The notes under the pieces: model-generated | What the model saw: only the letters and a program-made list of their open reading frames with translations | Database searches by the model: none | What the model was told of the DNA's origin: nothing | NCBI GenBank assembly: GCA_036004365.1 | Contig: DASYRN010000045.1 | Span: 7,637 to 71,636 of the forward strand | DNA: 64,000 nt | Direction of reading: 5' to 3' | From: Candidatus Binatia bacterium | Lineage (GTDB): Bacteria; Desulfobacterota; Binatia; UBA9968 | Position numbers and translations under genes: made by a program | Shown here: positions 1 to 64,000 of the stretch, in pieces | How the letters are laid out: each line of letters opens with the position of its first letter | How positions within the stretch are numbered: the first letter of the stretch is position 1

Positions 1-369
1 CGTAGAGATTACGACGAAGCTTGGAAGTTCCTGGAGCAAAAAGATTACAAGCGAGCCATCGATCGCTTCAAGGGCTTTGTGAAGAAGTATCCGAAGAGCG
101 CCTATGCGGACAATGCCCAGTACTGGATCGGCGAATGTCATTACGCCCTGAGAGAGTTTGACCAGGCGATCCTGGAATTCGACGCTGTCCGGCGCAATTA
201 CCCAAAGGGAGATAAAGTGCCGGCTGCGCTCCTTAAGCAGGGATTTGCCTTCGCTGAGCTGGGAGACAAGGTCGATGCCCGTCTGATTCTCCAGGAATTG
301 ATCAATCGATATCCTCAGTCATCGGAAGCGTCCAAAGCCAAGCAGAAACTCAAGTCTCTGGAATCGTAG
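1..369 (+). CDS. ybgF: Tol-Pal system protein YbgF/CpoB, C-terminal part (5' end lies upstream of the window)
   Basis: Frame-1 ORF is open from nt 1. TPR-like tail with conserved ...YWIGECHY...LLKQGFAFAELGDK... typical of the YbgF C-terminus. Confidence 0.6.
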   Translation, partial: RRDYDEAWKFLEQKDYKRAIDRFKGFVKKYPKSAYADNAQYWIGECHYALREFDQAILEFDAVRRNYPKGDKVPAALLKQGFAFAELGDKVDARLILQELINRYPQSSEASKAKQKLKSLES

Positions 370-504
370 CGTAGTCACTGGAATCCCGCACTCTAAAGAC
401 TAACCTTAGCGTTGAATAGCTTTCAGCAGTCAGCCATCCGCAAGACAGATAAGGCCGGAGAACGAAGCTGAATACTGAGTGCTGAAGGTTGTTATCCAAA
501 AATC

Positions 505-1461
505 ATGCAGATTTACCGCCATATCGAGGATCGTGAAGTTTCACTTCGAGATCCCATATTGACGATGGGGAATTTTGACGGCGTTCATCTGGGTCACCAA
601 GCTCTTTTGTCCCGCATCGTTAAGGAAGCCCGAGAGAGGAAGGGCTCGTCTACTGTTCTGACTTTCGAGCCCCATCCCCTGAAGATTCTCGCGCCGAATC
701 GGGCGCCGCGGTTGATTTTGGCGCACAAGGACAAGATGCGCTTGCTCCAATCGCTGGGAATCGATGTCGTCATTATTCAGACGTTCAATTCCGCCTTCGC
801 GAATCTCGAGGCGGAGGAATTTGTCCGACGCTACCTTGTCAATCGGATCAAGGTTCGTAAAATTTGGGTCGGAAAGGATCTGAGGTTTGGCAAAGCGAGA
901 AAGGGCAGAGTGGAGGATTTGATCCGATGGGGAAAAGAGACCGGATTCGAGGTCGGAATCATAGAGCCCATACAGGTTGAAGGTGAGCGGATCAGTAGCA
1001 GCCGCATTAGGGAGCTCCTATTGAAGGGCGAGGTGCATGAGGCCGAAAGATTTCTCGGCCGCTACCATTTCATCTCAGGGAGAGTCGTGCGGGGACACCA
1101 GAGAGGTCGGCAGCTCGGGTTTCCGACTGCGAATATTATGAGCCAGACCGAAGTGCTGCCCGCGGACGGAATCTACGCTACGCTCTTGGAATCCGACGGA
1201 CGCCGTTGGCCGAGCGTCTCTAACATAGGAATCAATCCCACGTTTGGCTCGGGGCCGAGAACCATCGAGAGTTACCTGTTTGAGTTTTCCGGAGATCTCT
1301 ACGGCCAAACCGTGAGGCTGTTCTTTGTGAAGAGGATCCGGGAGGAAAAGAAATTTTCTTCAGCGGAAGTCTTGGTGGAGCAGATGAAGAAGGATGTTGC
1401 GAGCGCGCAGGAGATCCTGAGCCAGCTCCGGCCCCAAGAGGGCGCGGAACTTTCAAGGTAA
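505..1461 (+). CDS. ribF: bifunctional riboflavin kinase / FMN adenylyltransferase
   Basis: N-terminal GNFDGVHLGHQ nucleotidyltransferase motif; C-terminal riboflavin kinase region (GFPTANI, PTFG); 318 aa. Confidence 0.9.
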   Translation: MQIYRHIEDREVSLRDPILTMGNFDGVHLGHQALLSRIVKEARERKGSSTVLTFEPHPLKILAPNRAPRLILAHKDKMRLLQSLGIDVVIIQTFNSAFANLEAEEFVRRYLVNRIKVRKIWVGKDLRFGKARKGRVEDLIRWGKETGFEVGIIEPIQVEGERISSSRIRELLLKGEVHEAERFLGRYHFISGRVVRGHQRGRQLGFPTANIMSQTEVLPADGIYATLLESDGRRWPSVSNIGINPTFGSGPRTIESYLFEFSGDLYGQTVRLFFVKRIREEKKFSSAEVLVEQMKKDVASAQEILSQLRPQEGAELSR

Positions 1462-1472
1462 CCTGAGCGCCC

Positions 1473-2447
1473 ATGCAGGTTGCCGTAACCGAGCAGGAAG
1501 ATGCGGGGACGCGCCTGGACCTGTTTTTGGCGCGTCGCAAGCTGGCTGCACCGGAGTGGAGCCGCTCGGCCATCCAGAAAATGATTCAGGAAGGAGCGAT
1601 CCTGCTTAACGGTCTTCGACCTAAGCCCAGCACGCGTCTTAAACTCAACGATCTCGTCGAAATTCGCGGCCTTCCCGTCAAGAACGCGAGGGTGGTGCCC
1701 GAGCCGATTCCTCTAGATGTTCTCTATGAAGATGCGGATTGCATCGCGGTCAACAAGCCGCCCGGCATCGTTGTCCATCCTGCGGCGGGAAAACAAACCG
1801 GGACTTTGGTGAACGCTCTCCTTTATCACTGTCGCGATCTCAAAGGCATCGGAGGAGAGCGGAGGCCCGGGATCGTCCACCGATTGGACAAGGACACTTC
1901 GGGCGTAATGATTGTCGCGAAGCATGCGCGGGCCTTCCATGGATTGGCCTTGCAGTTCAAGGAAAGGCGCATTCTCAAAGAGTATGTCGCGCTGGTGTGG
2001 GGCAAGGTGAAGCCAGAGAAGGGCCATATCCGTCGTCCGATCGGGCGCCACCGCAGGGACCGGAAAAGGATGTCGAGCCTCTACGCCTTGCCGCGGTTGA
2101 GAGAGGCAACGACAGAGTGGCACGTCGAAGAGCGCTTTCGTGTGGGCTCAGCGGTCGACTCATGGGTTACTTGGTTACGCGTTAAACCCTATACGGGACG
2201 AACCCATCAAATCCGAGTGCATTTATCCGATGAGGGATTCCCGATCGTGGGCGATAGGATTTACGGGCAAAAACAAAAGCGGCTCTCGACCTTGGCGCCT
2301 GCTGAGCTGCTGAACTTTCCGCGTCAGGCGCTCCATGCGGAGAGACTTCGATTTGACCACCCAGTGACGGGGAGACCGGTGGAGATTCGCGCTCCGCTCT
2401 TTTCCGATATGGAAGGTCTTCTACAGCGCTTAAGGAAGCCAGAGTGA
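1473..2447 (+). CDS. rluD: 23S rRNA pseudouridine synthase, RluA family (RluD-like) with S4 domain
   Basis: HRLDKDTSGVMIVAK catalytic motif; S4-like N-terminus; usual position between ribF and rho. Confidence 0.85.
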   Translation: MQVAVTEQEDAGTRLDLFLARRKLAAPEWSRSAIQKMIQEGAILLNGLRPKPSTRLKLNDLVEIRGLPVKNARVVPEPIPLDVLYEDADCIAVNKPPGIVVHPAAGKQTGTLVNALLYHCRDLKGIGGERRPGIVHRLDKDTSGVMIVAKHARAFHGLALQFKERRILKEYVALVWGKVKPEKGHIRRPIGRHRRDRKRMSSLYALPRLREATTEWHVEERFRVGSAVDSWVTWLRVKPYTGRTHQIRVHLSDEGFPIVGDRIYGQKQKRLSTLAPAELLNFPRQALHAERLRFDHPVTGRPVEIRAPLFSDMEGLLQRLRKPE

Positions 2448-2473
2448 TCAATCGAAAAACAAAGCGTGGGGGG

Positions 2474-2505
2474 TTGACAAGAGAACGGGTTTTTTTTAGT
2501 ATAAG
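2474..2505 (+). promoter_or_regulatory. sigma70-like promoter at the start of the rho leader
   Basis: TTGACA (2474-2479), 17-nt spacer, TAGTAT/TATAAG (2497-2505); about 285 nt upstream of the rho ATG. Confidence 0.4.
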
Positions 2506-2787
2506 TAGAGTAATAATCAAGTCAACGTTCTCTAAGACAAAGCCCACGCGCAAGGTAATCACTCCGACCTAAACTTTAATTTGGATTTCGAACGAACGGT
2601 TTCGTCTGTGTCAAGTTCCCTATTACCTTGAGACGCTCCCCGCGAAAAGATCGACCTGCCTGAGGCAGGTAGCTGCCAATTTGTTTGGTAATCCTTGCGT
2701 GGTGTGAGGACGATTGCAGGCGGATCCTGAAGATGAGAATCGGCTTTCAGGAAATTTATTCTGCGGGATGAAAGGAGAGGTATATCA

Positions 2788-4086
2788 ATGGTACGTGGAA
2801 GGACCAAGGCCGAACCAGAGACTGTAGACGAGAACGGGCTCAATCTTAAGTCTCTTAAAGAAAAAAAGATCAGCGAGCTGGCATTGATTGGAAAGAACTT
2901 CAATATCGAGGGCGCAGCCAATATGCGCAAGCAGGAGCTCATCTTCGCCATATTGCAAGCTCAAACGGAGCAGAACGGGTACATTTACGGTGAGGGCGTG
3001 CTGGAGACGCTTCCTGACGGCTTTGGTTTCCTCAGGGCGCCGGACTATAACTATCTGCCCGGCCCCGACGATATTTACGTCTCTCCCAGCCAGATCCGGC
3101 GCTTCAATCTTCGCACGGGCGACATCATCTCAGGACATATCCGCCCTCCCAAAGAGGGCGAGCGTTACTTCGCCCTGCTCAAGGTGGAGTCCATCAATTA
3201 TGAGGATCCGGAAAAGGCGAGGGAAAAGATCCTCTTCGATAACCTCACTCCTCTTTATCCCAACCAACGGTTCCAGTTGGAATACCTGCCCGACGAATAT
3301 ACGACGCGGGTCGTCGATCTTATGACCCCGATCGGAAAAGGGCAAAGGGGGCTCATCGTCGCGGCCCCGCGCACGGGTAAGACCATGATGCTGCAGGCCA
3401 TCGCTAAGGCCGTGGCCCAGAACCATAAAGAGGTTATTTTGATCGTTCTTCTGATCGACGAGCGGCCAGAAGAGGTTACGGACATGCAGCGGTCTGTGGA
3501 TGGAGAGGTGGTGAGCTCCACGTTTGATGAGCCGGCCACGCGCCACGTGCAAGTCGCCGAGATGGTGATCGAGAAAGCCAAACGCTTAGTGGAGCATGGA
3601 AAGGACGTTGTCATCCTTCTCGATAGCATCACCCGGCTCGCACGGGCGTACAACACGGTTGTGCCGCCCAGCGGCAAGATTTTGTCCGGCGGCGTCGATT
3701 CCAATGCGCTTCACAAGCCGAAGAAATTTTTTGGGGCAGCGCGCAATATCGAGGACGGGGGAAGCCTGACGATTATTGCGACGGCGCTTATCGATACGGG
3801 AAGCCGCATGGACGAGGTGATCTTCGAGGAATTTAAAGGGACCGGTAATATGGAGATTCATCTGGACCGTCGGCTGATGGATAAGAGGGTTTTCCCGGCT
3901 ATTGACATCAACAAGTCGGGCACAAGAAAAGAAGAGCTTTTGATACCCAAGGAAGATTTGAATCGGATCTGGATCCTGCGCAAGGTATTGTCTCAACTCA
4001 GTGTGGTTGAGGCTATGGAATTTTTGCTGGATAAGATTCGTGGGACCAAAAACAACAAGGAATTTCTCGAATCCATGAATCAATAA
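2788..4086 (+). CDS. rho: transcription termination factor Rho
   Basis: 432 aa; N-terminal RNA-binding region, Walker A GKT and Rho-typical C-terminus; preceded by a long leader. Confidence 0.95.
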
Positions 4087-4325
4087 ATGCCCCGTTCCCC
4101 CCTTATGACCGCCTTGCACAGGCTGCCGATCTTTGTTACAACCCCTAAATTGCCGAGTTGTTTGTATTGATTTCCAGATGCCCCTATTTTTCTGGCTCTG
4201 CGGGGGTAATCATCCTGGATAGAAAATTTCACACCCTTCCGGATCCCTTTCTAGGGTGCTCAGGTTTACGGGAATAGTTGGGAGTCGATGGAAGGGGAGG
4301 AGACCACAAAGGAGTAAACTTCTTT

Positions 4326-5117
4326 ATGACCGAGATCGCTATGAAGCAGCTCTTGGAAGCGGGCGTCCATTTTGGCCACCAGACGAGCCGCTGGAACCCG
4401 AAGATGAAGCCCTATATTTTCGGCGCGCGCAACGGAATCCATATTATCGACCTGCAGCAGACCGTTGCTATGTTCAAGGACGCCGCTGCCTTCCTTCGCG
4501 ACCTGGCGTCTTCGGGAGGGCATATCCTCTTCGTGGGGACCAAGAAGCAGGCGCAGGAGGCGATCAAGGAGGAGGCGCAAAGGTGCGGCATGTTTTATGT
4601 CCACAACCGTTGGCTAGGAGGAACGCTGACGAATTTTGCAACGATCCGGCAGAGTATTGAGAGGTTGAGAAAAATCGAAGAGATGGAGAATGATCCGAAG
4701 ATTGTCGAGGCCTTGACCAAAAAGGAGCTGCTGGGCCTCAAGCGTGAAAAGGAAAAGCTGGAGCAGTCTCTAGGCGGCATCAAAGGCATGAGGAAACTAC
4801 CCGAAGCGATCTTTGTGGTCGATCCCAAGCAGGAAGAGATCGCGGTTCGGGAGGCCAGGAAGCTCGGGATCCCCGTCGTCGCCGTCGTAGACACGAATTG
4901 TGATCCGGATATGGTCGATTACAAAGTTCCTGGAAATGATGACGCCATCCGGGCGATCCGGCTTTTCTGCGCCGCTTTCGCCGACGCGATTATCGAAGGG
5001 AAGACGATCTACGAGCAGTCCTTGGCCGGCAAGGAGAAGGAGGAGAAGGAATCCTCAGCGGCTCCTCAGGTGCACGAGACGGTCGAAAATTCAGCGGCGG
5101 GAGGGACCGCATTCTGA
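4326..5117 (+). CDS. rpsB: 30S ribosomal protein S2
   Basis: [28 protein letters not shown]2 signature; AGGAG Shine-Dalgarno sequence ~12 nt upstream. The track ORF begins 16 codons earlier at a less likely start. Confidence 0.95.
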
Positions 5118-5726
5118 ATGGAAGTCAGCGCTTCTACAGTCAAAGAGTTGCGCGAGAAGACCGGCGCCGGGATGATGGATTGCAAGAAGGCCCTCGCGGA
5201 GTCCGGCGGCGATGTGGAAAAGGCGATCGATTATCTTCGACGCAAAGGGCTCGCGGCAGCGGCGAAGAAGATGAGCCGCGTAGCCGGAGAGGGGCTCGTG
5301 GGCGCCTATGTGCACCCTGGGGGTAAGATCGGCGTCTTGGTGGAGTTGAATTGCGAAACCGACTTTGTGGCTCGCACAGCGGAATTTCAAAACCTGCTCA
5401 AGGATATTGCGATGCAGATTGCCGCCGCCAACCCACGCTACGTGAAGCCGGAAGACGTCCCTCAAGCGGAACTGGAACGCGAGCGGGAGATCTATCGCCG
5501 ACAGGCGCTTGAATCGGGAAAGCCCGAGGAAGTCTTAGATAAAATCGTAGAAGGAAAGCTGGAGCGTTATTATTCCGAGATTTGCCTGCTGGAGCAAGCT
5601 TTTATCAAAGACCCGGATCGCAAAGTAGGAGATTTCATAAAAGACGCGGTGTTTAAGCTCAAGGAAAATATCCAAGTGCGGCGCTTCGCGCGTTACCATC
5701 TCGGGGAAGGCGTCGAAAAGCCTTAG
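5118..5726 (+). CDS. tsf: elongation factor Ts
   Basis: Start overlaps the rpsB stop; UBA-like N-terminus [20 protein letters not shown]. Confidence 0.95.
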
Positions 5727-5840
5727 GGTGCTTTAGGCCATTGCAAGCGCAAAGTGCAACAGTCAAAATTAAGAACTTTCGATCCTCGTTTTTGCATTTT
5801 TCAATTTGCATTCTTCATTTTGCCTTGACCGCTTCGGTCT

Positions 5841-6566
5841 ATGGGAATGCTCAAGTATAAACGGATCATCCTGAAAGTTACGGGAGAAGTCCTCGCCGGG
5901 GGCGAGAGGTACGGCATCGACAACAATATGCTGAGCTCCTTCGCCCAGGAAATCAAAGAGGTGAAGGAGATGGGGAGCGAGATCGCCCTGGTGATGGGTG
6001 GAGGGAATATCTTTCGCGGCGCGGAGCTGAGCGAGGGAGGGATCGAGCGGGCGACCGCGGATTACATGGGAATGCTGGCCACGGTGATCAACAGCTTGGC
6101 GCTGCAGGATGCGTTGGAGAAAATCGGCGTTCCCACGCGGTGCATGTCTGCGATTGAGATGCGTCAGGTCGCGGAGCCGTATATCCGCCGGCGGGCCACG
6201 CGTCATTTGGAGAAGGGCAGGGTGGTCATTTTTGCCGGAGGCACCGGCAATCCTTATTTCACAACCGACACCACCGCAAGCCTGCGGGCGATGGAAATCG
6301 GAGCCGAGGTGATCCTTAAAGCCACGAAAGTGGAAGGAGTCTATGACGCGGATCCCCTGAAGCACCATAGCGCGAAAAAATACGGTGAGCTGACCTACAT
6401 CGAAGTGCTTAATAAAGAGCTTAAGGTCATGGACTCCACGGCGATCTCTCTTTGCATGGATAATCGGTTGCCCATCGTCGTCTTCAATATTATGGAGAAG
6501 GGGAACATCAAGCGAGTAGTGAGTGGAGAGGAGATCGGGACTCTCGTAAGCGCGGGAAGAAGATGA
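5841..6566 (+). CDS. pyrH: UMP kinase
   Basis: KVTGEVLAG...[12 protein letters not shown] amino-acid-kinase motifs; 241 aa. Confidence 0.95.
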
Positions 6567-7120
6567 ACGAGCCCTTTTTTGCCGATCTGCAAAAAGAGAT
6601 GGAGAAGTCGATCGCGGCCTTTCGCAAGGACCTGGCGAAGATTCGAACCGGCCGCGCTTCGACGGCGCTGCTCGAAGGGGTCATGGTCGATTACTACGGG
6701 ACTTCGACTCCACTCAACCAGTTAGCCAACCTGTCCGCTCCCGAGCCGCGCCTGTTGGTCATCCAGCCCTACGATCGCGGGGCCATCGGCAATATCGAGA
6801 AAGCCATTCTTAAGTCTGACCTCGGCCTGACGCCGAATAACGATGGGAAGGTGATCCGGATTCCCATCCCGGAATTGACCGAGGAGAGGCGCAAAGAGCT
6901 GGCCAAACATGTGAAGAAGATCGCCGAAGAATTTCGCGTATCGGTGCGCAATCATCGAAGGCTTGCGGTCGAGAAACTCAAGGAGATGGAGAAGAAAAAA
7001 GAACTCACCGCGGACGACCTTAAACACAGTCAGGACCGAGTCCAGAAAATGACCGACGAATATATCCTCCGGGTCGATAAGGTGCTCAAGGCGAAAGAAG
7101 ACGAGATCATGGAGGTCTGA
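6563..7120 (+). CDS. frr: ribosome recycling factor
   Basis: 185 aa; 4-nt overlap with pyrH; RRF signature TGRAS...LVIQPYD. Confidence 0.95.
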
Positions 7121-7157
7121 GCGATCCCACCCTCCCTGCAAAAATCCCGCCTGTAAA

Positions 7158-7934
7158 ATGGATCTGAGGGGCCTAGACAAGAGTCGACTGCCCAAGCATG
7201 TCGCCATTATCATGGATGGTAATGGACGCTGGGCCAAACTCAGAGGCAAAAGCCGTATCGAAGGCCATCGGCGAGGCAAGACTTCAGTTCGGGCCGTCGT
7301 AGAGATGAGCCGAAAATTGGGGATTGCTTACCTTTCTCTCTACGCGTTTTCCATTGAGAACTGGATGCGCCCCAAGGCGGAGGTCCACGCGTTGATGACC
7401 CTGCTCGAGCATTACCTTGTGACCGAGCAGGCAAGGATGAACCGGCTGGGAATCCGTCTCCTTTCTATTGGTAACCGAAAGTGGCTTCCGGCTTCCGTGC
7501 TGAGGACCCTCGATAAAACCGTGAGAGCGACCAGCAAGAATAAAAGGATGACCGTCGTCCTAGCGCTGAGTTACAGCGGCCGCGACGATATTGTGAGAAT
7601 GGTCAAGAGAGTAGCCGCAAAAGTCAAAGATGGAAGCTGCACCCTAGAAGAAATCGATGAACGGATGGTCTCCACTCACGTCGAGACTAGATTCATTCCC
7701 GACCCGGACCTCCTCATCCGGACCAGCGGCGAGATGCGAATCAGCAACTTCTTCCTCTGGCAGATCCCTTATACGGAACTTTACGTCACGCCGACCCTGT
7801 GGCCCGATTTTCGAGAGGCGGAATACCTTCAAGCTCTATTGGAATTTCAGAGGCGCCGCAGGAGATTCGGGCGGACCGACGAGCAGCTGACGCCGTCCGC
7901 TTCGGAGGCCGGTGAAGCCCAAGATCATTCCTAG
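7158..7934 (+). CDS. uppS: ditrans,polycis-undecaprenyl-diphosphate synthase
   Basis: HVAIIMDGNGRWA and ...RTSGE.R.SNFLLWQ motifs. Confidence 0.9.
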   Translation: MDLRGLDKSRLPKHVAIIMDGNGRWAKLRGKSRIEGHRRGKTSVRAVVEMSRKLGIAYLSLYAFSIENWMRPKAEVHALMTLLEHYLVTEQARMNRLGIRLLSIGNRKWLPASVLRTLDKTVRATSKNKRMTVVLALSYSGRDDIVRMVKRVAAKVKDGSCTLEEIDERMVSTHVETRFIPDPDLLIRTSGEMRISNFFLWQIPYTELYVTPTLWPDFREAEYLQALLEFQRRRRRFGRTDEQLTPSASEAGEAQDHS

Positions 7935-8718
7935 AACGATCACCGCCCTGATCGGAATCCCCGTCCTGATCGCCATCATCAGCTGGGCGCGCCCGTGGCA
8001 GTTCGCCTTGGTGATTTTTCTCCTCACGCTAAAAGCCCTTCATGAATACTTTTCCCTCGTCTTTCCCGAGGACTGGGGGCACCGGGCGTTTGGCATCATC
8101 CTCGGCGCGCTCGTCTCTTGCGGAATAGTAATTCCTGCCTTCCGTGAAGCGAGTCTTGGGCTGGCGGGCTTGGTTGCCGTCATCTTCGCTGTTTATCTTT
8201 TTTCCGGTCCTAATTTGCGTGGCCGGTATCCGCGCCTCGGATGGACGCTTCTCGGAGCGCTCTACGTCGGTTATCTGATCCCGCATTTCAGCCTTCTCTA
8301 CAATTTACCTTCCGGAAGTGATTGGATTTTCTGGCTTCTTTCGGTCATCATGATCGGGGATAGCGCGGCTTATTTCATCGGCTCTTCGTTCGGGAAGAGG
8401 AAGCTTTCTCCGAGAATCAGTCCAGGTAAAACGGTTGAAGGCGCGTGGGCGTCGATGGCGGCAAGCCTTTGCGCGGGCGTTGTCGCAGGAATGTTTTTGC
8501 TGCCGCATTTGGCATGGCAAGAGTTGCTGTTGCTTGCGCTTGTTCTGAACGTCGTAGGGCAGGCAGGCGACCTCTTCGAGTCCTGGATCAAACGAAGCTT
8601 TTCCGTGAAGGACTCCGGGGCTATTCTTCCCGGCCACGGAGGGTTGCTCGATCGCATCGATAGTCTTATATTCCCGGTTGCTTTAACCACCTATTACATT
8701 AAGCTCTTTCACTCATGA
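7912..8718 (+). CDS. cdsA: phosphatidate cytidylyltransferase
   Basis: Polytopic membrane protein; C-terminal GHGGLLDRIDSL signature; overlaps the uppS 3' end. Confidence 0.85.
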   Translation: MKPKIIPRTITALIGIPVLIAIISWARPWQFALVIFLLTLKALHEYFSLVFPEDWGHRAFGIILGALVSCGIVIPAFREASLGLAGLVAVIFAVYLFSGPNLRGRYPRLGWTLLGALYVGYLIPHFSLLYNLPSGSDWIFWLLSVIMIGDSAAYFIGSSFGKRKLSPRISPGKTVEGAWASMAASLCAGVVAGMFLLPHLAWQELLLLALVLNVVGQAGDLFESWIKRSFSVKDSGAILPGHGGLLDRIDSLIFPVALTTYYIKLFHS

Positions 8719-9869
8719 AGTCCCTTGTCATTCTCGGTTCTACTGGCAGCATCGGGATAAACGCGCTCGATCTGGTGCGTCGTTTCCCTGACAAGTTTAG
8801 AGTGCGAGGCCTCGTCGCCGGCCGGAACCTAAAGCTCCTGGCGGCGCAGGCGCGCGAGTTTTCTCCAGACTGGATAAGTATCCGGGAGCAAGGCGAGGTC
8901 TCGCTCCTGAGTGAGCTTTTGCACAACCGAAAGGTTGAGATCCTATGGGGCGAGCAAGGGGCTATTTCCATTGCTAGGGCCGAGGGCGTTGACGTGGTCT
9001 TGGCGGCTATTGTCGGAGGCGCAGGTTTGGTGCCGACGTTGGAGGCGGTGCGCGCCGGGAAAGAGGTTGCGCTTGCGAATAAAGAAGCTCTGGTCATGGC
9101 GGGGGAAATTTTTGTCGCGGAAGCAAAAAAAAAAGGCGTGAGGCTCTTTCCCGTGGATAGCGAGCACAGCGCAATCTTCCAGTGCCTCCAGGGAAACCGG
9201 CGTGATGAGGTCGATCGAATCATTCTCACAGCCTCCGGCGGCCCTTTTCTCCGCGCTTCGTTGAAGAGTCTCAATCGGGTCAGCGTGAAGCAGGCCCTCA
9301 AACATCCGAATTGGAAAATGGGGCCCAAGATTACGGTCGATTCGGCCACGATGATGAACAAAGGTCTCGAGGTGGTTGAGGCCAGATGGTTATTTGATAT
9401 GATACCCACTCAGGTAGAGGTTGTAATTCATCCCGAGAGCATCATCCATTCCATGGTCCGATACCAGGACGGCTCGATCATCGCGCAATTGGGCATCCCC
9501 GACATGCGCATACCGATCGCCTATGCCCTTTCTTTTCCGCATCGACTCAAGGCGGGACTCAGGTCGCTTGAGTTGACCCGGCTCGGTAAGCTAACTTTTC
9601 TTCCGGTCGAAAAGAGGAGATATCCGGCTCTGGGTTTGGCTTACCGGGCTTTGGCTGTGGGAGGCACGATGCCCGCAGTTCTGAATGCCGCGAACGAGAT
9701 CGCGGTCGGCGCCTTCCTGGACAAACGGATCGGATTCCGGCAGATTCATCGGGTGATCGAGAAGACTATGGAGAGCCACACCACGCTCCGGCCAAAGGAG
9801 GTGGGCGAGATTCTCGAGGTGGATCGCTGGGCGAGGGAGAAAAGCCGGACTCTTGTCGAGAAGATCTAA
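8715..9869 (+). CDS. dxr: 1-deoxy-D-xylulose 5-phosphate reductoisomerase
   Basis: ILGSTGSIG NADPH motif; 384 aa; follows cdsA as in the conserved cluster. Confidence 0.9.
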   Translation: MKSLVILGSTGSIGINALDLVRRFPDKFRVRGLVAGRNLKLLAAQAREFSPDWISIREQGEVSLLSELLHNRKVEILWGEQGAISIARAEGVDVVLAAIVGGAGLVPTLEAVRAGKEVALANKEALVMAGEIFVAEAKKKGVRLFPVDSEHSAIFQCLQGNRRDEVDRIILTASGGPFLRASLKSLNRVSVKQALKHPNWKMGPKITVDSATMMNKGLEVVEARWLFDMIPTQVEVVIHPESIIHSMVRYQDGSIIAQLGIPDMRIPIAYALSFPHRLKAGLRSLELTRLGKLTFLPVEKRRYPALGLAYRALAVGGTMPAVLNAANEIAVGAFLDKRIGFRQIHRVIEKTMESHTTLRPKEVGEILEVDRWAREKSRTLVEKI

Positions 9870-9881
9870 AGGAGAAAGCGA

Positions 9882-10952
9882 ATGTTAACCGTTGCTTATG
9901 CCATCGTTTCAGCCCTTATAGGGTTAGGGGTTTTGATCATTATTCACGAGTTGGGCCACTTCCTTGTGGCCAAAAAGCTCGGCGTGGGGGTTTTAACCTT
10001 TTCAGTCGGCTTTGGCCCCAAGCTCTTAAAGCGAAAGATCGGTGAAACCGAATACGCCTTGAGCGCCTTCCCCCTTGGAGGATACGTCAAAATGATTGGA
10101 GAGGATCCGGAGGAAGAGGTTAGCCAGGCGGATATCGAGCGATCTTTTTCCCACCAGGGAGTCGGAAAGCGCGCGGCGATCGTTGCCGCGGGTCCGCTGT
10201 TTAACCTGCTGCTCGCTGTCGTACTCTTCGGCGCCATCTTCATGTTCTACGGGGTCCCGCTCCTGACAACCCGAATCGCCGGCGTTGAGCCGGGTTCTCC
10301 AGCCGCGAAGGCGGGGATACAAAAGGGTGACCGCGTCGTTGCCGTAGACGGCGACGCGATAAGAGAATGGGAGGAGCTTTCGGCTCGGATCAAGCAAAGT
10401 CAGGGCAAACCTTTACAGCTAACGGTTCAAAGAGCGGATCAGGAGATCACCGTCACGGTTCAGCCGACCATGAGAGAGGGAAAAAACATCTTCGGAGAAA
10501 CAATAGACACCTGGGTCATTGGAATCGCCAGCGAGGTCTCGATGGAAAAAAGCAACCCTTTGTTGGCGATCGGAAATGGATTTTACAAGACCGGAGAATA
10601 TTCGGTTCTCACCCTGCTCGGCCTTGTGAAGATGATCAGAGGGGATGTGTCGCCGAAAAATCTCGGCGGTCCTCTTTTGATCGCCCAGATGGCTGGCCAG
10701 CAGGCGCAAGAGGGGCTGGCAAGTTTTTTATTTTTCGTCGCGATACTGAGTGTCAATCTTGGAGTATTGAATCTCCTGCCGATTCCCGTTCTTGACGGCG
10801 GCCATCTGCTTTTTTTCCTGATCGAGTCGCTCTTGGGCCGGCCGGTTGAGGTAAAACATCGGGAGAGGGCGCAGCAGATCGGAATTTTTGTTCTGATCCT
10901 CATCATGGTTTATGCCTTCTATAACGATATCTCCAGGTTATTCGAAGGATAA
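9882..10952 (+). CDS. rseP: RIP zinc metalloprotease RseP (site-2 protease)
   Basis: HELGHFL near the N-terminus; a PDZ region; C-terminal LDGG; 356 aa. Confidence 0.85.
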   Translation: MLTVAYAIVSALIGLGVLIIIHELGHFLVAKKLGVGVLTFSVGFGPKLLKRKIGETEYALSAFPLGGYVKMIGEDPEEEVSQADIERSFSHQGVGKRAAIVAAGPLFNLLLAVVLFGAIFMFYGVPLLTTRIAGVEPGSPAAKAGIQKGDRVVAVDGDAIREWEELSARIKQSQGKPLQLTVQRADQEITVTVQPTMREGKNIFGETIDTWVIGIASEVSMEKSNPLLAIGNGFYKTGEYSVLTLLGLVKMIRGDVSPKNLGGPLLIAQMAGQQAQEGLASFLFFVAILSVNLGVLNLLPIPVLDGGHLLFFLIESLLGRPVEVKHRERAQQIGIFVLILIMVYAFYNDISRLFEG

Positions 10953-10964
10953 TCTAGTAAGTCA

Positions 10965-11034
10965 GTTTCGAGTTTTGGATGCTTAATTCTTAGTTGTGTT
11001 AATCCTCAGCAACTCAAAACTTAAAACTCAAAAC
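10965..11034. repeat. GTTTCGAG / AACTCAAAAC inverted-repeat hairpin element (family F3)
   Basis: GTTTCGAGTTTTG at 10965-10977 faces AAAACTCAAAAC near 11023-11034; the same core is at 13936-13977 and 40349-40378. Confidence 0.4.
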
Positions 11035-11043
11035 TAGAAATTC

Positions 11044-11778
11044 ATGGCGATTCTCGGCATCGACACTTCCACTGCCATCGCCAGCGTGGCCTTGGTGGAA
11101 ATGGGGAAGGTGGTCTGCGAGGAGATTCAGCAAGCTGGAAGTAAAACTAACGGCACGAGTCATGCCAACCATGCGGAGACTCTGTTGCCGTTAATTGATG
11201 GCATTCTCAAAAAGGCCTCTCTCCCCTTATCGGAGCTTTCCGCTATCGCACTCTCGATCGGTCCGGGATCTTTCACCGGTCTTCGGATCGGGTTGAGCAC
11301 CGTGAAAGGGCTCGCCTACGGCTCGAATATCTCGGTCGTTGGCATCTCCACATTGCTTGCGACGGCGGCGCGGGCAAAGGGCTGGGACGGCTTGGCGTGT
11401 CCTTTCCTCGATGCGCGAAAAAAAGAGGTCTATGCCGCGCTGTTCAGAAAGAAGGGTGAGAGCTTGGAGCGCCTGACCGAAGATCTCGTCGCTCCGCACC
11501 GAAAGATAGTCGAACTCGTTCTGTCCCGCGCCAACCAGGAGCGCTGCCTTTTCATCGGAGATGGGACTAAAACCTATGGTGACGTTCTTACCATGGCTCT
11601 CGGGGAAAAGTGTGTTTTGACCCTGGGCGAAGATTATCCCTCGACCGCTTCAGCAGTAGCCCGCTTGGCGGAAGAAAGATTGCGCGGCGAGCCATCCGAC
11701 CCGGTTGGTCCTTTGAGTCCGCTTTACCTTCGTCCTTCGGAGGCTGAGCTTAAACGGTTGAAGCAGGATGCGCAGTAG
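11044..11778 (+). CDS. tsaB: tRNA threonylcarbamoyladenosine biosynthesis protein TsaB (YeaZ)
   Basis: MAILGIDTSTA...GPGSFTGLRIG inactive Kae1/YgjD paralog signature; 244 aa. Confidence 0.85.
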   Translation: MAILGIDTSTAIASVALVEMGKVVCEEIQQAGSKTNGTSHANHAETLLPLIDGILKKASLPLSELSAIALSIGPGSFTGLRIGLSTVKGLAYGSNISVVGISTLLATAARAKGWDGLACPFLDARKKEVYAALFRKKGESLERLTEDLVAPHRKIVELVLSRANQERCLFIGDGTKTYGDVLTMALGEKCVLTLGEDYPSTASAVARLAEERLRGEPSDPVGPLSPLYLRPSEAELKRLKQDAQ

Positions 11779-11838
11779 CTCGATCGCTCCACTCGGGATT
11801 TGGTCAATTGAAAAAAAATTGTTCTCAGGTCGGTCACG

Positions 11839-11867
11839 TTGACAAAAAAAAGGGCGTAGGATAAGTT
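11839..11867 (+). promoter_or_regulatory. candidate sigma70 promoter for the DUF465-ilvB-ilvN operon
   Basis: TTGACA (11839-11844), 17-nt spacer, weak -10 TAAGTT; about 45 nt upstream of the strong Shine-Dalgarno sequence of the DUF465 gene. Confidence 0.3.
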
Positions 11868-11907
11868 AGCGATTTATGAAATAAAAAAACAAAATGAGGA
11901 GGCTCTC

Positions 11908-12153
11908 ATGGAGCAGCGAGAGGAAGAGCTGATCGTCTCTCTTTTGGACAAGGATGCGGAGCTGAAGAAATATTATGAAGAGCATCAGGAACTAGAGAAA
12001 AAGCTCTCGCTTTATCAGCATAAACCTCATCTGAGCGCGATGGAAGAAGTAGAGAAGAAAAGGCTTCAGAAACTCAAGCTTTTAGGAAAAGACAAAATCA
12101 TGGAAATTTTGGAGAGATACCGGCATGGACGAGCCCAAGGAGAAGCGAAATGA
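11908..12153 (+). CDS. DUF465 (YdcH-like) small coiled-coil protein
   Basis: 81 aa; EEH..LE....HKPH motif of DUF465; GAGGAGG Shine-Dalgarno sequence; 4-nt overlap with the ilvB start. Confidence 0.6.
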   Translation: MEQREEELIVSLLDKDAELKKYYEEHQELEKKLSLYQHKPHLSAMEEVEKKRLQKLKLLGKDKIMEILERYRHGRAQGEAK

Positions 12154-13928
12154 AAAAAACCGGCGCTGAGATATTTGTTGAGTCGCTCAAGCAGGAAGGT
12201 GTCAAAGTCGTCTTCGGCATCCCCGGAGGAGTCGTTTTAAAAATCTTTGATGTGTTGCACCAACAAAAGGACGTTGAAGTTATCCTGACCCGGCATGAAC
12301 AGGGTGCCGCCCATATGGCCGAGGGGTATGCGAAGGCGACAGGAAAGGCAGGAGTCGCGCTGGTGACTTCCGGCCCGGGAATGACCAACATCGTGACCGG
12401 TCTGACCGATGCTTTCATGGATTCAGTGCCTCTGGTTGCTTTTACCGGCCAGGTCTCGACTAGCTTGATCGGCAACGACGCCTTTCAGGAAGCGGACAAC
12501 GTGGGGATCAGCCGTCCCTGTACAAAGCACAACGTCTTGGTCAAAGACGTGAATGATCTGGCGCGCACCATCAAAGAAGCGTTTTACATCGCCACGACCG
12601 GGCGGCCCGGACCGGTGTTGGTCGATATTCCAAAAGATGTCAGCACCGAGAAGGCGGAATTCAAGTATCCGGACAAAGTGAGCCTGCGCGGTTACAATCC
12701 GACCTACGAGGGAAACAGATATCAGATTCGGCAGGCAGCCGAAGAGATCATGAACGCCAAGAAGCCGGTGATCTATGTCGGAGGCGGGGCGCTCTTTTCC
12801 GACGCAGCCGATGAGATCCTGGAATTGGCGGACATGACGCAAATTCCGGTCACGATGACGCTTATGGGCTTGGGAAGCTTTCCGGGAACTCACGCGCTTT
12901 CCATGGGAATGCTAGGCATGCACGGCGGTTACTGGACCAACATGGCGATGCATCAGGCCGATTTGCTCATCGCCGTTGGGGCGCGGTTTGATGACCGCGT
13001 CACCGGGAAGCTGTCCGATTTTTGCCCTGAGGCTAAGGTCATCCATATCGATATCGACCCGACTTCGATCAAGAAGAATGTCTTTACCCACATCCCCATC
13101 GTCGGGGATGTGAAGGCGGTGCTGCGGCAGCTCAATATCGTTCTGCGGTCGTTGGACGGCAATCAGGCTGAGCTCAAGGAAAGGCGGCGCCCCTGGCACA
13201 AGCAGATCGAGGAGTGGAAACGGGCCCACCCGCTGCGCTATCACCAGGACACCAAGATCACCAAGCCGCAGTACGTCATCGAGAAGCTCTACGAGATCAC
13301 CCGACACGATGCGATCGTCGCCACGGACGTCGGCCAACATCAGATGTGGGCCGCGCAGTATTTCAAGGGAACCAAGCCGCGGACCTTTCTCACCTCAGGC
13401 GGTCTGGGGACGATGGGATTCGGCTTCCCGGCCGCGCTCGGCGCGCAGAAGGCATACCCGGACAGGCTGGTGCTCTGCATCACGAGCGAGGGCAGCTTCC
13501 AGATGAATCTTCAGGAGCTGGCCACCGCGCAGGAACATAAGCTTCCGGTCAAGATCGTTTTGCTCAATAACGGATTTCACGGGATGGTGCGCCAATGGCA
13601 GGATCTCTTCTACGAAGGCCGTTATGCCGCCAGCTATCTTGGAAAACTCCCGGACTTCGTCAAGCTCGCCGACGCCTATGGCATCCGCGGCCTGCGCGCG
13701 GAGAAACCTTCCGAGGTCGAGTCGGTCATCCGGGAGGGGCTGAAGCACAAAGGCCCTGTGCTGATGGATTTTCAGGTTGACCCGTACGAAAACTGCTACC
13801 CGATGATCCCGGCGGGTGGCGCCCACCATGAGATGGTTCTCGAAGATCCACCCGAACTCAAGACCGCACGAAAGGGCGGAGTAGCAAAAAAGAAGGTTGA
13901 GGAGGGGGAAGGCGTTCTGCCCGCCTAG
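12150..13928 (+). CDS. ilvB: acetolactate synthase large subunit (biosynthetic, ThDP-dependent)
   Basis: 592 aa; ThDP-binding GDG...NN region; N-terminal IFGIPGG...; the small subunit gene follows. Confidence 0.9.
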   Translation: MKKTGAEIFVESLKQEGVKVVFGIPGGVVLKIFDVLHQQKDVEVILTRHEQGAAHMAEGYAKATGKAGVALVTSGPGMTNIVTGLTDAFMDSVPLVAFTGQVSTSLIGNDAFQEADNVGISRPCTKHNVLVKDVNDLARTIKEAFYIATTGRPGPVLVDIPKDVSTEKAEFKYPDKVSLRGYNPTYEGNRYQIRQAAEEIMNAKKPVIYVGGGALFSDAADEILELADMTQIPVTMTLMGLGSFPGTHALSMGMLGMHGGYWTNMAMHQADLLIAVGARFDDRVTGKLSDFCPEAKVIHIDIDPTSIKKNVFTHIPIVGDVKAVLRQLNIVLRSLDGNQAELKERRRPWHKQIEEWKRAHPLRYHQDTKITKPQYVIEKLYEITRHDAIVATDVGQHQMWAAQYFKGTKPRTFLTSGGLGTMGFGFPAALGAQKAYPDRLVLCITSEGSFQMNLQELATAQEHKLPVKIVLLNNGFHGMVRQWQDLFYEGRYAASYLGKLPDFVKLADAYGIRGLRAEKPSEVESVIREGLKHKGPVLMDFQVDPYENCYPMIPAGGAHHEMVLEDPPELKTARKGGVAKKKVEEGEGVLPA

Positions 13929-13935
13929 ACTACAA

Positions 13936-13977
13936 GTTTCGGGTTCCGAGTCCCGAGTTTCGAGTCAAACCCGAAAC
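13936..13977. repeat. perfect 10-nt inverted repeat hairpin between ilvB and ilvN (family F3)
   Basis: GTTTCGGGTT (13936-13945) pairs with AACCCGAAAC (13968-13977); the loop contains CGAGTTTCGAGTC. Confidence 0.5.
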
Positions 13978-14012
13978 GCGGAGCCAGAAACTCGACACTG
14001 ATCTTTGGTTGC

Positions 14013-14531
14013 ATGGAACATATCATTTCGATTCTCGTTGAGAATAAGTTCGGGGTATTGGCTCGCGTCGCGGGCCTGTTCAGCGCACGGGGCTACAACA
14101 TCGAAAGCCTCTCGGTTGCTCCGACGCTCGATCCGACGACTTCCATGATTACGATCGTGACGCAGGGGGAGGATCGGATCATCGAGCAGATCATCAAGCA
14201 GCTCAACAAGGTCATCGAGGTTCTCAAAGTGACCGACCTTACCGAGACGAGTTTTCTCGACCGCGAGACCGCTCTGATCAAGATCAACACCAAACCGGAG
14301 CACCGCGAGGAGGCGATCCGCATCGCGGAGATCTTTCGGGCGAAAATCGTCGACTCCTCGCCTATGACCTACACGATCGAGGTCACCGGCGACGTGGACA
14401 AGGTGGAGGCGCTCATCAATATGCTGCGCCCGCTCGGGATCAAAGAGCTCGTGCGCACAGGGCGCATCGCGATTGCTCGCGAAGGCGCGAAAGTATCCGT
14501 ACGCCGCGAAGCCCAGGCCGTGAAAGCCTGA
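14013..14531 (+). CDS. ilvN: acetolactate synthase small (regulatory) subunit
   Basis: ACT domain ILVENKFGVLARVAGLFSARGYNIESL; 172 aa. Confidence 0.9.
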   Translation: MEHIISILVENKFGVLARVAGLFSARGYNIESLSVAPTLDPTTSMITIVTQGEDRIIEQIIKQLNKVIEVLKVTDLTETSFLDRETALIKINTKPEHREEAIRIAEIFRAKIVDSSPMTYTIEVTGDVDKVEALINMLRPLGIKELVRTGRIAIAREGAKVSVRREAQAVKA

Positions 14532-14549
14532 AATTTTTTCACCCACTTT

Positions 14550-14592
14550 CCGTTTTCATCTTTCCGTTTTTATCCTTTATCCGTTCTTCTTG
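14550..14592. repeat. pyrimidine-strand copy of the GGATGAA/GGATAAG-type tandem repeat (family F1)
   Basis: TTCATCTTTCCGTTTTTATCCTTTATCCG; an inverted relative of the copy at 15730-15767 sits on the other side of the same gene. Confidence 0.4.
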
Positions 14593-14623
14593 CCTTGCCG
14601 TAAAGAATCGGCATACTGGCGGT

Positions 14624-15727
14624 ATGTTGAAGACTAGGATAAGAATTTTTCTCGCGCTTCTTACCGGACTGGTTCTGAGCAGCGTGCCGGCATCATCCGC
14701 GACGACCCAACCGAATGTTGAAGTTGTCGCCGAGGGATTAGAAACTCCCTGGGCGATCGCCTTCGCGCCCGACAGGCGCATCTTCATCACCGAGCGGCCG
14801 GGACGCATCCGGGTGATCAAAGACGGTAAATTGCAGAAAGAGCCGTGGATGGAGATCGAGATCTACGAGGCTGGTGAGGCGGGGCTTATGGGGCTCGCTC
14901 TGGACCCGCAATTTGAGCGCAATCGGTTTGTCTATGTCGCCTATACCCATCGCGACAGCGCCGGTCGGATGAGAAATCACCTGGCGAGGCTGCGGGAGGA
15001 TCAAGGCAAGGGCGTCATGGATAAGGTCTTAGTCGACGGAGCGAGAGGAGCCAGAAATCACGACGGCGCGCGGGTCAAGTTCGGTCCCGATGGGAAACTT
15101 TACTTGACGATGGGCGATGCCCAGGACGCGGACACAGCACAAAACCTATCTTCCTTGAACGGCAAAATACTCAGGATGAACCCGGACGGGACAATTCCCT
15201 CGGATAATCCCTTCAAAAATTCTCCGGTCTATTCTTATGGCCATAGAAACCCGCAGGGACTCGCCTGGCAGCCTGGGACCGGAAGGCTTTACGCGACCGA
15301 GCACGGTCCGAGCGGCTTTCAGGGATGCTGTCGCGATGAGCTGAATTTTATCGAGCCGGGAAAGAATTACGGTTGGCCGGTCATACGCGGCGACCAAACC
15401 CGCGAGGGGATGGTGCCGCCGATTCTCCACAGCGGAACGAACGAGACATGGGCTCCCTGCGGGGCGACCTTTGTGACGCGCGGGCCGTGGGCTGGATCGC
15501 TTGTATTTACCGGCCTGCGCGGACAGACCCTTTACCGCGTGATCTTGGACAAAGACGATCCGCGCAAAGTCGCCGGATTCGAACGGGACTTTGCACGTGA
15601 GTTCGGACGGCTGCGTGACGTAGTCGAGGGACCGGACGGCGCGCTCTATGTTCTCACCAGCAACCGCGACGGCCGCGGCAGCCCGGCGTCGAACGACGAC
15701 CGCGTGTTGCGGCTCACTCTTAAGTAA
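14624..15727 (+). CDS. PQQ-dependent soluble sugar (glucose/sorbosone) dehydrogenase, secreted
   Basis: Signal peptide; beta-propeller motifs TPWAIAFAPDRRIFITERPGRIRV and GHRNPQGLAW. Confidence 0.8.
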   Translation: MLKTRIRIFLALLTGLVLSSVPASSATTQPNVEVVAEGLETPWAIAFAPDRRIFITERPGRIRVIKDGKLQKEPWMEIEIYEAGEAGLMGLALDPQFERNRFVYVAYTHRDSAGRMRNHLARLREDQGKGVMDKVLVDGARGARNHDGARVKFGPDGKLYLTMGDAQDADTAQNLSSLNGKILRMNPDGTIPSDNPFKNSPVYSYGHRNPQGLAWQPGTGRLYATEHGPSGFQGCCRDELNFIEPGKNYGWPVIRGDQTREGMVPPILHSGTNETWAPCGATFVTRGPWAGSLVFTGLRGQTLYRVILDKDDPRKVAGFERDFAREFGRLRDVVEGPDGALYVLTSNRDGRGSPASNDDRVLRLTLK

Positions 15728-15729
15728 CA

Positions 15730-15767
15730 GGATGAAAGCGGAAATCGGAAAGATGAAATGAAAGGAA
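15730..15767. repeat. purine-strand F1 repeat
   Basis: GGATGAAAGCGGAAATCGGAAAGATGAAATGAAAGG; its reverse complement shares TTCATCTTTCCG with the 14550 copy. Confidence 0.4.
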
Positions 15768-15990
15768 TTGATTGCCTTGCGCCCTATCGACTCGCGCCTA
15801 TTCCATTTTTTGCTTTGCTAAAAAACTCAAAATCGTAGTAAAATTATCTTGTTTTCTCTACCTTTCCACACAATGCCGTGAAAGCCTTCGCAGAGGTTCA
15901 AGAAGAGACAGATAGGTGAAAGCCGCGTGCGACGTTGCGGCCCGAAATCCTACCTGTCATCAGGCGGGAATCGAAGAGGAGAAAATTTCC

Positions 15991-16611
15991 ATGGAAAGTC
16001 AGGATAAGTCTCCGGCAAAGGTCTATCCAGGTGGTTCAGCGGCTGAAAGTTTCGTTAATAGAGTTTTTGAGATCGTTAAGATAACCATCAAGGAAATTCC
16101 TCCGAGTGATCAGATCAAGCATTCTAACCCGGAGCTTCATGCCCGTGTATTGACAAAAGCAGCTGCTTTGAAGGCCGCCGCAGTATCAGGCACCTTGGCG
16201 CTCCCGCCCGGACCTTGGGGGCTTATGACCGTCTTGCCGGATCTGATCGAAATCTGGCGGCTGCAGGCTCGGCTCGTCTCCGATATAGCGGCCGTGTACG
16301 GAGAGAGAGCCAGCCTGACCCACGAAACATTGCTGTACTGCCTGTTTCGCCACGCCGTGGCTCAAGTCATCAGGGATTTGGTTACGCGCGTGGGCGAGAG
16401 AATCGTGGTCCAACGCGCCTCCTGGCGGCTGAGCCAGAGAATTCTACACAGGGTCGGTATGGAAATTACCCGGCGCGTCACCGGCAGGAGCGTCTCGCGT
16501 CTTCTTCCACTGATCGGAGCTTTAGGCGTCGCCGGGTACGCGTATTACGACACCGCGCAGGTCGGACAAACGGCCATCGAGTTTTTCAGCAGAGAAATTG
16601 AGCTTAAATAA
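15991..16611 (+). CDS. EcsC family protein
   Basis: About 206 aa with the EcsC-like architecture; start moved to the ATG after a GAGGAG Shine-Dalgarno sequence (the track uses an upstream GTG). Confidence 0.55.
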   Translation: MESQDKSPAKVYPGGSAAESFVNRVFEIVKITIKEIPPSDQIKHSNPELHARVLTKAAALKAAAVSGTLALPPGPWGLMTVLPDLIEIWRLQARLVSDIAAVYGERASLTHETLLYCLFRHAVAQVIRDLVTRVGERIVVQRASWRLSQRILHRVGMEITRRVTGRSVSRLLPLIGALGVAGYAYYDTAQVGQTAIEFFSREIELK

Positions 16612-16722
16612 CTAAGCACTTATCACAACTAACGAACACGATCACAAATCACGATCCGCCTTTTGCTCTTTCGATTCTATCCTTTATCCTTCATCCTTTA
16701 TTCTTTTTCTTGGAGGTAACCC

Positions 16723-17166
16723 GTGTATTACTTTGCCTACGGCTCGAACATGAACTGGGCGCAGATGAAGCAACGCTGCTCGTCGGCCAGGTTCGTGTCG
16801 GTGGCATGCCTGAAGGACCGCCGCTTTGCAATCACGCGACGATCGCGCCGGCGCCTGTGCGGGACGGCGGATGTCCTTCCTGAACCCGGCAGCGAGGTCT
16901 TGGGAGTCGTCTACGAGATCGATGATTGTGATCTCGGCCTACTCGATGGCTTCGAAGATGGCTACGGCAGAGAAAAGATGTTCGTGGATCCTATCGGCGA
17001 CGGCGGCCGTCGGCTGGAGGCGTGGGTTTATATCGCTGAGAAAGAAACGTATCCCCCGCTTCCCAACGCGCTCTACAAACGGCTCATCGTCGAGGGCGCG
17101 AGGCACTGGAAGCTGCCGGAAGCGTACATCGATATGCTGGAGAAAATCGAGATAGCAATCGAGTAA
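16723..17166 (+). CDS. gamma-glutamylcyclotransferase-like (AIG2/GGCT fold) protein
   Basis: N-terminal YFAYGSNM motif and a downstream catalytic E; 147 aa. Confidence 0.7.
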   Translation: MYYFAYGSNMNWAQMKQRCSSARFVSVACLKDRRFAITRRSRRRLCGTADVLPEPGSEVLGVVYEIDDCDLGLLDGFEDGYGREKMFVDPIGDGGRRLEAWVYIAEKETYPPLPNALYKRLIVEGARHWKLPEAYIDMLEKIEIAIE

Positions 17167-17257
17167 AGAGTAGCGAGTAACGAGGAAAGAGTTTAGAGTA
17201 GGAGTTCAGTCCTGTTTGTTACCTCATTACTCAATACTTGCTCCTTGCCCCTTTTGT

Positions 17258-17893
17258 TCACCTCGTTCCAGATGCGCGCACCGTGATCTGCGAGGCGGAA
17301 AGCGAACCGTCGGCTTGAGTCCCCTGGATCAACACCTCGGCGCCGGGCTTGAGCCATCCCGCGTCCCCGAGCACCCGCTTCACGACGGGGATATCCGGTG
17401 GCACAAGGACCTTGATCTCTCCATCCTTGTACTTGAGGGTCAGCATCCGTCCTTTCACGTCCTGAACCGCCACGTCTTCTACGGTCTCGACGTTGGCGTT
17501 CGTCATCGTCAATCCGCTTTGCGGCGCCGAACTCAGCGGTTTATGGCCTTCTCCGGTGCCACGTTGGTCCTCCGAGAATATATGCAATCGGGTGGCGCGG
17601 AACGTACCGTCAGCTGCTTTCGCCGCGGTGACCTCCACGTACATACCGGGTGTGATCTCAGAAAACTTGATTGGAACTTCACCGCGGATAATCGTCTTAT
17701 CCGCTGTCTTAACTTGGACGTCTCCGTTGGGGGCGGCGACGATCAATTCTTGGCCTTTAACAGACGTGATTTTCCCTGCGACGCTGACTGCGCCTTCCGC
17801 TGGACCGACTTGAGCTCGGAGGAGTGAAACCCCTAGGCTAAGGAAAATGGTCGGAAACAGCCAAAGAAAAATCGAAAGTGCAACTTTCATCAT
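17258..17893 (-). CDS. DUF5666 domain secreted protein
   Basis: Signal peptide MMKVALSIFLWLF...; two DUF5666-like halves; GGAGGG Shine-Dalgarno sequence before MMKV. Confidence 0.6.
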   Translation of the reverse strand: MMKVALSIFLWLFPTIFLSLGVSLLRAQVGPAEGAVSVAGKITSVKGQELIVAAPNGDVQVKTADKTIIRGEVPIKFSEITPGMYVEVTAAKAADGTFRATRLHIFSEDQRGTGEGHKPLSSAPQSGLTMTNANVETVEDVAVQDVKGRMLTLKYKDGEIKVLVPPDIPVVKRVLGDAGWLKPGAEVLIQGTQADGSLSASQITVRASGTR

Positions 17894-17911
17894 GCCCTCC
17901 TTCAAGCAGCC

Positions 17912-17996
17912 TGCCTTATCCTTCATCCTTTATCTCTTATCTTTTTTTGCCACGAACACGTATCACGAACACGTTTTTTTCCGTTTTCCGCTTTCA
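17912..17996. repeat. composite intergenic repeat: F1 - heptad F2 (CACGAAC ACGTAT CACGAAC ACG) - F1
   Basis: CTTATCCTTCATCCTTTATCTCTTATC ... CACGAACACGTATCACGAACACG ... CCGTTTTCCGCTTTCATCTTTCAT, in the divergent promoter region. Confidence 0.5.
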
Positions 17997-18122
17997 TCTT
18001 TCATAATTCCACATTCTCCTTGACCGTTCCTATATGTTAGTCGCCGATCCGGCGCAAGGCATGCTTCCTGCTCCCGGTCTGCCTTGACAGTCGCAGGGTT
18101 TTGGCTTAGACCGGCCCGAAGG

Positions 18123-19178
18123 ATGAAAACGCAAAATCGACCGATCAATCTTTTCGAATTTGAGACCGCCGCCAAGGAGCGCCTACCCAAGGAGGAGTAC
18201 GACTATATCGCCGGGGGTGCGACCGATGAGCTCAGTGTGGAGCGGAATCGCCGCGCCTTTGAGTCGTGGGCTTTGCGCCCGAGGGTGCTGAGGAACGTGA
18301 GCAAGCTTGACCTTTCGACCACGGTGCTGGGCACGAAGGTGAGCCTGCCGGTTCTTATCGCACCCTGCGGCGGGCATAAGAAGGCTCATCCCGAGGGAGA
18401 GTTCGCTACTTACCGGGCGGCGTCTGCAGTGGGGACCATCCTGGCGGTCAGCGCCAATGCAAGCACGAATTTCGAAGAATTAGCGACGGCGGCGGCCGGT
18501 CATCTCTGGATGCAGTTCTATCCTTTTCCGCACCGGGAAATGACCAAAACTTGGCTGCGCCGCGCGAAAGAAGCTGGCTATGAGGCGGTCTGTATGACTC
18601 TGGATTCCCAGTGGCCGCCCAAGCGGGAGCGCAATATCCGAAACAACTATAGAAGAAAGCGCGGAGTCAACTTTCCAACACTCGCTCCTGGGGAGGCCTC
18701 GCCCCAGGGCGGATGCGACCCTGCTGCGACTTGGAAGGATTTAGAGTGGATCAAATCGGAGACCGACCTTCCCGTCGTCGCCAAAGGCATCATGACGGGC
18801 GAGGACGTTGAAATGTGCGCGGAGGTTGGAGCCGACGCCGTCATCGTCTCCAACCACGGCGGCCGGCATCTCGATAACACGTTGGCGACGATCGAGGTTC
18901 TCTCCGAAGCCGTCGTCGCCGCTAAGGGGCGCATGGAGATTCTGCTGGATGGGGGTATTCGACGGGGAGCCGACGTCGTGAAGGCGCTGGCATTAGGGGC
19001 CAAGGCGGTTTTTATAGGCCGTCCGTTCTTCTGGGGTCTCGCCGTGGACGGCGAGCGAGGAGTTGTTCGAGTCTTGGAGATTCTCCGTGAGGAGATCGAG
19101 ATCACCATGGCCAAGTGCGGCAGGCCTACCATTGCGAGCATCGATTCCACTGTGGTGGTCAAGGCGCCGAGGTTGTGA
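18123..19178 (+). CDS. FMN-dependent alpha-hydroxy acid dehydrogenase (L-lactate dehydrogenase / glycolate oxidase family)
   Basis: TIM-barrel FMN motifs: LPVLIAPCG, SNHGGRHLD, and a C-terminal GADAV...GR. Confidence 0.8.
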   Translation: MKTQNRPINLFEFETAAKERLPKEEYDYIAGGATDELSVERNRRAFESWALRPRVLRNVSKLDLSTTVLGTKVSLPVLIAPCGGHKKAHPEGEFATYRAASAVGTILAVSANASTNFEELATAAAGHLWMQFYPFPHREMTKTWLRRAKEAGYEAVCMTLDSQWPPKRERNIRNNYRRKRGVNFPTLAPGEASPQGGCDPAATWKDLEWIKSETDLPVVAKGIMTGEDVEMCAEVGADAVIVSNHGGRHLDNTLATIEVLSEAVVAAKGRMEILLDGGIRRGADVVKALALGAKAVFIGRPFFWGLAVDGERGVVRVLEILREEIEITMAKCGRPTIASIDSTVVVKAPRL

Positions 19179-19258
19179 AAAAAAGGGCGTTCAATTGGGT
19201 CACGTTTTTCATAGGAGGCCCCGTGACGTGCGCGGTAGAAAGCCGCAAGCGAAGAGGG

Positions 19259-19498
19259 ATGAAGAGCGTATCTTATAAAGGCCACGTCATTGAGCTTGTC
19301 TCGCAAAAGCTTCGGTCCGGAAGATGGATTGCTCGCGCGACAGTGATCATCAATGAAGCGAATACCGTCAAAATGATCCCTATCTTCGGTCGCCGTCGAG
19401 CCAGCTTTGATAACCGGCGGGAGGCCGACGCCTATGCTTTGGAGCTGGCGAGGCTGTGGGTGGAGGGGAGAATCTGGGGAGCGAACGGCCACGGATAG
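19259..19498 (+). CDS. hypothetical small protein (79 aa)
   Basis: ORF with a GAAGAGGG Shine-Dalgarno-like sequence; no recognisable motif; 26 nt upstream of the next gene. Confidence 0.35.
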   Translation: MKSVSYKGHVIELVSQKLRSGRWIARATVIINEANTVKMIPIFGRRRASFDNRREADAYALELARLWVEGRIWGANGHG

Positions 19499-19524
19499 TG
19501 GAAGTGAGAAAAAGTAAAAGCTCC

Positions 19525-20058
19525 ATGATTCTTCACACCGCACTTACACAATTATCGGCTAATCAGTTCGTAGCCTTGATCTTGGATAACGAAGTGACGG
19601 TTGGCCATTTTGTTACAACTCCACCGCTACCCTGGACCCGTTTGACCCAGCGCAATGGAATCTACCAGGTCGCCAAAGGATATCCGTCTCTTTTGACGAC
19701 CGAGCAAGCCAAGTTCGAGATGAGAAACTGGGATGAGGTTTCGTTGCAGAGAATCATGGGCACGTTGAAAGAGCTGGATGACTCCGTGGATTATGTGCTC
19801 ATCGGAAACAATGCCGGCCAAGGGCTTCCGCTCGCTCAGAGCCTCCCGCAGAACTTAATCGGCAAGCACGCTGCGATCATCTACGGAGAGAGCCTTCCGG
19901 AAATAAAAGAATACGAGAAAACGGGTTATCGAACCTTCTTTCGGAGGAGCAAGGCTGCTTCCCGTCTGCTCGAGCTGACAAAGAGCGCGCGCCGACCTCT
20001 GGCCCTCTTCTTCATCAACACCATCCAACACAACGAGTTCAACTATCACGACCCGTAG
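19525..20058 (+). CDS. hypothetical protein (177 aa) with a Rossmann-like middle segment
   Basis: YVLIGNNAGQGLP...GKHAAIIYGESLP region suggests a nucleotide-binding fold; family not recognised. Confidence 0.45.
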   Translation: MILHTALTQLSANQFVALILDNEVTVGHFVTTPPLPWTRLTQRNGIYQVAKGYPSLLTTEQAKFEMRNWDEVSLQRIMGTLKELDDSVDYVLIGNNAGQGLPLAQSLPQNLIGKHAAIIYGESLPEIKEYEKTGYRTFFRRSKAASRLLELTKSARRPLALFFINTIQHNEFNYHDP

Positions 20059-20155
20059 TCAGAAAGGATGAGGGCGAAAGGATAAGGGATGAAAGTAAGT
20101 TAAAATCGAAAAGCGTGTCGGTTGTAAAGCTGGGAACGGTAAAGACACGACTAAC

Positions 20156-20794
20156 TCACAGTTTCGGAATCCGCAGGGTCTTACTAATCATGGCCGAACC
20201 GCTCACGAGATAGAGCAAGGAGAACGGGTGCCACTGCAGGGAGCCGATTTCGAAGACACCGAGTGGCAGATCGTCGCCGACGCGATCCATATGGAAGCAG
20301 AAAGCGAGCACAATAACGAGCACTAAACTGGAGGGAATTGGCGTTCCCTCGAAGTACTTTACTTTACCACCAAGGTCGGAAAATTCAGCCGCGGTGATGT
20401 TATACCGCGCTAGGCGGCTGATCCCGCAAACCACAAAGAATAAGAGGATAGGGACGTCTAGGCCACCGCGCATCCCCAATCCATAGGCGAGTGCCGTGGG
20501 TGCCACCCCGAAGCTCACAACATCCGCTAGCGAGTCGAGCTCCCCGCCGAAGCATGAATGCTTGTTGCGCCACCGGGCAACCCTGCCATCGGCCACATCC
20601 AATGCAAGAGCGAGCGGGAACAGCCCGACAGCCAAATAAACGCGCCAGCGGTCGGGCGTCACCAAGTAACTCATGATGGCAAAAATCGCCGCGGTTCCCA
20701 CGGCGCCGTTGCCAAGCGTGAGCAGATCCGCCACGTGATAACTGCGCAGCATGGAGAAGTGGACAGGCTTTTTTGGCGAAATGTCATGGTCCAT
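20156..20794 (-). CDS. pssA: CDP-diacylglycerol--serine O-phosphatidyltransferase (CDP-alcohol phosphatidyltransferase family)
   Basis: DGRVAR...GGELDSLADVVSFGVAP = D-G-x2-A-R...G-x3-D-x3-D motif. Confidence 0.8.
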   Translation of the reverse strand: MDHDISPKKPVHFSMLRSYHVADLLTLGNGAVGTAAIFAIMSYLVTPDRWRVYLAVGLFPLALALDVADGRVARWRNKHSCFGGELDSLADVVSFGVAPTALAYGLGMRGGLDVPILLFFVVCGISRLARYNITAAEFSDLGGKVKYFEGTPIPSSLVLVIVLAFCFHMDRVGDDLPLGVFEIGSLQWHPFSLLYLVSGSAMISKTLRIPKL

Positions 20795-20929
20795 CCAATG
20801 ATCTCCTCTTGGTCTTTTGTGAATCCATAGGACTACGCCAGAGTCGAGAATTCCCGAAGGGTCGAAATGGACGTGCGCCTGTCTTTTGCTAAGCGGTAGC
20901 TAAGAGGCAGGAGAGAGAACGCGAGGGTA

Positions 20930-21190
20930 TTATTTTGATGCCTTCTCGAGTTCGGTTTCACCGGCAATGTAAAATTCACTCTCGCGAAGTTTGATCTGGT
21001 ACAAGGTTCTGCCTTTTCGATAAACATCATCGGACGCATGGGCGGGGAGTTGGCCCACAAACACACCGTCCTTGACCTCTCCCTTTAACGACGGATCATC
21101 CTTCCATCTGACAATGTCTCCTTTTTTAAAGGAAAAGAGAAAAGAAAAGGTCTCGTCAAGCCGCGGGTCGTCGATTTTTATAAAATCCAT
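20930..21190 (-). CDS. hypothetical small protein in an AT-rich spacer
   Basis: ORF MDFIKIDDPRLDETFSFL...; no Shine-Dalgarno sequence; the other frames are also open. Confidence 0.25.
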   Translation of the reverse strand: MDFIKIDDPRLDETFSFLFSFKKGDIVRWKDDPSLKGEVKDGVFVGQLPAHASDDVYRKGRTLYQIKLRESEFYIAGETELEKASK

Positions 21191-21509
21191 AACCGATATT
21201 GTGTGGGGTAAAAATTCCTTTGTCAAAGGGGATTCGCCTAGCAAGAACCGCGGAATCAGCCATTAACGATCGCGCTGAATACGGCTGACATTTGTTGAGA
21301 ATTCTTACGCATTGGCCAGAATTGTCATTTTGGACGATCTTCGTTCCATTTAAACCACTATGAGTGCGATTCTTAACTTCACCCAAAAGACCGCAAATCC
21401 TTTAAAAAACCGCGTCTTGTGTTGCTAAGCTAAAGATTGGCATGGATTGTGCTACATCTTTTCCGCTCTTGTGGGGGGTCGAAAGAGTAAAGCAGACCTC
21501 GAAATTTTA

Positions 21510-22118
21510 ATGGAAACAATCATCGCCTGCAAAACGTGCGGCCTGGTGCAGCGCATGGAGGAAGTCCAGTCGGACATAGCGGCGGAGTGTTGTCGCTGTG
21601 GGTCGATCATCGGCAAGCTCAACGTCAACAGCCTCGCACGCACGGCAGCGTTCTCGCTAGCCGCGCTGATTCTTTACGTACCGGCCAATATCTATCCGAT
21701 TCTCCATATGAATTATTACGGCGTGTATTCCGAAAGCACTGTTTGGGACGGCTGCGTGAAACTCTTTCGGGACGGCCAGTGGCTGGTGGCCGTGATCGTT
21801 TTTCTCGCCAGTATTTTGATTCCACTTTTAAAACTGCTCGGGCTTTTCTATTTGGTCGTCAGCGCGAAATTCAAATCCGCGCGTCAGCAGCAGGAACGGA
21901 CTTGGATTTACAAGACCATCGAAGTGATCGGTCCATGGGCAATGCTCGACGTCTTCCTCCTCGCGGTGCTCGTGGCGTTGGTCAAGCTGCAGCAGATCGC
22001 TACCGTCCTCCCTGGTCGGGGGCTCTTGGCGTTCACCGCCATGGTGGTGTTGACTATTTTGGCTTCGGCCAGTTTTGACCCGAGGTTGATTTGGAACGAA
22101 ACGGATGAAGAGTCATGA
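21510..22118 (+). CDS. PqiA-family (paraquat-inducible protein A) membrane protein, single-repeat form
   Basis: CxxC x12 CxxC zinc-ribbon N-terminus followed by the PqiA-type TM segment YPILHMNYYG; followed by an MCE gene. Confidence 0.75.
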   Translation: METIIACKTCGLVQRMEEVQSDIAAECCRCGSIIGKLNVNSLARTAAFSLAALILYVPANIYPILHMNYYGVYSESTVWDGCVKLFRDGQWLVAVIVFLASILIPLLKLLGLFYLVVSAKFKSARQQQERTWIYKTIEVIGPWAMLDVFLLAVLVALVKLQQIATVLPGRGLLAFTAMVVLTILASASFDPRLIWNETDEES

Positions 22119-23032
22119 GCGATTTGCAAAAAAATGCTGAAACCACCGAAGAGTTGCCCAAGGCAAAGGTCAAGATAAAGAGATGGAACTTTCCCGTCGT
22201 CTGGATTGTTCCCGTGATTGCCGCCATTGTTACAGGCTATCTTGTTTACGATCGCGTGCAGGAGTTTGGTCCGAAGATCACGATCAGGTTCAAGAACGGC
22301 AGCGGCCTTAAGATCGGCCAAACACCAATTAAGTATCGCGGCGTGCAGATTGGCGAAGTGACGGCGGTTGAATTGAGCGACGACCAGCAGAACGTGCTGG
22401 TGAAGGTACGACTGCGCCGCTCGGCGGCTTCCATTGCCCGGGAAGGAGCGGTTTTCTGGATCGTGCGTCCCGAAATGGGACTTTCAAACATCGCTGCCTT
22501 GGGGACGGTCATTACCGGACCGGAGATTGCGGTATTGCCGGGCACTGGCAAGGACCAAGCAGAATTTGTGGGTCTGGAGAGTTCGCCGGTGGTAGTAGAA
22601 GGTAATGAGCTGAAGATCGTTCTGGTCTCCGGCCGTGCCGGGTCATTGATAGCGAGTTCGCCGGTTTACTATCGGGGCGTCGAGGTAGGCACCATCCAAG
22701 ATATTCAGCTCAACAACGACGCCCGCACGGTGAACATCCACGTGTTCATCAAGCAGCGGTATGCGAACCTGGTCCGGAGCAGCTCGAAGTTTTGGAATGT
22801 AAGTGGCGTGGATGTGAGCATCGGCTTGTTCCGCGGCATGGAAATCAATATGGAATCGCTGAGATCGCTGGCGGTCGGGGGAATCGCCTTTGCCACCCCG
22901 AACGATCCAAAAGGCAAGCCGGCGAAGGACGGGATGGTATTTCCCCTTCACGACAAATCGAATAAGGAATGGTTGGAGTGGGCGCCGAAGATACCGATTC
23001 CACGGGAGAAACAGTTAGAGAAGTCGAGATAA
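22115..23032 (+). CDS. MCE-family (MlaD/PqiB-like) protein
   Basis: N-terminal TM anchor then MCE domain IRFKNGSGLKIGQTPIKYRGVQIGEV; overlaps the PqiA stop. Confidence 0.8.
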   Translation: MSDLQKNAETTEELPKAKVKIKRWNFPVVWIVPVIAAIVTGYLVYDRVQEFGPKITIRFKNGSGLKIGQTPIKYRGVQIGEVTAVELSDDQQNVLVKVRLRRSAASIAREGAVFWIVRPEMGLSNIAALGTVITGPEIAVLPGTGKDQAEFVGLESSPVVVEGNELKIVLVSGRAGSLIASSPVYYRGVEVGTIQDIQLNNDARTVNIHVFIKQRYANLVRSSSKFWNVSGVDVSIGLFRGMEINMESLRSLAVGGIAFATPNDPKGKPAKDGMVFPLHDKSNKEWLEWAPKIPIPREKQLEKSR

Positions 23033-23352
23033 GTTCGATTAGCGGCGGATCTGTGTCCAGCCTGATAGGACCTATTTCCCCTTGCGGTAACACAACACGC
23101 ACCGATTTTTTGCAGTCCTAATTCCTTGCACCTGGGTGAATATTACCCTTCTTGACAGCTTGATCTCTCTCAAATATCGTCAAGCTATCATTCTTCAAGA
23201 TTAGTATTCGGTGGTATGAGTGACGGCCGAATTTTTTTTGCTTTAGGACTGCATCGTAGGTGGTCAGTGGAAATTTCCGCGGATAGAAACGGCCGAAAAC
23301 AAAAAATGAGCAGAACAACGGAATCCACATTGAATTAGTTGAGGAGGTAAAA

Positions 23353-23604
23353 ATGCCACTTTTTATGGACATCCACAGGAAAGCAGACGGAATAACGTCC
23401 CAAGCGCTCGCCGAGGCACACCGTAAGGATCTTGCCGTGCAGGGAAAGCACGGCGTCAAGTTCGTCAACTACTGGTACAATGAAGGCGAGGGCGCGATTT
23501 TTTGTTTGTGCGAAGCTCCAAGTAAAGAGGCGGCTGAAGCGGTACATCGCGAGGCTCACGGTGAGTTAGCAGACGAAATCATCGAGGTTAAAGAGGGGTC
23601 GTAG
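23353..23604 (+). CDS. DUF4242 domain protein (SCO4226-like nickel-binding family)
   Basis: MPLFMDIHR...GVKFVNYWYNEGEGAIFCLCEAPS...HREAHGELADEI matches DUF4242; GAGGAGG Shine-Dalgarno sequence. Confidence 0.7.
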   Translation: MPLFMDIHRKADGITSQALAEAHRKDLAVQGKHGVKFVNYWYNEGEGAIFCLCEAPSKEAAEAVHREAHGELADEIIEVKEGS

Positions 23605-23791
23605 CAAGCTGAGGGAGCCATGAAACGATCCGCAGGTTCTTCGATCACCCACAGAAAAGCGGTCAGCCCTTGAAAACATGAATTCTGCTTTGCTGAGGCT
23701 GCGCTGGCACGAGGCCGGTTGATCGAGTATCCGAGCATCCTGAATCGATTCCGGGTTTCCGAAGCCCTTCCCTGTTTCACCGCCGTTCAAC

Positions 23792-24025
23792 ATGACCCTT
23801 TGCAATCACACAACGCTCGAACTGTTACCTGAAAAGAAAAAAAGAGTGCGGTGCCGGCACTGCCACCTGATCCTAGACGGCGAGGAGCTGGGAGATGGCT
23901 ATTGCCCGGAATGTTTTGAGACGTCCGGCAAGAAGCAATATGACTTCGAGGATATGGAACCCGAAAGGGGAGGGGTCGCCCGCTACAGATGCGAAGAGTG
24001 CGGTGCCATCGTTGAAAGCGCGTAG
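23792..24025 (+). CDS. small zinc-ribbon protein (three CxxC pairs)
   Basis: CRHC ... CPEC ... CEEC pairs; no Shine-Dalgarno sequence. Confidence 0.4.
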   Translation: MTLCNHTTLELLPEKKKRVRCRHCHLILDGEELGDGYCPECFETSGKKQYDFEDMEPERGGVARYRCEECGAIVESA

Positions 24026-24133
24026 TAAACTACTTGGCGCTACTGTGCCATTGAGTTTGTCTCGGACAAACTGTGATCAGGAGGACGGGTTCACAGATCA
24101 GTCAGGCAGCAAAAACCGCATGGCGAACAAGGA

Positions 24134-24295
24134 TCAGTAGCTTTCCACCGGTGATTGGGGGCGGATCTCTCCTGTGATCGGATCTTCACCCTCAACAGGT
24201 GGCCCGCCTCGCTTTTTCTCTGCCTTGCGCTGCTGGCGGCGAGCGACCTTTTCTATTTGCTTCTGCCGGCGCGCCATCTCCTTCTGGCGTTTCAT
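24134..24295 (-). CDS. possible small basic K/R/Q/E-rich protein (53 aa)
   Basis: MKRQKEMARRQKQIEKVARRQQRKAEKKRGG...; weak Shine-Dalgarno sequence; may be a composition artefact of the pyrimidine-rich plus strand. Confidence 0.2.
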   Translation of the reverse strand: MKRQKEMARRQKQIEKVARRQQRKAEKKRGGPPVEGEDPITGEIRPQSPVESY

Positions 24296-24382
24296 GTAAG
24301 TTTGATTTCCCATACGGATAGATTAACACATACCAAAGGCAACAGGAACCGCCTCTTCAAAGAAAGCCGCGTTAAAGTATAA

Positions 24383-24409
24383 AGGGGCGTACTGATCTAC
24401 GCCCCTTTT
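24383..24409. terminator. rho-independent terminator hairpin, bidirectional
   Basis: GGGGCGTA-CTGATC-TACGCCCC followed by TTTTT on the plus strand and TTTATACTTT on the minus strand; about 23 nt after the stop of the RRM gene. Confidence 0.6.
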
Positions 24410-24431
24410 TGCTTAGATTCTACAAGATAGG

Positions 24432-24746
24432 CTACCAGCGGTCGCGCCTGCCACCTCCACCGCCACCCCTTCTATCCCCACCGAACCCTGACCGCTTCTC
24501 CTGAGGCCGCGCCTCATTGACAGTGAGATTGCGCCCGTCGAACTCGGTTCCGTTCAGAGCCTGGATCGCTTTCTGGGCCTCCGCGCCGGAGCTCATCTCG
24601 ACAAAACCAAAGCCCTTGGACCGGCCGGTGAATTTGTCGGTGATCACCCGGGCGGATTCGACGGTGCCGTGCGCCGAGAATAGTTCCTCGAGCTGCTTGT
24701 CGGTGGTCGCGTAGGACAATCCACCTACGTAGACTTTATTCGTCAT
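24432..24746 (-). CDS. RRM-type RNA-binding protein with glycine/arginine-rich tail (cold-shock Rbp-like)
   Basis: RNP2 VYVGGL and RNP1 KGFGFVEM motifs; C-terminal GGDRRGGGGGGRRD; AAGGAGGAGA Shine-Dalgarno sequence. Confidence 0.85.
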   Translation of the reverse strand: MTNKVYVGGLSYATTDKQLEELFSAHGTVESARVITDKFTGRSKGFGFVEMSSGAEAQKAIQALNGTEFDGRNLTVNEARPQEKRSGFGGDRRGGGGGGRRDRW

Positions 24747-25306
24747 GTTCTCCTCCTTTAGAAAAATGTTAGTGTCTTTCACCCTGGAATCTGATTACCG
24801 CGGGAGCAGAACATGGGGTTGGAACCCAGCGCTGGCCGGATTATCCTCCAAGGTAATACTTCGCAAGGAAAGACTCCCCCCGAGCCTTAAACTTTTATCT
24901 GTCTCACTTTCAGAAGGCCCCATACTGAAGTGACTTTAGCTTGTCTTGTTTGCCCTCTCGGTGCAACGGAGCCGGGCGCGTCCTTTATCGTGCAGACGAC
25001 GGCTCGACACGAGCCCAAGTCACTATCATTCTAGGGTCGTCCGACGCAAGAGGTAGGCGGCGCGCAAGAAAACGTTGGAACAGAATGCGCAAAGAGGCCA
25101 AGAGCTTTTTGAGCGATATAAAGGGGTGTAGGAAGCCTCCGATAGTGCCTATTAATGTCGTGTTAATGGAAGGGGAGGTTGGGTCCTCCAGGAACCAAGC
25201 ATGCTTTATGAAACGCGATCGTATCCTTTCGATGGTGGTCTCTGGGTCCGACCAGCACCTAAGGCGCATCGACTCCGGAAGAATTATTTTAACCAACCGG
25301 CGACCG

Positions 25307-25320
25307 TTTGAGAATTCTCA
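25307..25320. promoter_or_regulatory. perfect palindrome TTGAGAATTCTCAA (F4 copy 1) inside a ~30-nt conserved element
   Basis: CGACCGTTTGAGAATTCTCAAGAAGGTCAAAA; compare 28626, 30677 and 36154. Confidence 0.4.
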
Positions 25321-25577
25321 AGAAGGTCAAAATGAACAAACGCGTCAAAGATGACGTTTTTGCAATTGCGAGAGTACGAAAATGTGGTTTGAAGCCTGTC
25401 TAGCGGATCTTCTTTTATAAACGCAGTGGATGTCTGTCAAGTAGGAAAAAGGAAAAAAGGGGAGGATTTCCGAAATATCCAAAAAGCCGCGATCGTGGTC
25501 GTGAAATGTGATCAGGCAGCAGGCCGCGTTGGCGGAATAGCAAGGCAACCGATTTAATCGAGGTTTAAAAAAAAAGC

Positions 25578-25605
25578 TTGACAGCCCGCGCGACCGCGAT
25601 ATACC
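25578..25605 (+). promoter_or_regulatory. near-consensus sigma70 promoter producing a leaderless XRE mRNA
   Basis: TTGACA (25578-25583), 16-nt spacer, TATACC; predicted transcription start 1-3 nt before the ATG at 25614. Confidence 0.5.
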
Positions 25606-25613
25606 TAGGTCCC

Positions 25614-25901
25614 ATGACCGGCATGGAACTCATAAAGCTCAGAAAGCGACTGTCTATGACGCAAACCAGTCTCGCCCGCGCCGTCGGAATGAAGAGAAAA
25701 TCGGTCATTCTCATGGAGCGGGGAGAGGAGCCCATCTTAAGGACCACCGAGCTGTCGGTGAGGCTGCTGCTGCTGAAGAAGCAAGCTGCGAGGTTCGTAT
25801 TGCGGATAAAAGGGAGAAGACGCTATAGGCCCCGGCCGCGGCAAAACGGAGCTTCACTGTCAGAAATCTTGTCGCATCTTTCTACAGATAGACGGGAATA
25901 A
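25614..25901 (+). CDS. XRE-family helix-turn-helix transcriptional regulator (leaderless)
   Basis: LRKRLSMTQTSLARAVGMKRKSV HTH_3-type helix; basic C-terminal tail; no Shine-Dalgarno sequence. Confidence 0.6.
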   Translation: MTGMELIKLRKRLSMTQTSLARAVGMKRKSVILMERGEEPILRTTELSVRLLLLKKQAARFVLRIKGRRRYRPRPRQNGASLSEILSHLSTDRRE

Positions 25902-25989
25902 TCCTGACTGGCTTGAGGAGAAAAAAAAGAGACAGGCCATTTTTTCGTTGAAAACGGAAAGCTGACAACGGAAAAAGCTGCCAGCGTTT

Positions 25990-26229
25990 TCATTCCTTTC
26001 GGGCCTTTTCTCCACTTTCCCGTATTCTCTTACCGGCCTCTTTCATTGCCTCGCCGGCTTTTTCCATCGCTTGACCCGTTTGTTCCTTGGCCTTCTCCAT
26101 TGCTTGATCGACAGCCTTGCCCGTTTTTTCCATAGCACCTTTATCGTCTTCGGATTTTGAGCAGGAGCCCAAGGCAAGCGCAGACAGTCCGACGAGCAAT
26201 GCCAGGCACACGTTTTTGATCAGCTTCAT
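25990..26229 (-). CDS. small lipoprotein with AMEKAxE repeats
   Basis: MKLIKNVCLALLVGLSALALGSC lipobox-like signal; repeats KAVDQAMEKAKEQTGQAMEKAGEAMKEAG; GAGGAGGG Shine-Dalgarno sequence. Confidence 0.6.
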   Translation of the reverse strand: MKLIKNVCLALLVGLSALALGSCSKSEDDKGAMEKTGKAVDQAMEKAKEQTGQAMEKAGEAMKEAGKRIRESGEKARKE

Positions 26230-26384
26230 TTGTCGGTTACCCTCCTCGTCCAAGTCTTAGTCTAATCCCTATAATAAAAACTCTTGGCACACAAGAAAGG
26301 TTTCTTGACAATCTGGAAGGTTGCGGAATGGGTTGGTTCTCTTAATGTCACAGGGGTTAAAATCCCGTCGGGATGCCACTGGCA

Positions 26385-26666
26385 TCAGTCGGATGCCTTT
26401 GGTTTCGGCGGCCCCGGATATCGGGTAGCAGCCTGGTTTGAAAAGCCATCTAATGCGGCGAGTTGACGCGCGAGGTCGAAGATGGTGTTCTCGATGGCCA
26501 TCCTGGAGGCCTCAATCTCATCGAGCGTTGATCGCGCTATCCCTACCGCTTCCACGAGCTTTACTCCCTCGGGCCGCCTTGCCAGTATCGTGAGACGGTA
26601 ATCGGCCTGGAAAACGCGCCAGTTGAGATAGACGCTTCGCACCTCAGCCTGTAGGTCTGAGGACAT
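26385..26666 (-). CDS. hypothetical protein; possibly the 3' part of a disrupted gene whose signal-peptide start lies at 26916
   Basis: The 93-aa ORF's frame is open back to 26804 without a start codon. A signal-peptide ORF MSKTSLFTLFFLSLGLGA (26916..26860) sits in a second frame and a read-through ORF (26561..27004) in the third. Confidence 0.3.
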   Translation of the reverse strand: MSSDLQAEVRSVYLNWRVFQADYRLTILARRPEGVKLVEAVGIARSTLDEIEASRMAIENTIFDLARQLAALDGFSNQAATRYPGPPKPKASD

Positions 26667-27091
26667 ATACCGGATCGAAACGGGAGCAGCGGGATCGTCC
26701 TCCAGGACGTAGAAAAGCGCCCGGCCGACGTGGTACTCCCCCCACTTAACTCCGGAGTATCGACACTTCCCACAGCTCGGCGAGAGCCGGATCGACCTGC
26801 ACCTTTACCCTTCGCTCTGGCGGAAGCTGGTAGCGCTGGTCGAAGAGGACCGTTTGGCCTCAGGCGCCAAGCCCGAGCGAAAGGAAAAACAAAGTGAAAA
26901 GGGAGGTCTTGCTCATGAGACGATCTGCAATTTCTTAGCATCTCTCCTAAAAGAGTAAAAGCCCCCGCAAGATAAAGGATGAAGGATAAGGGAAAGATGC
27001 TCATAAGACAGCGGACTTTCGGGGCCGTTCAAAGAATTTTGCTGGTGGCCACATCGAAGCTGTGCTATGTTGGTATGAAATTTTGAGAGCG

Positions 27092-27793
27092 ATGCGAAAG
27101 ACAGGTTTTGCTGCGCGAGATTTTCTCTTCTCGTGCCGATTGATTGTTTTCTGCTTATTTTCTCTATCTTGCTCTATACCCCCGAAGATTCCCACAGTTG
27201 CCGATGAGCGGCTCGAGGCCATGGTTAGAAATGAGGCCTCCGAGATCATAGAAGTGACCCCGGATAAAGAGGAGCTTTCTCGGTATCAGATTTTTCTGTC
27301 AGCCTTTCCCCGGAAGGATATATTAGGAGTGAGTGTCGGGAACCGTCGTATTTATATCAGTTATGAGCTGGTACAACTCGCGTTCAACAGTCCCCGCTAT
27401 CGTTGGCTGCTGAGGCAGACCTTGGCCCACGAGATTGCGCATGAAATAGCGGGGCATGCGAAAGATAGGCGAGTTGTCTCCTACAGTCCTTTTACGTTCG
27501 GCCGCGGCGTGACAGGCGGAGATATCGGCCTTCCGTCGAGCGTGCGATTCCATCATTATTCGGCGGAAAAAGAACTGGAGGCGGATTTAAACGGAATGAA
27601 GTACTGGAGAAAGCTTCAGTGGGACTGCCGGATCTGGGTGCGCATCTTGAGGCAATATTTTCAGATCAACTACACGGGCGATATTTTTCATCCGACAGAC
27701 GAGCGCCTAAGACAAGCATTGAGCGTGTGCCTTCCAGAGTCAGATCCGGAGCGGATCGCTATAGAGAAGAGACTCGAGGCAGTGAGGAGGTAG
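27092..27793 (+). CDS. putative zinc metallopeptidase (HExxH, M48-like), membrane-anchored or lipoprotein
   Basis: LAHEIAHEIAGH HExxH motif; N-terminal hydrophobic LIVFCLFSLSCS. Confidence 0.5.
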   Translation: MRKTGFAARDFLFSCRLIVFCLFSLSCSIPPKIPTVADERLEAMVRNEASEIIEVTPDKEELSRYQIFLSAFPRKDILGVSVGNRRIYISYELVQLAFNSPRYRWLLRQTLAHEIAHEIAGHAKDRRVVSYSPFTFGRGVTGGDIGLPSSVRFHHYSAEKELEADLNGMKYWRKLQWDCRIWVRILRQYFQINYTGDIFHPTDERLRQALSVCLPESDPERIAIEKRLEAVRR

Positions 27794-27825
27794 GCAGGCC
27801 GATCTAAGAAAGGTACAAAGGCCCG

Positions 27826-27926
27826 TGCTCGTGATCGTGAAACGTCATCGTGACTAAAGACAAGGATGAAGTATAAGGGATGGAAGCAGAAAAAGAAGTG
27901 GACGTGATCGCGACTCGTGTGCGTGG
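27826..27926. repeat. composite repeat: heptad F2 - purine F1 - heptad F2
   Basis: CGTGATCGTGAAACGTCATCGTGAC ... GGATGAAGTATAAGGGATGGAAG ... GACGTGATCGCGACTCGTGTGCGTGG, between convergent genes. Confidence 0.45.
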
Positions 27927-27952
27927 AAACTTAGCAGACGCCTTGTGTGAGA

Positions 27953-28348
27953 TTATTGCTCTAAATCGGAAGCTCTCACCCAGCCGACAGCACCCGTCGA
28001 ACTCTTAACCATATACCACAGTCCGCTGCTACCAGCCGCCTTAGCCATTACTGTAAGCGTGTCTCCTCGCTCCAGTTTAGCGACGAGCGGTGAATACTCG
28101 TCCTGGCGGGCGTAGAGATGGACCTCGCTCTGCTTGACCGCGAGGAGAGCGGAGACCGGCGCCTGTGATCCTGCCGGAGCGTTGACGGAGTGTCTGTTTG
28201 CAGCAGGACTCCTCGTGTTTACCCCACGGCGGCTCTCCTTTAGAGCTCCGGTTTGTTTTCCGTATTCGAAGATGGCTTGAGCATCGCTTCTCTCGGCCAT
28301 AACCATGAAGAGCATGGGCACCCAAACCACGGCTAGCACGTGCTTCAT
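27953..28348 (-). CDS. secreted SH3b-domain protein
   Basis: Signal peptide; C-terminal GDTLTVM...GLWYMVKSSTGAVGWVRASDL bacterial SH3 pattern. Confidence 0.6.
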   Translation of the reverse strand: MKHVLAVVWVPMLFMVMAERSDAQAIFEYGKQTGALKESRRGVNTRSPAANRHSVNAPAGSQAPVSALLAVKQSEVHLYARQDEYSPLVAKLERGDTLTVMAKAAGSSGLWYMVKSSTGAVGWVRASDLEQ

Positions 28349-28408
28349 AGCCTCCCAATTATAGTCGCGAGAGAAGGTCGCCGCAATTCAGTGAGCGGCA
28401 CGGACAAG

Positions 28409-28510
28409 AGATGAGGGATGAATGATAAAAGATAACGGATGAAGGATCGAAGCGGAAAGAGGAAAAGAGAAAGAGAAAAAAGACCTGATCGGATTCGTGC
28501 TCGTCATCGT
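28409..28510. repeat. long purine-rich F1 tract plus an F2 unit in a 520-nt divergent control region
   Basis: GAGATGAGGGATGAATGATAAAAGATAACGGATGAAGGATCGAAGCGGAAAGAGGAAAAGAGAAAGAG ... TTCGTGCTCGTCATCGT. Confidence 0.45.
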
Positions 28511-28625
28511 AAAGGAACAGCCTTGACACGTTTTCGGCCTTCGAATAGGTTAGTTTTGGCCAAGTCGTTGATCCTCAAGAGACGTGCACGTGTTCGAGAT
28601 TCGTGTTCGTGTAAACTTGCACGTT

Positions 28626-28639
28626 TTGAGAATTCTCAA
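28626..28639. promoter_or_regulatory. perfect palindrome TTGAGAATTCTCAA (F4 copy 2) flanked by CGTGTTCG / CGTGATCG heptads
   Basis: CGTGTTCGAGATTCGTGTTCGTG...GCACGTTTTGAGAATTCTCAAAGC...CCACGATCGTCTTCGTGGAACGTGATCGTGAAC, upstream of the S1/P1 nuclease gene. Confidence 0.45.
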
Positions 28640-28870
28640 AGCTTCGAAAAGCGCCACGATCGTCTTCGTGGAACGTGATCGTGAACAAGAACTGATGCTG
28701 TTATCACTTTTACGATTGCGCAAGTGCGCAAATGAGAAAATGTCCCAAGGCGCGAGCCTTGAGGTATGAGGACAAAAGGTGAGGATGATTCAGGAGGAAC
28801 GATAGCGGAACAAGGGAAAACGGCGGGGAGAAGAGGCTGGAGAGACCGGATAATTTTTTCTACGAGGAAG

Positions 28871-29686
28871 ATGGCGGCAACAAACCGCACCCGGAGAATT
28901 AAGGGAGTGGTTCGGGTCTGCGGGCTGTTCTTCCTGTACGATCTACTTGCTGTTTCCCCCGGTTTTTCCTGGCATGACAAAGGCCATCGCGTTGTGGCGA
29001 TCATCGCCCAGGCGAATCTCACCCCGGAGGCCAAAAAACGGATTCAGGAGATAGTACCTTCAGGCACCACTCTCGCCGACGCAGCCGTCTGGCCGGACTA
29101 CGAAGGGAGAAAAGTGGGAGATTTGGATCCGCTCCACTACGTCAGTATTTCCGACGGCGCCAACGGCTACGATCAAGCGCGTGACTGTCCGGAGAAAAAC
29201 TGTATGGTTGAAGCACTCAAGTGGTTTTCATCGAACATCGCCGACGAGAATGCCCCGACCGTCATGAGACGAATCGCTCTGCGGTATGTCGCGCATCTGG
29301 TCGGTGACCTGCACCAGCCGCTGCATGCGGGCAGGGCAACGGATCGAGGCGGCACGGATATCACGGTGACGTATAGAAGACAGACGACCAACCTGCACTT
29401 CTTTTGGGATAAAGACTTAGTGGAGATGGAAGAAGGAAACGCAGAGGAGGTAGCTGAGCGGCTTGGGGCGAGCCTTACTGAAGAGGAACGTCTTAAATGG
29501 CGGGCGGGCGACCCGAAACAATGGACTGATGAGTCGCTCGTGCTTGCAAGATCCTATGCGTACCCTATAGGGGGATCCTTTGAGCTTTCTGACGACTACG
29601 TAGAAAGGGCCCGACCGATTGTGCGAGTAAGGCTTGTTCAGGCTGGGATAAGATTAGCATGGTTGCTGAACATGGCTTTCAAATAG
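28871..29686 (+). CDS. secreted S1/P1-family nuclease
   Basis: WHDKGH N-terminus after the signal peptide; HYV..D...; HLVGDLHQPLH zinc-ligand motif; GAGGAAG Shine-Dalgarno sequence. Confidence 0.8.
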   Translation: MAATNRTRRIKGVVRVCGLFFLYDLLAVSPGFSWHDKGHRVVAIIAQANLTPEAKKRIQEIVPSGTTLADAAVWPDYEGRKVGDLDPLHYVSISDGANGYDQARDCPEKNCMVEALKWFSSNIADENAPTVMRRIALRYVAHLVGDLHQPLHAGRATDRGGTDITVTYRRQTTNLHFFWDKDLVEMEEGNAEEVAERLGASLTEEERLKWRAGDPKQWTDESLVLARSYAYPIGGSFELSDDYVERARPIVRVRLVQAGIRLAWLLNMAFK

Positions 29687-29693
29687 GATTGTT

Positions 29694-30071
29694 ATGAAAC
29701 CGCACCTTGTGTCAGGGCTAGGGCTCTTGCTAGGGGTTCTTGCCGCAAAGAGCGCACCCGCCGCGATGTATTGCGGCGACACACTGATAGACAAAGGGAT
29801 GACGAAGCTGGACGTCATCTCAAAGTGTGGCCAGCCTGATTTACGGGAAGTGACCTCGCTAGTTTTCCAGGTAAGGGAGGTCTGGCACTATAACTGCGGC
29901 GAGGGCAGGCTGAACAGGAGCCTTGTCTTTGAGGGCGAGACGCTTGTATCGGTCCAGGAAAGCAAAGTTACGGCAGCGGCCCGGAGAAGTGCAAATAAAA
30001 CGGAACTAATAGCAAGGAAGCACGAGGCAGCGATACGCTTCATTCCCGGCCGGGATCGAGCTCAATGCTGA
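29694..30071 (+). CDS. DUF2845-like small secreted protein
   Basis: Signal peptide then MYCGDTLIDKGMTKLDV..KCGQPD...VW.Y pattern. Confidence 0.5.
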   Translation: MKPHLVSGLGLLLGVLAAKSAPAAMYCGDTLIDKGMTKLDVISKCGQPDLREVTSLVFQVREVWHYNCGEGRLNRSLVFEGETLVSVQESKVTAAARRSANKTELIARKHEAAIRFIPGRDRAQC

Positions 30072-30321
30072 TGAGCTCGTAGCGTTCCGAAGAATACTCT
30101 CCCCGTTGTCTCAGGCTTTCTCGACGTTGGCGGTCGAGCACGGCGTGGTCCTGGTGTATCCGCTGCTGTTGTTCGTCCTGCCTCTGTTCTCGAACCTGGA
30201 GAAGTTCACCGACGGGAGCACCAGCCCCTCGCTCAAGGCTACTACAACCGATAGGAGTCATTAGAAGAGTTACCGCAATCAACTCTATAGAGAGGTTCTT
30301 CGCGTAACCAAACCGAATCAT
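30040..30321 (-). CDS. small Q/R-rich lipoprotein (putative)
   Basis: LLMTPIGCSS lipobox-like signal; convergent 32-nt overlap with the preceding gene lowers confidence. Confidence 0.35.
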   Translation of the reverse strand: MIRFGYAKNLSIELIAVTLLMTPIGCSSLERGAGAPVGELLQVREQRQDEQQQRIHQDHAVLDRQRRESLRQRGEYSSERYELISIELDPGRE

Positions 30322-30676
30322 AATCCTCCTCCTCGAGATTTTGGTGCAAGGGCTTTTGCCCGAGACAGCTGACGCGATGCAAGCGATATACCAAGGGCCA
30401 GAATAATTAAACCGTGGATTGTTAAAGGGATTGGAAGTTCGGCTCTTCTGACACGGTCCCTAATTGTTATGGAAAGGCCTAAATTGTACCGTCAAGTAAC
30501 TTGATCGTTGTCTAAGAGGAATGGGATCCTCGTCTTGATCTTGGATTCTTGAGCCAGGTCACCCGGTCTGCCATGTGTATCTTGGCGATCCAAGAAAGGG
30601 ACGAGGCAAGAGGTGATAGGCGATAGTTTTTAGTCGCTCTCGCAACTATTGTATATTATAACATGGCTCTCGCGTT

Positions 30677-30690
30677 TTGAGAATTCAAAA
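30677..30690. promoter_or_regulatory. degenerate F4 copy 3 (TTGAGAATTCAAAA)
   Basis: CGCGTTTTGAGAATTCAAAAATGTAAAAAC; left half intact, right half mutated. Confidence 0.3.
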
Positions 30691-30746
30691 ATGTAAAAAC
30701 GAGTTAATGATGGAATCTTGCCCTATACGATTGTAACATTGGATAG

Positions 30747-30893
30747 GACCGAATTGCCGGCTTGATGACTTCCTATGGATACGCGAATATTCTCCACGCC
30801 GGTTTCTGCGCCTTGGAGCTTCTTGAATGGGAAGTCGATCAGGTTTTGGGCGTTGGGCCTTTCACGTCCGCCGAATTGCGCGCCGATCGTTAG
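30747..30893 (+). pseudogene. 3' remnant of a YciI-like gene (decayed paralog of 35809..36117)
   Basis: Translates to DRIAGLMTSYGYANILHAGFCALELLEWEVDQVLGVGPFTSAELRADR*; the full gene ends ERIAGSDPYTKAGFCAFELFEWEVHQVLGVGPFTSAELRAHR*. The last ~50 nt are about 94% identical. Confidence 0.55.
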
Positions 30894-30941
30894 CAGTTGG
30901 AGATTCACATCTTCGGCGGAAGATTTGAGAAGGAGGTATCC

Positions 30942-31031
30942 ATGTTGGCCATTCTTCCCCCGCTGATAATGATTCTTCTCGTAGCTCTTATTTTCTATCT
31001 TGCCTGGTGGGACGCTAACAGACGTAAGTAG
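30942..31031 (+). CDS. 29-aa hydrophobic single-TM peptide (MLAILPPLIMILLVALIFYLAWWDANRRK)
   Basis: Strong AAGGAGGT Shine-Dalgarno sequence 6 nt before the ATG; the same context as the hup (HU) gene; not in the >=60-aa ORF track. Confidence 0.45.
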   Translation: MLAILPPLIMILLVALIFYLAWWDANRRK

Positions 31032-31155
31032 AAGTAAAAAGGCGTTGGGACAGCCATTGTGCGTCGGGCAATTCAATCGGAGCTAACGTTGAGGACGCAA
31101 AGCAGCACAAAGTGGCCGAGTTTATCACCGAAGGTAAGACAAGAAAGGAGAATCT

Positions 31156-31605
31156 ATGCCGAGAGTGACTTCGTTGGGTCATGTAGGCCTTTACGTGGGC
31201 GACATTGAGCGTTCCAAGGCATTTTATCGGGATATCCTTGGCCTGAAGGTGAGCGACGAGAGTCCCAACAGGGGCGCAGTATTCATGACGGCCAAAGACC
31301 GGCTGGAAGAGCACCACGAGCTCCTGCTCATGCCGGGCCGAGAGGATGGCAAAGTCGTCCAGCAAGTTTCTTTCCGCTGTGCCAGCCTCGCCGATATCAA
31401 AGACTTTTACCGAGTTTTTTTGCAGAACAAAATCCCCATCAACCGCATCGTAAGCCACGGCAATGCTATAGGGATCTATTTTCAAGATCCCGACGGAAAC
31501 CAGATCGAAGTTTACTGGCCCACCGGCATCGACTGGCCCCAGCCCTTTGGGAAGCCGGTCGACCTGGCCGTAACCGACGAGGAGATCCTTGCGCAGCTGA
31601 CGTAG
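31156..31605 (+). CDS. VOC-family (glyoxalase / extradiol dioxygenase fold) protein
   Basis: HVGLYVGDIERSKAFYRDILGL; AAGGAG Shine-Dalgarno sequence; the antisense ORF 31015..31485 is judged a shadow. Confidence 0.8.
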   Translation: MPRVTSLGHVGLYVGDIERSKAFYRDILGLKVSDESPNRGAVFMTAKDRLEEHHELLLMPGREDGKVVQQVSFRCASLADIKDFYRVFLQNKIPINRIVSHGNAIGIYFQDPDGNQIEVYWPTGIDWPQPFGKPVDLAVTDEEILAQLT

Positions 31606-31636
31606 CCTGTAAGGCGGGCCTTAAAAAGTAAAAGCA

Positions 31637-32164
31637 ATGTCGAAACGACTGATTTTCCTCCCATGGATGTTGTCTCTACTTCTGCTACCGGCCTGCATCC
31701 ATGGCCTAACGATGCACTCCATGGACGGAGAGACCTTAAGCGGAAAGTATCGTTTCGCGCGCGAAGGCAAAGGATTGATCAAGGTCATCCGATCCGATGG
31801 CGAGGTCTTGACGGGCCATTTTGTGACGGTTGGGCCGAAGGCTTTTGTCGAGAGTTTCAAGAAGGCTTTCGGCAGCGGATCTATCGTTGTCTTCGGTCCC
31901 GATGCCTCCGCTTACGGAAATGCCTTCGGAGGCACCTTTGCAAGTGCGCACGGGACTGCAGGGGCTGCCTATGGCGAGACGTTCAATACCGGCTCCGGTC
32001 AATCCACAACCGTGGTGACCGGGCCGCGTTTTTACTGGACGGCATTCCTTCAGGGCAGTGGAGGAACAACGATGGCATGTTTTTTCATCGGCTCCTCGTA
32101 TACGGGTCACGGATTTGGAAGATGTAAGAGCAACATGGGGAAGGAGTATAGTGTAGAGTTTTAA
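31637..32164 (+). CDS. glycine-rich lipoprotein
   Basis: LLLLPAC lipobox; Gly/Ala/Thr-rich mature region. Confidence 0.55.
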   Translation: MSKRLIFLPWMLSLLLLPACIHGLTMHSMDGETLSGKYRFAREGKGLIKVIRSDGEVLTGHFVTVGPKAFVESFKKAFGSGSIVVFGPDASAYGNAFGGTFASAHGTAGAAYGETFNTGSGQSTTVVTGPRFYWTAFLQGSGGTTMACFFIGSSYTGHGFGRCKSNMGKEYSVEF

Positions 32165-32523
32165 GATCTCTAGTCTTTTTTCAGAGGTCAAAATAAATAG
32201 TAGATGAGCGTGCTCGATCCTGCCATTGTCTCACGTTTGCGTGATTGCGACGAAGAAACAGTGGCCTGTCGGCCCGGATATCTGAGCGGTCGGGGACGGA
32301 TACTCCTCCTGCGTTGTCTCTAACCGAATTTCCGGAGAGTTGTTCATAATTGTCATATTGGACGGTTTCGGTCCACTTACCACGAGCCCTTATTCGACTT
32401 GTGAGCGGGAAATCCTTTTTAAAAACCACATATTGTATTGATAGGCCAAAATAAGGGCCTTTGGCATGAATTATGAATCTTATCCACTATATAGGCCCAT
32501 CTATCTTAAGAGAGCGATCCCTT

Positions 32524-33954
32524 ATGCGAGACGTCGCAATAGCAACCGAGGCAGCATCACTTTCCAAGGAATGTCCTGGATGTGGCGCTCTCCTGGAACT
32601 GACTCTCGAGGCGTGCTGGAAATGCGGCGGAAAAGTCGAACCGGATATTCCCACAGCGCCGTACGAAGAGAAACGACCCTTCAAGCCCTATCTAGACAGA
32701 AGCGCCGACCTTGGAAGAGAGGTCTACGAACGGCTTATCCAAGCCTTTTCAGAAGTGAATCCCCGCGAAAGACCCTGGTGTGGCATAGGGGTTAAAGCTG
32801 ACCTTCTCGCGGTATCACCAAGATCCGTGACAGTCGCGGTGATAAAGGAGCTGAGCGGGGTCAAGAAAGGCCTCGTTCATGTCTCGCAGAATTGGCGGGA
32901 ACCTTGGCAGGTAGAAACCGTCGATAGGGAGAAACATCAGATACGAAGCAATCCTTGCGAGCAGGCGGAGCGGGCGATCAGCGCTGTCAAAAGTAGTCTC
33001 AAGTCTTTTCTCAAGGCCAATGAGCAGGCTGTATTCCCGCGCATAAAGTGTTTAATCGTTTTCCCCGATGGATACGACTTTGAAGGGCCAAAGGATTTTT
33101 CCATGCTCGACCACGACGGGGTGATCACGCTGAGTCTACTAAACTTTCGTGATTTACCGGATGCGATATTACGACCGACGGACCACGAAGGACTGGATTC
33201 CCGGCAGTACAGGAAATGGATTGAAGAACTTCTAAGGAGCAACGATGAGTCCACCCTCGGGACATGGCTTGATCCGGCCTTCGATAAGCCGGAGCCGGAG
33301 CCGCCCAAGAGACAGCTCTGGCGGTTACGTTATCCGCGCCGCCGAAAAGTGCCGGCAAAGGAAGAGGAACTCTCTTGGTCAAATAGTCCGCGAAAGAGAT
33401 CGGTCCAGGCGAAATTGAAGGGGACTCGACTCAAATTTACCGTGACGGTTATCACGGGTATGCTCGTTGGAATGGTCGGATGGCAAATGTATAGTGTTGG
33501 GGAACATACCGCGCCGCCTCCACGCGCGGAAACTACCCCTGAAGTCACTCAAGCGGTGCCACCCCAAGATGTCCCGTTGTCAACGGAACTCGAGAAGGAG
33601 GAGATATTGCCTCCGCCGCAGCCAGTAGAATCCCGCGAACCGCAGGCGCCTATAGCGCCGAAAGAGGATCAACCCATCAAAGGCGCGAATAAATCTGAGG
33701 TCACCCGCACTCAGGCTCCTGGCGATTTAGAGCTCAAGCGGCAGAAGGTGGAACTCAAGATCCATGATGCTATTCTCCGTCGCGCGATCACCGGTGTGAC
33801 GGTTTACTTCGCCGGGGACACGGCTTACCTCCGCGGCCAGGTCGAGACCGAAAACCAAAAATCTGCTGCCGAAAAGGCCGCGAGGAGCGTCCCGGGGGTT
33901 AAGGAAATCCGCAATTCAATTGAGGTCAATCCCCCATCCCCTGCGGATGGCTAG
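32524..33954 (+). CDS. zinc-ribbon - NERD (nuclease-related domain) - transmembrane - Pro-rich linker - BON domain protein
   Basis: CPGCG...CWKCGG ribbon; NERD pattern DLLAVSPRSVTVAVIKEL...NP.EQ...I; TM segment LKFTVTVITGMLVGMVGW; C-terminal VYFAGDTAYLRGQVETENQKSAAEKAARSVPGVKEIRNSIEV BON. Confidence 0.7.
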   Translation: MRDVAIATEAASLSKECPGCGALLELTLEACWKCGGKVEPDIPTAPYEEKRPFKPYLDRSADLGREVYERLIQAFSEVNPRERPWCGIGVKADLLAVSPRSVTVAVIKELSGVKKGLVHVSQNWREPWQVETVDREKHQIRSNPCEQAERAISAVKSSLKSFLKANEQAVFPRIKCLIVFPDGYDFEGPKDFSMLDHDGVITLSLLNFRDLPDAILRPTDHEGLDSRQYRKWIEELLRSNDESTLGTWLDPAFDKPEPEPPKRQLWRLRYPRRRKVPAKEEELSWSNSPRKRSVQAKLKGTRLKFTVTVITGMLVGMVGWQMYSVGEHTAPPPRAETTPEVTQAVPPQDVPLSTELEKEEILPPPQPVESREPQAPIAPKEDQPIKGANKSEVTRTQAPGDLELKRQKVELKIHDAILRRAITGVTVYFAGDTAYLRGQVETENQKSAAEKAARSVPGVKEIRNSIEVNPPSPADG

Positions 33955-34030
33955 CCTGATGACGGCCAGATAACACTTCGCTTTTCCTTCAGATCAAAGT
34001 AAAGAGCAGCGAGCGTCCGCTGACTGTCCC

Positions 34031-34486
34031 TCAAGTTTGATTACTAATGAACTGAAATATCTTTGCAGCGGCGTCAGCGCCGGTCGTCGTTGTCGTGTCG
34101 ATTCTTATAGTCGGATTGTTCGGCGGCTCCATTCGATGGAACATGATGTGGAGTGCTTTTTCGGATATATTCGGCTGCCGTTCTCGATTGCGCCGAAGAG
34201 CGACCTCTAAGGGGCAATCAAGAAAAACGGTTACAACTCTCTCCGCTTGTGCCCGCGCTTTGACCTGGCACCGCCATTCCTTTTTGTAAAACGTGGCGTC
34301 AAAAATTAGGAAATCCGTTCTCCTCCGATCGGGCGCCAGCGCATTGAAAAACTTCCGGTAGACCGGCGGTCTTAGCCTGTCGGAACTCAAGATCTGAACG
34401 CTGCCTAATTCAGCGAGGCGCTCGGCCAGCTTTTCTGCTATCGTACTCTTACCCGATCCGGGAATGCCGCAAAAGAGAATAATCAA
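34031..34486 (-). CDS. small P-loop kinase of the AAA_33 / polynucleotide-kinase-like family
   Basis: Walker A GIPGSGKST at residues 7-15; downstream SSDRLR and ALRRNRERQ resemble the T4 Pnk kinase lid (LVKRNSKRG); TTG start; 151 aa. Confidence 0.7.
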   Translation of the reverse strand: MIILFCGIPGSGKSTIAEKLAERLAELGSVQILSSDRLRPPVYRKFFNALAPDRRRTDFLIFDATFYKKEWRCQVKARAQAERVVTVFLDCPLEVALRRNRERQPNISEKALHIMFHRMEPPNNPTIRIDTTTTTGADAAAKIFQFISNQT

Positions 34487-34514
34487 TAAGATATGTTCGT
34501 GACGCCGCGCTGGG

Positions 34515-34772
34515 CTATCGGCGGGGTCGGGCGAGCCTCATCGCTTGCTCAATGGTGGGAATGATCTCGGGGCAACATTGCCTGGCGATTTCGAGAATGA
34601 TGCGCGCTTGGTTCTGGTCACAGGGGATCGTGTAGCCTTTAAAAAATACGCCCTCAAACGAATGATCAATTCGCGTGGCCTTGGCAATGGCCTCATAGGC
34701 GGGAGACTCAACGGGAATTCGACTCCGCAGTCGGTCAAAGTGTGGAGGAGCGACCTTAATGAATATCTCCAT
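34515..34772 (-). CDS. hypothetical 85-aa alpha/beta protein, kinase partner
   Basis: Ends 28 nt upstream of the kinase; no recognised family; conserved-looking cysteines CDQ...QCCPE. Confidence 0.5.
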   Translation of the reverse strand: MEIFIKVAPPHFDRLRSRIPVESPAYEAIAKATRIDHSFEGVFFKGYTIPCDQNQARIILEIARQCCPEIIPTIEQAMRLARPRR

Positions 34773-34894
34773 GGCGCCACCTCACCAAAAATACGTTAGG
34801 ATGCTCAATTCAACCTACCAAATAGGGCCGTTATTTCAATGCGGGTCCGTCAACCTTCACCGGTCGAGTTTCCCAAAACCCGCTCGTCAAGGCA

Positions 34895-35350
34895 TCACAC
34901 TCTAGTAGCAAAACGGATCGCATCGATATTAGGTAAGCAAGAGCGGCATTGGGTGACGTGTGCGACGGCGGCGTCCAAATCCCAGCCGCAGCACCAAGAG
35001 AGATACGCGACCGCGACCGTAGGAGATCGGCCAGCGCCGGCGGAGCAATGGAGATAGACTGTATGGCCAGACTCCATGAGCTCGTTTAGCGCGGACACGC
35101 ACGCCGGGAGCTTGTCTTGCAGATCGACTGGGTCCAAGTCGCGCACTGGGACACGACAAGGGTGAATGCGGCAGATTTGGTAGTGGGTTGCCAGCGAATT
35201 CCAATCCAGGCTAAAGTGCTGCATGTCCTCGTCGGTTTGTAGATTGAGCACAGCCGAAATGGCGGCATCGCGCTTTAATATCTCGATGTCACCAGCGCTT
35301 CCTGGGTAGGAACCGACAAAGAGTTTGGAAAGAATCTGATGGTAATCCAT
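34895..35350 (-). CDS. dual-specificity (VHR-like, CX5R) protein phosphatase
   Basis: HCSAGAGRSPTVAVAYL P-loop with catalytic C and R; general acid D upstream; 151 aa. Confidence 0.8.
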   Translation of the reverse strand: MDYHQILSKLFVGSYPGSAGDIEILKRDAAISAVLNLQTDEDMQHFSLDWNSLATHYQICRIHPCRVPVRDLDPVDLQDKLPACVSALNELMESGHTVYLHCSAGAGRSPTVAVAYLSWCCGWDLDAAVAHVTQCRSCLPNIDAIRFATRV

Positions 35351-35444
35351 AGCTTGGGTAGGTCGTAAGGAGTGAGGCGTAAACAGGAGAACCCCTTGCA
35401 CGTTTTACGTTTCACTAGCCATGACTATCATCCTGACGTTACGG

Positions 35445-35666
35445 TCACGGACTCTCTTTGACGGCGAGAAGTGAGGCCAGCGGGCACAACACTTTGTATT
35501 CGGCTTTGCCTGTTTTTTCTTTCCAGCTGGCGGCGCCTGGAGCTCCGTCAATGAATTCGTAAGCATCCACGCCGAATGTGCTTTTACCGTCAATCAGCAG
35601 GACTTCGTGCCATCCGTCGGCAAGCAGCACATAACGCACTTTCTCTACATTGAGCTTCAGAGCCAT
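35445..35666 (-). CDS. hypothetical 73-aa beta-rich protein, first gene of the phosphatase/kinase operon
   Basis: AAGGAGG Shine-Dalgarno sequence; family not recognised. Confidence 0.55.
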   Translation of the reverse strand: MALKLNVEKVRYVLLADGWHEVLLIDGKSTFGVDAYEFIDGAPGAASWKEKTGKAEYKVLCPLASLLAVKESP

Positions 35667-35808
35667 GTTTTGCCTCCTTTCCTCAGGATCCGAACGTTGC
35701 GTTCGAGGTTCCTTGTCGTGATATTTTATCAGGATTCAAGGCTCGCTCCAGGGGTAGGCCCGCTAAGGGGTAAAGGATGCAATAAACTATAAAAGCTAGG
35801 AGGACAGC

Positions 35809-36117
35809 ATGTGGTATCTGATCCATCGTAAGCCCATACGACCGCGTGAGGAATGGACCGTGAGTCTCGACGAGCATCTTGTCTGGATGAAACAGCAGCA
35901 CGAGGCCGGCCGGATCCTTTTTTCCGGCCCGACCCGGGATCGCACGTTGGGGATTTACGCGATACGCGCCGGCTCCAGGGAAGAAGCCGAGCGGATCGCC
36001 GGCAGCGATCCTTACACGAAGGCCGGTTTCTGCGCTTTCGAGCTTTTTGAGTGGGAGGTGCACCAAGTTTTGGGCGTCGGGCCTTTCACGTCCGCCGAAT
36101 TGCGCGCCCATCGCTAG
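35809..36117 (+). CDS. YciI-like (dimeric alpha/beta barrel) protein
   Basis: 102 aa; YLI..K...R.E... HL.W pattern of the YciI family; AGGAGG Shine-Dalgarno sequence. Confidence 0.75.
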   Translation: MWYLIHRKPIRPREEWTVSLDEHLVWMKQQHEAGRILFSGPTRDRTLGIYAIRAGSREEAERIAGSDPYTKAGFCAFELFEWEVHQVLGVGPFTSAELRAHR

Positions 36118-36153
36118 CGGTCTACAAGGAGCTCAGAAGAGCACTTTCACCGT

Positions 36154-36167
36154 TTGAGAATTCTCAA
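36154..36167. promoter_or_regulatory. perfect palindrome TTGAGAATTCTCAA (F4 copy 4)
   Basis: CACCGTTTGAGAATTCTCAAGAGTCAAAAGG, about 37 nt after the YciI-like stop and between convergent genes. Confidence 0.4.
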
Positions 36168-36200
36168 GAGTCAAAAGGATTTGGGAACAAGAAAAGGACT

Positions 36201-36938
36201 TTAAGAAGGGTTCTTTCTTGTGGGAGGAACGATTCTAGCCTGTTCGATGGCGGGTTTGGCCGCTTCCTTATGAGGGCGAGCTAGCTGGTCTGGAGCGTCG
36301 GTCGTTTTAGGCTGACCTTCTATTGTTTGTCTTAGAATTTCCTCTTGCAGCGAACCTTTATTGTTCCCAGCTACGGGCTTTCCCGTCTCAATGTCGTCAT
36401 TGATGAAAACTGCGGCTGCAAAGACAGTCGTCCAGAGCCCATCTTTATTGCCAACGGCAGACTGAGTGATATTGGTAGTACGGACGATCTTGCCGGACAT
36501 CTTGAAAAGTTGCTCGCGCTCGTCCCAATCCAATTCAGGATCAAATTCAATCCCCAGGGTAGTCGCGAGCATGCTGGCGGCGAGGTCTTCCGCATATTCT
36601 CCCGCTCGTTCATCGGTTTCTCCAAACGAATGATGCTCGGAAAGATAACCGTGCATGGAAGAATCCGCGGGGATCGCCAAGCCGATAGAAGCTGCGATGA
36701 GACGATTTGGCTCGTTGTTACTTTCTCGATCATAAACGGCAAATACAATCTCTCCGGGCCGTAAGAGCTTTAATCCTTCCTCCTTGGAGATAATCTTGCA
36801 GGCTGGGGGATAGATGCTGGAGACGAGAACCAAATTGCAGTGGGCCAAGCCGGCAACCCGCAGCGCCATCTCAAAGGAGGCCAACCGTTCCTTATGAACG
36901 CCGACTCCTTTGGTGAAAAAAACTTTCTTAGGAACCAT
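36201..36938 (-). CDS. pdaD: pyruvoyl-dependent arginine decarboxylase (PdaD) with ~70-aa low-complexity C-terminal extension
   Basis: [42 protein letters not shown] matches the PdaD N-terminus including the self-cleavage serine region. Confidence 0.7.
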
Positions 36939-37076
36939 ATGTGGCTGCATTTTAACATGACGAAAATGAGCTGACAAGAAAATTTCTTATCCTGAGATTA
37001 TTTTTATTGACATTCGCTTGCTCATGATCTAGAGGCTTAACAAGATCACCAAAACAAGTTGGAGGAGGTATCCACG

Positions 37077-37346
37077 ATGACCAAGGCTGACCTCATCAAT
37101 GTAGTGGCCAGGGCGGCAAGGATGAGCAAGAGAGGAGCGGAAGACGCCATCAATGCAACCTTTGATGCTCTGACCAAAGGCATCAAGAAGGACAAACGGT
37201 TTCAGGTGCCGGCGTTCGGCACCTTCTCGGTCAGGGCACGGAAGGCAAGGCCGGGAAGGAATCCTCGGACGGGCGAGGCCATCACTATCAAGGCGAGTCG
37301 AACGGTGGGTTTCAAGCCGGCACCCAGGCTAAAGAAGGGCCTCTAG
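37077..37346 (+). CDS. hup: HU/IHF-family DNA-binding protein
   Basis: MTKADLINVVA...GFGTF.VR.R.AR.GRNP.TGE; GGAGGAGGT Shine-Dalgarno sequence; promoter-like TTGACA at 37011. Confidence 0.85.
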   Translation: MTKADLINVVARAARMSKRGAEDAINATFDALTKGIKKDKRFQVPAFGTFSVRARKARPGRNPRTGEAITIKASRTVGFKPAPRLKKGL

Positions 37347-37376
37347 AAGTCTGAGCTGATCCCGACAGGTTAGTTG

Positions 37377-37670
37377 CTATCCTTGGCGCCTGCGTGCTGA
37401 GCCCGCCATTGCACGGACACGCTTTTCATCGTTGTTACGAGCCTCGGCGCTCGCTTTCAACGACCCTATAAAGGGCTCCAGCACGGCAGTCTCTTTGCGT
37501 CTCCGCCCGGTCCGTCTAAGCCATGAATCTTCCCGGAAAAGTTCGGGGCTATCATAGCCGCGAACCACGGGCTTTTCCGGCACCTTTAGGTCTGGCTTTG
37601 GATCTGGGCAGAGATGCGGGAAGAGTTTTCCTATCGCATTTCTGTACCAGCCAATAAAGACTTCATACAT
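37377..37670 (-). CDS. hypothetical protein; a diverged partial paralog lies at 39935..40123
   Basis: ...KVPEKPVVRGYDSPELFREDSWLRR...; the other locus encodes VYRGYDSPQLFREDTLKRMRWL. Confidence 0.4.
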   Translation of the reverse strand: MYEVFIGWYRNAIGKLFPHLCPDPKPDLKVPEKPVVRGYDSPELFREDSWLRRTGRRRKETAVLEPFIGSLKASAEARNNDEKRVRAMAGSARRRQG

Positions 37671-38225
37671 GGCTCACGCAATCGTTACGATGCAGGCAAG
37701 TTCCAGCGCTAATAGACACCCAATTGCTATGTTGCCTACAATCGTCAATGGCTCTCCCATCCTACTGCAACGAAGCGAACCGGAAATTGTGCATCGATCG
37801 CACCGATGATCTTCGGGAACCGCGTCTTGTGTTTCGCGGTTCGCCGCTTTGACGGTCCGTGGCAAGAATCAAAGCCAAGGCGATGGCTTTCATGCAGCGC
37901 GGCAAGGAGTTAAAAAGACAAGTAATAAATGACAATCCGGTGCCGCTCTGATTGATCAGGTGGTAGGCACGGTCGACATTTGTCGTCACTTGCGAACGCT
38001 TATTGTACAGTCCATCATGCTTCGCGAACCTGAAACGACTGCGAGCGGTGCGGGAGCGGTGGCAGAGGGTCAACTGCCGCGTAGTGGGGAATGCAAAGGC
38101 TCAGTACCCGAGATTCCTTGAATGCGGCGAAGGCGGCCTGGCAGCAGGGGATCTGGGCATCGAAGTGGGTAACTTCGCTTGATCCTTATGACCAAGAGCC
38201 TGATGGGCGGGCGAAAACATTGGGT

Positions 38226-38648
38226 CTACGGCGTGGTCCAAACGATCGTTCCGTCTTTGCCGTAAAATTCCACCCCCGGGGTGTTGTTAGATCGTATTCC
38301 CAGTGCGATGCCCGTCTTTCCGTCCTGGCCGTCCAGTCTCAACGCCGGGTTACGACTAACCCCCATGCCCAAGGTGACACCGGCCTTTCCGTTCTTATCT
38401 CTTATCTCCAGGCCCATGTTCCCATTGGGGATGGCTCCGAGCACGGCGCTCACCGAGCCCGAACTGTCGCGCACGACGAACCTTTCAGCCTCGATGACCT
38501 TACCGACGTTGCCGGGTTCGGCCTGTCCCATGACCACCAATGCGACCGCCCCGAAGAGCGCCAAGGCGCCTATGCGTTTGATCCGCCGGTTTTCCTTTTC
38601 CAGGCGCTCCAGCCGTCTCAGCATCTGATCCATGCTAGGCTCGTTCAT
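38226..38648 (-). CDS. membrane-anchored protein with coiled-coil N-terminus and four DGxxGxxxLG beta repeats
   Basis: LRRLERLEKENRR then TM segment IGALALFGAVALVVMG; repeats VVRDSSGSVSAVLG, LEIRDKNGKAGVTLG, LRLDGQDGKTGIALG, EFYGKDGTIVW. The antisense 244-aa ORF is judged a shadow. Confidence 0.5.
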   Translation of the reverse strand: MNEPSMDQMLRRLERLEKENRRIKRIGALALFGAVALVVMGQAEPGNVGKVIEAERFVVRDSSGSVSAVLGAIPNGNMGLEIRDKNGKAGVTLGMGVSRNPALRLDGQDGKTGIALGIRSNNTPGVEFYGKDGTIVWTTP

Positions 38649-38913
38649 TATTCTCTCCTTTCTTACCGGGTGGTGTTTCAAGCTTACTCCCGTAGCCGCT
38701 TTAAACCAACTGGATTGGCCTCTAACAAAAAGGGCCGGGGCGGCTCTATCCTAACACTCCCGCGATCTCGGGGACAATTTAAAACTTCGGTGATCCTTTT
38801 GTGCGCACTCCTGCTGATTCTCTAGCCTTTGGCCCCTGGTGAATCTGCTTTTTGAGTGCGCTTCGAAAAGCGGCGCTCGACTGGTATAATAGTCATTCGA
38901 GAGGCAGAATTTT

Positions 38914-39543
38914 ATGAAGATGGCACTGTCGCGCGACTTTGGTATTTCCATTTTGATCGCCACGCTTGCTCTCACTGGCTGTTCCACCACTCAGATGATT
39001 GTCAGTGAATGGAGCAATCCCCGCTACGTCTCACCTTCGTTCAAGAGGATCATGGTGGGCGGTGTCGGCGAAGAAACCAGCATCCGGCGTAACTTCGAAG
39101 ACGAGTTCGTCGCTCAGCTCAGGGCAGCCGGCGTCGCGGCGTTGCCGAGCTACCGATATATGCCTGAGGATGAGAAGATTGACGAAAGCAAACTCAAACA
39201 AGCGGCACAAAGGGCCGGCACCGATGGCGCCATCCTCGCCCGTTCGGTAAGCGTCGAACAGAAAACGGAGTATGGCCCGAGCTATTACCCGCTTGCCGGC
39301 TTCGGCATCTTTGGTCGGAACGTCGGCGCCTCATGGTCGGGGCCTTACGGTGCACCAAGCGTCTCCCGCTACAACGTGTATACCTCGGAGACCACTCTGT
39401 ACGACGTCACCAAGAACGAGGTGGTCTGGACCGGCACCATCAAGACCACCGAGCCGGACAATATTAACACCGCGATCAAGGACTATGTCGGAACGGTCAT
39501 AAAAGCGCTCAACGAGAAGAATCTTCTCGGAGTTAAGAAATGA
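38914..39543 (+). CDS. DUF4136-like lipoprotein
   Basis: LALTGCS lipobox; about 209 aa. Confidence 0.6.
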   Translation: MKMALSRDFGISILIATLALTGCSTTQMIVSEWSNPRYVSPSFKRIMVGGVGEETSIRRNFEDEFVAQLRAAGVAALPSYRYMPEDEKIDESKLKQAAQRAGTDGAILARSVSVEQKTEYGPSYYPLAGFGIFGRNVGASWSGPYGAPSVSRYNVYTSETTLYDVTKNEVVWTGTIKTTEPDNINTAIKDYVGTVIKALNEKNLLGVKK

Positions 39544-39571
39544 GGGCCGGGTGGGACGGAAGGAAACAACC

Positions 39572-39883
39572 CTACGGAGCATGACTGAAATCCAGCCCGC
39601 CGATGTGTTGAACGGTATGGCCACAATGACCACGCAGTAACGCAAAGATCTGGCTGCAGAACGAGGTGTCATCAAATAAAAGACATCCCATATATGCGGC
39701 TCGTTCGTATTCAACGATTAAATAGCACCTGTTGGACGGTTGGAGTGTAGACAACATCACATCCTGCAGGATGCCGACCTCGCCTTTTGGGTGTTTGTTT
39801 TCTTCCCCACCTATCCAAGTCCAGGTCGGAGGCCAGTTGGGAAGACCTTGGTGAGACATGAGGGGATGATCTCGCAGCTTCAT
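39572..39883 (-). CDS. conserved hypothetical protein (MKLRDHPLMS...NWPP.W.W motif family)
   Basis: MKLRDHPLMSHQGLPNWPPTWTWIGGEE...; family name not recalled with confidence. Confidence 0.5.
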   Translation of the reverse strand: MKLRDHPLMSHQGLPNWPPTWTWIGGEENKHPKGEVGILQDVMLSTLQPSNRCYLIVEYERAAYMGCLLFDDTSFCSQIFALLRGHCGHTVQHIGGLDFSHAP

Positions 39884-39934
39884 GGTTGGTTCTAAATCTG
39901 TGGTCGATAAATGATTCATTTATCTAGATCTTCG

Positions 39935-40123
39935 TTACGCGGATCCGGGATCGTTGTCATCGTCGGTTGATGGTTTTCTAGAACGGACGTTGAATTGGAT
40001 CTTGGATAGTTCCGAGTCCAGCCACCGCATCCTTTTGAGAGTATCCTCTCGGAAAAGCTGTGGACTGTCGTAGCCGCGGTACACTTCACACCTCTGGGTT
40101 GTGACTCCAGGTAAACGGAAAGC
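39935..40123 (-). pseudogene. start-less remnant paralogous to 37377..37670
   Basis: Open frame AFRLPGVTTQRCEVYRGYDSPQLFREDTLKRMRWLDSELSKIQFNVRSRKPSTDDDNDPGSA* bounded by an upstream stop; about 72% nt identity to 37495-37570. Confidence 0.4.
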
Positions 40124-40348
40124 TTACACAATGAATCCGGCGTAGCTTGTCGGGCAACCCTATCAATGCGCAATGGCTGTGCCAGACCAGAAGATTCGTA
40201 TTATCGAATAGTTGTAAAAGTTCAGCCATGACGAGATGGGTAAAAAGGTAAGAGCTGGGAAGAAATTACGCGATAAGTAAGAGTAGAGACTGCAAATTAT
40301 AGCTGGAGGATTGCTCCTTTGGGCGTTTCCTCTAACGTGGGCTTTTCA

Positions 40349-40378
40349 CGTTTCGACTATTTTCGAAATGTCGAAACG
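40349..40378. repeat. F3 hairpin: CGTTTCGAC - TATTTTCGAAAT - GTCGAAACG
   Basis: Perfect 9-nt inverted repeat; the loop is itself palindromic around TTCGAA; upstream of the LLM gene. Confidence 0.4.
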
Positions 40379-40444
40379 ATGAGCGGCGCTTGTTCGGACA
40401 AGCGATTGACTCATTTGATGCGGCTGTGATAGCGCTCGAAAGCC

Positions 40445-41518
40445 ATGTCAGGCGAAAGTTTCCGTGGCGAGATCGGACTCCACTTTCCGTTGCATGTCCT
40501 TAACCGCTACTCTCTCCCCGAGCTGATCCGCCTTGCGGAACGCGCTGTGGAGGCACTTCGACAGTTCGGCTTCACGCAGATCTGGACCAACGATAATCTA
40601 GAGTATCGAAGCGTTTTGGCGAGCTCCGCTGCACTCGTGGCGCGGGTTCCGGTCAAGCTCGGAACGGCCGTCACCGTTCCCTATTTTCGCAACCCCATCG
40701 ATCTGGCCGCGGCGTTCGTCACTCTCTCCGAACTCACAAACGGGCAGGAAATCTCGCTTGGCCTGGGACCCGGCTCGAGGTCGATCCTGACCCATCAAGT
40801 CGATCGTGTGAAGCCGCTGATCATCATGGCCGAGTTGGCGACGGCTCTGCGGAAGCTCTTCGATGGAAAGGCAATCGGGCGCAATGAAATTCCGAATTTG
40901 GCTTCCTATTTTCACTTGAACGCGGAAAGTTACACTTTGCGCTTCAAGGCCCAGTCGCCGATCCGGCTTTACTATGGTCCAAGCCTGCTCAAGCCCGCGG
41001 TCTTAAATCTAATCGGATGCCACTTCGATGGGGTCATCCTGCAAACTCTGTATAGCGGGGCGGATATGGAGGCTACGCTCTCGAGTCTGAAACGTGCCCG
41101 CGCACAGTCCGCTCTAAGGGAGCCGCTAGCTAAAATCATGCTTATCAACGCGTCCGTTTCTCGCGACGGACGGGCGGCGAGAGAGCACGCCAAGCGCTTC
41201 GTGTCCCACATCATCGCCGGATGGCCGGACGACACCCTCCAAAGGAAAGGCATTGACCCAGCCTCCGTTCAGTCGGTGCGCCGAGCCTACGCTCAGAACC
41301 GCGGAGTGGATTATGCGGCGTCGCTGACTCCGGAGGAAGCGGTGGACCGTCTGGTCGTCGCTGGCACGCCGGAGCAGTGCATCGAACGGATCTCCGAACT
41401 CTTTTCCACCGGCGCGAAGCACGAATTCGGGCAGATCTTTATCGGCGTGCCACTTGGACCCGATGTCGGTGAAGTGATCGATATCTGGGCTAAAGAGATC
41501 CTGCCGGCTCTTTCGTAA
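40445..41518 (+). CDS. LLM-class (luciferase-like) flavin/F420-dependent oxidoreductase
   Basis: 357 aa TIM-barrel LLM pattern. Confidence 0.8.
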   Translation: MSGESFRGEIGLHFPLHVLNRYSLPELIRLAERAVEALRQFGFTQIWTNDNLEYRSVLASSAALVARVPVKLGTAVTVPYFRNPIDLAAAFVTLSELTNGQEISLGLGPGSRSILTHQVDRVKPLIIMAELATALRKLFDGKAIGRNEIPNLASYFHLNAESYTLRFKAQSPIRLYYGPSLLKPAVLNLIGCHFDGVILQTLYSGADMEATLSSLKRARAQSALREPLAKIMLINASVSRDGRAAREHAKRFVSHIIAGWPDDTLQRKGIDPASVQSVRRAYAQNRGVDYAASLTPEEAVDRLVVAGTPEQCIERISELFSTGAKHEFGQIFIGVPLGPDVGEVIDIWAKEILPALS

Positions 41519-41648
41519 TCCGAAAGATGTGGGCGAATTCAGATCTCCGCCTTGCCACACTCAGGCAGATGCGCGGTGAACTGTCTACCCCCGAAACCTG
41601 ACTTCTGAAACGCTGCGCCAAAACGGGAATGTAGAAGACTCGATGCGC

Positions 41649-42311
41649 TCAGTGGCCGGGGCTCTCCAAGACGGCGAGCGCGGCCTGGCAGCAGAGGATG
41701 TCCTGCTCGGCTCGGCTACCGCCGGCTACGCCGATGGCGCCGACGATCGCCGCGCCGTCAACGATCGCAATGCCTCCACCCGCCGGCATGATGCGACCGC
41801 GGTGCGAGATGACGAGGCTGCGAAACCAGGGGCGGCGCGCTTGGGGCGCCAACTCGGCGGTGGCCAGGTGAAAGGCGGCGGCCGTGTAGGCCTTATTGAA
41901 GGCGAGCTCTGCAGTCCTGGGCTCGGCTTGGTCCATCCGTCCGACGGCGATAGGAGTGCCAGCTTCATCTACGACCACGGCCGTCACCGCGATCCCCGCT
42001 CTTTCCGCGTAGGCGTGCGCTCGATGCACCATCTCCCATGCCTTGTCCACCGGAACCGGCCCAACTGCTGCTTTGTTCTTACGGAAGAAGCTGGCATTGA
42101 CCTCGATGGAGGCCTCATGCTCGGCGGGGAGCTTGGAATCGAGGAAGATCGCGTCCACCGGGCAGACGATCTCACACTGCTCGCACTCGATGCACACTTC
42201 GGGATCAACGTAGTGTTGTGGAGCCCCCGGGAGGGTATGAATGCAGGCGACCGGGCAGACGTCGACGCACGCCCCATCATTTGTACACAGCGAGGTGATA
42301 ATGTACGTCAC
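41649..42311 (-). CDS. fusion protein: 7Fe/8Fe-type ferredoxin N-terminus + GlcG/HbpS-like (DUF336) domain
   Basis: CTNDGACVDVCPVAC and CIECEQCEIVCP cluster motifs, then GIAVTAVVVDEAG...GGGIAIVDGAAIVGAIGVAGGSRAEQD DUF336 signature. Confidence 0.7.
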   Translation of the reverse strand: MTYIITSLCTNDGACVDVCPVACIHTLPGAPQHYVDPEVCIECEQCEIVCPVDAIFLDSKLPAEHEASIEVNASFFRKNKAAVGPVPVDKAWEMVHRAHAYAERAGIAVTAVVVDEAGTPIAVGRMDQAEPRTAELAFNKAYTAAAFHLATAELAPQARRPWFRSLVISHRGRIMPAGGGIAIVDGAAIVGAIGVAGGSRAEQDILCCQAALAVLESPGH

Positions 42312-42485
42312 GGAAATCCCTTCTACTAGGTAGCTTCAGAACTCCTCTGAACGTCATGCCAGCCGAGCCCGCGACAGCGGGCGAGAGCCGGAATCCAGGC
42401 AAATATAAGAAGTGCTGGATTTCCGCTTCCGCGGAAATGACGAACCCCGAGGGTCGATTCTTTGGCTGATTTCACACATAGGTGC

Positions 42486-43202
42486 CTATCCATCCGCCCT
42501 CAGCGGCAAATCGGTGCGAATGACGTTCGTCACATGGACGCGGGTCCCATATTTGGGAGTCACTAGCCTCCCGTTAGGGTTGAGAGTACCCAGCCCCGCC
42601 GCCGCGGCGAGCCGCTCGGCATTGGGATCCGGCGCTGCCGTGGCGCGAAAGCCAAGCTCTCTGATCCACGCGCTGAGAACGAAAGTGACGAACAGCCCGT
42701 TCTGCACCGGCACCTGGCCGCCGATGCCCGGGGCCTCTCGCGGGTCATAATCGGCTCGAACCGCACAGATGACGGCGAAGGGATACTGCTCGTCTTTCGA
42801 ATCCAATCTGGCGATACCCACCAGATCGGTGCCCAGGTAGCGGGCCAGCTCCTTGACATGGTTGGACGTGATCTCGGGCGTGTGGATGTCCGCTTTGGTC
42901 GGGAAGACGTTACCCTCGGGCGCACTGCGGATCAGCTCCGTCACCGAATTGGCCAGATCTTCCGGAGGCGTGTTGATGAAAAAATCCCAGTATGGGTCGC
43001 CTGCCCTGAGCCTGGTCGAAGGGTCGTGCTGGGAGCGTGTCTTCGGCCACGGGATTTTTAGCGGGCCCAGTCTGAGGGTCACTAAACGTCCCGCTTGACG
43101 AATCGGTTGGTATTCTCTTTCAGCGGAGCATAGTAGCCGATATCTCCCGCCACCTTTCCCGAGTTCGCCTCGTGCGCCGCGGTGCAACCGGCAACGGTAC
43201 AC
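42486..43202 (-). CDS. truncated paralog of the adjacent RdhA/QueG-like gene (corrinoid-domain part only; start uncertain)
   Basis: HVKELARYLGTDLVGIARLD and AAAGLGTLNPNGRLVTPKYGTRVHVTNVIRTDLPL align to the middle of 43082..44383; no C-terminal Fe-S motifs. The first ~40 codons of the track ORF overlap the neighbour and look non-coding. Confidence 0.45.
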   Translation of the reverse strand: MYRCRLHRGARGELGKGGGRYRLLCSAEREYQPIRQAGRLVTLRLGPLKIPWPKTRSQHDPSTRLRAGDPYWDFFINTPPEDLANSVTELIRSAPEGNVFPTKADIHTPEITSNHVKELARYLGTDLVGIARLDSKDEQYPFAVICAVRADYDPREAPGIGGQVPVQNGLFVTFVLSAWIRELGFRATAAPDPNAERLAAAAGLGTLNPNGRLVTPKYGTRVHVTNVIRTDLPLRADG

Positions 43203-44383
43203 GCGTGCTCTCCGGGCTTGATGCCGGAGTCATACCCAAGCCAGCGCACCCGCTTCTGACTCACCACGCCCCAGAAGCGATCATCGATCGCCTTCAGCGC
43301 GTGCACGAGCGCCGGTCGCGCGGGGATAGGGCAGGTGCGCAGAGCCCAGACCGTAAGGCTGCGCCACCAAACGTTGGGTTTGGTGAACGGGCAAACGGTG
43401 GCGCAGGTCAGGCAGCTCATCCAGTGGTCGTGGGTGTACGGCCGCAGCTTATAGCAGGTCAGCCAGTTGATCTTGTACTTCTCGACGCCGTTGAAGACCA
43501 CCTTATCGCCGAAGGGGATGCTGTTGGTGGGACAGTTGACAGCGCATTTGCGGCAAATCTTGCAGAAGTCCTCGACGCCTATGTCGACGGGTTGGTCCGG
43601 CACCAGCGGGAGGTCGGTCATGATGGGATCGGGCATGTGGATGCGGGCACCGAACTTCTCGTTGATGATGAGTCCGTTTCGGCCCAGTTCGCCCACGCCG
43701 GCGGCCAGCCCGGCGGCCTGAGGGTTCGCCACGCCCCGTAGAGCGGTGTAACCCAGCTCCTTGACGTAGCCCTCCAGGGCCTTGAGGATCATGACACCTT
43801 TCATTTGAGAGACGTGGTAGGCCGCATCGCCGACGTGATGGCGGTGCGCCTGAAGCTTATCGTGGTCCCATGCGGTCGTCGTGACGATGATGTAGGGGAA
43901 CTTCCGCACCAGCTCCTCGGGAGTGCTTTGTTGGTACGCGTCCTCTGCCGTGCCGTCTTGCACGTAGCGGTTGCCAGCGTACATGAAGGATGGATGCGCC
44001 CTGGCGATGGCGACGACGTCAGCGCCCATATAACGGGCGACGGCCTTGATGTGGCGCGTCATCGCCGCGGGATCCGTCACTGGCACCTGCTTCGAGTTGA
44101 CCTTGCCCTTGCTGGCTTGGTTAATCACCGTGGTCAGGAAATGTCTGCGATCGGCGAAATGGTTCGGGGCCGACACCCGGGTAAGTGGATCTTTGGAGAT
44201 CGTGTTGCGGTACCAGTTGAAAAGGGCCTTCCCCAGCTCACCGCGCTGGTTTTTGGGATGCGGCGACTGGTTCATATCGACATTAGCGACAGGCCCCACG
44301 ACACGGGCTGACCGGCCGAGGTTGGGTACGGGCGGGATATCCAAGCCTCTTTGATTAACCTTGTCTAGCGTTGCGTTCCCCAT
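43082..44383 (-). CDS. reductive dehalogenase-like / QueG-family corrinoid [4Fe-4S] protein, cytoplasmic (no Tat signal)
   Basis: Central AAGLAAGVGELGRNGLIINEKFGARIHM...TDLPL region then FCKICRKCAVNCP and CLTCATVCP ferredoxin motifs; 433 aa. Confidence 0.65.
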   Translation of the reverse strand: MGNATLDKVNQRGLDIPPVPNLGRSARVVGPVANVDMNQSPHPKNQRGELGKALFNWYRNTISKDPLTRVSAPNHFADRRHFLTTVINQASKGKVNSKQVPVTDPAAMTRHIKAVARYMGADVVAIARAHPSFMYAGNRYVQDGTAEDAYQQSTPEELVRKFPYIIVTTTAWDHDKLQAHRHHVGDAAYHVSQMKGVMILKALEGYVKELGYTALRGVANPQAAGLAAGVGELGRNGLIINEKFGARIHMPDPIMTDLPLVPDQPVDIGVEDFCKICRKCAVNCPTNSIPFGDKVVFNGVEKYKINWLTCYKLRPYTHDHWMSCLTCATVCPFTKPNVWWRSLTVWALRTCPIPARPALVHALKAIDDRFWGVVSQKRVRWLGYDSGIKPGEHACTVAGCTAAHEANSGKVAGDIGYYAPLKENTNRFVKRDV

Positions 44384-44405
44384 GGCGAATTTTCCCTTCT
44401 TTTAG

Positions 44406-44490
44406 AAAGGATGAAGTATGAAATCGGAAGGATGAAGTGACAATGGCGCATTGACAGATGTTTTTTTATCCCTTAGCCTTCATCCTTTAG
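44406..44490. repeat. F1 purine copy and F1 pyrimidine copy in inverted orientation (potential long hairpin) inside the minus-strand cluster
   Basis: GAAAGGATGAAGTATGAAATCGGAAGGATGAAGTG ... TATCCCTTAGCCTTCATCCTTTAG. Confidence 0.5.
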
Positions 44491-44592
44491 TTCTCCTGTA
44501 TGTTTGCCACGAAAACCGACTCTGATGCAACTCCTTATATGTCATATGTCCCGTGCGCCTAGAGGGAGCCGGCGTCTGACGTGCATCCCATC

Positions 44593-44991
44593 TCAGGCAT
44601 AGGAGGCGAGAGCGGCTTCAGCGCAGCGCTGGTCCTGCTCTTCAGTACCACCCGCTACGGCGATGGCGCCCACAACATTGCCGCCCTCCACGATGGGCAA
44701 TGCGCCTGCACCGGGCATGATTCGACCGTTGCTGGAGACGACCAGGCTTTGAAACCATGTCTGCCCGGCAACTCCCGCCAACTCCTTGGTAGGCTGCTGG
44801 AAACTCGCTGCCGTGTAGGCTTTGTTGAGAGCAATTTCCACCGTAATGGGACGAGCACGGTCCATACGGCCTAGCGCGATCATACGGCCACTGTGGTCAA
44901 CGACCACAGCGGTGACTGCGATATCCAACTGCGTGGCCTCAAGGTGGGCGGTTCGCACCATCTGAATCGCTTTTTCTCCGGGGATAGCCAT
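44593..44991 (-). CDS. GlcG/HbpS-like (DUF336) protein, stand-alone
   Basis: LDIAVTAVVVDHSGRMIALGRMD...GGNVVGAIAVAGGTEEQDQRCAEAAL. Confidence 0.75.
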   Translation of the reverse strand: MAIPGEKAIQMVRTAHLEATQLDIAVTAVVVDHSGRMIALGRMDRARPITVEIALNKAYTAASFQQPTKELAGVAGQTWFQSLVVSSNGRIMPGAGALPIVEGGNVVGAIAVAGGTEEQDQRCAEAALASYA

Positions 44992-45175
44992 CGTCGTTCG
45001 CGGTCCTCCTTGTCGTCGAAGTGGCGCCTAGTGTAACAGGTAATGCTAACCAACAGTCAAGCACTTACAGGCTGTTGAAAGCGCCGCGAGTCAGTGGTTC
45101 CCACAAGAGGGTAAATCCAAGCAAGGAGCGCGTACTAAGGGATGAAGGATGAAATGCCTAATCAGTTCATTGCCT

Positions 45176-46579
45176 TTAAGGTTTATCGTTCGGGACGAGG
45201 AGTCGGGCGAGCTTCCCGGCGTCTTCGAGCCTGTCTAGACTTTCAATCGTATCTTGGAGTTCGTCGATACGGGACGGCGAAAGGACTCGCGAGGCAAGCA
45301 GGCGAAATTTTTCGCTGACCTCGACGCGTGTCATGGGATGCTTATCACTTCCCTTGGCGTGAAGCACTTTGGCCCCGTAGCTCTTCCCGTCTCTCGTCTC
45401 GACCTCTAGAATCACGCCGTGGCGCCCTTCGTCTCCTAGGGCCTCGAGCTCGGTATCTTCAACCACCTCGATCTTTTTCGTCGTATTCAGGACGTCAGCC
45501 CTGTTTATGGATTTCTCCGTCACCTGATCGACGAAGAAGTCCCGGTCGTGGAGCAACACCGCAACACAATAAAGAAGATTCATTTGCGCCGTGGTCAGGC
45601 TGTTCGGCACATAAGGCCAACCGACATGAAGCTTGGTGGCGCGGGTTGTGCGGATGGTGATTTTTTCCGCGTTCTCCGCGCTTACGTCGGGGTGCTCACG
45701 GAGAATTTTCTTGAGCGCATCGATCGAAGTGTGATTGCTGCCGCAGCAAGGATAAGGTTTGAAGCCGACGTTCAGGGCCTCGAACCGTTCGCCAAGATCT
45801 CGCGTCAGGTGGGATAGGTTGGGATTGTCGCAGAAGGTCGAGCAGAAGCCTCCATAAGGCGCTTCGAGAATATCCTCGATTCCGGTAAATCCCTTAGCGG
45901 CGAGCAGTGCTCCGTACACACCTGCCTGTGATGCCCTACCAGGGTGCATGCGCTTTACCATCGAAGCTTGTTGGGCAGCCATAAGGCCCGCGGCCTGAGT
46001 GCCAGCGATTCCCAAGGCGTGGAGTGTCTCTGACGGATCAAGTCCAAGCATTTTTGCCGCCGCGGCTCCAGCAGCGAAGGTTCCTGAGGTGGCCGTAGGG
46101 TGGAAGCCCCGGCGCAACTGGGAAGCGCCCCCTGTCATGGCCACGCGGCAGCCTGCCTCATAACCAGCGATTACAGCCGTAAGGAATCTCTTGCCGTCTG
46201 TCGCGCCGTCGTAGCGTACCAGGGCATCTGCCGCAGGTATCGCTTCGGCGCCCGGGTGGATGACGCCGACGCGGTGAAGATCGTCCATTTCAAAGCTGTG
46301 GATCAAGGTACCATTGGCCAACGGCGCGCTCGTGCTGGGAACCTCTGCGCCATCGCCCCAGAGAAGAGCCCCTTTGCCCGCGCCTAGCTCCTTTGCAAAG
46401 CCTGTGATGATTTTTCCCCAAGGAAGGGTCGAGCCGAAAAGGGCGCATCCGAGAGAATCGAGTAGGCAGAGCTTGACGTGTGAGATGACCTCTCCGGGAA
46501 TATCACTGTACGAAAGCGACGATACAAACTGCGCGAGAGCGCGGGTGGGCGAGGTCTCTGGGCTTTGACTCGTTAACAT
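45176..46579 (-). CDS. MmgE/PrpD-family protein
   Basis: 467 aa; N-terminal ...FVSSLSYSDIPGEVISHVKLCLLDSLGCALFGS pattern of MmgE/PrpD. Confidence 0.85.
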   Translation of the reverse strand: MLTSQSPETSPTRALAQFVSSLSYSDIPGEVISHVKLCLLDSLGCALFGSTLPWGKIITGFAKELGAGKGALLWGDGAEVPSTSAPLANGTLIHSFEMDDLHRVGVIHPGAEAIPAADALVRYDGATDGKRFLTAVIAGYEAGCRVAMTGGASQLRRGFHPTATSGTFAAGAAAAKMLGLDPSETLHALGIAGTQAAGLMAAQQASMVKRMHPGRASQAGVYGALLAAKGFTGIEDILEAPYGGFCSTFCDNPNLSHLTRDLGERFEALNVGFKPYPCCGSNHTSIDALKKILREHPDVSAENAEKITIRTTRATKLHVGWPYVPNSLTTAQMNLLYCVAVLLHDRDFFVDQVTEKSINRADVLNTTKKIEVVEDTELEALGDEGRHGVILEVETRDGKSYGAKVLHAKGSDKHPMTRVEVSEKFRLLASRVLSPSRIDELQDTIESLDRLEDAGKLARLLVPNDKP

Positions 46580-46664
46580 GAGGTTCGATCAACCGGATAG
46601 ATTTTGCCCATCCTCTTATTGTATACGTGGTTCTGTCAAGGCCCAGGAACACGAGGGAGGAAAA

Positions 46665-47735
46665 ATGCGCCTGCAAAAGTGGTCTCTGGTTGGGGTGATC
46701 CTGGCGATCTTCGCTTCTCCCCATCGCAGCTATGCACAGTCGGCCGGAGAGATCCTCAAGCGCTACGAAGGGCTGAGCCCAAAGCAGCGCCAGGAAAAGC
46801 TCGTTGAGGGCGCGCGGAAGGAAGCAGCAGTCGTGATTTACAGTTTTACCGCAGTCGACCAGCTCACGCCATTACTTGAAGAATTCTACAAGAAATACCC
46901 GTTTGTTAAACCAGAGCACTACAGGGCCAACGCCTCAGGCGTTTTTAATAAGTTTATCACCGAGGCGCGCGCCGGCCGGACCCTGGCCGATGTGCTCGAT
47001 ATCTCGGCGGGCGAAGCCTATACCCTACGCCAGATGGGACTCGTCGATCCTTATTCTTCTCCCTTTAGAGAAGGGATTCCAAAAGATTTTCTGGACGAGC
47101 GAGGGTATTGGGCCGCGCATTACCACTTCGTAGTCGCCTTGGGCGCTAATACCAGAGCCATCAGCGCCTCGGAGGCACCGAGAAGCTACGGAGAGCTACT
47201 CAACCCGAAATGGAAAGGGCGCTTCTCGCTGGATCCCGCTGATCAAGATCTTTTTGGTGCGCTGCTGATGTATTGGGGGAAAGAGAAGACGCTTGACTAT
47301 TTTAAAAATCTCGCAAAACTCGAACCCCGGATGGTCACCGGCCACACGCAACAAGCCAATCTCGTTGGGTCGGGCGAGATTCACATGGCTCCGTGGCTTT
47401 ACGGCTATCGTCCGCTTCAATTAAAGGACGAGGGAGCTCCGGTTGAGGTCTTTCTCTTTGATCCTGTTCTCACCAACCCCGCTTATCTTTTGCTGGCGAA
47501 GAATTCTCCTCACGCTCACGCGGCCGCGCTCCTGATCGATTGGGCTCTTTCCGCTGACGGAGGGATGAAGTTTTTTGCCGAGAAATTCGGTCGAACGCCT
47601 ACTCGGCCGGGACTCAAGGAGAGGTTTCCACAACTTCGGGTGGAGAAATACCTCGTCGTCAAACCCGAAGTCGTCGGGCCAAACTTCAAAGAGTTCACCA
47701 AGGTCTATAACGAGATTTTTGCGATTGGTAAGTAG
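46665..47735 (+). CDS. periplasmic solute-binding protein, ABC family 1 (Fe3+/polyamine-type), orphan
   Basis: Signal peptide; SBP_bac_1-like; paralog of 50047..51153; GGAGG Shine-Dalgarno sequence. Confidence 0.7.
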   Translation: MRLQKWSLVGVILAIFASPHRSYAQSAGEILKRYEGLSPKQRQEKLVEGARKEAAVVIYSFTAVDQLTPLLEEFYKKYPFVKPEHYRANASGVFNKFITEARAGRTLADVLDISAGEAYTLRQMGLVDPYSSPFREGIPKDFLDERGYWAAHYHFVVALGANTRAISASEAPRSYGELLNPKWKGRFSLDPADQDLFGALLMYWGKEKTLDYFKNLAKLEPRMVTGHTQQANLVGSGEIHMAPWLYGYRPLQLKDEGAPVEVFLFDPVLTNPAYLLLAKNSPHAHAAALLIDWALSADGGMKFFAEKFGRTPTRPGLKERFPQLRVEKYLVVKPEVVGPNFKEFTKVYNEIFAIGK

Positions 47736-47741
47736 GGAGGT

Positions 47742-48677
47742 TTATTTTTTCCCGCGAAAACGGAACAGTTCGACGAGCTTTCGCCGAACCACCTCCTCGC
47801 CGCCCGGCAGGATGTCAAACTTTGTTGTGTTATCCATCTTTTGCATTATTTTCCGGCCTTCGTCATCTTGATGCATCGAAAGCAAGGTCTCCTGAAGACG
47901 CTTGGCCACCTCCGGATGCAAACCCCTGCGAATAGAAACGAGATGGCGTGGAACCGTCTCCGTTTCGGCCAGGATAGCGATCTCGGCCCTTGCTTTCTCG
48001 TCAAGCGTGGCGTAGTCGTCATCGCTAAACGCACCAGCCATCACCTTCTTTGAGAGAAGGAGGTCAGCGATATTTTTGTGTGTAGAGGCAAAGATGTAGC
48101 CAATCTCCTTAGGAGAAACCTTGGCTTCGAGCCCGGGTTTTTCGGTAAGTCTGAATCCCTTCCTTAGAAGGAAGACCTTTGGCAAAAGATAGGCTGAAGT
48201 AGACCCGGGATCCTCGAAGGCGATGATCTTACCCTGTAGGTCTTCAAGCCGGGCTATGCCGCTCTCTTTGCTCGTGGCAAGGATGCCTCGATATTCGCCC
48301 TTCCCCCCCTTCCAACGCCTGAGCAACAATCTCGCGGACCCTTGCCTGTTGATGAGATAGGTCGGATAGGGGCTTTCCATATAAAAATCAACCCGCTTCT
48401 CCTCAAGCAGCTTTGCGAGTTGTAGCGCTGTCGGAGCCACAACAACCGTTCCTTTGATCTCGGAAGTGGAGGAGAGTTTTCGCGCGACATAACCCACAAA
48501 ATCGCGGAAATGCTCCTCGATCTCCTTCTGATGTATTTGAGAGACGAGTCCTAAAGAGATCGTTTTAACTGTGCCGGTCTCCGGCGCCTGTCCGGCAGCT
48601 TCAAGCTCAGGGGTTAGGAGAGAAACAAGAGCGGCAACGGCAAATATGAGGGAGGCATGATGTGTGTGTCTCTTCAT
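47742..48677 (-). CDS. PhnD/SsuA-like periplasmic substrate-binding protein, orphan
   Basis: Signal peptide; PhnD-like fold pattern. Confidence 0.65.
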   Translation of the reverse strand: MKRHTHHASLIFAVAALVSLLTPELEAAGQAPETGTVKTISLGLVSQIHQKEIEEHFRDFVGYVARKLSSTSEIKGTVVVAPTALQLAKLLEEKRVDFYMESPYPTYLINRQGSARLLLRRWKGGKGEYRGILATSKESGIARLEDLQGKIIAFEDPGSTSAYLLPKVFLLRKGFRLTEKPGLEAKVSPKEIGYIFASTHKNIADLLLSKKVMAGAFSDDDYATLDEKARAEIAILAETETVPRHLVSIRRGLHPEVAKRLQETLLSMHQDDEGRKIMQKMDNTTKFDILPGGEEVVRRKLVELFRFRGKK

Positions 48678-48965
48678 GACGACCTGTCACAGCCGGGAAT
48701 TTGCCGCGGGAGAACCCGAGAGCAATGGCGAACGACAAAGCCCACGCTACGTATATATAAACGAGGCAAACTTGGCAAGAATGAAAACAGATTCGGAAGC
48801 ACCTGGTGTCGCAAATCCTCGCCAAACGCCGAAACGACTCCGGGGAGGCCGGCTGTTTCACACCGGTGTATGAGGTCAGTGGACAGGCACGGAGAGGTTG
48901 TAATATAAGCAGTCTTGTCGTGGCTGCCGGGCGATTGCGGCGACACCAAAATCGGAGGTGAGATC

Positions 48966-50027
48966 ATGTGGTACAAAGCGAAGGCGCTCGATTTATTCGG
49001 AGTGGCGTTGGGATTCGGCTGCTTAGTGATTTTTCCCAAAGACGCTTTCTCTCAGGCCGGCTACTACCAGGGGAAGACCATCACGATTGTTCGGGGCGGG
49101 GAACCGGGGGGCTCAGGGGATATGCAGGCCAGGGCGTTGATACCGTTCCTCAAAAAACATATTCCCGGGAATCCGAATATTATCGTGGAGAACATGCCCG
49201 GCGCCGCCGGGATGAAAGCGGTCAACCATATTTATACGGCGAAGCCCGATGGGCTCACGATCACCGCCGTCGGCTCCGGCCTCGCCGCAGGCCCGATCCT
49301 CGGCTTGCCGGGAGTAAAATACGACATCGATAAGCTGATTTATCTGGGGTCGACGGAGCATGGCGATCCCTATGTCTTTTTAAGCCGGAAAGAAGCCGGT
49401 TTCGACAGTCTGGAAAAGCTGCGTGCTGCGTCGGGGATCAGGCTCGGTGCGCAAACCGTGGGCCACGCGGTTTATATTAGCGGGCGTATCTTCGCGCATC
49501 TTCTGGGTCTCAAGGATCCCAAGGTCGTTGTCGGCTTTGGAGGACCAGAGCTCGACATCGCTTTGGCCCGAGGCGAGGTTGACGCCAGAGCGAACAGCGC
49601 GGATACGGTGGTGCGCAGAAACGCCGATGCGCTGGAAAAAGGTCAGTTCAACATTCACGCCACCATCACGATTCCAAAAGGGAAGTTTCACCCGCGCTTC
49701 GCGAACGTCCCCGATGTGGAGACGCTTGCTAAAAACGACAAAGAGCGCCAACTGGTAAATCTGTTCCGCGCGTTTCTCTATCCGCGTTGGCCTTACGTGC
49801 TGCCGCCAGGCACCCCCGCGGAAATCGTCAAGGTCCTGCGCGAAGGGATGGTCAAGGCCTTTAAGGACCCGGGTTTTCACCAGGAATTTAAAAAACTCAT
49901 GGCGAGCGATCCATCCCCTCTCACCGGAGAAGAGGTGGAGACATCCATTAGAGAGCTGCCGCGCGATCCCGAGGTCATTGGACTATATAAAAAGATGGCC
50001 GAGCATGGACCGCTGCCGCCGCGCTAG
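48966..50027 (+). CDS. Bug/TctC-family tripartite tricarboxylate transporter substrate-binding protein, orphan
   Basis: IVRGGEPGGSGDMQARALIPFLKKHIPGNPNIIVENMPGAAG matches the TctC motif. Confidence 0.75.
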   Translation: MWYKAKALDLFGVALGFGCLVIFPKDAFSQAGYYQGKTITIVRGGEPGGSGDMQARALIPFLKKHIPGNPNIIVENMPGAAGMKAVNHIYTAKPDGLTITAVGSGLAAGPILGLPGVKYDIDKLIYLGSTEHGDPYVFLSRKEAGFDSLEKLRAASGIRLGAQTVGHAVYISGRIFAHLLGLKDPKVVVGFGGPELDIALARGEVDARANSADTVVRRNADALEKGQFNIHATITIPKGKFHPRFANVPDVETLAKNDKERQLVNLFRAFLYPRWPYVLPPGTPAEIVKVLREGMVKAFKDPGFHQEFKKLMASDPSPLTGEEVETSIRELPRDPEVIGLYKKMAEHGPLPPR

Positions 50028-50046
50028 GGTGGGCATTTCCTTTCAT

Positions 50047-51153
50047 CTATCTCCTGCTGATGAAGAGCTGCCGCATTAGAGCTTCCCACTCAGCAAATCT
50101 CTTCTCATACTCTTCGAGAGAGTATTTGGCCTCGAGGTAGGTTTTCTTGAATTTCGTCTCCAACGAGCCGATGTCGCTCCGCGGCGAGTTCAGGCCGCCT
50201 TTCATCGCAACTTGCTGTCCCTCTCTTGAATGGATGTAGTCAAGGAAAAGAAGCGCAGCATGGGGATGGGGAACCTTGTTGAGCAACCCGGACTTGCCGA
50301 CGCTCGCAATCACCGGCTCTAAAGGACGCCACTCGACGGGAGCTCCCTTCTGCCTGGCCGTGGTGATATTGGAGTCGAAGATTGTGGGAGAAAGCGGCAC
50401 CTCGCCAGAGGCCACGAGACCTGCCAGCGCCGCTCCCGACATGTTTTGGACGTTCACCTGCTGTTGGCTCATCTTTTCGAGAAACTCGCGGCCCATCCCC
50501 TCCAGCAGATTTCCCACCCACTGGACCCCCGTAGTCGTGCCGGCAATGGACATTTTTCCCTTCCATTTGGGATCGAGGAGATCTTTCAGGCTCCGAGGCG
50601 CCTCGGCCGGCGGCACGAGCTTGGTGTTGAATCCCAGACTGATATAGATCTCTCGATTCGCCCAATAAACAACGCCGTTTTTTCCTTTCGTCTTCACTTC
50701 GTCGCCATAAAAAGCCATCTCAGGCGAATAGTGTTCTTGGAGCATGTCGTTTTTATGCAACAGCGCCATGTATTCAGGGCTCGTCTCCAAGACGTCGGCG
50801 ATGAGGCGGCCTGAGGCATATTCCTCTGTGACACGCTTGAGCAATTCCTTAGAGTCGCTGCGCCATACCATGACCTTAACGAACGGGTATTTCTTTTCGA
50901 ATGCCTGGGGCAACGCGCTCGCCATCCACGTGTTCGATGTGTAAAACGTCACTTGTCCTTCTTTCTTGGCCCCTTCGATCAAGAGCGGCTCCCTGTCGCG
51001 GCCTTGATAAAGGGCGATCTCGGCAAGCGCTTTGGGCTTACTGGCGGTCGCTGCAAGGCCTGGGGTTGGCAGCGACAGGAACCCGGCCGTCAGCAGAGAG
51101 CCTGCCACTATGAAAAAGCGCGAAGATTGGAAGCGGGCAAACCGGCAAAGCAT
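50047..51153 (-). CDS. periplasmic solute-binding protein, ABC family 1, orphan (paralog of 46665..47735)
   Basis: Signal peptide; shared KKYPFVK...DLLDPKWKG motifs with the paralog. Confidence 0.7.
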   Translation of the reverse strand: MLCRFARFQSSRFFIVAGSLLTAGFLSLPTPGLAATASKPKALAEIALYQGRDREPLLIEGAKKEGQVTFYTSNTWMASALPQAFEKKYPFVKVMVWRSDSKELLKRVTEEYASGRLIADVLETSPEYMALLHKNDMLQEHYSPEMAFYGDEVKTKGKNGVVYWANREIYISLGFNTKLVPPAEAPRSLKDLLDPKWKGKMSIAGTTTGVQWVGNLLEGMGREFLEKMSQQQVNVQNMSGAALAGLVASGEVPLSPTIFDSNITTARQKGAPVEWRPLEPVIASVGKSGLLNKVPHPHAALLFLDYIHSREGQQVAMKGGLNSPRSDIGSLETKFKKTYLEAKYSLEEYEKRFAEWEALMRQLFISRR

Positions 51154-51197
51154 AAGAAAGCATCCTCCCACTATTTTGTACTTTAGAGGCTATGAAT

Positions 51198-51845
51198 CTA
51201 AAATTTCTTCCACGGGTTGATCCCCAACTCTACATGCTTTCGGTATAACATGGCTACATAGATAAAATCGAAAATGAATATGGACACATAAAGAAAGTTC
51301 AGAAGAACCGAGGCGGGAAAGCGAAGAAAAAACAGTATCGACGGCAATAAAGTTCCGAGCATCTTAAATAAGGCTATATAAATCGACTGGCCACTCACGT
51401 CTCTCCGATTCAGCAGCATCGATATAAACAAAACAGACATCATAAGATTTTGCCCGAAGGCTGCGTACTTGCCGTCCCAGTCTTTGAACTCATAGGTTAT
51501 GGCCAGGATGGCGCCAAAACTTAGGATTAGCGTTACAAGGAAAGTAAGATAGAAAAAGCGCGCCGGCAGTATTTGATTCAAGGCCTTCCCTCCGAAGCGG
51601 AGAGTTTGAAAGACGATGATCGTATCAAAGGCAAACCAAGCGATATTGATATAATTCTGAGGAGGCTCGTGCGGGTGCATGAAGGAAAATATAAATTCCC
51701 AGGAGATATTCGCCGATAGAGCCGCTACCGGCATCCCATAAGTCTTGTCCTGGAATCCCACTCGGAGGATCAAGATATAGGCCAAGGTCCAGAAGACTCC
51801 CGATCCGATCTGCAAGCTCAAGCTTATCTCAGGAGGAACCGCCAT
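51198..51845 (-). CDS. polytopic membrane protein of unknown family in a low-GC patch
   Basis: About 6 predicted TM segments; local GC is roughly 40-45% versus ~60% for neighbours. Confidence 0.5.
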   Translation of the reverse strand: MAVPPEISLSLQIGSGVFWTLAYILILRVGFQDKTYGMPVAALSANISWEFIFSFMHPHEPPQNYINIAWFAFDTIIVFQTLRFGGKALNQILPARFFYLTFLVTLILSFGAILAITYEFKDWDGKYAAFGQNLMMSVLFISMLLNRRDVSGQSIYIALFKMLGTLLPSILFFLRFPASVLLNFLYVSIFIFDFIYVAMLYRKHVELGINPWKKF

Positions 51846-52091
51846 AACATACCGCTTTTGCGGATGCTAACTTACTCTCCCCGTTTTTAGCAATGACGGC
51901 CAGCATGAAAGGTAGAGCGTTGGTATCCGTAAGCCGCTTCATCTAAGTCATTTCGACATTTCGGGAATTCTCGAAGCATGGAAGCGTGGCAGAAGCTCCC
52001 GCTGGAATTGAATGTGCGGGCGGCAGCGGCGGGTGTCGTCAACTATGTCGGTGCAAAACGATGGCGAAGATGAGAGAATGCGCCGGGAACG

Positions 52092-53183
52092 ATGCGCATC
52101 GTCGTGCATGTCGATATGGACGCGTTCTACGCCGCCGTGGAGGAGCGGTACAATCCTCAATTGCGCGGCCTTCCTGTGGTCGTAGGAGCCGACCCTAAAG
52201 AAGGAAGAGGACGAGGCGTGGTGACGACGGCCAACTACACGGCGCGCAGGTTCGGCATCCACTCGGCCCTGCCGATCTCACGCGCGTGGCGGCTTGCAGA
52301 AGCCGCTCGGAAGCGAGGCGAGCCCGCAGCGGTCTTCATCCGGACGAACTTCCAGCTGTATGGGGAGGTTTCGGCCCGCATCATGCAGATTCTCGAAAGC
52401 CGGGCCGATTCTTTTGAAGAGGCGAGCATCGATGAGGCCTATCTCGAAATCTCATCGCTTGGGAGCTTTGAGGTCGCAGTAGGGCACATGAGTGCGTTAA
52501 AGACCGAGATCCGGGACAAGGAGGAGCTTAGCTGCTCCGTCGGCATCGGTCCAAACAAGCTTATCGCCAAAATTGCCTCGGGCCACAACAAGCCTGACGG
52601 CCTCACCGTTGTGAGGCCGGAGCAGGTCCAGGAGTTCCTCGATCCTCTCCCTATCCGCGTGATTCCCGGCATCGGGCCCAAGGGCGAGGCCTTCCTCCAC
52701 GAGCAAAAGATTCAGACCGTAAAAGAGCTGCGGGAAATTCCCGGCTCAAAGCTCATGGACTGGTTTGGAAAATGGGGTCATAGTCTTTTTGAAAAGGCTC
52801 GGGGCGTCGATGACTCACCGGTTTCAAACGAGTGGACGAGAAAGTCGGCGGGCGAGCAGGAAACATTCGATCAGGACACCCGAAGCCTTTCTTTTGTTAC
52901 CGAGCGGCTTTATGCGATCGCCGAGCGGGTCATCGGCAAACTCAGGGAAAAAGAGTTCGCCGGTTTCCGCACTGTCACCTTGACGGTGCGCTTTTCCGGT
53001 TTTGAAACTAAGAACCGTTCCCGCAGCTTCAAGAATGGAATCGTGCTCGACAACGATGGAGTGGCGCTCCAACTCCTCAAGCAGGAGACCCTAAAACTCG
53101 TACTTCCTTTTTTCGACTCGCGGGAAAACCCGCGGGGAAAGGCGATCCGGCTCATCGGCCTCCGCCTGGAAAAACTTTTCTGA
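52092..53183 (+). CDS. dinB: DNA polymerase IV (Y-family)
   Basis: HVDMDAFYAAVE...; SIDEAYLE; 363 aa. Confidence 0.9.
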   Translation: MRIVVHVDMDAFYAAVEERYNPQLRGLPVVVGADPKEGRGRGVVTTANYTARRFGIHSALPISRAWRLAEAARKRGEPAAVFIRTNFQLYGEVSARIMQILESRADSFEEASIDEAYLEISSLGSFEVAVGHMSALKTEIRDKEELSCSVGIGPNKLIAKIASGHNKPDGLTVVRPEQVQEFLDPLPIRVIPGIGPKGEAFLHEQKIQTVKELREIPGSKLMDWFGKWGHSLFEKARGVDDSPVSNEWTRKSAGEQETFDQDTRSLSFVTERLYAIAERVIGKLREKEFAGFRTVTLTVRFSGFETKNRSRSFKNGIVLDNDGVALQLLKQETLKLVLPFFDSRENPRGKAIRLIGLRLEKLF

Positions 53184-53429
53184 GATGATCCTCCACGTTT
53201 CATCGATTCAACTTTAGCCGCTGCGATGGATAGTACATTTTAGGCCTTTGCCGGCTAAGAATTGCGGCCCTATCGTCCCACAAGTCTCTTCAAATTTCCT
53301 GAAGAATTAACGGCTTAGTTACCTGCTGGCCGTGGTATATGCCTTGCATAATGGTAAACAGTAAGAGCCCTCGACAGCGACGGAACCAGGTCGAACAGGA
53401 TCACCAACATCGAGAGACGGAAGGCTAAG

Positions 53430-54440
53430 ATGGCAATAGCAGCATTAAGACCATTCATCGGAAGTTTACCGGCATCGGTATCGAAGTGTGATGAAGGAGG
53501 CACCGTGAAAGGAAGAGGAAGATATTTGGCTGTCGTTCATTCAGTCCATCTAAGCTGTCTTGCTTTTGCGAGCTTCTTCGCATTAGTTCCAGTTTTAGCT
53601 TCCCAGGCTCAGATGGATCCGATTCCAACGGAGGAAAACCGCATGCGAGAGCTGGTTGATGACCTAAAAGATCTCATCCAGAAGGCGGACGGAGACGACA
53701 GATCAGAGCCTGGGTTGCTTCGGCAGCTCCGCGACCTCGTGGGCCGTTACGATTGGCCGTGGAGAGTGTTGCTCTTACGCGAGGATTTTCGCGATGGCGA
53801 TTATACTTACGATCCGCCATGGATCGTGAACCACGGGGAGTTCCGGGTCGTGAACGGATCCGGACTTAAAACTGTCTTTCACCCAGTACGCCAAGGCCGT
53901 TATTTAGCGGACACGAAAGGCGAAAATCCCGTGGACGTTTTGGACGAAATTTTTGGCCGCGTGAGAGAACGGGAAGAAAAAGATGATCTTCAGAGAACTT
54001 CACCATCCGCAGCCGAAATCTACACTCAGCTCGATATCAGTAACGCTTTTGCCGTGAAGGTTCAGCTTAAGCTTAGCGGATACCACGACCGGAACAATCG
54101 ACTTGAATTGGGTCCCTATCTGACTGATGAGCGCAACTCGGGATATCGGCTTGCCTATGAGTCTGGAAACGGGCCGTCTATAAGCTTGTTGCGAGTTGCG
54201 CCGGGCAGTTCGGCGGTCATTGAGATATGGGATCGAGGAGTCGACGTGGAAGACGGGAACCCGCACATCATTGAGTGGCGCCGCCGAGCTGACGGTGAAA
54301 TGGTAGTGTTTTTGGATGCCAAAGAAATCATCCGGGCCATGGACCGCGCCCCAATAGATTGGTTTGATGGCTTTAGTATTATCAATAAGGGCGGCGATTA
54401 CGAATTGACGGAAATCTCTATCTTTGGAGCCTACCGGTAA
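53430..54440 (+). CDS. hypothetical secreted protein
   Basis: Internal hydrophobic signal-like stretch CLAFASFFALVPVLASQA; no recognised domain. Confidence 0.45.
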   Translation: MAIAALRPFIGSLPASVSKCDEGGTVKGRGRYLAVVHSVHLSCLAFASFFALVPVLASQAQMDPIPTEENRMRELVDDLKDLIQKADGDDRSEPGLLRQLRDLVGRYDWPWRVLLLREDFRDGDYTYDPPWIVNHGEFRVVNGSGLKTVFHPVRQGRYLADTKGENPVDVLDEIFGRVREREEKDDLQRTSPSAAEIYTQLDISNAFAVKVQLKLSGYHDRNNRLELGPYLTDERNSGYRLAYESGNGPSISLLRVAPGSSAVIEIWDRGVDVEDGNPHIIEWRRRADGEMVVFLDAKEIIRAMDRAPIDWFDGFSIINKGGDYELTEISIFGAYR

Positions 54441-54584
54441 AACAAGTCATTCTACGTCGCTGCTGCGAGATATTCTTTGTTGATACTTCTTCTTTCCAGA
54501 CACTTTTCCTCTCCAGGATTGTAAAGATATTCAGGCTGGACCAAGGCGCACGGCGGACTCTGCTGTCCAGAGTTTTCGATGGTG

Positions 54585-55511
54585 TCAGGAGCGCCAAAGG
54601 TTGCGGAACCGGACAGCCACCACTTGGTCGTAGGGCACCGGGCCGGGCAGCAGGCCGGCGGATTGGGCGAATCGGTTGAGCCCAGCGATGGCCTCTTCGG
54701 AGATGACGGGATCGTAGAAGGGCAAGTCCCGGTCGACGATCGGTGCAATTAGCTCCGCAGCCTCCGGAGGAAAGCGGCGCCGCCCCACCTCTGCGGCCTG
54801 CGCTGGTTCTGCCCGGAGGGCTCGTTGAGTTTTCACGATGGCTCGGACAGCTGCCGCGGCGCGCTCCGGGTCCCGCGCGATCAGCGTCTCAGTCGTGGCG
54901 AGCGCAGCAAACGTGAAGTGGCGGACTTCGGCTGGGTCATCGCCGCGCCGCACATCGAGGAGGATCTTGCCCACACCCCGCCGGACCGCGGCCTCGCTAC
55001 CCATCGCGTTGGCCCAGAAGCCATCGATCTGGCCCGCCTCCAGAGCGCGGGCCGCGAACACGCCAAAGGAGACATCGCGCGCCCGGGAGCCCGGCAGCTC
55101 CACGATCTGCAGCTCTAGGTCCGGATCGATTCCGGCATCGATCAGCATCTGTCGTAGCGCCAGGTCGGGTCCCTCCGCCGCCGTGAGCCGAAGCCCCTTC
55201 AACGCCCGAATGTCGCCGCGCTTTGCGGGGAGATCGGCACGGACGACGAGAAGCCAGGGGGTCCCTTGGGAGAGGGCCACGATCAGCTTCGCCCCTTGCC
55301 AGCGGGGAAACGCCGTCAAGAGGTCATGCACCGAACCGGCGACCATGGCATCTGCGGCGCCGTCCCGCAGCGCTTTAGTCGCCCCAAGCATGGGGAAGAG
55401 TTCCACATGGGCATCCAGACCCTCGGCACTGTAGAAGCCTAGCTCCTCAGCGGCGAGCGCGGGGAAACAGGTATTGCTGACGAGGTCGACCGCTGCGATG
55501 CGCATGTGCAC
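54585..55511 (-). CDS. NMT1/THI5-like (SsuA/TauA-type) substrate-binding-domain protein without signal peptide
   Basis: 308 aa; very GC-rich codon usage (about 68-70%); NMT1-like pattern. Confidence 0.6.
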   Translation of the reverse strand: MHMRIAAVDLVSNTCFPALAAEELGFYSAEGLDAHVELFPMLGATKALRDGAADAMVAGSVHDLLTAFPRWQGAKLIVALSQGTPWLLVVRADLPAKRGDIRALKGLRLTAAEGPDLALRQMLIDAGIDPDLELQIVELPGSRARDVSFGVFAARALEAGQIDGFWANAMGSEAAVRRGVGKILLDVRRGDDPAEVRHFTFAALATTETLIARDPERAAAAVRAIVKTQRALRAEPAQAAEVGRRRFPPEAAELIAPIVDRDLPFYDPVISEEAIAGLNRFAQSAGLLPGPVPYDQVVAVRFRNLWRS

Positions 55512-55547
55512 GGCACCACTACTCCTGAACTTCTTTGTTCGTAAGAT

Positions 55548-55946
55548 TTACCTCGCCGGCGCGTAAAGCTGCAGCAGGTTGCCTTCGGTGTCGAAGAAGT
55601 AAAAACCGCTGGCCCCGCCCCGATCGACCCGCTCCCTGGCATGGAGCTTTACGCCCCACTCCTTTATTTTCTGGGCCGCCAGCTCAAAATCTTCCCGCTC
55701 GATCTCGAAGGCCTGGTGCGTCGCGCCATCCTCTTCAATGGCATTTTTCTTGGCAAGATGCGGCCGCTCAAAAAGAACGATGAGATCGTCACCGGATCTG
55801 AGCTCGGTGCGCGCCAGGATTTTTCCCATGTCGTCCTTTCCGGTTTTGGATACCTTCATTCCAAGGACTTCGGTGTAGAACTTCACTGCCCGGTCCATAT
55901 CATCGACCGGTATCCCCATGTGATGAATTCCTTTGGTTCTGATCAT
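55548..55946 (-). CDS. VOC-family (glyoxalase) protein
   Basis: IHHMGIPVDDMDRAVKFYTEVLGM. Confidence 0.8.
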   Translation of the reverse strand: MIRTKGIHHMGIPVDDMDRAVKFYTEVLGMKVSKTGKDDMGKILARTELRSGDDLIVLFERPHLAKKNAIEEDGATHQAFEIEREDFELAAQKIKEWGVKLHARERVDRGGASGFYFFDTEGNLLQLYAPAR

Positions 55947-56236
55947 CCCTAACCTCCTTTGAGCGCCTTTGGCCGGTCAGCGGATTTCGAGGATAACGCA
56001 TGCGCCGAAATATCTCACGATGCGCATCAGTGTTTTTTTCGTAAGTGCCAGGACTTCCAATGTTAGCTTCTAATAGCCGAGACTGAAGTATCACACGATG
56101 GTTTTGCGATCAACCGTTACGCTCCGTCACAATGTATTTCCGCGGCCTTGAGAATCCAGAGCAGCCGTAACGTAGACTGGTTCTCTTCTCTTAGGTGGTG
56201 GCTAACCATCCAATAGAGTGTATGCAAAAGCCTGCA

Positions 56237-56263
56237 TTACACCTTAATATTTGGCAGTATAAT
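56237..56263 (+). promoter_or_regulatory. candidate promoter with a perfect TATAAT
   Basis: TTACAC ... 15 nt ... TATAAT (56258-56263) in an AT-rich spacer about 105 nt upstream of the gene at 56369. Confidence 0.3.
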
Positions 56264-56368
56264 CTGCAGTTCGCGCCTCTCGAAATCCTCAGATCGCATG
56301 TAACTCGGTATCAAAAAGAAAGATTCAATTCTGGCATGTAATTTGTTTCTCCCCCGGATGGTCCGCCC

Positions 56369-57199
56369 ATGAAGCCTGCTAGACTCACCCTTGTTGGCGT
56401 AACCGGACTTATCCTCCTTTGCGCTACGGTGCTCGCCGGAGCCCAAACTAGGAATAAACAAGCAAAAACTAGCTACGGCAGCTCGCCGCGGCTCGGATCC
56501 TCGGAGAAGACCCTTTTAGAGAAGCGAAAAGAACTCATCGAAAGAAAGAAGGCCTCAAGGGACGGTCTGGGAAATCTCCTCCAGGTCTATGAAAAAAAAT
56601 TGGAGCGCCAGTCCGCCGATTATGAGACGAAGAAGGAATTGTATCAGAGCGACTTGATTTCAAAGGCGGAACTTGAGGAGAGCAGGCGCGCTATGACTCA
56701 TACTCGCCTCGAGATCCAACAAGTCCAGCAATGGATCGCGGAAGATGATGTCGCGCTCTTACTGTCAGAGCTCGCGGCGCAGGGAAAGCTGGAGCGCCTT
56801 CCCTTAGGAGGGTACCATGAAACCGCGACCTTCATTCGCTACAACGGCGCCGCGGATTGGTCGCTCGCCAATACAGGAAAGATCAAAGAGTTCTTCTTGA
56901 AGCGGTTTGGCCGGCCGCTCCCTGTAAGCGCCATGGGCCAGTCCTCGACTCACGACGACATGGGCTTTGATCATCGAGATGCCATTGATGTCGCGGTGCG
57001 TCCAGATAGCGAAGAAGGGCGTGGGCTCATGGCATACTTGCGGAAGGCCGGCATCCCATTCATCGCTTTTCGGAACAAGGTGCGCGGCATGGCCACGGGA
57101 GCGCATATTCACATAGGTAGGCCGTCGCTGAGAATTGCGCAGGTGAAGCAGGGGTTGACGCACCCGGCCTTGCTACAGAAAGCCGGAGACGAGAGCTGA
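56369..57199 (+). CDS. secreted LAS-family (peptidase M15-like) zinc metallopeptidase with coiled-coil N-terminal region
   Basis: Signal peptide; K/E-rich coiled coil; C-terminal H..D (STHDDMGFDH) and H-x-H (GAHIHIG) zinc ligands. Confidence 0.5.
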   Translation: MKPARLTLVGVTGLILLCATVLAGAQTRNKQAKTSYGSSPRLGSSEKTLLEKRKELIERKKASRDGLGNLLQVYEKKLERQSADYETKKELYQSDLISKAELEESRRAMTHTRLEIQQVQQWIAEDDVALLLSELAAQGKLERLPLGGYHETATFIRYNGAADWSLANTGKIKEFFLKRFGRPLPVSAMGQSSTHDDMGFDHRDAIDVAVRPDSEEGRGLMAYLRKAGIPFIAFRNKVRGMATGAHIHIGRPSLRIAQVKQGLTHPALLQKAGDES

Positions 57200-57697
57200 C
57201 CCATTTTCTATAGGCACCCCTTTCATCGGTCGTCTGCGTTCTCTCTCGAGTGATCTGGCAAGCAACAAATCCTCTTGACACGTATCCCGCGCGTTTACTA
57301 TATCCGGTAGTAGCAATAGAGCATATTTTTCTCACGCGAGATCATCACCAATCACGACGTGTAAGACCCTCGGAGGCACGGAAAGGCGTTCTCGTAGTGA
57401 GAAGCATCTGCAGGAAGTTTGCTTGCGTATGACCATGAGCTTGCGCATCCGCTTTAACGAAAACAAGCTCAAACAGAGCCTGTATCAAACGGAAGATGAC
57501 TTTGTCCCTGAGGTTAGCGGCGCGGGCTGGCCGAAGAATACTTGGTTCCAAGAACGTTTACGCCATGTCAGAGAACAGCAACGAAAGAAAATGGGAGAAC
57601 CTGATTTTGTGTATGAATGCCCGTTGGGCACCATTACACTTCGGCACTCGAATGGCGGGGATTAAGAAAGGGGAATAGTATGGCCGATGTCCCGGCT

Positions 57698-58636
57698 TTA
57701 GACCATGGGGAGCACTTCCTGTGCCAACCAGTCCAATCGTTTTAAAGTCTCTGCCGGACCAGGACTCCGGACATCGAAAATAAGGCAATTCACTCCAGCC
57801 TTTTGATAGTCTCTCACGTCGGATGCGACCTGCCCCGCGCTGCCGATGAATCTTCTTCGTCGCCCCGCCTGAGCTTCGACTTCCCGATCAAACAACGAGG
57901 CTTTGAAAGCTACGCGGATTTCGCTCGGATTCCTGCCTGCCGCTTGAGCGTACTCAGCGAGTGTTTCCAACTTTCTTTCAAGATCTGCCGGTTCCAGAGG
58001 TACGGTCGGCACGCCTCCTATGGGATGCCATCCATCCCCTAACTCAGCGGCGCGGCGCAGAGCCCGGTTGCTATGCCCTCCGATCCAAATCGGAATGTGA
58101 GGCTTTTGCGCTGGCTTCGGTAGAAATGCCAAGTCGGAAAACTTGCAATAAGTGCCCTTAAAGGTGGGATTCTCCTTTGTCCAGAGCTCCTTAAAAGCTT
58201 TAATGTATTCGTCCGTAACACGGCCACGATCCTCAAACGGAGGAGCTCCAACAAGCAGGAATTCTTCTTTCATCCATCCGACTCCCAATCCCAGAATCAC
58301 TCGGCCGCCTGAAAGGAAGTCCAGGGTTGAAAGCATCTTGGCGACAACGACAGGAGGGCGATAAGGGGCAATCATGACGCTGGCGACGAAGGAGATGCGC
58401 TGAGTGGCGCTGGCAAGAAACGCCATGACCGTCATTTGATCGAGATGATGACCTTTTCCGGGATACTTCTTGTCTACAGTATAAGGATAAGGGGAAGCGA
58501 TGTTTCTCGGGATGACGATGTGATCAGCGACGGTTACACAGAAAAAATCCAATTCCTCCGCGCGCTTAACGAAATGGATCAGATCTTCGGGTTTTACTCG
58601 GGGGTCGGACACAGCTAGGTGAAGCCCATAGTCCAT
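57698..58636 (-). CDS. LLM-class F420-dependent oxidoreductase
   Basis: 312 aa; ...GGRVILGLGVGW...IWIGG... pattern. Confidence 0.8.
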   Translation of the reverse strand: MDYGLHLAVSDPRVKPEDLIHFVKRAEELDFFCVTVADHIVIPRNIASPYPYTVDKKYPGKGHHLDQMTVMAFLASATQRISFVASVMIAPYRPPVVVAKMLSTLDFLSGGRVILGLGVGWMKEEFLLVGAPPFEDRGRVTDEYIKAFKELWTKENPTFKGTYCKFSDLAFLPKPAQKPHIPIWIGGHSNRALRRAAELGDGWHPIGGVPTVPLEPADLERKLETLAEYAQAAGRNPSEIRVAFKASLFDREVEAQAGRRRRFIGSAGQVASDVRDYQKAGVNCLIFDVRSPGPAETLKRLDWLAQEVLPMV

Positions 58637-58893
58637 CAGAAGCCTGAACCCATCTTTTCCGCAGATCGGTTGGCGGAAGAAGAGAACGTTTTCTTAGTTT
58701 CGCTATTGTCAAAACATGAAAGCTTGGACATGCATATTCCAATCATGCTCCGCGTTGTTGAGAAGCAGATCGAGGAATCCATTCTTCCACGCCCGCCACA
58801 GCTCGGAAGGACAGAGCCGTTAGGGACTATGCCACAGTGCGAAAGCTTTATGTGCGGGGAGAAGCCCAGTTGGAGAGACGCGTTCGCAAGTAC

Positions 58894-59349
58894 TTAAATG
58901 ATTCTGGCACGTCCTTTATCCCGCTGTTTGTACATGCGGACGCTGAGATCGTAGAGACCCGAGGCGCGGAGCTCTTCCTTTTTGCGCTCACGCATGCCCG
59001 TTTGGTACTCGACGCTAAGCAACGATATAGCGCCGGAGGGGACTTGCCTGGAGAGCCTTACGAACCGACCCTCTTTGCGATCGATATACTGACCGATTGC
59101 GCGCAGGGCTTGGGACAGCGTCGACAAATCAGGCGTTCTGGATGGGTCGCTCCGTTTGGCCCGGCCTTGGCGCTCCAGACGCCCTATATCTTCCGGGGTA
59201 TACCGCAGCTCGAGCGGTTCTGGCGATGCCGCAGTCTGAACGAGATAGTCTTTGCCTTCGCTCTTGATGTCGAAGTACTTTAGATTAAGCTCCTCCAGAT
59301 CCTGGCCGATAGCGCGGAGGACTTGAGCGTACCGAGGACTCTCAATCAC
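58894..59349 (-). CDS. hypothetical protein with internal repeat (SQVLRAIGQ / SQALRAIGQ)
   Basis: ORF only; repeat seen by eye. Confidence 0.4.
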   Translation of the reverse strand: MIESPRYAQVLRAIGQDLEELNLKYFDIKSEGKDYLVQTAASPEPLELRYTPEDIGRLERQGRAKRSDPSRTPDLSTLSQALRAIGQYIDRKEGRFVRLSRQVPSGAISLLSVEYQTGMRERKKEELRASGLYDLSVRMYKQRDKGRARII

Positions 59350-59545
59350 AGCAATTTACTCCTATCTCTCCCGCGATAGCACGTCAATAGGGTAAACAGC
59401 CGCGTGGTTTGGTACTCTGAACTAGGCAGCCGGTTCATATGAGTCGCCAGGGCAATAGTCGATGAGGTTCCGCCCGAGTCAATGTTTCTTCTAACTATCT
59501 AGCGTTGTCAGTCTCTTCTGTTATGATTTAATAAAAGAAGGAGTC

Positions 59546-59710
59546 ATGGCAACTGAAAAGCAAAGACGAGCAGCAGGAAAAAACATCAAAAGAGCTGCCC
59601 GGGCAATAAAGCGAAAACAGACTCTTAAGAAACTCCCGAAAAAGACCCGCGTTGCTCTTGGTAAACAAGCAGCGAAGGTCGCCAGGGCGCGCCGACGACG
59701 GGCCCGCTAA
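59546..59710 (+). CDS. 54-aa highly basic protein (MATEKQRRAAGKNIKRAARAIKRKQTLKKL...)
   Basis: AAGGAG Shine-Dalgarno sequence 5 nt before the ATG; K/R content about 45%; not in the >=60-aa track. The antisense track ORF 59528..59782 is judged a shadow. Confidence 0.45.
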   Translation: MATEKQRRAAGKNIKRAARAIKRKQTLKKLPKKTRVALGKQAAKVARARRRRAR

Positions 59711-59732
59711 AGGGTTTTTCTTCCATGCCCGA

Positions 59733-60419
59733 TCATTCTCGCATGAACGCTTGGAGGAGGAAGTGCGTCGGCAAGTAGACACAGACCGGAACGAAGGCTA
59801 ACAACAACGCCAAGTAAAGTCTCGGAGCGATCTTCTGTTGCGGCTGACCACCCAGGCCGAACACCCAATTGATATTCTCGGAAGGTTCGGTGAAGAAAAA
59901 GCAGACGAGCGAAACCGCCCAAAAGAAAATCGTCTGCGCGATCCAGGCACGCCGGTCGTATCCGAGGCGGTAGACGAGCCAAACGAGAAAGAACGGAAGC
60001 ACAAGATGAAATAGGGATAGCCCCCGCAGAAACAGCGGCTTGTCCGACTCGAACATGTACTCGGCAATTCCAATGAAACGGATACCGGTCGTCAACCGTG
60101 CCAAGAAGTCGACAATCCATACCAGCTCCAGTAAGGAGACCGAAATCGCCTGCATGCTGGCCAGCAGTCGGTTTTCCAGCCACAGCGCCAGCAGTCCGAG
60201 GAGCAGTGCCAGGTCGGAAAACCATAGGAAATTGGCGGGACCGTAGTGGCGCCAGTACGTTGGAATCAGAACACAGACAAAAACTGTGTAGAGAAGTTTC
60301 ACCGGGAGGGAAATCCCTCGGCTCGAAAGAAGCCATTGAACGGTTTCCCGCCAATCAACCATTGCGGTTATTCCATGCCGATTCGGGCGAAAGGTCGCCG
60401 GAAAACCGACACCGAACAC
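59733..60419 (-). CDS. polytopic membrane protein, unknown family
   Basis: 6-7 hydrophobic segments; precedes the M48 peptidase on the same strand. Confidence 0.5.
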   Translation of the reverse strand: MFGVGFPATFRPNRHGITAMVDWRETVQWLLSSRGISLPVKLLYTVFVCVLIPTYWRHYGPANFLWFSDLALLLGLLALWLENRLLASMQAISVSLLELVWIVDFLARLTTGIRFIGIAEYMFESDKPLFLRGLSLFHLVLPFFLVWLVYRLGYDRRAWIAQTIFFWAVSLVCFFFTEPSENINWVFGLGGQPQQKIAPRLYLALLLAFVPVCVYLPTHFLLQAFMRE

Positions 60420-60423
60420 TTGC

Positions 60424-61914
60424 TCAGGAAAAGCTCGGCAACTTAAGAATTCTTCCTCGCTCTATTTCTTCATTCAAACCGACCTGATTCAAGATAGCCA
60501 AGTCTTCGGCGGTCATGTCGCGAGGTAAGTCGCGGGGAATTAACGCCTTGAAGGGCGCCGAGCGGGTCACGGGCTGTAAACGAATCCGGACCGGCTGCCG
60601 ATTTAGGATCTCACGATTGTCGATCTCTCCGAATCCGCGCATCGGTTGCAGAAATAGGTTTCTGAAACGATCAAACGCCTGCGGCGCAGTGTAAGCGACG
60701 AACTGGTAGACGCCCCCCCGATACTCTATGAAGTAAGTAAGCAGTCTCACGATCTGCCCGTTCTGAGTTTGAGCGTCTGCGACGGCTGCAAAAGCCGGCA
60801 ACCCGTCGGAGCGGGCCGGGCCGCTCTCAAGAACCCTCAAGCCCGGCTGAGATAGGAATTTCGAAGCCACCGCCCGCGCGGATTTCTCTCCGCTGCCGGT
60901 AAATCCAATCATGGCGCGCTGCTGATTGTCTACCATAATGACCTGCGTGGGCTGGTTGACGACTCTGAAACCTTGGGGCACGGGGAAGCGGAAGCGCAGC
61001 TCTGGGTGATAGAAAACGCTCCGCTCGACAAAGCCTTGCCGCGGATCTTCACCCAGTATGATCCCGTCGATCGCTTTATAGTAGGCTCCGCGATCCGCTT
61101 CTCTGACAGCTGTTTTTGCGCGCCAACCGGCCGCCAGCTCTTTAACGCGCGTCAGTCGGTCGCCGGGGTCAGGATGCGTCGAAAGGAAGTTGGGTAACCC
61201 TTGCCCTTCTTTCTCGGTTATTCGCGAAAGCGCACGAAAGAAGCCCACCACGTCCTCCGCCTGATAGCCGGCCAGCGAACTGTATTCGACACTGAGTCGA
61301 TCAGCATCCAATTCATCTTCACGGCTATAGCGCAGGAAGATCATTTGCGCTGCCATGCTGCCAAGGTTCAGCATCTGTTCCGCAGGCAGCCCCAGGACTT
61401 GCTGGCCGAGAATCGCACCGCCGAGAAGGAGACCTTGACCCAGCTGTTGCTGCCAGGCGCGTCGCGCTGCGTGGCGCGCGGCAATGTGGCCGATCTCGTG
61501 ACCTAACACGGCCGCGAGTTGGTCCTCGCTGTTTAAGTGAGCGAGCAATCCTCGAGTGACGTAGATATAGCCTCCCGGAAGAGCCATGGCATTGACGGTC
61601 GGACTATCGAGTACGCGGAACGTGATCGGTGTATTGCGAATTTCCTGATCCATTTCAGGACGTCGAAGATGGCTTTTTGCCAGTACCCGCTGTCCTACCT
61701 CCTGCACGTACCGTTCCAGTTTTGGATCCTCGTAAATACCAAAGAGTGTCGCAATCTCTTTGTTGGCCTGCTTACCTATCTCAAGCTCCTTTTCCCAGCT
61801 AAAGCCGACAAAGCGTTTCTCTCCTGTCGCCGGGATGATCCCCCTCGTGCAAGCCCAGGCTAGCGCCGCGCTTAAAGGCACGATGAAGAGCCACGCTTTG
61901 AAACGTGACCGCAT
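60424..61914 (-). CDS. M48-family zinc metallopeptidase (BepA/YfgC-like), secreted
   Basis: Signal peptide; HEIGHIAARH HExxH motif; 496 aa. Confidence 0.8.
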   Translation of the reverse strand: MRSRFKAWLFIVPLSAALAWACTRGIIPATGEKRFVGFSWEKELEIGKQANKEIATLFGIYEDPKLERYVQEVGQRVLAKSHLRRPEMDQEIRNTPITFRVLDSPTVNAMALPGGYIYVTRGLLAHLNSEDQLAAVLGHEIGHIAARHAARRAWQQQLGQGLLLGGAILGQQVLGLPAEQMLNLGSMAAQMIFLRYSREDELDADRLSVEYSSLAGYQAEDVVGFFRALSRITEKEGQGLPNFLSTHPDPGDRLTRVKELAAGWRAKTAVREADRGAYYKAIDGIILGEDPRQGFVERSVFYHPELRFRFPVPQGFRVVNQPTQVIMVDNQQRAMIGFTGSGEKSARAVASKFLSQPGLRVLESGPARSDGLPAFAAVADAQTQNGQIVRLLTYFIEYRGGVYQFVAYTAPQAFDRFRNLFLQPMRGFGEIDNREILNRQPVRIRLQPVTRSAPFKALIPRDLPRDMTAEDLAILNQVGLNEEIERGRILKLPSFS

Positions 61915-61939
61915 TACCCCTCCGATCGACAGCCAGAAA

Positions 61940-62677
61940 CTATTTTTCTCGCCATACTCTCAGCCCATCCAGCCTTGTTTCCGCATGTCCCAGGCCGCCT
62001 GTATAGTTGGCGTAGACCCCGATATAGCCTGAGCCGATGCGTTCGAGCCGGAAGGGACCCCCAGGGAGCAGGATAGAGTCCCAGTAAACTTCCGCTTCGT
62101 CATTCTTGACTTCAATAGCCACACGGTGCCAACCGCTCTGCGCCGGTCGGCCCCCGGGTAGCTCAGCAGACTTCCACTGGACCAGGTGGATCGGGAAATT
62201 ATTCGAGTCTTTACCTACGTAGGCGAGGCTTAAGAAAGAATCTTTGGCAAAATGGGTCGCCAGTCGATAGAATCGGTTAGCCGCCGGCTCGACTCTGAAC
62301 GCGATGCCGTTAAGTGGCCCTTTCTCTTCGTTGACGAGCTGGACGTAGAGCCACGCTTCCAGATAGAAATCAGAAATCGCCCGGGTGTTTGCATAGGAGA
62401 GGGCGGCGAACCCGCCGACGCTCTTATTGTCCAAAACGCCGACTCCAGGGTCACCTTCGGGTGACGTGGGATCGATGGCCCCTCTAAGATTGTCGTGATT
62501 GAAGTGAGGATGCGGAACCCATTCGAGCTGGGGCTTTCCCCCTGTAAAACTGTCACTGATTAGCAGTTCACCGGCTCGCTCCATGGCGATAACATGAGAG
62601 GTCGGCGGGAAATTCAAAGCCGCGAGAAGCGGTAAGCCGATTGAAGCAAGTCGCCACACTGAGATCAAGGCTCCCAC
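61940..62677 (-). CDS. secreted hypothetical protein (possibly LamG-like/DUF1080 jelly-roll)
   Basis: Signal peptide; beta-rich composition; family call tentative. Confidence 0.45.
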   Translation of the reverse strand: MGALISVWRLASIGLPLLAALNFPPTSHVIAMERAGELLISDSFTGGKPQLEWVPHPHFNHDNLRGAIDPTSPEGDPGVGVLDNKSVGGFAALSYANTRAISDFYLEAWLYVQLVNEEKGPLNGIAFRVEPAANRFYRLATHFAKDSFLSLAYVGKDSNNFPIHLVQWKSAELPGGRPAQSGWHRVAIEVKNDEAEVYWDSILLPGGPFRLERIGSGYIGVYANYTGGLGHAETRLDGLRVWREK

Positions 62678-62725
62678 TCCGAAAGTCGAAAAGCAAAACT
62701 ATTTGCCGAGACTAGGAAAGTCTTA

Positions 62726-63103
62726 CTAGGATTTCTCTTGCTCCTCTTGAATTAACTTAAGGGTTTTCTTACGTAGTTCAACATCATCCTTCACGCTATT
62801 GAATATCCTGACATAAGCTTCACGGGTGAGCCCTTGATCTTCGACAGCCTTTTCCATTTTCACTGTCGCTTCCCGCTGAATATTCTGCAGTTGTTCCGGG
62901 TCCCGGGCGTTTCGCAGAGAGGGTTCATAGGCTAATCTTATTTTGTCGACTTCTACGTACGCCTTAGCAAACGCTTTGAGATCCTGGTCACTAACATTAG
63001 CCTTCTCCTGTAGCTCTTGCGCTAGGATTAGGGAACTGAATCCTAGTCCAATCAGGCTGACAGCCAGGGATAGCATGAAAGTATTTCTCAATGATTTTTG
63101 CAT
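62726..63103 (-). CDS. DUF4168-like secreted protein
   Basis: Signal peptide; DLKAFAKAYVEVDKIR pattern. Confidence 0.55.
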   Translation of the reverse strand: MQKSLRNTFMLSLAVSLIGLGFSSLILAQELQEKANVSDQDLKAFAKAYVEVDKIRLAYEPSLRNARDPEQLQNIQREATVKMEKAVEDQGLTREAYVRIFNSVKDDVELRKKTLKLIQEEQEKS

Positions 63104-63204
63104 TCTATAACCTCCTCTTGTATGCAGCGGTTGGAACCCATTTGAAGCCAACTGCGCGGCCTTGAATTTTATTTCTCTGTGAGGCGATCTCGTCTTGTTC
63201 GATG

Positions 63205-63639
63205 TTACTCGGAGTCGCCCGGCTGGACGTCCAGAATCTTAACGTCGAATGTCAAGGTTTTCCCCGCTAGAGGATGATTGAGGTCCAAAACTACGCTCTC
63301 CTCTTTGATCTCATGGACACGAAAAGCAACGTCTTCTCCGTGCGGACCGCGAACACGAAGCATGGTCCCGGTTTTCAAACCTTCAGCGGGAATATGCTTT
63401 CTGGGTACTTCCTTGAAACCTTCAGGATCCACAGGCCCGTACGCGTCTTTCGGCCCGAGGCGAATATTCTTCTTCTCGCTTATCCCCATTACCGAAAGCG
63501 CCTTCTCTAAGGCGGGGATAATTTCCTCTTCGCCGTGAGTATAAGTTACGGGCGCCTCTCCTTTGTTCGATTCAATGACTGCGCCGCTTTCATCGGATAG
63601 AGTATACTCGAAACTCACGACAGAGTCCTTTTTGATCAT
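63205..63639 (-). CDS. slyD: FKBP-type peptidyl-prolyl cis-trans isomerase (SlyD-like, with IF insertion)
   Basis: MIKKDSVVSFEYTL...GEEEIIPALEKAL...LAGKTLTFDVKILDV. Confidence 0.85.
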   Translation of the reverse strand: MIKKDSVVSFEYTLSDESGAVIESNKGEAPVTYTHGEEEIIPALEKALSVMGISEKKNIRLGPKDAYGPVDPEGFKEVPRKHIPAEGLKTGTMLRVRGPHGEDVAFRVHEIKEESVVLDLNHPLAGKTLTFDVKILDVQPGDSE

Positions 63640-64000
63640 GTGTTTCTCCTTGGATATTTGCTCAGTGAGCCAATCTGTGGATTGATGAGGACGGCCGTAA
63701 ACAGTTTGGGGGTAGTACTATCTAATCCTCGCTTGAGAAACTTGCTTAAAATTGCGACGCAAATTTAATACCATCCCGTACGTCATTGATTTCATTGGAT
63801 ACCAATGTTTCTGAGTTGGATCTCTGACTGCAATTCCCTACATTTGTTGTTCGGCTTCGACGTTGATCTACTTCCATCTTTCTAGAACGTCACAGTTGAT
63901 CGCCAAACTATCGTGTGATAGTTCGATATCGGCTGTAAATTCCTGGAAGGACCATGAAAAGATTCTCTTTGTCAGAATAATGATCATTGAACGGAGTGTC

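Follow-up and report, generated by a model that had tools for sequence, protein, structure and literature searches.

The palindromic elements of this Candidatus Binatia DNA are probably operators of a family of small ArsR/SmtB-type winged-helix regulators, as judged from comparisons of sites and proteins across related loci. Because the core classes of the element track the recognition helix of the regulator, and because sites of the matching class nearly always lie on both sides of the regulator gene, operators are what these elements would most likely be.

The window, that is, the whole 64-kb stretch of DNA that was analysed, contains three exact copies of the 14-mer TTGAGAATTCTCAA (25308-25321, 28626-28639 and 36154-36167), and none was obtained in 100 dinucleotide-preserving shuffles. 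When up to three mismatches were allowed, 11 matches were found versus 3.4 ± 1.6 expected. A symmetrised weight matrix gave seven sites scoring at least 18.8, with the rest of the window at 11 or below, a separation that is partly circular as the matrix was trained on those seven sites themselves. A covariance model (R1), built from 86 copies including six of the window sites, recovered an element of ∼42–48 nt in seven clear copies and a weak one; the site at 21295 was not recovered by R1 at E values up to 10. The sites, with R1 scores and with neighbouring genes named by Pfam, are as follows:

20827..20874, minus strand: second-class copy, core TCGAGAATTCCCGA at 20844-20857 (27 bits); centred 57 nt before the CDP-alcohol phosphatidyltransferase start (20794, minus) and 80 nt past the stop of the ORF at 20930-21244 (minus)
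21295..21308, no strand assigned: TTGAGAATTCTTAC, a 12/14 core match (2 mismatches) with flanks that are not conserved
25291..25339, minus strand: copy with core TTGAGAATTCTCAA at 25308-25321 and small indels in its flanks (40.7 bits), between an RRM_1 gene (24432-24782, minus) and an XRE gene (25614-25901, plus); an uncalled 67-aa ORF (25345-25548, minus) ends 30 nt ahead of its centre
28609..28656, minus strand: highest-scoring copy in the window, with its core TTGAGAATTCTCAA at 28626-28639 (51.4 bits, E 1.6e-11), in the divergent region between an SH3_3 gene (27953-28348, minus) and an S1/P1 nuclease gene (28766-29686, plus)
28700..28747, minus strand: weak degenerate copy TCATTTGCGCACTTGCGCAATCGTAAAAGTG (20.9 bits, E 0.003), 20–66 nt upstream of the S1/P1 nuclease start
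30660..30706, minus strand: degenerate copy, core TTGAGAATTCAAAA at 30677-30690 (34.6 bits), its centre 39 nt past the stop of a 117-aa ORF (30723-31076, minus); the minus-strand sequence TTCTCA-17-TATAAT overlaps it
36137..36183, minus strand: copy with core TTGAGAATTCTCAA at 36154-36167 (38.1 bits), between the convergent YCII (35809-36117, plus) and pyruvoyl arginine decarboxylase (36201-36977, minus) genes, its centre 40 nt past the stop of the latter
40336..40383, minus strand: copy TCGTTTCGACATTTCGAAAATAGTCGAAACGTGAAAAG with an altered centre (32.2 bits, E 2.5e-6), between 39916-40173 (minus) and a luciferase-like monooxygenase gene (40445-41518, plus)
51944..51991, plus strand: second-class copy, core TCGGGAATTCTCGA at 51961-51974 (48.1 bits, E 1.2e-10), the only plus-strand copy in the window, in the divergent region between dinB (52092-53183, plus) and a terpene-cyclase-like gene (51198-51845, minus), its centre 124 nt upstream of dinB

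The match at 21295..21308 is probably not a member of the family. An earlier note on this DNA had placed the exact palindromes correctly at 28626 and 36154 and one base off at 25307-25320, and its weaker copy, put at about 51945, exists at 51961-51974. The degenerate copy that it described at 30677-30690, with two mismatches, and the extended flanks common to the copies are real; the near-matches at 20844-20857 and 21295-21308 and the copy at 40336..40383 were absent from it. It also located its second copy in the control region of the S1/P1 nuclease gene, and the location holds, in the divergent region that this gene shares with the SH3-domain gene; this copy may control the nuclease gene. 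Copies 3 and 4, which the note described as flanking a YciI-like duplication, sit in non-equivalent positions relative to that duplication. As for the under-representation of an EcoRI context that the same note had raised, no avoidance was seen: GAATTC occurs 21 times versus 12.9 expected, 7 of these inside the seven weight-matrix sites.

Beyond the window, both Candidatus Binatia MAGs and soil metagenomes contain the element, with 272 copies in 794 kb and the consensus TCATTTYGAC-STTT-YSRS-AATT-SYSR-AAAS-GTGRAAGT. The core plus flank was found in ∼45 Binatia-type loci among 54 genome hits, where by our estimate ∼3 would be expected, and the element occurs in at least 120 soil-metagenome contigs. 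Strict copies numbered at most seven per MAG in the genome scan and were clustered, not dispersed. The dyad ACSTTT-YSRS-AATT-SYSR-AAASGT spans 24 bp around a self-complementary centre, fitting the size of a ∼12-2-12 duplex site. The four bases on either side of the invariant AATT vary symmetrically, giving at least six core classes, and double-change cells numbered 113 versus 42.6 ± 6.3 in shuffles. The pairs adjoining AATT were distributed as UA54/CG30, AU58/GC24, GC75/CG9 and GC72/CG8; at the five inner pairs wobble-type departures were not favoured (4 versus 8 other mismatches). The self-complementarity of the invariant AATT would match the need of a two-fold-symmetric duplex site. Initially the symmetric core change was read as a hairpin, an interpretation displaced by the finding that the classes follow the recognition helix of the winged helix-turn-helix (wHTH) protein.

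The arms of the element are equal in length, with a conserved mismatch and no bulge, and the outer arms are asymmetric, an asymmetry that is itself conserved. Neighbouring copies are co-oriented in 96 cases versus 6, and copies are co-oriented with their flanking genes at ∼4:1. The element starts 2–7 nt past a stop codon in at least 45 of 250 copies; its centre lies 23–28 nt past a sense-strand stop in 45 copies, the antisense strand having no such peak. Intergenic settings were unidirectional (35), convergent (14) and divergent (13). Tandem doublets and triplets exist, as do dense co-oriented arrays, two of which (L184 and L126) hold 18 copies in 20 kb and at least 9 in 6.5 kb, respectively. 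The ends of blastn HSPs (≥85% identity) coincide with element edges in 43 of 236 cases versus ∼2% expected, equally on both sides. A symmetric operator leaves unaccounted for the asymmetry of the outer arms, the fixed orientation, the copies between convergent genes, the starts 2–7 nt past stops and the breakpoints at element edges.

The commonest family among the ORFs ending just ahead of the element is ArsR-type wHTH, with 11 of the 82 distinct ORFs. The regulator is a small, leaderless ArsR/SmtB-like winged-helix protein of 99 aa, common in Candidatus Binatia and found also in at least one Acidobacteriota MAG. Its domain hits are HTH_20/HTH_5 and NF033788; its scores of 42–49 bits fall short of the NCBIfam cut-off of 55, and no specific family model fits it. 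Its alignment with CmtR (2jsc) and SmtB (1r22) extends over the recognition helix, on which its variable residues fall. Its gene is nearly always located between two sites of its own class. The upstream site is centred 55–61 nt (mostly 58–61) or 26–29 nt before the regulator start, and the downstream site ∼24–31 nt (mostly 27–31) past the stop, so that only a few bases separate the stop codon from the element. In related loci, the upstream site at 55–61 nt abuts the −35 box of a promoter of the form TTGACA-17/18-TAGAt with a leaderless ATG, while in one subfamily the site at 26–29 nt lies over the core promoter or −10 region. Sites at the regulator's own promoter were thus seen in related loci and not in the 64-kb window, where tblastn found no regulator homologue.

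In 25 regulator genes, helix type and flanking-site class agree. Helices of the S-I-H-L type go with TTGAG/TTGAN cores, Gln-containing helices with TCGGG/TCGAG cores, SVQRVSTVL with TCCGG and SVxR[TV]SN[IV]L with TTCGC. Newly fetched homologues served as an independent test set for this link: there QISTVSVHL, a helix not seen before, had an equally new symmetric core, TTGAC, in both flanking sites, and the TCGAC core predicted for the QISTISSHL helix was seen upstream. Two paralogues in the L184 array differ accordingly, one with TTGAN sites and the other with TCGGG sites. An Acidoferrales MAG has just two sites in 20 kb, one on either side of the regulator gene, whose locus adjoins a PLD-helicase/Eco57I-methylase operon. 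Hybrid or off-class flanking sites occur at four loci (L181 upstream, L183 downstream, L095 and L144). Since the classes follow protein clades, the match between helix and site could partly reflect common descent of the gene plus its flanks.

In the mechanism that we propose, the dyad would be occupied by one dimer or by two, and the recognition helix would read the four bases that adjoin the invariant AATT, so that protein variants and site classes would pair as cognates. The regulator gene would presumably be autorepressed. Other sites are found where small co-oriented accessory modules meet, modules that include toxin–antitoxin pairs, nucleases, ORF6N, stress proteins and BREX/DISARM-like operons; protein bound there may repress the next promoter, block read-through, or both. 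For the seven clear copies in the window, and for the weak copy with its eroded flanks, the genes of the regulators that bind them would lie outside the window, in other parts of the genome. The sites, their symmetry and distribution, the match of helix and site and the overlap with promoters are observed; we infer binding by the protein, its action as a repressor or roadblock, and a regulator gene carried by this genome.

Other explanations were weighed against this one. That the elements are the operator of the XRE regulator (25614-25901), or an SOS/stress box for dinB, the S1/P1 nuclease gene and related genes, is highly improbable. One copy does lie ∼290 nt from the XRE gene, and copies are found upstream of dinB and of the nuclease gene, but no XRE gene recurs beside the elements in 157 related loci, where ArsR-type wHTH and toxin–antitoxin genes are upstream instead, and the XRE protein resembles an antitoxin-type HTH. 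The TTGAG class fits TTGA-N6-TCAA, which we take to be an FNR/FixK-like pattern, whereas TCGGG, TTCGC and the remaining classes fail to fit an FNR box, and neither a LexA nor a Crp/Fnr gene was seen among the ∼60 window ORFs scanned, all of them beyond the first 18 kb. The earlier note had proposed a dimeric transcription-factor operator with the XRE protein (25614) as partner; the kind of site is borne out by classes that co-vary with an ArsR/SmtB-type helix, by own-class flanks and by promoter overlap, and the partner is not supported, as none of the related loci ties the XRE protein to the element. A REP-like extragenic palindrome, transcribed as a hairpin at gene 3′ ends where it would act as terminator or mRNA stabiliser, is unlikely; it might have been spread by a transposase, its link to the wHTH being one of co-inheritance only. 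In its favour, the element is a ∼42-nt imperfect palindrome with compensatory changes, consensus copies fold into hairpins (−26 kcal/mol, z −5.9), and the gene-direction strand folds better (57 versus 20), a difference that is partly a product of how orientation was defined. The peak past sense stops without an antisense counterpart, the tandem doublets and triplets, and the excess of unidirectional and convergent over divergent settings also recall REP elements of the GTAG/CGTC families, short imperfect palindromes found mainly right behind ORFs, in unidirectional or convergent settings and at times as doublets (Di Nocera et al. 2013, PMC3733652). The stem, however, is ∼16 bp versus 8–9 in REPs (PMC3733652), the loop is invariant and self-complementary, and the tie between core class and a DNA-binding protein, including two classes in one array, is left unexplained. 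There is no unpaired GTAG/CGTC tag: the consensus ends TCATTT... / ...GRAAGT, with CGTC on the opposite strand inside the paired arm. Nor does an intrinsic terminator fit, as the hairpin is followed by GTTYCC or AAATGA with no U-tract, and the sites of a terminator scan coincide with no copy. No RAYT or IS200 TnpA gene was hit by tblastn in 357 + 437 kb of related sequence with single query sequences (E. coli RayT, IS200 TnpA) of limited sensitivity, and in the genome scan strict copies per MAG were few and clustered where REPs would be numerous and dispersed. Rfam 15 gave no match at gathering score in the window and, in one array, FourU as its sole hit (21 bits versus a gathering score of 60).

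A recombination or boundary site of a cassette array, at which a dedicated enzyme, or else homologous recombination between the repeats, would bring about the insertion, loss or exchange of modules, with the wHTH as an accessory or boundary protein, is likewise unlikely. Like integron attC arrays, the dense arrays consist of small co-oriented, toxin–antitoxin-rich cassettes each followed by a conserved imperfect palindrome; the cargo (Phd, ParE, HicA, BrnT, zeta toxin, DUF433, ORF6N, glyoxalase) is typical of chromosomal integrons, the same modules have different neighbours across MAGs, as if shuffled between genomes, and HSP ends cluster equally at both element edges. These breakpoints may, however, just mirror recombination between any dispersed repeat, and the sole indel polymorphism adjoining an element has no second element at its other end. 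Unlike attC (R″ RYYYAAC, R′ GTTRRRY; ∼55–141 nt, with extrahelical bases), the element has no R boxes, its consensus containing GTT...AAC in inverse order with no AAC...GTT at the ends; it measures 42 nt (42–48 nt), not ≥55 nt, and has no bulged bases. The cassettes have their own promoters, and tblastn found no tyrosine recombinase, IntI1-like hits included, in ∼800 kb, nor was any Phage_integrase present among the Pfam gene calls of two 20-kb contexts (L181 and L184). The recombination site or MITE suggested in the earlier note was not established: searches of the ∼800 kb found no integrase, RAYT or IS200-type gene, and the element lacks the attC and REP hallmarks; contig homology nevertheless breaks off precisely at the elements, which may have some part in the shuffling of modules. 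Unlikely, too, is that the elements are boundary sites of a hitherto unrecognised type of cassette array found in Binatia and related taxa. Every small toxin–antitoxin, defence or stress module would then be closed by an oriented site of ∼42 bp, and a class-specific winged-helix protein bound to these sites would insulate the modules from one another; they would be exchanged at the sites without an integron integrase, an integron-like platform with another site and protein logic.

If the operator interpretation is true, Binatota, a phylum widespread in soil and without cultured representatives, would gain a first regulatory motif and the protein likely to act on it. The interpretation would also provide a natural cognate series of helices and operators, with at least six specificities on one scaffold, testable as a recognition code. 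The layout of the sites, at module junctions, just past stops, in one orientation and at breakpoints, suggests insulation or shuffling of accessory genes.

The predicted system resembles several known ones. As with the ArsR/SmtB autorepressors SmtB, CzrA and CmtR, a small winged-helix protein is coupled to a palindromic predicted site of ∼24–26 bp at its own promoter. Unlike in those systems, a single genome has several specificity classes side by side, one more site lies just past the stop codon with many others at unrelated accessory-gene junctions, and the outer arms are asymmetric and oriented. The C proteins of restriction-modification systems are small, have an XRE-type fold and bind a palindromic C-box at their own gene, with different cognate operators in different groups. 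The regulator is likewise a small HTH protein on mobile defence modules with group-specific palindromes at its own gene, but it is an ArsR-type wHTH, and its element is found also after stops and throughout gene arrays; we know of no C-box other than upstream of a C gene, whether after stop codons or across gene arrays. The defence-island regulators BrxR and CapW carry WYL-type sensor domains. Their genetic setting is shared by the regulator gene, which is directly upstream of BREX-like and PLD-helicase/methylase defence operons (L184 and L181), whereas the protein itself is, at 99 aa, no more than a bare wHTH, and its sites number in the dozens.

The exact 14-mer TTGAGAATTCTCAA occurs at 25308-25321, 28626-28639 and 36154-36167 of the window, and in 0 of 100 shuffles of it. 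What the earlier note had described, a palindrome in four copies, is confirmed: three are exact, that at 30677, with a right half given there as degenerate, carries two mismatches, and the positions 28626 and 36154 were correct while the first copy, starting at 25308, had been placed one base off. A search of the window tolerating up to 3 mismatches added 30677 (2 mismatches), 21295 (2), 20844 (3) and 51961 (3), giving 11 core matches against 3.4 ± 1.6 expected. With a symmetrised weight matrix, built from the same seven sites that it then scores, these sites reached 18.8 or more and all else in the window 11 or less; all seven are intergenic. The flanks described in that note are common to the weight-matrix sites, though 21295 lacks them. 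Scanning the window with R1, a covariance model from 86 element copies including six of the window's own sites, yielded eight copies, seven of them clear and one weak. Seven copies lie on the minus strand, the single plus copy being that upstream of dinB. Sites of the TTGAG and TCGRG classes described below are present among them.

Element copies and other features of the window
25291, 30660 and 36137: element copies, each 30-40 nt or less after a minus-strand ORF
36137-36183: element copy between convergent genes
28609/28700: element copies in the divergent promoter region of SH3 and S1-P1 nuclease genes
40336: element copy in the divergent promoter region of an unknown gene and a luciferase-like monooxygenase gene
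51944: element copy in the divergent promoter region of a terpene-cyclase-like gene and dinB
One further copy: 57 nt upstream of the CDP-alcohol phosphatidyltransferase start
25990-26253 (-), 24432-24782 (-), 37059-37346 (+), 32473-33954 (+): stress-type island genes
14548-14591, 16669-16720, 17914-17959, 44458-44516, 26969-26987, 28408-28447: CATCCTT/TATCCTT tracts
25489-25514, 27825-27850, 28656-28681: CGTGATCGTG / CACGARCACG motifs

The flanks of the window copies are eroded relative to the family consensus, their predicted folding reaches only about -12 kcal/mol, and no homologue of the regulator described below is encoded in the 64-kb window. The island around these elements contains many small stress-type genes (LEA_4-like, RRM_1, HU, YCII, glyoxalase, SCO4226-like) and a BON gene carrying a weak NERD-domain match. 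One 100-nt segment from within the 3' part of YCII occurs twice (30798-30897 versus 36022-36121, 87% identity), the duplicate at 30775-30966 having the appearance of a truncated remnant. Repeated CATCCTT/TATCCTT tracts, purine-rich (AAGGATGAAGGATAAAGG) on the gene strand, lie directly upstream of several window genes and are also present in Binatia loci, possibly as Shine-Dalgarno-rich or GGA-motif leaders.

Proteins of the window were found on soil-metagenome contigs. Searching species-representative genomes for the core together with its right flank returned 54 loci, against about three chance matches by our own estimate. Some 45 were in MAGs named Candidatus Binatia or 'Deltaproteobacteria bacterium', a single MAG often having several, and strict copies never exceeded seven per MAG. 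DNA identity of window genes to some of these MAGs is 70-80%, so that the window very probably belongs to a Binatia genome. A class-neutral pattern added at least 120 further metagenome contigs, and the collected set amounted to 272 copies at 157 loci (794 kb), its metagenome share being that among the matches listed. A literature search on the element sequences and on Binatia with repeats or integrons returned primers only. Since crude ORF calling gave noisy gene contexts, these were taken from codon-usage-filtered ORFs and homology clusters.

Alignment of the copies revealed a longer element of some 42 nt, which at certain loci includes a perfect 34-nt palindrome and whose consensus is TCATTTYGAC-STTT-YSRS-AATT-SYSR-AAAS-GTGRAAGT on the strand usually matching the neighbouring genes. 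The AATT centre is invariant, and the four bases on each side vary symmetrically, forming the core classes TTGAG, TCGGG, TCGAG, TCCGG, TTCGC (centre CAATTG) and TCGAC, with TTGAC found later. Among 86 copies, chosen beforehand to have 11 or more palindromic positions out of 15, 89.1% of cells were paired (82.1 ± 0.5 in shuffles) and 113 had changed on both sides (42.6 ± 6.3 shuffled, and far fewer in slid controls); asymmetric cores were few, though this threshold would have admitted them. The outer arms are nearly palindromic; two constant departures from symmetry, a G at -13 as well as at +13 and a T at -17 opposite G at +17, set the orientation of every copy. In the alignment of all elements the arms resemble extra half-site-like units (ATTTYGAC, GTTTYSRS-AATT-SYSRAAAC, GTGRAAGT), GTGRAAGT being the reverse complement of ACTTYCAC, and this hints that each element may hold four binding units. 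Downstream of many elements (L008, L022, L024, L043, L044, L052, L055 and L056 among the collected loci) TTGAAC is repeated in runs, spaced about 10 nt apart, that may form a further binding-site array. Short tandem CGTGATCGTG / CACGARCACG motifs also adjoin elements, in the window and at locus L126 (reverse strand, 3200-3400 and 5620-5760), where units of about 30 nt (CACGARCACG..CACGTCTTTTCTCCGGT) are repeated 5-6 times between cassettes.

Eleven of 82 distinct ORFs ending just before an element belong to one family, 99-aa ArsR-type winged-helix proteins; the remainder are mainly Phd, ParE, ORF6N, HicA, NYN, DUF5615 and NERD, together with a few housekeeping genes. At locus L052 (~2910), a Phd-type antitoxin ORF apparently without its stop codon reads through the element. 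Almost every regulator gene has an element on each side. The centre of the upstream element mostly precedes the start by 58-61 nt, and the element then adjoins a TTGACA-17/18-TAGAt promoter followed by a leaderless ATG; another subfamily has this centre 26-29 nt ahead of the start, on the -10 region. The downstream centre is mostly 27-31 nt after the stop. At locus L058 a 23S_rRNA_IVP gene (4256-4621) sits within a split regulator gene (4083-4739; N-terminal part 4739-4647, C-terminal part 4157-4083). Alignment to SmtB and CmtR located the recognition helix, and its variants correspond to the core class present at the sites on either side of the gene.

Recognition helices and core classes of flanking sites
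SV[ASG]T[VI]S[IN]HL, HVSAISIHL, QVSTVSIHL: TTGAG
SVQT[IV]Sx[HL]L: TCGGG/TCGAG
QISTISSHL: TCGAC
SVQRVSTVL: TCCGG
SV[PST]R[TV]SN[IV]L: TTCGC

A protein search returned 438 regulator homologues, many named ArsR-family, in Binatia and one Acidoferrales MAG, and contexts were fetched for helix variants absent from the earlier set. Helix QISTVSVHL had a new symmetric core, TTGAC, on both flanks. For QISTISSHL the upstream site was TCGAC, matching prediction, and the downstream site a hybrid. For RTIQTVSTHL, from the Acidoferrales MAG, the site past the stop was TCGAG and the upstream one a TTGAG/TCGAG hybrid; the 20 kb contained no other site, and a PLD-helicase/Eco57I-type methylase operon adjoins. 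Locus L184 carries 18 co-oriented sites in 20 kb of toxin-antitoxin modules leading into BREX genes, with two regulator paralogues, one of S-I-H-L type between TTGAT/TTGAC sites and one of Gln type between TCGGG sites. A regulator lies directly upstream of BrxB and BrxC/PglY there (18706-20300) and, at locus L181 (10698-20300), of a PLD-SNF2 helicase, an Eco57I/MmeI-type methylase, an AAA protein and an S8 peptidase.

Judged from sequence, the system is probably an ArsR/SmtB-type autoregulator with predicted palindromic operators. Matching of class and helix is what cognate protein-operator pairs predict, while a freely varying hairpin stem predicts no such link; because the matching fits such predicted pairs, we take the symmetric covariation to be the footprint left by a dimer with two-fold symmetry. 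The operator proposed in the earlier note was thus right in kind, core classes following a winged-helix recognition helix, but its XRE protein at 25614 was the wrong partner: it is not recurrently associated with the element and resembles antitoxin-type HTH proteins. That the element is instead a REP-like 3' hairpin, compared with the features described by Di Nocera et al. (PMC3733652), appears unlikely. Several features do fit it: consensus copies fold at -26 kcal/mol (z -5.9), neighbouring copies are co-oriented (96 versus 6), 45 copies have their centre 23-28 nt past a sense-strand stop while antisense stops give no such peak, and most copies lie between unidirectional (35) or convergent (14) genes, against 13 between divergent ones. 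Yet the element has no GTAG/CGTC tag, U-tract or Rfam match, RAYT, IS200 and IntI homologues were not found in ~800 kb, strict copies number at most seven per MAG, and the loop is self-complementary. An RNA hairpin is less favoured as the main reading because the core classes follow the recognition helix.

Other readings fitted less well. TTGAGA looks like a -35 box, yet only two copies (25314..25286 and 30683..30655) have a -10 to match, and 50 copies share no -10 at a fixed position; an ECF-type promoter (GGAAC...CGTC) would have too long a spacer (25 nt). Resemblances to SOS/LexA, FNR/FixK or CtsR-like boxes do not extend to the other core classes, and no such regulator was seen among the window ORFs scanned. 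Reading the conserved ATGA on the opposite strand as a start codon gives short ORFs; spacing to downstream starts has no general peak and is fixed for the regulator gene only; and a Rho-type C-rich tract amounts to a weak pyrimidine excess downstream. The objection that GAATTC might be a shunned restriction target was removed, there being 21 sites in the window against 12.9 expected, and is also weakened by classes carrying CAATTG instead. Across the whole window CGATCG is over-represented 2.3-fold; ACTAGT does not occur, and there is strong depletion of other palindromes that contain CTAG or are AT-rich.

A symmetric operator leaves unaccounted the oriented outer arms, the start of elements 2-7 nt after stop codons and the copies between convergent genes, such as 36137-36183. 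The same applies to the ends of blastn alignments between contigs (at least 85% identity), which fell at element edges in 43 of 236 cases (~2% expected), equally from either side. The neighbours of modules such as [regulator], [ParE-Phd], [HicAB] and [ORF6N] change from one MAG to another. Because modules change neighbours and these features are unexplained, the elements may, besides the predicted protein binding, serve as boundaries, roadblocks or recombination sites. A search for element-bounded insertion/deletion polymorphisms gave one candidate adjoining an element (L009 versus L017), which was uninformative. For an ArsR/SmtB-type autoregulator, the coexistence of several specificities is unusual, and so is the location of its predicted sites where accessory gene modules meet.

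What the first reader, a model, noticed from the sequence alone, without database searches (positions are those of the whole stretch)
32524..33954. Unusual architecture: zinc ribbon - NERD nuclease-related domain - TM helix - Pro/Glu-rich linker - BON domain
NERD domains are usually soluble or helicase/kinase-linked and are often found in defence contexts. Here the NERD domain is preceded by a CxxC...CxxC ribbon and followed by one TM segment and a C-terminal BON domain, which would be periplasmic or membrane-associated. A nuclease-related domain tethered to the membrane with an envelope-facing BON domain suggests an envelope-stress or phage-entry sensor coupled to a nuclease. It lies immediately upstream (convergent) of the phosphatase/kinase operon.
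Basis: partly seen in the sequence, partly recalled or inferred. Interest (0 to 1): 0.5.

Follow-up and report, generated by a model that had tools for sequence, protein, structure and literature searches.

The report
Membrane-spanning pseudo-nuclease with periplasmic BON domain
This is a real but very rare membrane protein of uncultured soil bacteria: a nuclease-like domain that has lost its usual catalytic residues sits inside the cell and is joined to a lipid-binding-type BON domain outside, so it looks like a cell-envelope maintenance factor and not an anti-phage nuclease.

Summary
The CDS is 32524-33954 (+). It encodes a CxxC-x10-CxxC ribbon, a divergent NERD-like domain with a PD-(D/E)xK fold, an invariant juxtamembrane motif, one TM helix, a Pro/Glu-rich spacer and a C-terminal BON domain.

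The nuclease-effector reading is not supported.
- The canonical NERD catalytic residues vary freely across the family. Only 3 of 54 members keep D...[D/E]xK; the window protein has D...V-x-K. Other residues are invariant.
- No defence model matches the protein.
- Ten different gene contexts share no conserved partner. The kinase/phosphatase neighbours recur only in the 91%-identical relative.

The family is tiny: 49 clusters among 5.8 billion, mostly named as Binatia or 'Deltaproteobacteria' MAGs. The whole architecture persists in distant members.

The new finding is a roughly 160-nt upstream DNA module, conserved across loci. It holds a dyad (ATTGTY-N6-GACAAT) about 100-115 nt upstream of a sigma-54-type -24/-12 element. 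A second copy in this window precedes a pqiA-MCE lipid-transport operon.

Best reading: an envelope-homeostasis factor anchored in the inner membrane, with a periplasm-spanning BON tether and a non-catalytic cytoplasmic docking domain. It is a new variant of known kinds and of moderate interest.

The parts
32339..32490 (+). Conserved upstream regulatory module of about 160 nt. In this copy the dyad right arm and the -12 element are degenerate.
   Evidence: An nhmmer profile of the module gives E 2.8e-40 here. It also finds the module upstream of the orthologous gene in L001, L002/3/10, L004, L007/8, L009, L011, L012, L017 and L023. No Rfam hit and no conserved RNA structure.
32349..32366 (+). 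Dyad ATTGTC-N6-GACGGT (family consensus ATTGTY-N6-GACAAT), a candidate activator (enhancer-binding protein) site.
   Evidence: The arms match 5-6 of 6 in most loci and 4 of 6 here. The centre lies 98-116 nt upstream of the -24 GG.
32462..32477 (+). Sigma-54-type -24/-12 element, TGGCATGAATTATGAA. The -24 TGGCA is intact; the -12 GC has been lost through a 3-nt deletion shared with L001.
   Evidence: Eight other loci have TGGCAYR-N4-GTGCK with GG-N10-GC spacing. About 0.2 exact matches are expected by chance in the loci searched (own estimate); nine were found, eight of them directly upstream of this gene.
32524..33954 (+). CDS of the ribbon/NERD-like/TM/BON protein (476 aa from Met18; stop codon at 33952-33954).
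   Evidence: There are 49 homologous clusters at 40-91% identity over nearly the full length.
32572..32625 (+). CxxC-x10-CxxC zinc ribbon (C34, C37, C48, C51), an optional N-terminal accessory.
   Evidence: It is sub-threshold in Pfam, conserved in many members and absent or degenerate in others.
32695..33237 (+). Divergent NERD-like domain with a PD-(D/E)xK fold (residues 75-255). Positions equivalent to the canonical catalytic residues are D110, V123 and K125.
33238..33285 (+). Nearly invariant juxtamembrane motif, SNDESTLGTWLDPAFD (family consensus D-D-S-x-x-G-T-W-L-D-P).
   Evidence: T264 and L266 are 58/58; W265 and D267 are 57/58. The motif is kept in distant members. AF2 confidence is low here.
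33286..33435 (+). Basic cytoplasmic pre-TM segment (17 K/R in the 51 residues 271-321 that precede the TM helix).
   Evidence: Its length is 42-57 aa in the core family.
33436..33498 (+). Single TM helix with a small-xxx-small pattern (TGMLVGMVGW); predicted N-in, C-out.
33499..33717 (+). Pro/Glu-rich disordered periplasmic spacer (73 aa).
   Evidence: The sequence varies but the length is conserved: 71-111 aa in the core family (nearly all 71-98; median 84 over all 54 members measured) and 171-183 aa in the SH3-bearing branch.
33718..33933 (+). C-terminal BON domain, including its leading helix.
21312..21469 (+). Second copy of the same regulatory module, with an intact -24/-12 element TGGCATGGATTGTGCT at 21438-21453.
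   Evidence: nhmmer E 3e-45. Alignment. Exact pattern match.
21510..23032 (+). pqiA (to 22118) and an MCE/MlaD-domain gene (22115-23032), the operon driven by the second module copy.
   Evidence: Pfam PqiA 183 bits and MlaD 99 bits. ORFs.

Best explanation
**What it is.** A lineage-specific, bitopic inner-membrane protein that works in cell-envelope homeostasis and not as a nuclease.

**Layout.**
- The N-terminal half lies in the cytoplasm. It comprises an optional zinc ribbon, a NERD-derived PD-(D/E)xK domain that has lost the canonical catalytic set, an invariant DDSxxGTWLDP motif and a basic juxtamembrane stretch.
- One TM helix carries small-xxx-small motifs.
- A Pro/Glu-rich spacer of conserved length (about 84 aa, comparable to the TonB spacer) projects a single BON domain across the periplasm.

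**Proposed mechanism.**
1. By analogy with DolP, OsmY and BonA, the BON domain binds envelope phospholipid, or oligomerises, at or near the outer membrane.
2. The cytoplasmic pseudo-nuclease serves as a docking or ligand-binding module.
3. The protein therefore links, or reports between, the two sides of the inner membrane.

**Regulation.** The gene is monocistronic. In most members it is preceded by a conserved enhancer-type dyad plus a sigma-54-type promoter. The same module precedes a pqiA-MCE intermembrane lipid-transport operon in this genome, which places both in one envelope regulon.

**Shown here by computation:** the architecture, the loss of catalytic-residue conservation, the spacer length, the absence of conserved neighbours and the shared upstream module.

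**Inferred:** the topology, lipid binding by the BON domain, the docking role, sigma-54 dependence and co-regulation.
For: - **Architecture is conserved to deep divergence.** Distant members P0053, P0055, P0056, P0057 and P0059 keep the order NERD-like domain, TWLDP motif, basic stretch, TM, spacer, BON.
- **Catalytic columns vary.**
  - Position 110 is G 30 / D 23.
  - Position 123 is D 26 / V 13 / A 8 / other.
  - Position 125 is K 23 / R 17 / other.
  - The full D...[DE]xK motif occurs in 3 of 54 members.
  - Canonical NERD proteins keep D and K in 19/19 and E in at least 90%.
- **Other positions are invariant:** P101 and W102 52/52; W145 55/55; R247, W249, T264 and L266 58/58.
- **The TM helix and positive-inside rule hold family-wide, and spacer length is conserved**.
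- **The BON fold matches OsmY, DolP and BonA**. DolP's BON domain binds anionic phospholipid (PMC7806268).
- **Ten neighbourhoods share no partner and contain no defence genes**. PADLOC is negative.
- **The upstream module is conserved across loci and duplicated before pqiA-MCE**. The comparative study PMC3162934 concludes in its title that sigma-54 is a central controller of the bacterial exterior (seen; the paper was not read).
- **Precedent.** SmdA shows that a membrane-anchored NERD lacking the most conserved NERD residues can act in envelope and division biology (PMC9040797).
Against: - No experimental data exist for any member.
- Loss of the canonical motif does not prove inactivity. Minimal or atypical PD-(D/E)xK cores can still cleave, for example the Upx N-terminal domain (PMC13099982). 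The family also keeps other conserved polar residues that could form a different site: R100, R142, E166 (core clade), K192, D199, K207, D258 and D267.
- Lipid binding by this BON domain is analogy only.
- The sigma-54 assignment rests on consensus plus conservation. No rpoN or GAFTGA-motif activator was found in the window or loci.
- In this window's own copy the -12 GC and half of the dyad are lost, so the co-regulation may not hold in this particular genome.
- The module-pqiA link is seen once only. The metagenome scan found no further example.
Confidence: 0.5

Rival explanations
1. First reader's model. The protein is an envelope-tethered active nuclease: an anti-phage or envelope-stress effector whose BON domain senses envelope damage or phage entry and switches on DNA or RNA cleavage by the NERD domain.
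For: - The window protein retains D110 and K125, and three relatives (P0026, P0029, P0051) keep a full D...DxK.
- The fold is PD-(D/E)xK and resembles defence nucleases such as Upx, Can2 and McrC.
- NERD can be a genuine nuclease in defence, as in ZwsA (bioRxiv 10.64898/2026.04.06.716636).
- Atypical catalytic cores exist (PMC13099982).
Against: - Catalytic columns vary freely while non-catalytic columns are invariant.
- Distant members carry hydrophobic residues at the K position (I, V, F).
- PADLOC and PHROGs give no hit.
- Neighbours are metabolic or housekeeping genes in all ten contexts.
- The gene sits in a conserved orthologous setting with its own conserved promoter module, not in a defence island.
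Confidence: 0.1
2. The protein is a membrane-tethered nucleic-acid-binding regulator or nucleoid anchor (ToxR/CadC-like logic). The zinc ribbon, the inactive nuclease fold and the basic juxtamembrane stretch bind DNA or RNA at the membrane, controlled by the periplasmic BON sensor.
For: - Inactive restriction-endonuclease-like folds and zinc ribbons are common nucleic-acid-binding modules (general knowledge).
- The pre-TM segment holds 17 K/R in the 51 residues 271-321.
- Conserved Arg and Lys residues are present: R100, R142, K192, K207 and R247.
- The gene is monocistronic and has no partner gene.
Against: - No recognised DNA-binding family matches.
- The zinc ribbon is dispensable in many members.
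- No target genes can be proposed.
- The invariant residues are mostly aromatic (W102, W141, W145, W249, W265), which suggests a hydrophobic pocket or interface more than a DNA-binding surface.
Confidence: 0.2
3. The protein is a divisome or morphogenesis scaffold. It would combine the roles known for SmdA (a membrane-anchored degenerate NERD needed for septum placement) and for the BON lipoproteins DolP and BonA (recruited to the division site).
For: - SmdA precedent (PMC9040797).
- The DolP and BonA structures are the best fold matches to the C-terminal domain.
- DolP localises to the division site through phospholipid binding (PMC7806268).
Against: - No division or cell-wall genes are linked in any neighbourhood.
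- The family is far too rare and too narrowly distributed for a core division factor.
- Homology to SmdA specifically was not testable here.
Confidence: 0.12

Closest known systems
SmdA of Staphylococcus aureus (membrane-anchored NERD-like protein; PMC9040797)
   Same: It is a single-pass membrane protein. Its cytoplasmic NERD-like domain lacks several of the most conserved NERD residues. The gene is monocistronic. Its function lies in envelope and division biology, not DNA cleavage.
   Different: SmdA has its TM helix at the N-terminus, with no extracytoplasmic domain, no BON and no zinc ribbon. It is essential and conserved in the Staphylaceae-level family Staphylococcaceae, whereas this family is rare and found in Binatia-like MAGs. 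Direct homology beyond the shared Pfam family was not tested because no SmdA sequence was available.
Canonical NERD proteins (pXO1-01 type, Pfam PF08378) and the NERD RNA endonuclease ZwsA
   Same: The fold is PD-(D/E)xK. The motifs align in register: (D)hhhh, the GvxVxE-x-K region, NP..Q and the final beta-strand F. Some canonical NERD proteins also carry zinc fingers and a membrane segment.
   Different: Canonical members keep GxxGE, D, ExK, W, Q and H invariant. In ZwsA, alanine substitutions at E535, D567, E580 and K582 impaired defence. This family does not conserve these residues; the window protein has V at the E position. A profile of this family recovers no classical NERD among 1.84 billion representatives.
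BON envelope proteins OsmY, DolP (YraP) and BonA
   Different: Those proteins are secreted or are outer-membrane lipoproteins, with one or two BON domains and no cytoplasmic part. Here a single BON domain hangs from an inner-membrane anchor on a long spacer and is fused to a cytoplasmic domain. A review of BON-domain proteins lists no nuclease-type fusion (PMC11747388).
TonB, and the type III secretion proteins YscD/CdsD (architectural analogues)
   Different: There is no sequence relationship to TonB, no ExbBD or secretion-system genes lie nearby, and the cytoplasmic domain is NERD-like rather than FHA.
Sigma-54 promoters with upstream activator sites
   Same: Most loci have TGGCAYR-N4-GTGCK with GG-N10-GC spacing, a dyad about 100-115 nt upstream and an A/T-rich tract between them.
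   Different: This is untested. The -12 T is G (GTGC rather than TTGC). The window's own copy lacks the -12 GC. No activator gene was identified.

Membership tests
NERD (Pfam PF08378) | Score at or above the Pfam gathering threshold | tested here: met
   23.5 bits against 22.1, which is marginal. Sixteen of 36 family members hit at E<=0.01, best 3.5e-6, always on profile positions about 36-111.
NERD (Pfam PF08378) | Profile-profile similarity to classical (pXO1-01-type) NERD proteins | tested here: inconclusive
   hhalign of A2 against A3 gives E 0.34 and probability 0.2%, yet 100 columns align in register with the D, ExK, NP..Q and F motifs. A family profile finds no classical NERD among 1.84e9 representatives.
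NERD (Pfam PF08378) | Restriction-endonuclease-like (PD-(D/E)xK) alpha-beta-beta-beta-alpha-beta core | tested here: met
Catalytically active NERD / PD-(D/E)xK nuclease | Conserved E (helix 1), D (strand 2) and (D/E)xK (strand 3) | tested here: not met
   The window protein has D110, V123 and K125. Across the family, position 110 is G 30 / D 23, position 123 is D 26 / V 13 / A 8, and position 125 is K 23 / R 17 / other. The helix-1 Glu is not conserved. Canonical NERD keeps D and K in 19/19.
BON domain (Pfam PF04972) | Score above the gathering threshold and an alpha-beta-beta-alpha-beta fold | tested here: met
BON domain (Pfam PF04972) | Extracytoplasmic location and phospholipid or envelope binding | not testable with these tools
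   The location is inferred from the TM helix and the K/R bias. Binding is analogy to DolP (PMC7806268).
Known anti-phage defence systems | Match to a defence-protein model, or location in a defence island | tested here: not met
   PADLOC gives 0 hits for the protein. Among neighbours, only P-loop-level matches for the kinase were found. PHROGs gives 0 hits. Ten neighbourhoods contain metabolic genes only.
Zinc ribbon | Four Cys in CxxC...CxxC, conserved, with a Pfam match | tested here: inconclusive
   The pattern is present (C34, C37, C48, C51) and recurs in distant members, but Pfam scores are below threshold (16-20 bits). Several members lack it or have lost Cys residues.
Sigma-54-dependent promoter | -24 GG and -12 GC separated by 10 nt within TGGCAC-N5-TTGCW, with an upstream activator site | tested here: inconclusive
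   The feature is met in L002, L004, L005, L007, L009, L011, L012 and L017 and in the pqiA copy at 21438-21453. It is not met in the window's own copy, where the -12 GC is deleted. Function was not tested, and no rpoN or activator was found.
SmdA family | Sequence homology to S. aureus SmdA; N-terminal TM helix | not tested
   No SmdA sequence was available in the tools. The topology differs: here the TM helix follows the NERD-like domain.

The most novel reading that the evidence does not exclude
The protein is a previously undescribed one-component trans-envelope signalling device. A periplasmic BON domain on a ruler-like spacer would read outer-membrane or phospholipid status. It would transmit this through a glycine-zipper TM helix to a cytoplasmic pseudo-nuclease/zinc-ribbon module, which then binds a nucleic acid or protein target. 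The device would be wired into a sigma-54 envelope regulon together with a Pqi-type lipid transporter. A variant of this reading is that a rewired, non-canonical active site makes it an envelope-gated nuclease.
Probability: 0.18. Interest if true: 0.6.

Novelty: new variant of a known kind. Interest (0 to 1): 0.37.

Why it matters
If the reading is right, the family is a second, independent case after SmdA of a NERD domain recruited to the membrane for a non-nuclease envelope role. It would also be the first case in which a BON domain is tethered to the inner membrane and coupled to a cytoplasmic domain. That would give a concrete handle on how BON domains are used across the periplasm.

The conserved dyad plus sigma-54-type module, shared with a pqiA-MCE operon, is a directly testable lead to an envelope and lipid-homeostasis regulon in Binatota, a phylum with no cultured model.

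It is also a caution for defence-gene mining. A Pfam 'nuclease-related' label at the gathering threshold does not imply a nuclease.

The impact is limited because the family is extremely rare and known only from metagenomes.

Tried and rejected
**Searches that were unavailable or found nothing**
- The afdb50 fold library was not available.
- PDB sequence searches with the family profile and with a canonical NERD profile found nothing usable.
- hhalign against a single pXO1-01 sequence was uninformative.
- Rfam found nothing in 30000-36500 at E<=1 or in the whole window at gathering score. There are no tRNAs.
- The simple promoter and terminator scan was at chance level.

**Models and structures that did not help**
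- RNAalifold on the upstream module gave -7 kcal/mol and no covariation. A riboregulator or sRNA reading was therefore rejected in favour of a DNA regulatory module.

**Hypotheses considered and rejected**
- An anti-sigma factor reading (N-terminal zinc domain, TM helix, periplasmic domain) was rejected. There is no zf-HC2 match, and no neighbourhood annotation lists a sigma-factor domain.
- A functional link to the kinase/phosphatase operon was rejected because the adjacency occurs only in L001.
- The window contains no paralogue of the protein.

**Searches for the regulatory partners and regulon**
- No sigma-54 activator (GAFTGA motif) or RpoN box was found in the window or in any locus.
- The metagenome pattern scan for more module copies returned 8 stretches. 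Six were chance matches. The two real ones both precede the same gene, so the regulon could not be extended.
- A search with the distant branch found only 4 proteins.
Full report

The mechanical ORF runs 32473..33954 (+) and encodes 493 aa.
- The closest homolog, P0001 (91% identity), begins at that Met.
- A GAGAG stretch lies 11-15 nt upstream of it.
- The DNA from 32339 to 32490 is a non-coding element conserved across loci. The ATGs at 32466 and 32473 therefore sit in promoter DNA. This also explains the odd 'MNCESYPLY' N-terminus of P0004, which looks like a mis-called start.

The domain evidence is as follows.
- **BON.** Pfam gives 43.5 bits against a gathering score of 27, at residues 429-487.
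- **NERD.** Pfam gives 23.5 bits against 22.1, at residues 109-198.
- **Zinc ribbon.** The matches to C34xxC37-x10-C48xxC51 are sub-threshold.
- **Family-wide.** Across 36 aligned relatives, BON is hit in 36 and NERD in 16 at E<=0.01.
- **Structure.** An AlphaFold2 model built on the family alignment has a confident core (residues 79-255, pLDDT about 70-92) and a confident BON domain (416-485). Residues 256-415 are disordered.

The hydrophobic segment at 322-342 is only moderately hydrophobic in the window protein (Kyte-Doolittle 1.36). It is clearly a TM helix across the family.
- The median hydropathy is 1.73, and up to 2.4 in distant members.
- The N-side flank averages 4.4 K/R and the C-side flank 1.7, which predicts N-in, C-out.
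- The spacer that follows is 21% Pro and 18% Asp+Glu.

The ORF is a real gene, with 49 homologous clusters at 40-91% identity over nearly the full length.

**2. What is the NERD-like domain?**

I fetched the founding NERD protein, pXO1-01, and built an alignment of 19 classical relatives. In those proteins the D of QIDH, the ETK(N) motif, NP..QN..H and several Gly and Trp residues are invariant or nearly so.

A profile-profile comparison with the present family is statistically weak (E 0.34). It nevertheless aligns 100 columns in register.
- D68 aligns with position 110.
- E81-x-K83 aligns with positions 123-125.
- NP..Q aligns with N160-P161..Q164.
- The last-strand F aligns with F197.

At those positions 54 family members show free variation.
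- Position 110 is G 30 / D 23.
- Position 123 is D 26 / V 13 / A 8 / E 2 / K 2 / H 2 / L 1.
- Position 125 is K 23 / R 17, plus F, I, V, E, G, H, Q and P.
- Only P0026, P0029 and P0051 have a complete D...DxK.
- The window protein has D110...V123-I-K125.
- Distant members have D..E-T-I, E..A-I-V, G..H-P-F, D..K-I-I and D..L-V-F.

By contrast, P101, W102, W145, R247, W249, T264 and L266 are invariant, and R100, F197, P198, D199, W265 and D267 nearly so.

Alanine substitutions of the corresponding E, D, E and K in the NERD RNA endonuclease ZwsA impaired its anti-phage activity, and K582A served as the inactive control (bioRxiv 10.64898/2026.04.06.716636).

The most economical reading is a NERD-derived pseudo-nuclease whose selection is on something other than phosphodiester cleavage. 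One caveat applies. Minimal or atypical PD-(D/E)xK sites can be active, as in the Upx N-terminal domain (PMC13099982). The family also keeps other conserved polar residues.

**3. How widespread is it, and is the fusion stable?**

A profile of the NERD-like region alone found only 20 proteins at E<=1e-3 among 1.84 billion cluster representatives. None was a classical NERD protein.

The distant hits (P0053, P0055, P0056, P0057, P0059, P0062, P0063) all keep the same order: an optional zinc ribbon, the NERD-like domain, DDS..TWLDP, a basic stretch, a TM helix, a Pro-rich spacer and BON. Two of them (P0056, P0059) have a long insert before BON; Pfam detects a sub-threshold SH3-like match in P0059 (20 bits against 27).

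A further search with that distant branch found four proteins. Among 185,579 species-representative genomes, only five MAGs carry the gene. They are named Candidatus Binatia, 'Deltaproteobacteria bacterium' and uncultured Syntrophobacteraceae (taxonomy).

The fusion is therefore old, stable and confined to a narrow, uncultured lineage.

Spacer length is strikingly conserved while its sequence is not: 71-111 aa in the core family (nearly all 71-98; median 84 over all 54 members measured) and 171-183 aa in the two long-insert members. This is what is expected of a distance-setting tether such as the TonB spacer.

**4. Genomic context**

Ten different contexts were examined: the window, L001, L002/3, L004, L005, L006, L007/8, L015, L016, L017 and the P0187 contig. 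Only L001, the 91% relative, shares the window's neighbours.

Elsewhere the gene sits between peptide ABC transporters, an M20 peptidase, UbiD, GlnE, NMT1-type binding proteins, an RND pump, a glycogen-synthase-like gene and others.

The convergent P-loop kinase (KTI12/AAA_33) and DSP phosphatase are confirmed, but they are not conserved partners. PADLOC and PHROGs give nothing for the protein, and only P-loop-level noise for the kinase.

The gene is a stand-alone, monocistronic chromosomal gene in non-defence surroundings.

**5. The unexpected part: a conserved upstream module shared with pqiA-MCE**

Although the neighbours differ, about 160 nt upstream of the gene are conserved at the DNA level. 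This holds among loci whose proteins are only 45-65% identical.

An nhmmer profile of this module finds it in front of the gene in L001, L002/3/10, L004, L007/8, L009, L011, L012, L017 and L023, with E values from 1e-52 to 4e-5.

The module has three elements.
- **A dyad**, ATTGTY-N6-GACAAT, with 5-6 of 6 arm matches in most copies.
- **An A/T-rich tract**, AAATCC.CTTTAAAAACC.
- **A -24/-12 element** whose -24 GG lies 98-116 nt downstream of the dyad centre: TGGCAYR-N4-GTGCK with exact GG-N10-GC spacing. This is the sigma-54 -24/-12 consensus with one deviation.

The strict pattern is expected about 0.2 times by chance in the loci searched (my estimate from base frequencies). It occurs nine times, eight of them directly upstream of this gene.

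The module shows no conserved RNA structure and has no Rfam match. A sigma-70-type promoter is not detected there.

The window holds a second, better-preserved copy of the whole module at 21312-21469, with E 3e-45 and an intact TGGCATGGATTGTGCT at 21438-21453. It lies immediately upstream of pqiA (Pfam 183 bits) and an MCE/MlaD-domain gene (99 bits). A CDP-alcohol phosphatidyltransferase gene lies divergently beside it.

Pqi/MCE systems move phospholipid between the two membranes of diderm bacteria (established knowledge). Their presence also argues that this organism has an outer membrane.

Two transcription units sharing one enhancer-promoter module is good evidence for a common regulon. It ties the gene to envelope lipid homeostasis independently of the BON annotation. 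This agrees with the comparative study PMC3162934, whose title (the paper itself was not read) concludes that sigma-54 is a central controller of the bacterial exterior.

Caveats:
- In the window and in L001, the copy in front of the ribbon/NERD-like/BON gene has lost the -12 GC through a 3-nt deletion, part of the dyad, and an 11-nt block.
- No rpoN or GAFTGA-motif activator is present in any sequence held.
- The distant branch lacks the module.
- A metagenome scan found no further examples in front of other genes.

**6. Mechanism**

I commit to the following, at about 0.5 confidence. The protein is an envelope-homeostasis factor anchored in the inner membrane.
1. The BON domain is held at a fixed reach across the periplasm. 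It engages phospholipid or the outer-membrane face, or oligomerises, as DolP (PMC7806268), OsmY and BonA do.
2. The TM helix carries small-xxx-small motifs (TGMLVGMVGW) that would allow self-association.
3. The cytoplasmic pseudo-nuclease, the invariant TWLDP motif and the basic stretch form a docking or ligand-binding module.

The architecture, the residue-conservation pattern, the spacer length, the context and the shared regulatory module are shown computationally. Topology, lipid binding, the docking role and sigma-54 dependence are inferred.

Rivals:
- A membrane-tethered nucleic-acid-binding regulator or nucleoid anchor (0.2).
- A divisome or morphogenesis scaffold in the manner of SmdA plus DolP (0.12).

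**7. Comparison with known systems and novelty**

The closest functional precedent is S. aureus SmdA. It is a monocistronic, membrane-anchored protein whose NERD-like domain lacks the most conserved NERD residues, and it acts in septum placement and cell-wall synthesis (PMC9040797). SmdA has the opposite arrangement: an N-terminal TM helix and no outside domain.

The BON proteins studied so far are secreted or are lipoproteins. A recent review of BON-domain proteins lists no nuclease-type fusion (PMC11747388). No paper in the library mentions NERD and BON domains together.

Membership:
- BON: met.
- NERD: met only at the marginal sequence level and at the fold level.
- Active NERD nuclease: tested and not met.
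- Defence system: tested and not met.

I rate it a new variant of known kinds, namely a degenerate membrane NERD and a BON envelope protein. It is not categorically new.

Interest is moderate (0.37). The fusion and the shared sigma-54-type module are testable leads. The family is very rare, known only from metagenomes, and has no experimental handle yet.

Noticed in passing
window 30798-30897 and 36022-36121 (also L001 2671-2771 and 8229-8329): A 100-nt direct repeat (87% identical) is spaced 5224 nt apart. The second copy is the last 31 codons plus stop of the YCII gene (35809..36117). The first is an orphan YCII 3' fragment. Together they bracket a 5.2-kb block holding glyoxalase, a 175-aa lipoprotein, the gene under study, the kinase, an 85-aa ORF, the phosphatase and most of YCII. 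There is no integrase inside, and GC content matches the flanks. This could be an att-like duplication or a rearrangement scar. It predates the split between the window and L001.
   Followed up: partly
window 32466-32523; protein P0004: The ORF-finder starts at 32466 and 32473 lie in conserved promoter DNA. P0004's N-terminus 'MNCESYPLY' resembles the out-of-frame translation 'MNYESYPLY' of the window. Some database N-termini of this family are therefore probably over-extended gene calls.
   Followed up: partly
window 20156-20794 (-), 21510-23032 (+): A CDP-alcohol phosphatidyltransferase gene lies divergently next to the module-driven pqiA-MCE operon. No pqiC-like gene follows the MCE gene on the same strand. 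PqiA here also begins with a CxxC...CxxC ribbon.
   Followed up: partly
window 34031-35401 (-): This is a three-gene unit: a P-loop kinase (AAA_33/KTI12, with weak PHROG matches to polynucleotide and thymidylate kinases), an 85-aa ORF with no match, and a dual-specificity phosphatase (DSPc, also matching the Tc-R-P and PTP-SAK families). It is present only in the window and L001. Its function was not pursued.
   Followed up: no
window 28766-30071 (+): A secreted-type S1/P1 nuclease gene is followed directly by a DUF2845 gene. The same pair occurs in L001.
   Followed up: no
window 57711-57726 (-): A second exact match to the sigma-54-type pattern (TGGCACAGGAAGTGCT) lies inside the 3' end of a 312-aa ORF on the minus strand (57698..58636; not annotated here). 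About 0.06 exact matches are expected by chance in the window.
   Followed up: no
proteins P0056, P0059 (loci L016 and others): A distant branch of the family lacks the zinc ribbon. It has a 171-183 aa periplasmic region; Pfam gives a sub-threshold SH3_3 match (20 bits against 27) before BON in P0059, and P0056 has a similar sequence there by eye. This branch lacks the upstream module.
   Followed up: partly
alignment A3 (canonical NERD proteins): Most of the classical pXO1-01-type NERD proteins aligned here start with a hydrophobic, TM-like segment. Many also end in a topoisomerase-type C4 zinc finger (PF01396). Membrane association and zinc fingers are therefore common among these NERD proteins.
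   Followed up: partly
protein P0064: A 1282-aa protein made of about 16 near-identical repeats (…SPSDDSIPDMEQPEAD…) scored weakly against the family profile through the DDS motif. It is almost certainly a spurious low-complexity match.
   Followed up: no

What the first reader, a model, noticed from the sequence alone, without database searches (positions are those of the whole stretch)
34031..35666. Uncharacterised four-gene operon: 73-aa protein - VHR-like CX5R phosphatase - 85-aa protein - PNK-like P-loop kinase
Four co-oriented minus-strand genes have short gaps (94, 122 and 28 nt). The first gene has a strong Shine-Dalgarno sequence and its upstream spacer (35667-35808) is shared divergently with the YciI-like gene. 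The 151-aa kinase carries Walker A GIPGSGKST at residues 7-15 and an RRNRERQ lid resembling the T4 polynucleotide-kinase domain (GCPGSGKST ... VKRNSKRG). The phosphatase has HCSAGAGRSPTVAVAYL, which is close to VHR HCREGYSRSPTLVIAYLM. A kinase plus a cysteine phosphatase plus two small unknown partners is not a named system that I recognise. Plausible roles are a split nucleic-acid end-healing module (5'-kinase + phosphatase) or a toxin/antitoxin-like phosphorylation toggle. It sits in a segment that looks inserted (see the YciI duplication finding) next to a NERD nuclease-domain gene.
Basis: partly seen in the sequence, partly recalled or inferred. Interest (0 to 1): 0.6.

Follow-up and report, generated by a model that had tools for sequence, protein, structure and literature searches.

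The report
Four neighbouring genes, not one system
Four real, same-strand genes in a soil Binatia bacterium sit together only in this lineage, so they are not a new kinase-phosphatase system; the phosphatase is, however, a bacterial relative of the plant starch phosphatases LSF2 and SEX4.

Summary
Four minus-strand ORFs lie at the stated coordinates with gaps of 94, 122 and 28 nt. All four belong to conserved protein families and are under purifying selection (dN/dS 0.12-0.29).

The claim of an uncharacterised four-gene operon does not hold. The order is kept only in the same organism and one close relative, and that relative has an extra lipoprotein gene between genes 2 and 3.
- None of 25 other genomes carrying the kinase family has the phosphatase or the 73-aa gene nearby.
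- None of 80 loci of the 73-aa family has any of the other three genes.
- None of 5 loci with phosphatase homologues has any of the other three.

Only the 85-aa gene followed by the kinase recurs. It does so in 4 mutually syntenic genomes, while 4 other loci carrying the 85-aa gene lack the kinase.

The kinase is a minimal P-loop kinase. It scores closest to the PSTK/KTI12 and APS-kinase folds. Elsewhere its family is fused to a 2H phosphoesterase next to RtcB, so RNA 5'-kinase is my best guess.

The phosphatase is not specifically VHR-like. It is 39% identical to LSF2 (E 1e-29, against 4e-5 for VHR). This places it in the glucan-phosphatase clade, which a 2009 survey found absent from bacteria. 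No genomic context supports a glucan role.

Overall: ordinary juxtaposition, with one moderately interesting by-product.

The parts
35445..35666 (-). p73: a 73-aa small beta-barrel protein from a widespread family of unknown function (motifs LLADGWHxV, STFxxDAYEF, CPLTSILAV).
34895..35350 (-). Stand-alone 151-aa dual-specificity (CX5R) phosphatase of the LSF2/SEX4/laforin clade. It is the DSP domain only, with catalytic C102 in HCSAGAGRS and candidate general-acid residues D71/D73.
   Evidence: Pfam DSPc 1.3e-14. Against PDB: LSF2 1e-29 (39% identity), SEX4 8e-22, laforin 1e-12, VHR 4e-5. Family profile against LSF2: 2e-42. Family alignment. dN/dS 0.29.
34515..34772 (-). p85: an 85-aa protein from a narrow family found in Binatia-like bacteria, with invariant C51, C67 and P68 and a ferredoxin-like alpha/beta sandwich model. 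It sits directly upstream of the kinase here and in four other genomes.
34031..34486 (-). 151-aa minimal P-loop kinase with a TTG start. Features: Walker A GIPGSGKST, a nearly invariant Asp (D36) after invariant S35, D63, and lid R99/N100/R103. Fold class is PSTK/KTI12/APS-kinase/PNK. It lacks any C-terminal substrate-binding domain.
   Evidence: Pfam AAA_33 5.7e-15 and KTI12 3.3e-13. NCBIfam PSTK 4.7e-13, far below its cut-off. PDB profile: PSTK 2e-16, APS kinase 6e-14, Pnkp kinase domain 6e-6. Alignment A1. Fusions and neighbours. dN/dS 0.19.
34005..34022 (-). Terminator-like GC-rich hairpin followed by a T-rich tail, 9 nt after the kinase stop codon. It is the only such site on this strand across the four genes.
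   Evidence: The region's count of such sites is not above the shuffled expectation, so this is weak evidence.
35667..35808 (.). Divergent 142-nt spacer between p73 and the YciI-like gene. A promoter for p73 is presumed to lie here. No sigma-70 consensus match and no Rfam element was found.

Best explanation
The four ORFs are real, separately conserved genes that happen to lie side by side in one Binatia lineage. They are not a dedicated four-component system. Each most likely works on its own.

1. **p73** is a small beta-barrel protein of a widespread family whose ligand is unknown.
2. **The 151-aa phosphatase** is a cysteine-dependent (CX5R) phosphomonoesterase. Cys102 attacks the phosphate, Arg108 binds it, and an Asp about 30 residues upstream (D71 or D73) protonates the leaving group. 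It belongs to the LSF2/SEX4/laforin branch of dual-specificity phosphatases. A phosphorylated carbohydrate polymer is therefore the best single guess for its substrate (inferred, roughly 0.3).
3. **p85** is a small alpha/beta protein restricted to Binatia-like bacteria.
4. **The 151-aa kinase** is a minimal ATP-dependent P-loop phosphotransferase of the PSTK/KTI12/APS-kinase/PNK fold. Its family is fused elsewhere to an RNA 2',3'-cyclic phosphodiesterase-type (2H) domain next to the RNA ligase RtcB, and to a DUF559 nuclease-like domain. It therefore most likely phosphorylates 5'-OH ends of RNA or another polynucleotide (inferred, roughly 0.45).

The only linkage that may be functional is p85 followed by the kinase, which may be co-translated as a pair.

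**Shown:** gene reality, family assignments, and lack of conserved gene order.
**Inferred:** substrates, co-transcription, and any p85-kinase interaction.
For: **Gene order.**
- The full order HU-ArgDC-YciI-p73-DSP-p85-kinase-NERD/BON is found only in 100%-identical contigs (L169-L171) and one relative whose kinase is 88% identical (L080/L081).
- That relative carries an extra 59-aa lipoprotein gene between the phosphatase and p85, so even there the block is interrupted.
- Of the 25 best-matching species genomes with the kinase family (34-73% identity), none has the phosphatase or p73 within 6 kb. Four have p85 directly upstream.
- Of 80 metagenome loci of the p73 family, none has the phosphatase, p85 or the kinase within 4 kb, and no partner recurs across lineages.
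- Five phosphatase-homologue loci (Zixibacteria, Acidobacteriota and others) have none of the other three genes.
- Four p85 loci lack the kinase. In MAG JACQUW01 the p85 homologue and the kinase are on different contigs.

**Kinase function.**
- L011 (Saccharibacteria) encodes RtcB followed 3 nt later by a kinase-LigT/2H fusion with both HxT motifs.
- L012 has a YbaK-type tRNA-editing gene overlapping the kinase start.
- NUDIX genes abut the kinase in L003 and L020.
- L017 carries a kinase-DUF559 fusion (E 7.5e-4).
- D36 (nearly invariant), R99 and R103 (both invariant) fit the catalytic Asp and RxxxR lid.

**Phosphatase.** Searches give full-length matches to LSF2, LSF1 and SEX4.

**Other.** No defence, phage or RNA-element signal was found.
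Against: - The four genes are co-oriented with short spacers. No terminator-like site lies between them and one lies after the last gene, so co-transcription in this organism cannot be excluded.
- Lineage-specific operons can be functional.
- The tblastn screens at E<=1e-3 would miss very divergent analogues of the small proteins. A profile HMM search for p85 also found nothing more.
- The p85-kinase adjacency recurs in a second, otherwise non-syntenic context with 12-27 nt spacing. This argues that at least this pair is more than chance.
- The substrate assignments rest on homology and on rare fusions, about 6 of 25 loci.
- The kinase's best sequence matches are PSTK and APS kinase, not PNK.
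- No glucan-metabolism gene accompanies the phosphatase in any of 6 contexts.
Confidence: 0.7

Rival explanations
1. Only p85 and the kinase form a functional two-gene unit. Under this reading p85 is an adaptor, regulator or substrate-binding partner. It would replace the C-terminal substrate-binding domain that PSTK and KTI12 carry and this 151-aa kinase lacks. p73 and the phosphatase would be unrelated neighbours.
For: - p85 lies directly upstream of the kinase, on the same strand, with a 12-28 nt gap. This holds in the window lineage and in L005, L006, L008 and L010, whose flanks differ from the window's.
- The kinase aligns only to the N-terminal domain of PSTK, residues 5-170 of 260.
- p85 is a well-folded, conserved small domain.
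Against: - L005, L006, L008 and L010 are syntenic with one another, so they may count as a single evolutionary event.
- The six other close kinase loci (L001-L004, L007, L009; 58-73% identity) lack p85.
- Four p85 loci lack the kinase, and one MAG has the two genes on different contigs.
- The kinase family extends into CPR (candidate phyla radiation) bacteria and archaea, where no p85 homologue was found near the kinase.
- The p85 fold search was unspecific.
Confidence: 0.35
2. The four genes form one system in which the kinase and the cysteine phosphatase act on the same substrate, either as a split nucleic-acid end-healing module or as a phosphorylation toggle. The two small proteins would serve as partners.
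For: - The genes are co-oriented with short spacers and a single terminator-like site at the end.
- The kinase family is linked to RNA repair elsewhere.
- One phosphatase homologue follows LigA-PolX in a Zixibacteria MAG, and a PolX fragment is nearby in L087.
Against: - The kinase and phosphatase families do not co-occur in any of 25 + 5 independent loci.
- p73 is linked to none of the others in 80 loci.
- A close relative has an unrelated lipoprotein gene inserted in the middle of the block.
- The phosphatase's nearest characterised relatives act on glucans, not nucleic acids.
Confidence: 0.07
3. A toxin-antitoxin or anti-phage defence module. The P-loop kinase (Zeta-toxin-like) would be the toxin, and the small proteins or the phosphatase would be antidotes.
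For: There is a weak Pfam Zeta_toxin match limited to the P-loop (1.1e-5, residues 2-40). Small adjacent ORFs are present. A NERD-domain gene lies next door.
Against: - PADLOC gives no hits for p73, the phosphatase, p85 or the NERD protein, and only P-loop-level hits (E>=6e-4) for the kinase.
- There is no PHROG signal.
- The window is ordinary chromosome encoding Rho, Dxr, acetolactate synthase and DinB.
- No integrase or tRNA gene was found.
- The kinase family is mostly stand-alone in housekeeping-type contexts.
Confidence: 0.03

Closest known systems
Plant phosphoglucan phosphatases LSF2 and SEX4 (also LSF1, and animal/protist laforin)
   Same: - The DSP domain matches over its full length: LSF2 E 1e-29 at 39% identity, SEX4 E 8e-22 at 35%. 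The family profile scores 2e-42, 3e-37 and 3e-36 against LSF2, LSF1 and SEX4.
- The motifs HCxAGxGR(S/A)P, (R/K)DFD, LNLQxDxD and CRxCxPNxxAIR are shared.
- An aromatic residue (F46) lies at the position of SEX4 F140 and LSF2 W136. The specificity role of that position is taken from PMC12892837.
   Different: - It is bacterial, 151 aa, and DSP domain only. It has no chloroplast transit peptide, no CBM (SEX4 has CBM48, laforin CBM20), and no LSF2/SEX4 C-terminal motif (architecture from PMC5779698).
- The position of SEX4 F235 / LSF2 G230 is Leu here and Ser in the family consensus.
- The D-loop Phe, conserved in over 90% of the bacterial family, is Leu in this protein.
- No glucan genes are nearby in 6 contexts.
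- Activity is untested.
O-phosphoseryl-tRNA(Sec) kinase (PSTK) and KTI12 N-terminal kinase domain
   Same: This is the best solved-structure match for the kinase family (3adb/3a4l, E 2e-16). Pfam KTI12 scores 3.3e-13. Walker A, the Asp after strand 2 and the RxxxR lid align.
   Different: It lacks the C-terminal tRNA-binding domain; the alignment covers PSTK residues 5-170 of 260. NCBIfam PSTK gives 49 bits against a cut-off of 290. It is bacterial, and from general knowledge bacteria make Sec-tRNA without PSTK.
Polynucleotide 5'-kinase domains (Clostridium thermocellum Pnkp, T4 Pnk) and kinase-CPDase healing modules of tRNA ligases
   Same: The P-loop kinase fold and catalytic layout are shared. 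The Pnkp kinase domain scores E 6e-6 over residues 2-121. A family member in Saccharibacteria is fused to a 2H/LigT phosphoesterase directly after RtcB. That mirrors kinase-CPDase end-healing architecture.
   Different: The similarity is weaker than to PSTK or APS kinase. NCBIfam bacter_Pnkp gives 16 bits against a cut-off of 750. The window protein is a bare kinase domain with no phosphatase, ligase or Hen1 partner conserved next to it.
Adenylyl-sulfate (APS) kinase CysC
   Same: This is the second-best solved-structure match (7yq0, E 6e-14). JGI's automatic name for homologues is 'adenylylsulfate kinase-like enzyme'.
   Different: NCBIfam apsK gives 41 bits against a cut-off of 138.7. At 151 aa it is shorter than CysC (175-211 aa in the PDB hits). 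No sulfate-assimilation genes were seen next to any member examined.

Membership tests
   The order is kept only in identical contigs and one close relative. It is absent from 25 kinase loci, 80 p73 loci, 5 phosphatase loci and 4 p85 loci.
   Only a consensus scan is available. It found no terminator-like site between the genes and one after the kinase. A close relative has an extra gene with its own Shine-Dalgarno sequence between genes 2 and 3.
Glucan phosphatases (SEX4 / LSF2 / laforin) | DSP fold with HCX5R and a general-acid Asp about 30 residues upstream. | tested here: met
   HCSAGAGRS contains C102. D71 and D73 lie in VRDLD. Pfam DSPc scores 1.3e-14. The catalytic description comes from PMC5779698.
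Glucan phosphatases (SEX4 / LSF2 / laforin) | Closer in sequence to glucan phosphatases than to other DSPs. | tested here: met
   LSF2 107 bits, SEX4 81 bits and laforin 52 bits, against VHR 27 bits and PTPMT1 26 bits. The profile search gives 148 bits for LSF2 against 62 for DUSP3/VHR.
Glucan phosphatases (SEX4 / LSF2 / laforin) | A carbohydrate-binding module (SEX4, laforin) or a C-terminal motif plus surface glucan-binding sites (LSF2). | tested here: not met
   The protein ends 2 residues after the DSP-domain alignment, and the family is 151-169 aa. The surface binding sites of LSF2 have no sequence signature (PMC5779698), so they could not be assessed.
Glucan phosphatases (SEX4 / LSF2 / laforin) | Active-site aromatic and specificity residues (SEX4 F140/F235; LSF2 W136/G230). 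| tested here: inconclusive
   F46 aligns with F140/W136. L139 (Ser in the family consensus) aligns with F235/G230 (residue roles from PMC12892837). The fit of the P-loop CSAGAGR to a C-zeta-A-G-psi-G-R signature is recalled from memory and was not verified.
Glucan phosphatases (SEX4 / LSF2 / laforin) | Releases phosphate from phosphorylated alpha-glucan; associated with glucan metabolism. | not testable with these tools
No glucan-metabolism genes lie next to the gene in 6 contexts or among 10 of the window's 16 ORFs of at least 330 aa.
Polynucleotide 5'-kinase (T4 Pnk / bacterial Pnkp kinase domain) | Walker A, a catalytic Asp after strand 2, and lid arginines. | tested here: met
   GIPGSGKST is present. 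In 24 family members R99 and R103 are invariant and D36 is nearly invariant. The equivalence to Pnk residues is by HMM alignment to the Pnkp kinase domain and PSTK, plus memory of the published residues.
Polynucleotide 5'-kinase (T4 Pnk / bacterial Pnkp kinase domain) | Scores as a family member against curated models. | tested here: not met
   NCBIfam bacter_Pnkp gives 16 bits against a cut-off of 750. The PHROG polynucleotide kinase match covers only the P-loop. The Pnkp kinase domain at 6e-6 ranks below PSTK and APS kinases.
Polynucleotide 5'-kinase (T4 Pnk / bacterial Pnkp kinase domain) | Linked to end-healing or sealing partners (phosphoesterase, ligase). | tested here: inconclusive
   The feature is met for one family member: L011, RtcB followed by a kinase-2H fusion. 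It is not met in the window, where the adjacent DSP is not a conserved partner.
PSTK / KTI12 | N-terminal kinase domain plus a C-terminal tRNA-binding domain; curated model score. | tested here: not met
   Only the N-terminal domain is present. NCBIfam selen_PSTK gives 49 bits against 290, and selen_PSTK_euk gives 52 against 382.
APS kinase (CysC) | Curated model score; sulfate-assimilation context. | tested here: not met
   apsK gives 41 bits against 138.7. No sulfate-assimilation genes were among the neighbours examined.
Toxin-antitoxin or anti-phage defence system | Match to known defence or toxin models; a conserved toxin-antidote gene pair; mobile or defence-island context. | tested here: not met
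   PADLOC returns nothing beyond P-loop hits. The PHROG search gave no phage signal (only P-loop-level kinase hits and one weak phosphatase hit). The context is chromosomal housekeeping. Toxicity is untested.

The most novel reading that the evidence does not exclude
The 151-aa phosphatase would represent a widespread bacterial clade of true glucan phosphatases of the LSF2/SEX4 type. The clade is seen in Binatia, Acidobacteriota, Zixibacteria and others, with at least 238 protein clusters.

If so, reversible phosphorylation of storage or other alpha-glucans exists in bacteria. Gentry and Pace (2009, PMC2714694) concluded that laforin and SEX4 are absent from bacteria and that a bacterial glucan phosphatase is unlikely. 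The plant starch phosphatases might then descend from, or share an origin with, a bacterial enzyme.

A more speculative extension is that, in this lineage, the neighbouring minimal P-loop kinase supplies the phosphate.
Probability: 0.2. Interest if true: 0.65.

Novelty: new member of a known kind. Interest (0 to 1): 0.3.

Why it matters
As a proposed new four-gene kinase/phosphatase system, this does not matter much. The association is lineage-specific, so no new type of system is indicated.

Two by-products are worth keeping.

1. A compact, highly conserved bacterial DSP family sits firmly inside the glucan-phosphatase clade. That clade is treated in the literature I could read as eukaryote-only. 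I found no paper describing a bacterial or prokaryotic glucan phosphatase, although the library holds open-access papers only. Testing one of these proteins on phosphorylated amylopectin or glycogen is cheap. A positive result would bear on the origin of starch phosphatases and on whether bacterial glucans are phosphorylated.

2. A 150-aa minimal kinase family is conserved at 40-50% identity from Binatia to CPR (candidate phyla radiation) bacteria. It has RNA-repair fusions and is a candidate stand-alone RNA 5'-kinase.

Tried and rejected
- **PADLOC and PHROG scans of all four proteins.** They gave no defence or phage signal.
- **Rfam scan of 33500-36500 and a tRNA scan of the window.** Both found nothing.
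- **A first attempt to seed a metagenome scan with the broad p73 alignment.** It failed because no conserved stretch was found. A trimmed alignment worked.
- **The ~215-aa C-terminal extension fused to the kinase in L013, L019 and L024.** By eye it looked like an HhH-GPD domain. Pfam, a PDB sequence search and a BLASTP comparison with the neighbouring HhH-GPD protein of L018 were all non-significant, so I do not claim it.
- **The 71-aa ORF overlapping the start of the phosphatase homologue in L087.** It is not a p73 homologue.
- **Glucan-metabolism genes near phosphatase homologues.** None was found in 5 loci, or among 10 of the window's 16 ORFs of at least 330 aa.
- **Three glucan-phosphatase papers.** The LSF2 structure paper and two reviews were not held in the library. 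The C-zeta-AG-psi-GR signature therefore rests on memory.
- **Assigning the kinase to APS kinase, as JGI auto-annotation does.** I considered and rejected this because the score is below the curated cut-off and there is no sulfate-assimilation context.
Full report
**1. The observation**

The window region 34031-35666 carries four minus-strand ORFs exactly as described:
- p73, 35445-35666
- p85, 34515-34772
- a kinase, 34031-34486, with a TTG start

With the ATG at 35350 the spacers are 94, 122 and 28 nt.

Homologues fix both doubtful starts. The phosphatase family is 151-152 aa long and begins MDYxxILP. The kinase family begins MIILFCGIPGSGKST.

The quoted motifs and the GGAAAGGAGG ribosome-binding site of p73 are present.

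All four are real genes. Each has a conserved family. Against the close relative L080, dN/dS is 0.12 for p73, 0.29 for the phosphatase, 0.16 for p85 and 0.19 for the kinase.

The window comes from a Candidatus Binatia MAG. The p85 protein is 100% identical to an NCBI record with locus tag VGR30_04895. The surrounding 64 kb is ordinary chromosome encoding Rho, Dxr, acetolactate synthase and DinB.

**2. Is it a conserved unit?**

No.

*Where the order is kept.* The complete order HU-ArgDC-YciI-p73-phosphatase-p85-kinase-NERD/BON recurs only in contigs 100% identical to the window (L169-L171) and in one relative, L080/L081. That relative's kinase is 88% identical and its phosphatase 95% identical. 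Even there, a 59-aa lipoprotein gene with its own ribosome-binding site sits between the phosphatase and p85, where the window has a 122-nt spacer.

*Kinase loci.* A scan of one genome per species (GTDB) with a kinase-family alignment returned 79 loci. In the 25 whose kinase is 34-73% identical to the window's, tblastn found the phosphatase in none and p73 in none. p85 was found in four: L005, L006, L008 and L010. A p85 profile HMM found no further copies.

*p73 loci.* The p73 family is widespread, with 97 cluster representatives. In 80 metagenome loci, none has the phosphatase, p85 or the kinase within 4 kb. Its commonest neighbours, an anti-sigma/ECF sigma pair in 14 loci, look lineage-specific.

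*Phosphatase loci.* Five loci of phosphatase homologues have none of the other three genes. They come from Zixibacteria, Acidobacteriota and unassigned bacteria, at 55-70% identity.

*p85 loci.* Four p85 loci lack the kinase. There p85 is followed by an alpha/beta hydrolase, by an opposite-strand gene, or by a MEKHLA-domain gene. In MAG JACQUW01 the p85 homologue and the kinase lie on different contigs.

*The one recurring adjacency.* p85 followed by the kinase occurs with a 12-28 nt gap. The four extra genomes that show it are syntenic with each other for several kilobases but not with the window. This amounts to perhaps two independent observations, set against at least ten counter-examples.

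**3. What each gene is**

*Kinase.*
- Pfam gives AAA_33 (5.7e-15) and KTI12 (3.3e-13).
- NCBIfam's best hits are the two PSTK models and APS kinase, all far below their curated cut-offs.
- A family profile searched against PDB sequences gives M. jannaschii PSTK at 2e-16, covering the N-terminal kinase domain only. APS kinase follows at 6e-14, and the kinase domain of C. thermocellum Pnkp at 6e-6.
- In the 24-sequence alignment G7, P9, G12, K13, T15, S35, R99 and R103 are invariant. D36, D63 and N100 are nearly invariant. This is the Walker A, catalytic Asp and RxxxR lid arrangement common to PSTK, APS kinase and PNK.
- At about 150 aa it is a bare kinase domain.

Fusions and tight neighbours elsewhere give functional hints:
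- In a Saccharibacteria MAG (L011; 49% identical kinase), the kinase is fused to a LigT/2H phosphoesterase (Pfam 3.4e-15) with both HxT motifs, HITL and HLTL. The fusion starts 3 nt after an RtcB RNA ligase gene.
- In L012 a YbaK-type aminoacyl-tRNA editing gene overlaps the kinase start.
- NUDIX genes abut the kinase in L003 (Binatia) and L020 (CPR).
- L017 carries a C-terminal DUF559/Vsr-like domain. This is borderline, at E 7.5e-4 and 19.8 bits against a 20.6-bit cut-off.
- L013, L019 and L024 carry an unidentified domain of about 215 aa.
- The remaining neighbourhoods are unrelated housekeeping genes.

I infer an RNA or polynucleotide 5'-OH kinase as the most likely activity, at about 0.45.

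*Phosphatase.*
- It is a DSP (Pfam DSPc 1.3e-14), but 'VHR-like' undersells it.
- The single sequence matches Arabidopsis LSF2 over its whole length at E 1e-29, with 59 of 150 residues identical.
- It matches LSF1 at 7e-22, SEX4 at 8e-22 (35% identity) and laforin at 1e-12. VHR scores only 4e-5.
- The family profile gives 2e-42, 3e-37, 3e-36 and 1.6e-25 for the same four proteins, against 5e-16 for VHR/DUSP3.
- Shared blocks include LNLQxDxD, (R/K)DFD, HCxAGxGR(S/A)P and CRxCxPNxxAIR.
- The position that sets C6 versus C3 preference in SEX4 (F140) and LSF2 (W136) is Phe here. The second such position (SEX4 F235, LSF2 G230) is Leu here and Ser in the family consensus. The residue roles come from PMC12892837.
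- The protein lacks any CBM and the C-terminal motif of LSF2 and SEX4 (architecture from PMC5779698).
- No glucan-metabolism gene lies near it in six contexts.

[quoted passage not shown] Their criterion was a DSP plus a CBM in one protein, and it predates LSF2, which has no CBM. A full-text search found no paper using the phrases 'bacterial glucan phosphatase' or 'prokaryotic glucan phosphatase'. The library is open-access only, so this is not proof of novelty.

I file the protein as a member of the LSF2/SEX4/laforin sequence clade. I give about 0.3 to a phosphorylated glycan as its substrate.

**4. How it most likely works**

The best-supported reading is juxtaposition, not a system. Four independent genes may or may not share a transcript in this organism. 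No terminator-like site lies between them and one lies after the kinase, but this is a weak consensus scan. Their products have separate jobs.

The p85-kinase pair is the only candidate functional link, at about 0.35. p85 could supply the substrate-binding function that this truncated kinase lacks relative to PSTK and KTI12, but nothing tested here shows that.

They also fit poorly with a phosphatase whose relatives act on glucans. A toxin-antitoxin or defence role has no support.

**5. The 'inserted segment'**

A 100-nt copy of the YciI 3' end (30798-30897; 87% identical to 36022-36121) and a 39-nt repeat beside it bracket about 5.2 kb. That stretch holds the glyoxalase gene, a 175-aa ORF, the NERD/BON gene and the four genes.

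The close relative has the same arrangement, including the remnant. No integrase or tRNA gene is present, and GC content is unremarkable.

The remnant lies upstream of the intact gene. That is not the geometry expected for an island integrated into a gene's 3' end. A decayed YciI paralogue is the simpler reading. I did not pursue this further.

**6. Verdict**

- Observation: confirmed.
- Interpretation: partly supported. The enzyme classes are right; the four-gene system is not.
- Novelty: new members of known enzyme kinds.
- Interest: 0.3. The operon idea itself is low. The score is lifted by the bacterial LSF2/SEX4-clade phosphatase family and the minimal kinase family linked to RNA repair.

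Noticed in passing
window 30798-30897 and 36022-36121; also 30667-30705 and 36144-36182: A 100-nt direct repeat at 87% identity copies the 3' end of the YciI-like gene, and a 39-nt repeat at 72% lies beside it. Together they bracket about 5.2 kb that includes the four genes, the NERD/BON gene, a 175-aa ORF and a glyoxalase gene. The same remnant is present in the close relative L080. No integrase or tRNA gene is nearby. It looks more like a decayed YciI paralogue than an att-site pair.
   Followed up: partly
window 34031-34486 compared with L080 6049-6501: Synonymous divergence of the kinase gene between the window and its close relative is dS 0.29. That is 2-5 times the value for its neighbours (0.05-0.14). 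It suggests a local recombination or gene-replacement event confined to the kinase.
   Followed up: no
L080 5456-5635 (corresponds to the window spacer 34773-34894): The close relative has an extra 59-aa gene between the phosphatase and p85. The gene encodes a lipoprotein-type signal peptide (…LTFSGC…). The window has only a 122-nt spacer at this position.
   Followed up: partly
L011 231-2784 (Saccharibacteria MAG CAYIBZ010000001.1): An RtcB RNA ligase gene is followed 3 nt later by a fusion of this kinase family with a LigT/2H phosphoesterase carrying HITL and HLTL motifs. This looks like a compact RNA-repair cassette in a CPR bacterium.
   Followed up: partly
L013 6001-7092, L019 5461-6546, L024 61-927: In CPR and unclassified bacteria the kinase family is fused to a conserved C-terminal domain of about 215 aa (…FKWFLASLLFGARIS…GPVTCRIFLRELRGIW…). 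The domain has no Pfam or PDB sequence match. An HhH-like appearance by eye was not confirmed.
   Followed up: partly
window 32473-33954 (+): The convergent neighbour is a 493-aa protein with an unusual layout. It has an N-terminal zinc-ribbon-like segment (weak DZR hit), a NERD nuclease-related domain (8.5e-5), a long Pro/Glu-rich linker with a hydrophobic segment, and a C-terminal BON domain (3.9e-11). It has the highest dN/dS of the local genes, 0.54.
   Followed up: no
L086 1-4459 (Zixibacteria MAG DATLYW010000046.1); L087 1-399: A 69%-identical homologue of the phosphatase lies directly after co-oriented NAD-dependent DNA ligase LigA and PolX (PHP) genes. A PolX fragment is also within 4 kb of another homologue in L087. 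In L087 and L172, PAS/HisKA_3 sensor kinases flank the phosphatase.
   Followed up: no
P0285 (2365 aa) and P0303 (1809 aa), hits of the p73 search: Residues 31-59 of p73 (the STFxxDAYEF region) match eight separate stretches of the 2365-aa protein P0285; a second giant protein, P0303 (1809 aa), also scores (E 8.6e-7) but no matched stretches are listed for it. The small-protein motif therefore also occurs as a tandem repeat unit.
   Followed up: no
L170 2063-2515: In one public assembly of the same organism, the gene caller missed the kinase gene although the DNA is 99.95% identical. The TTG start with no Shine-Dalgarno sequence is the probable reason. Members of this family may be under-annotated.
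   Followed up: yes
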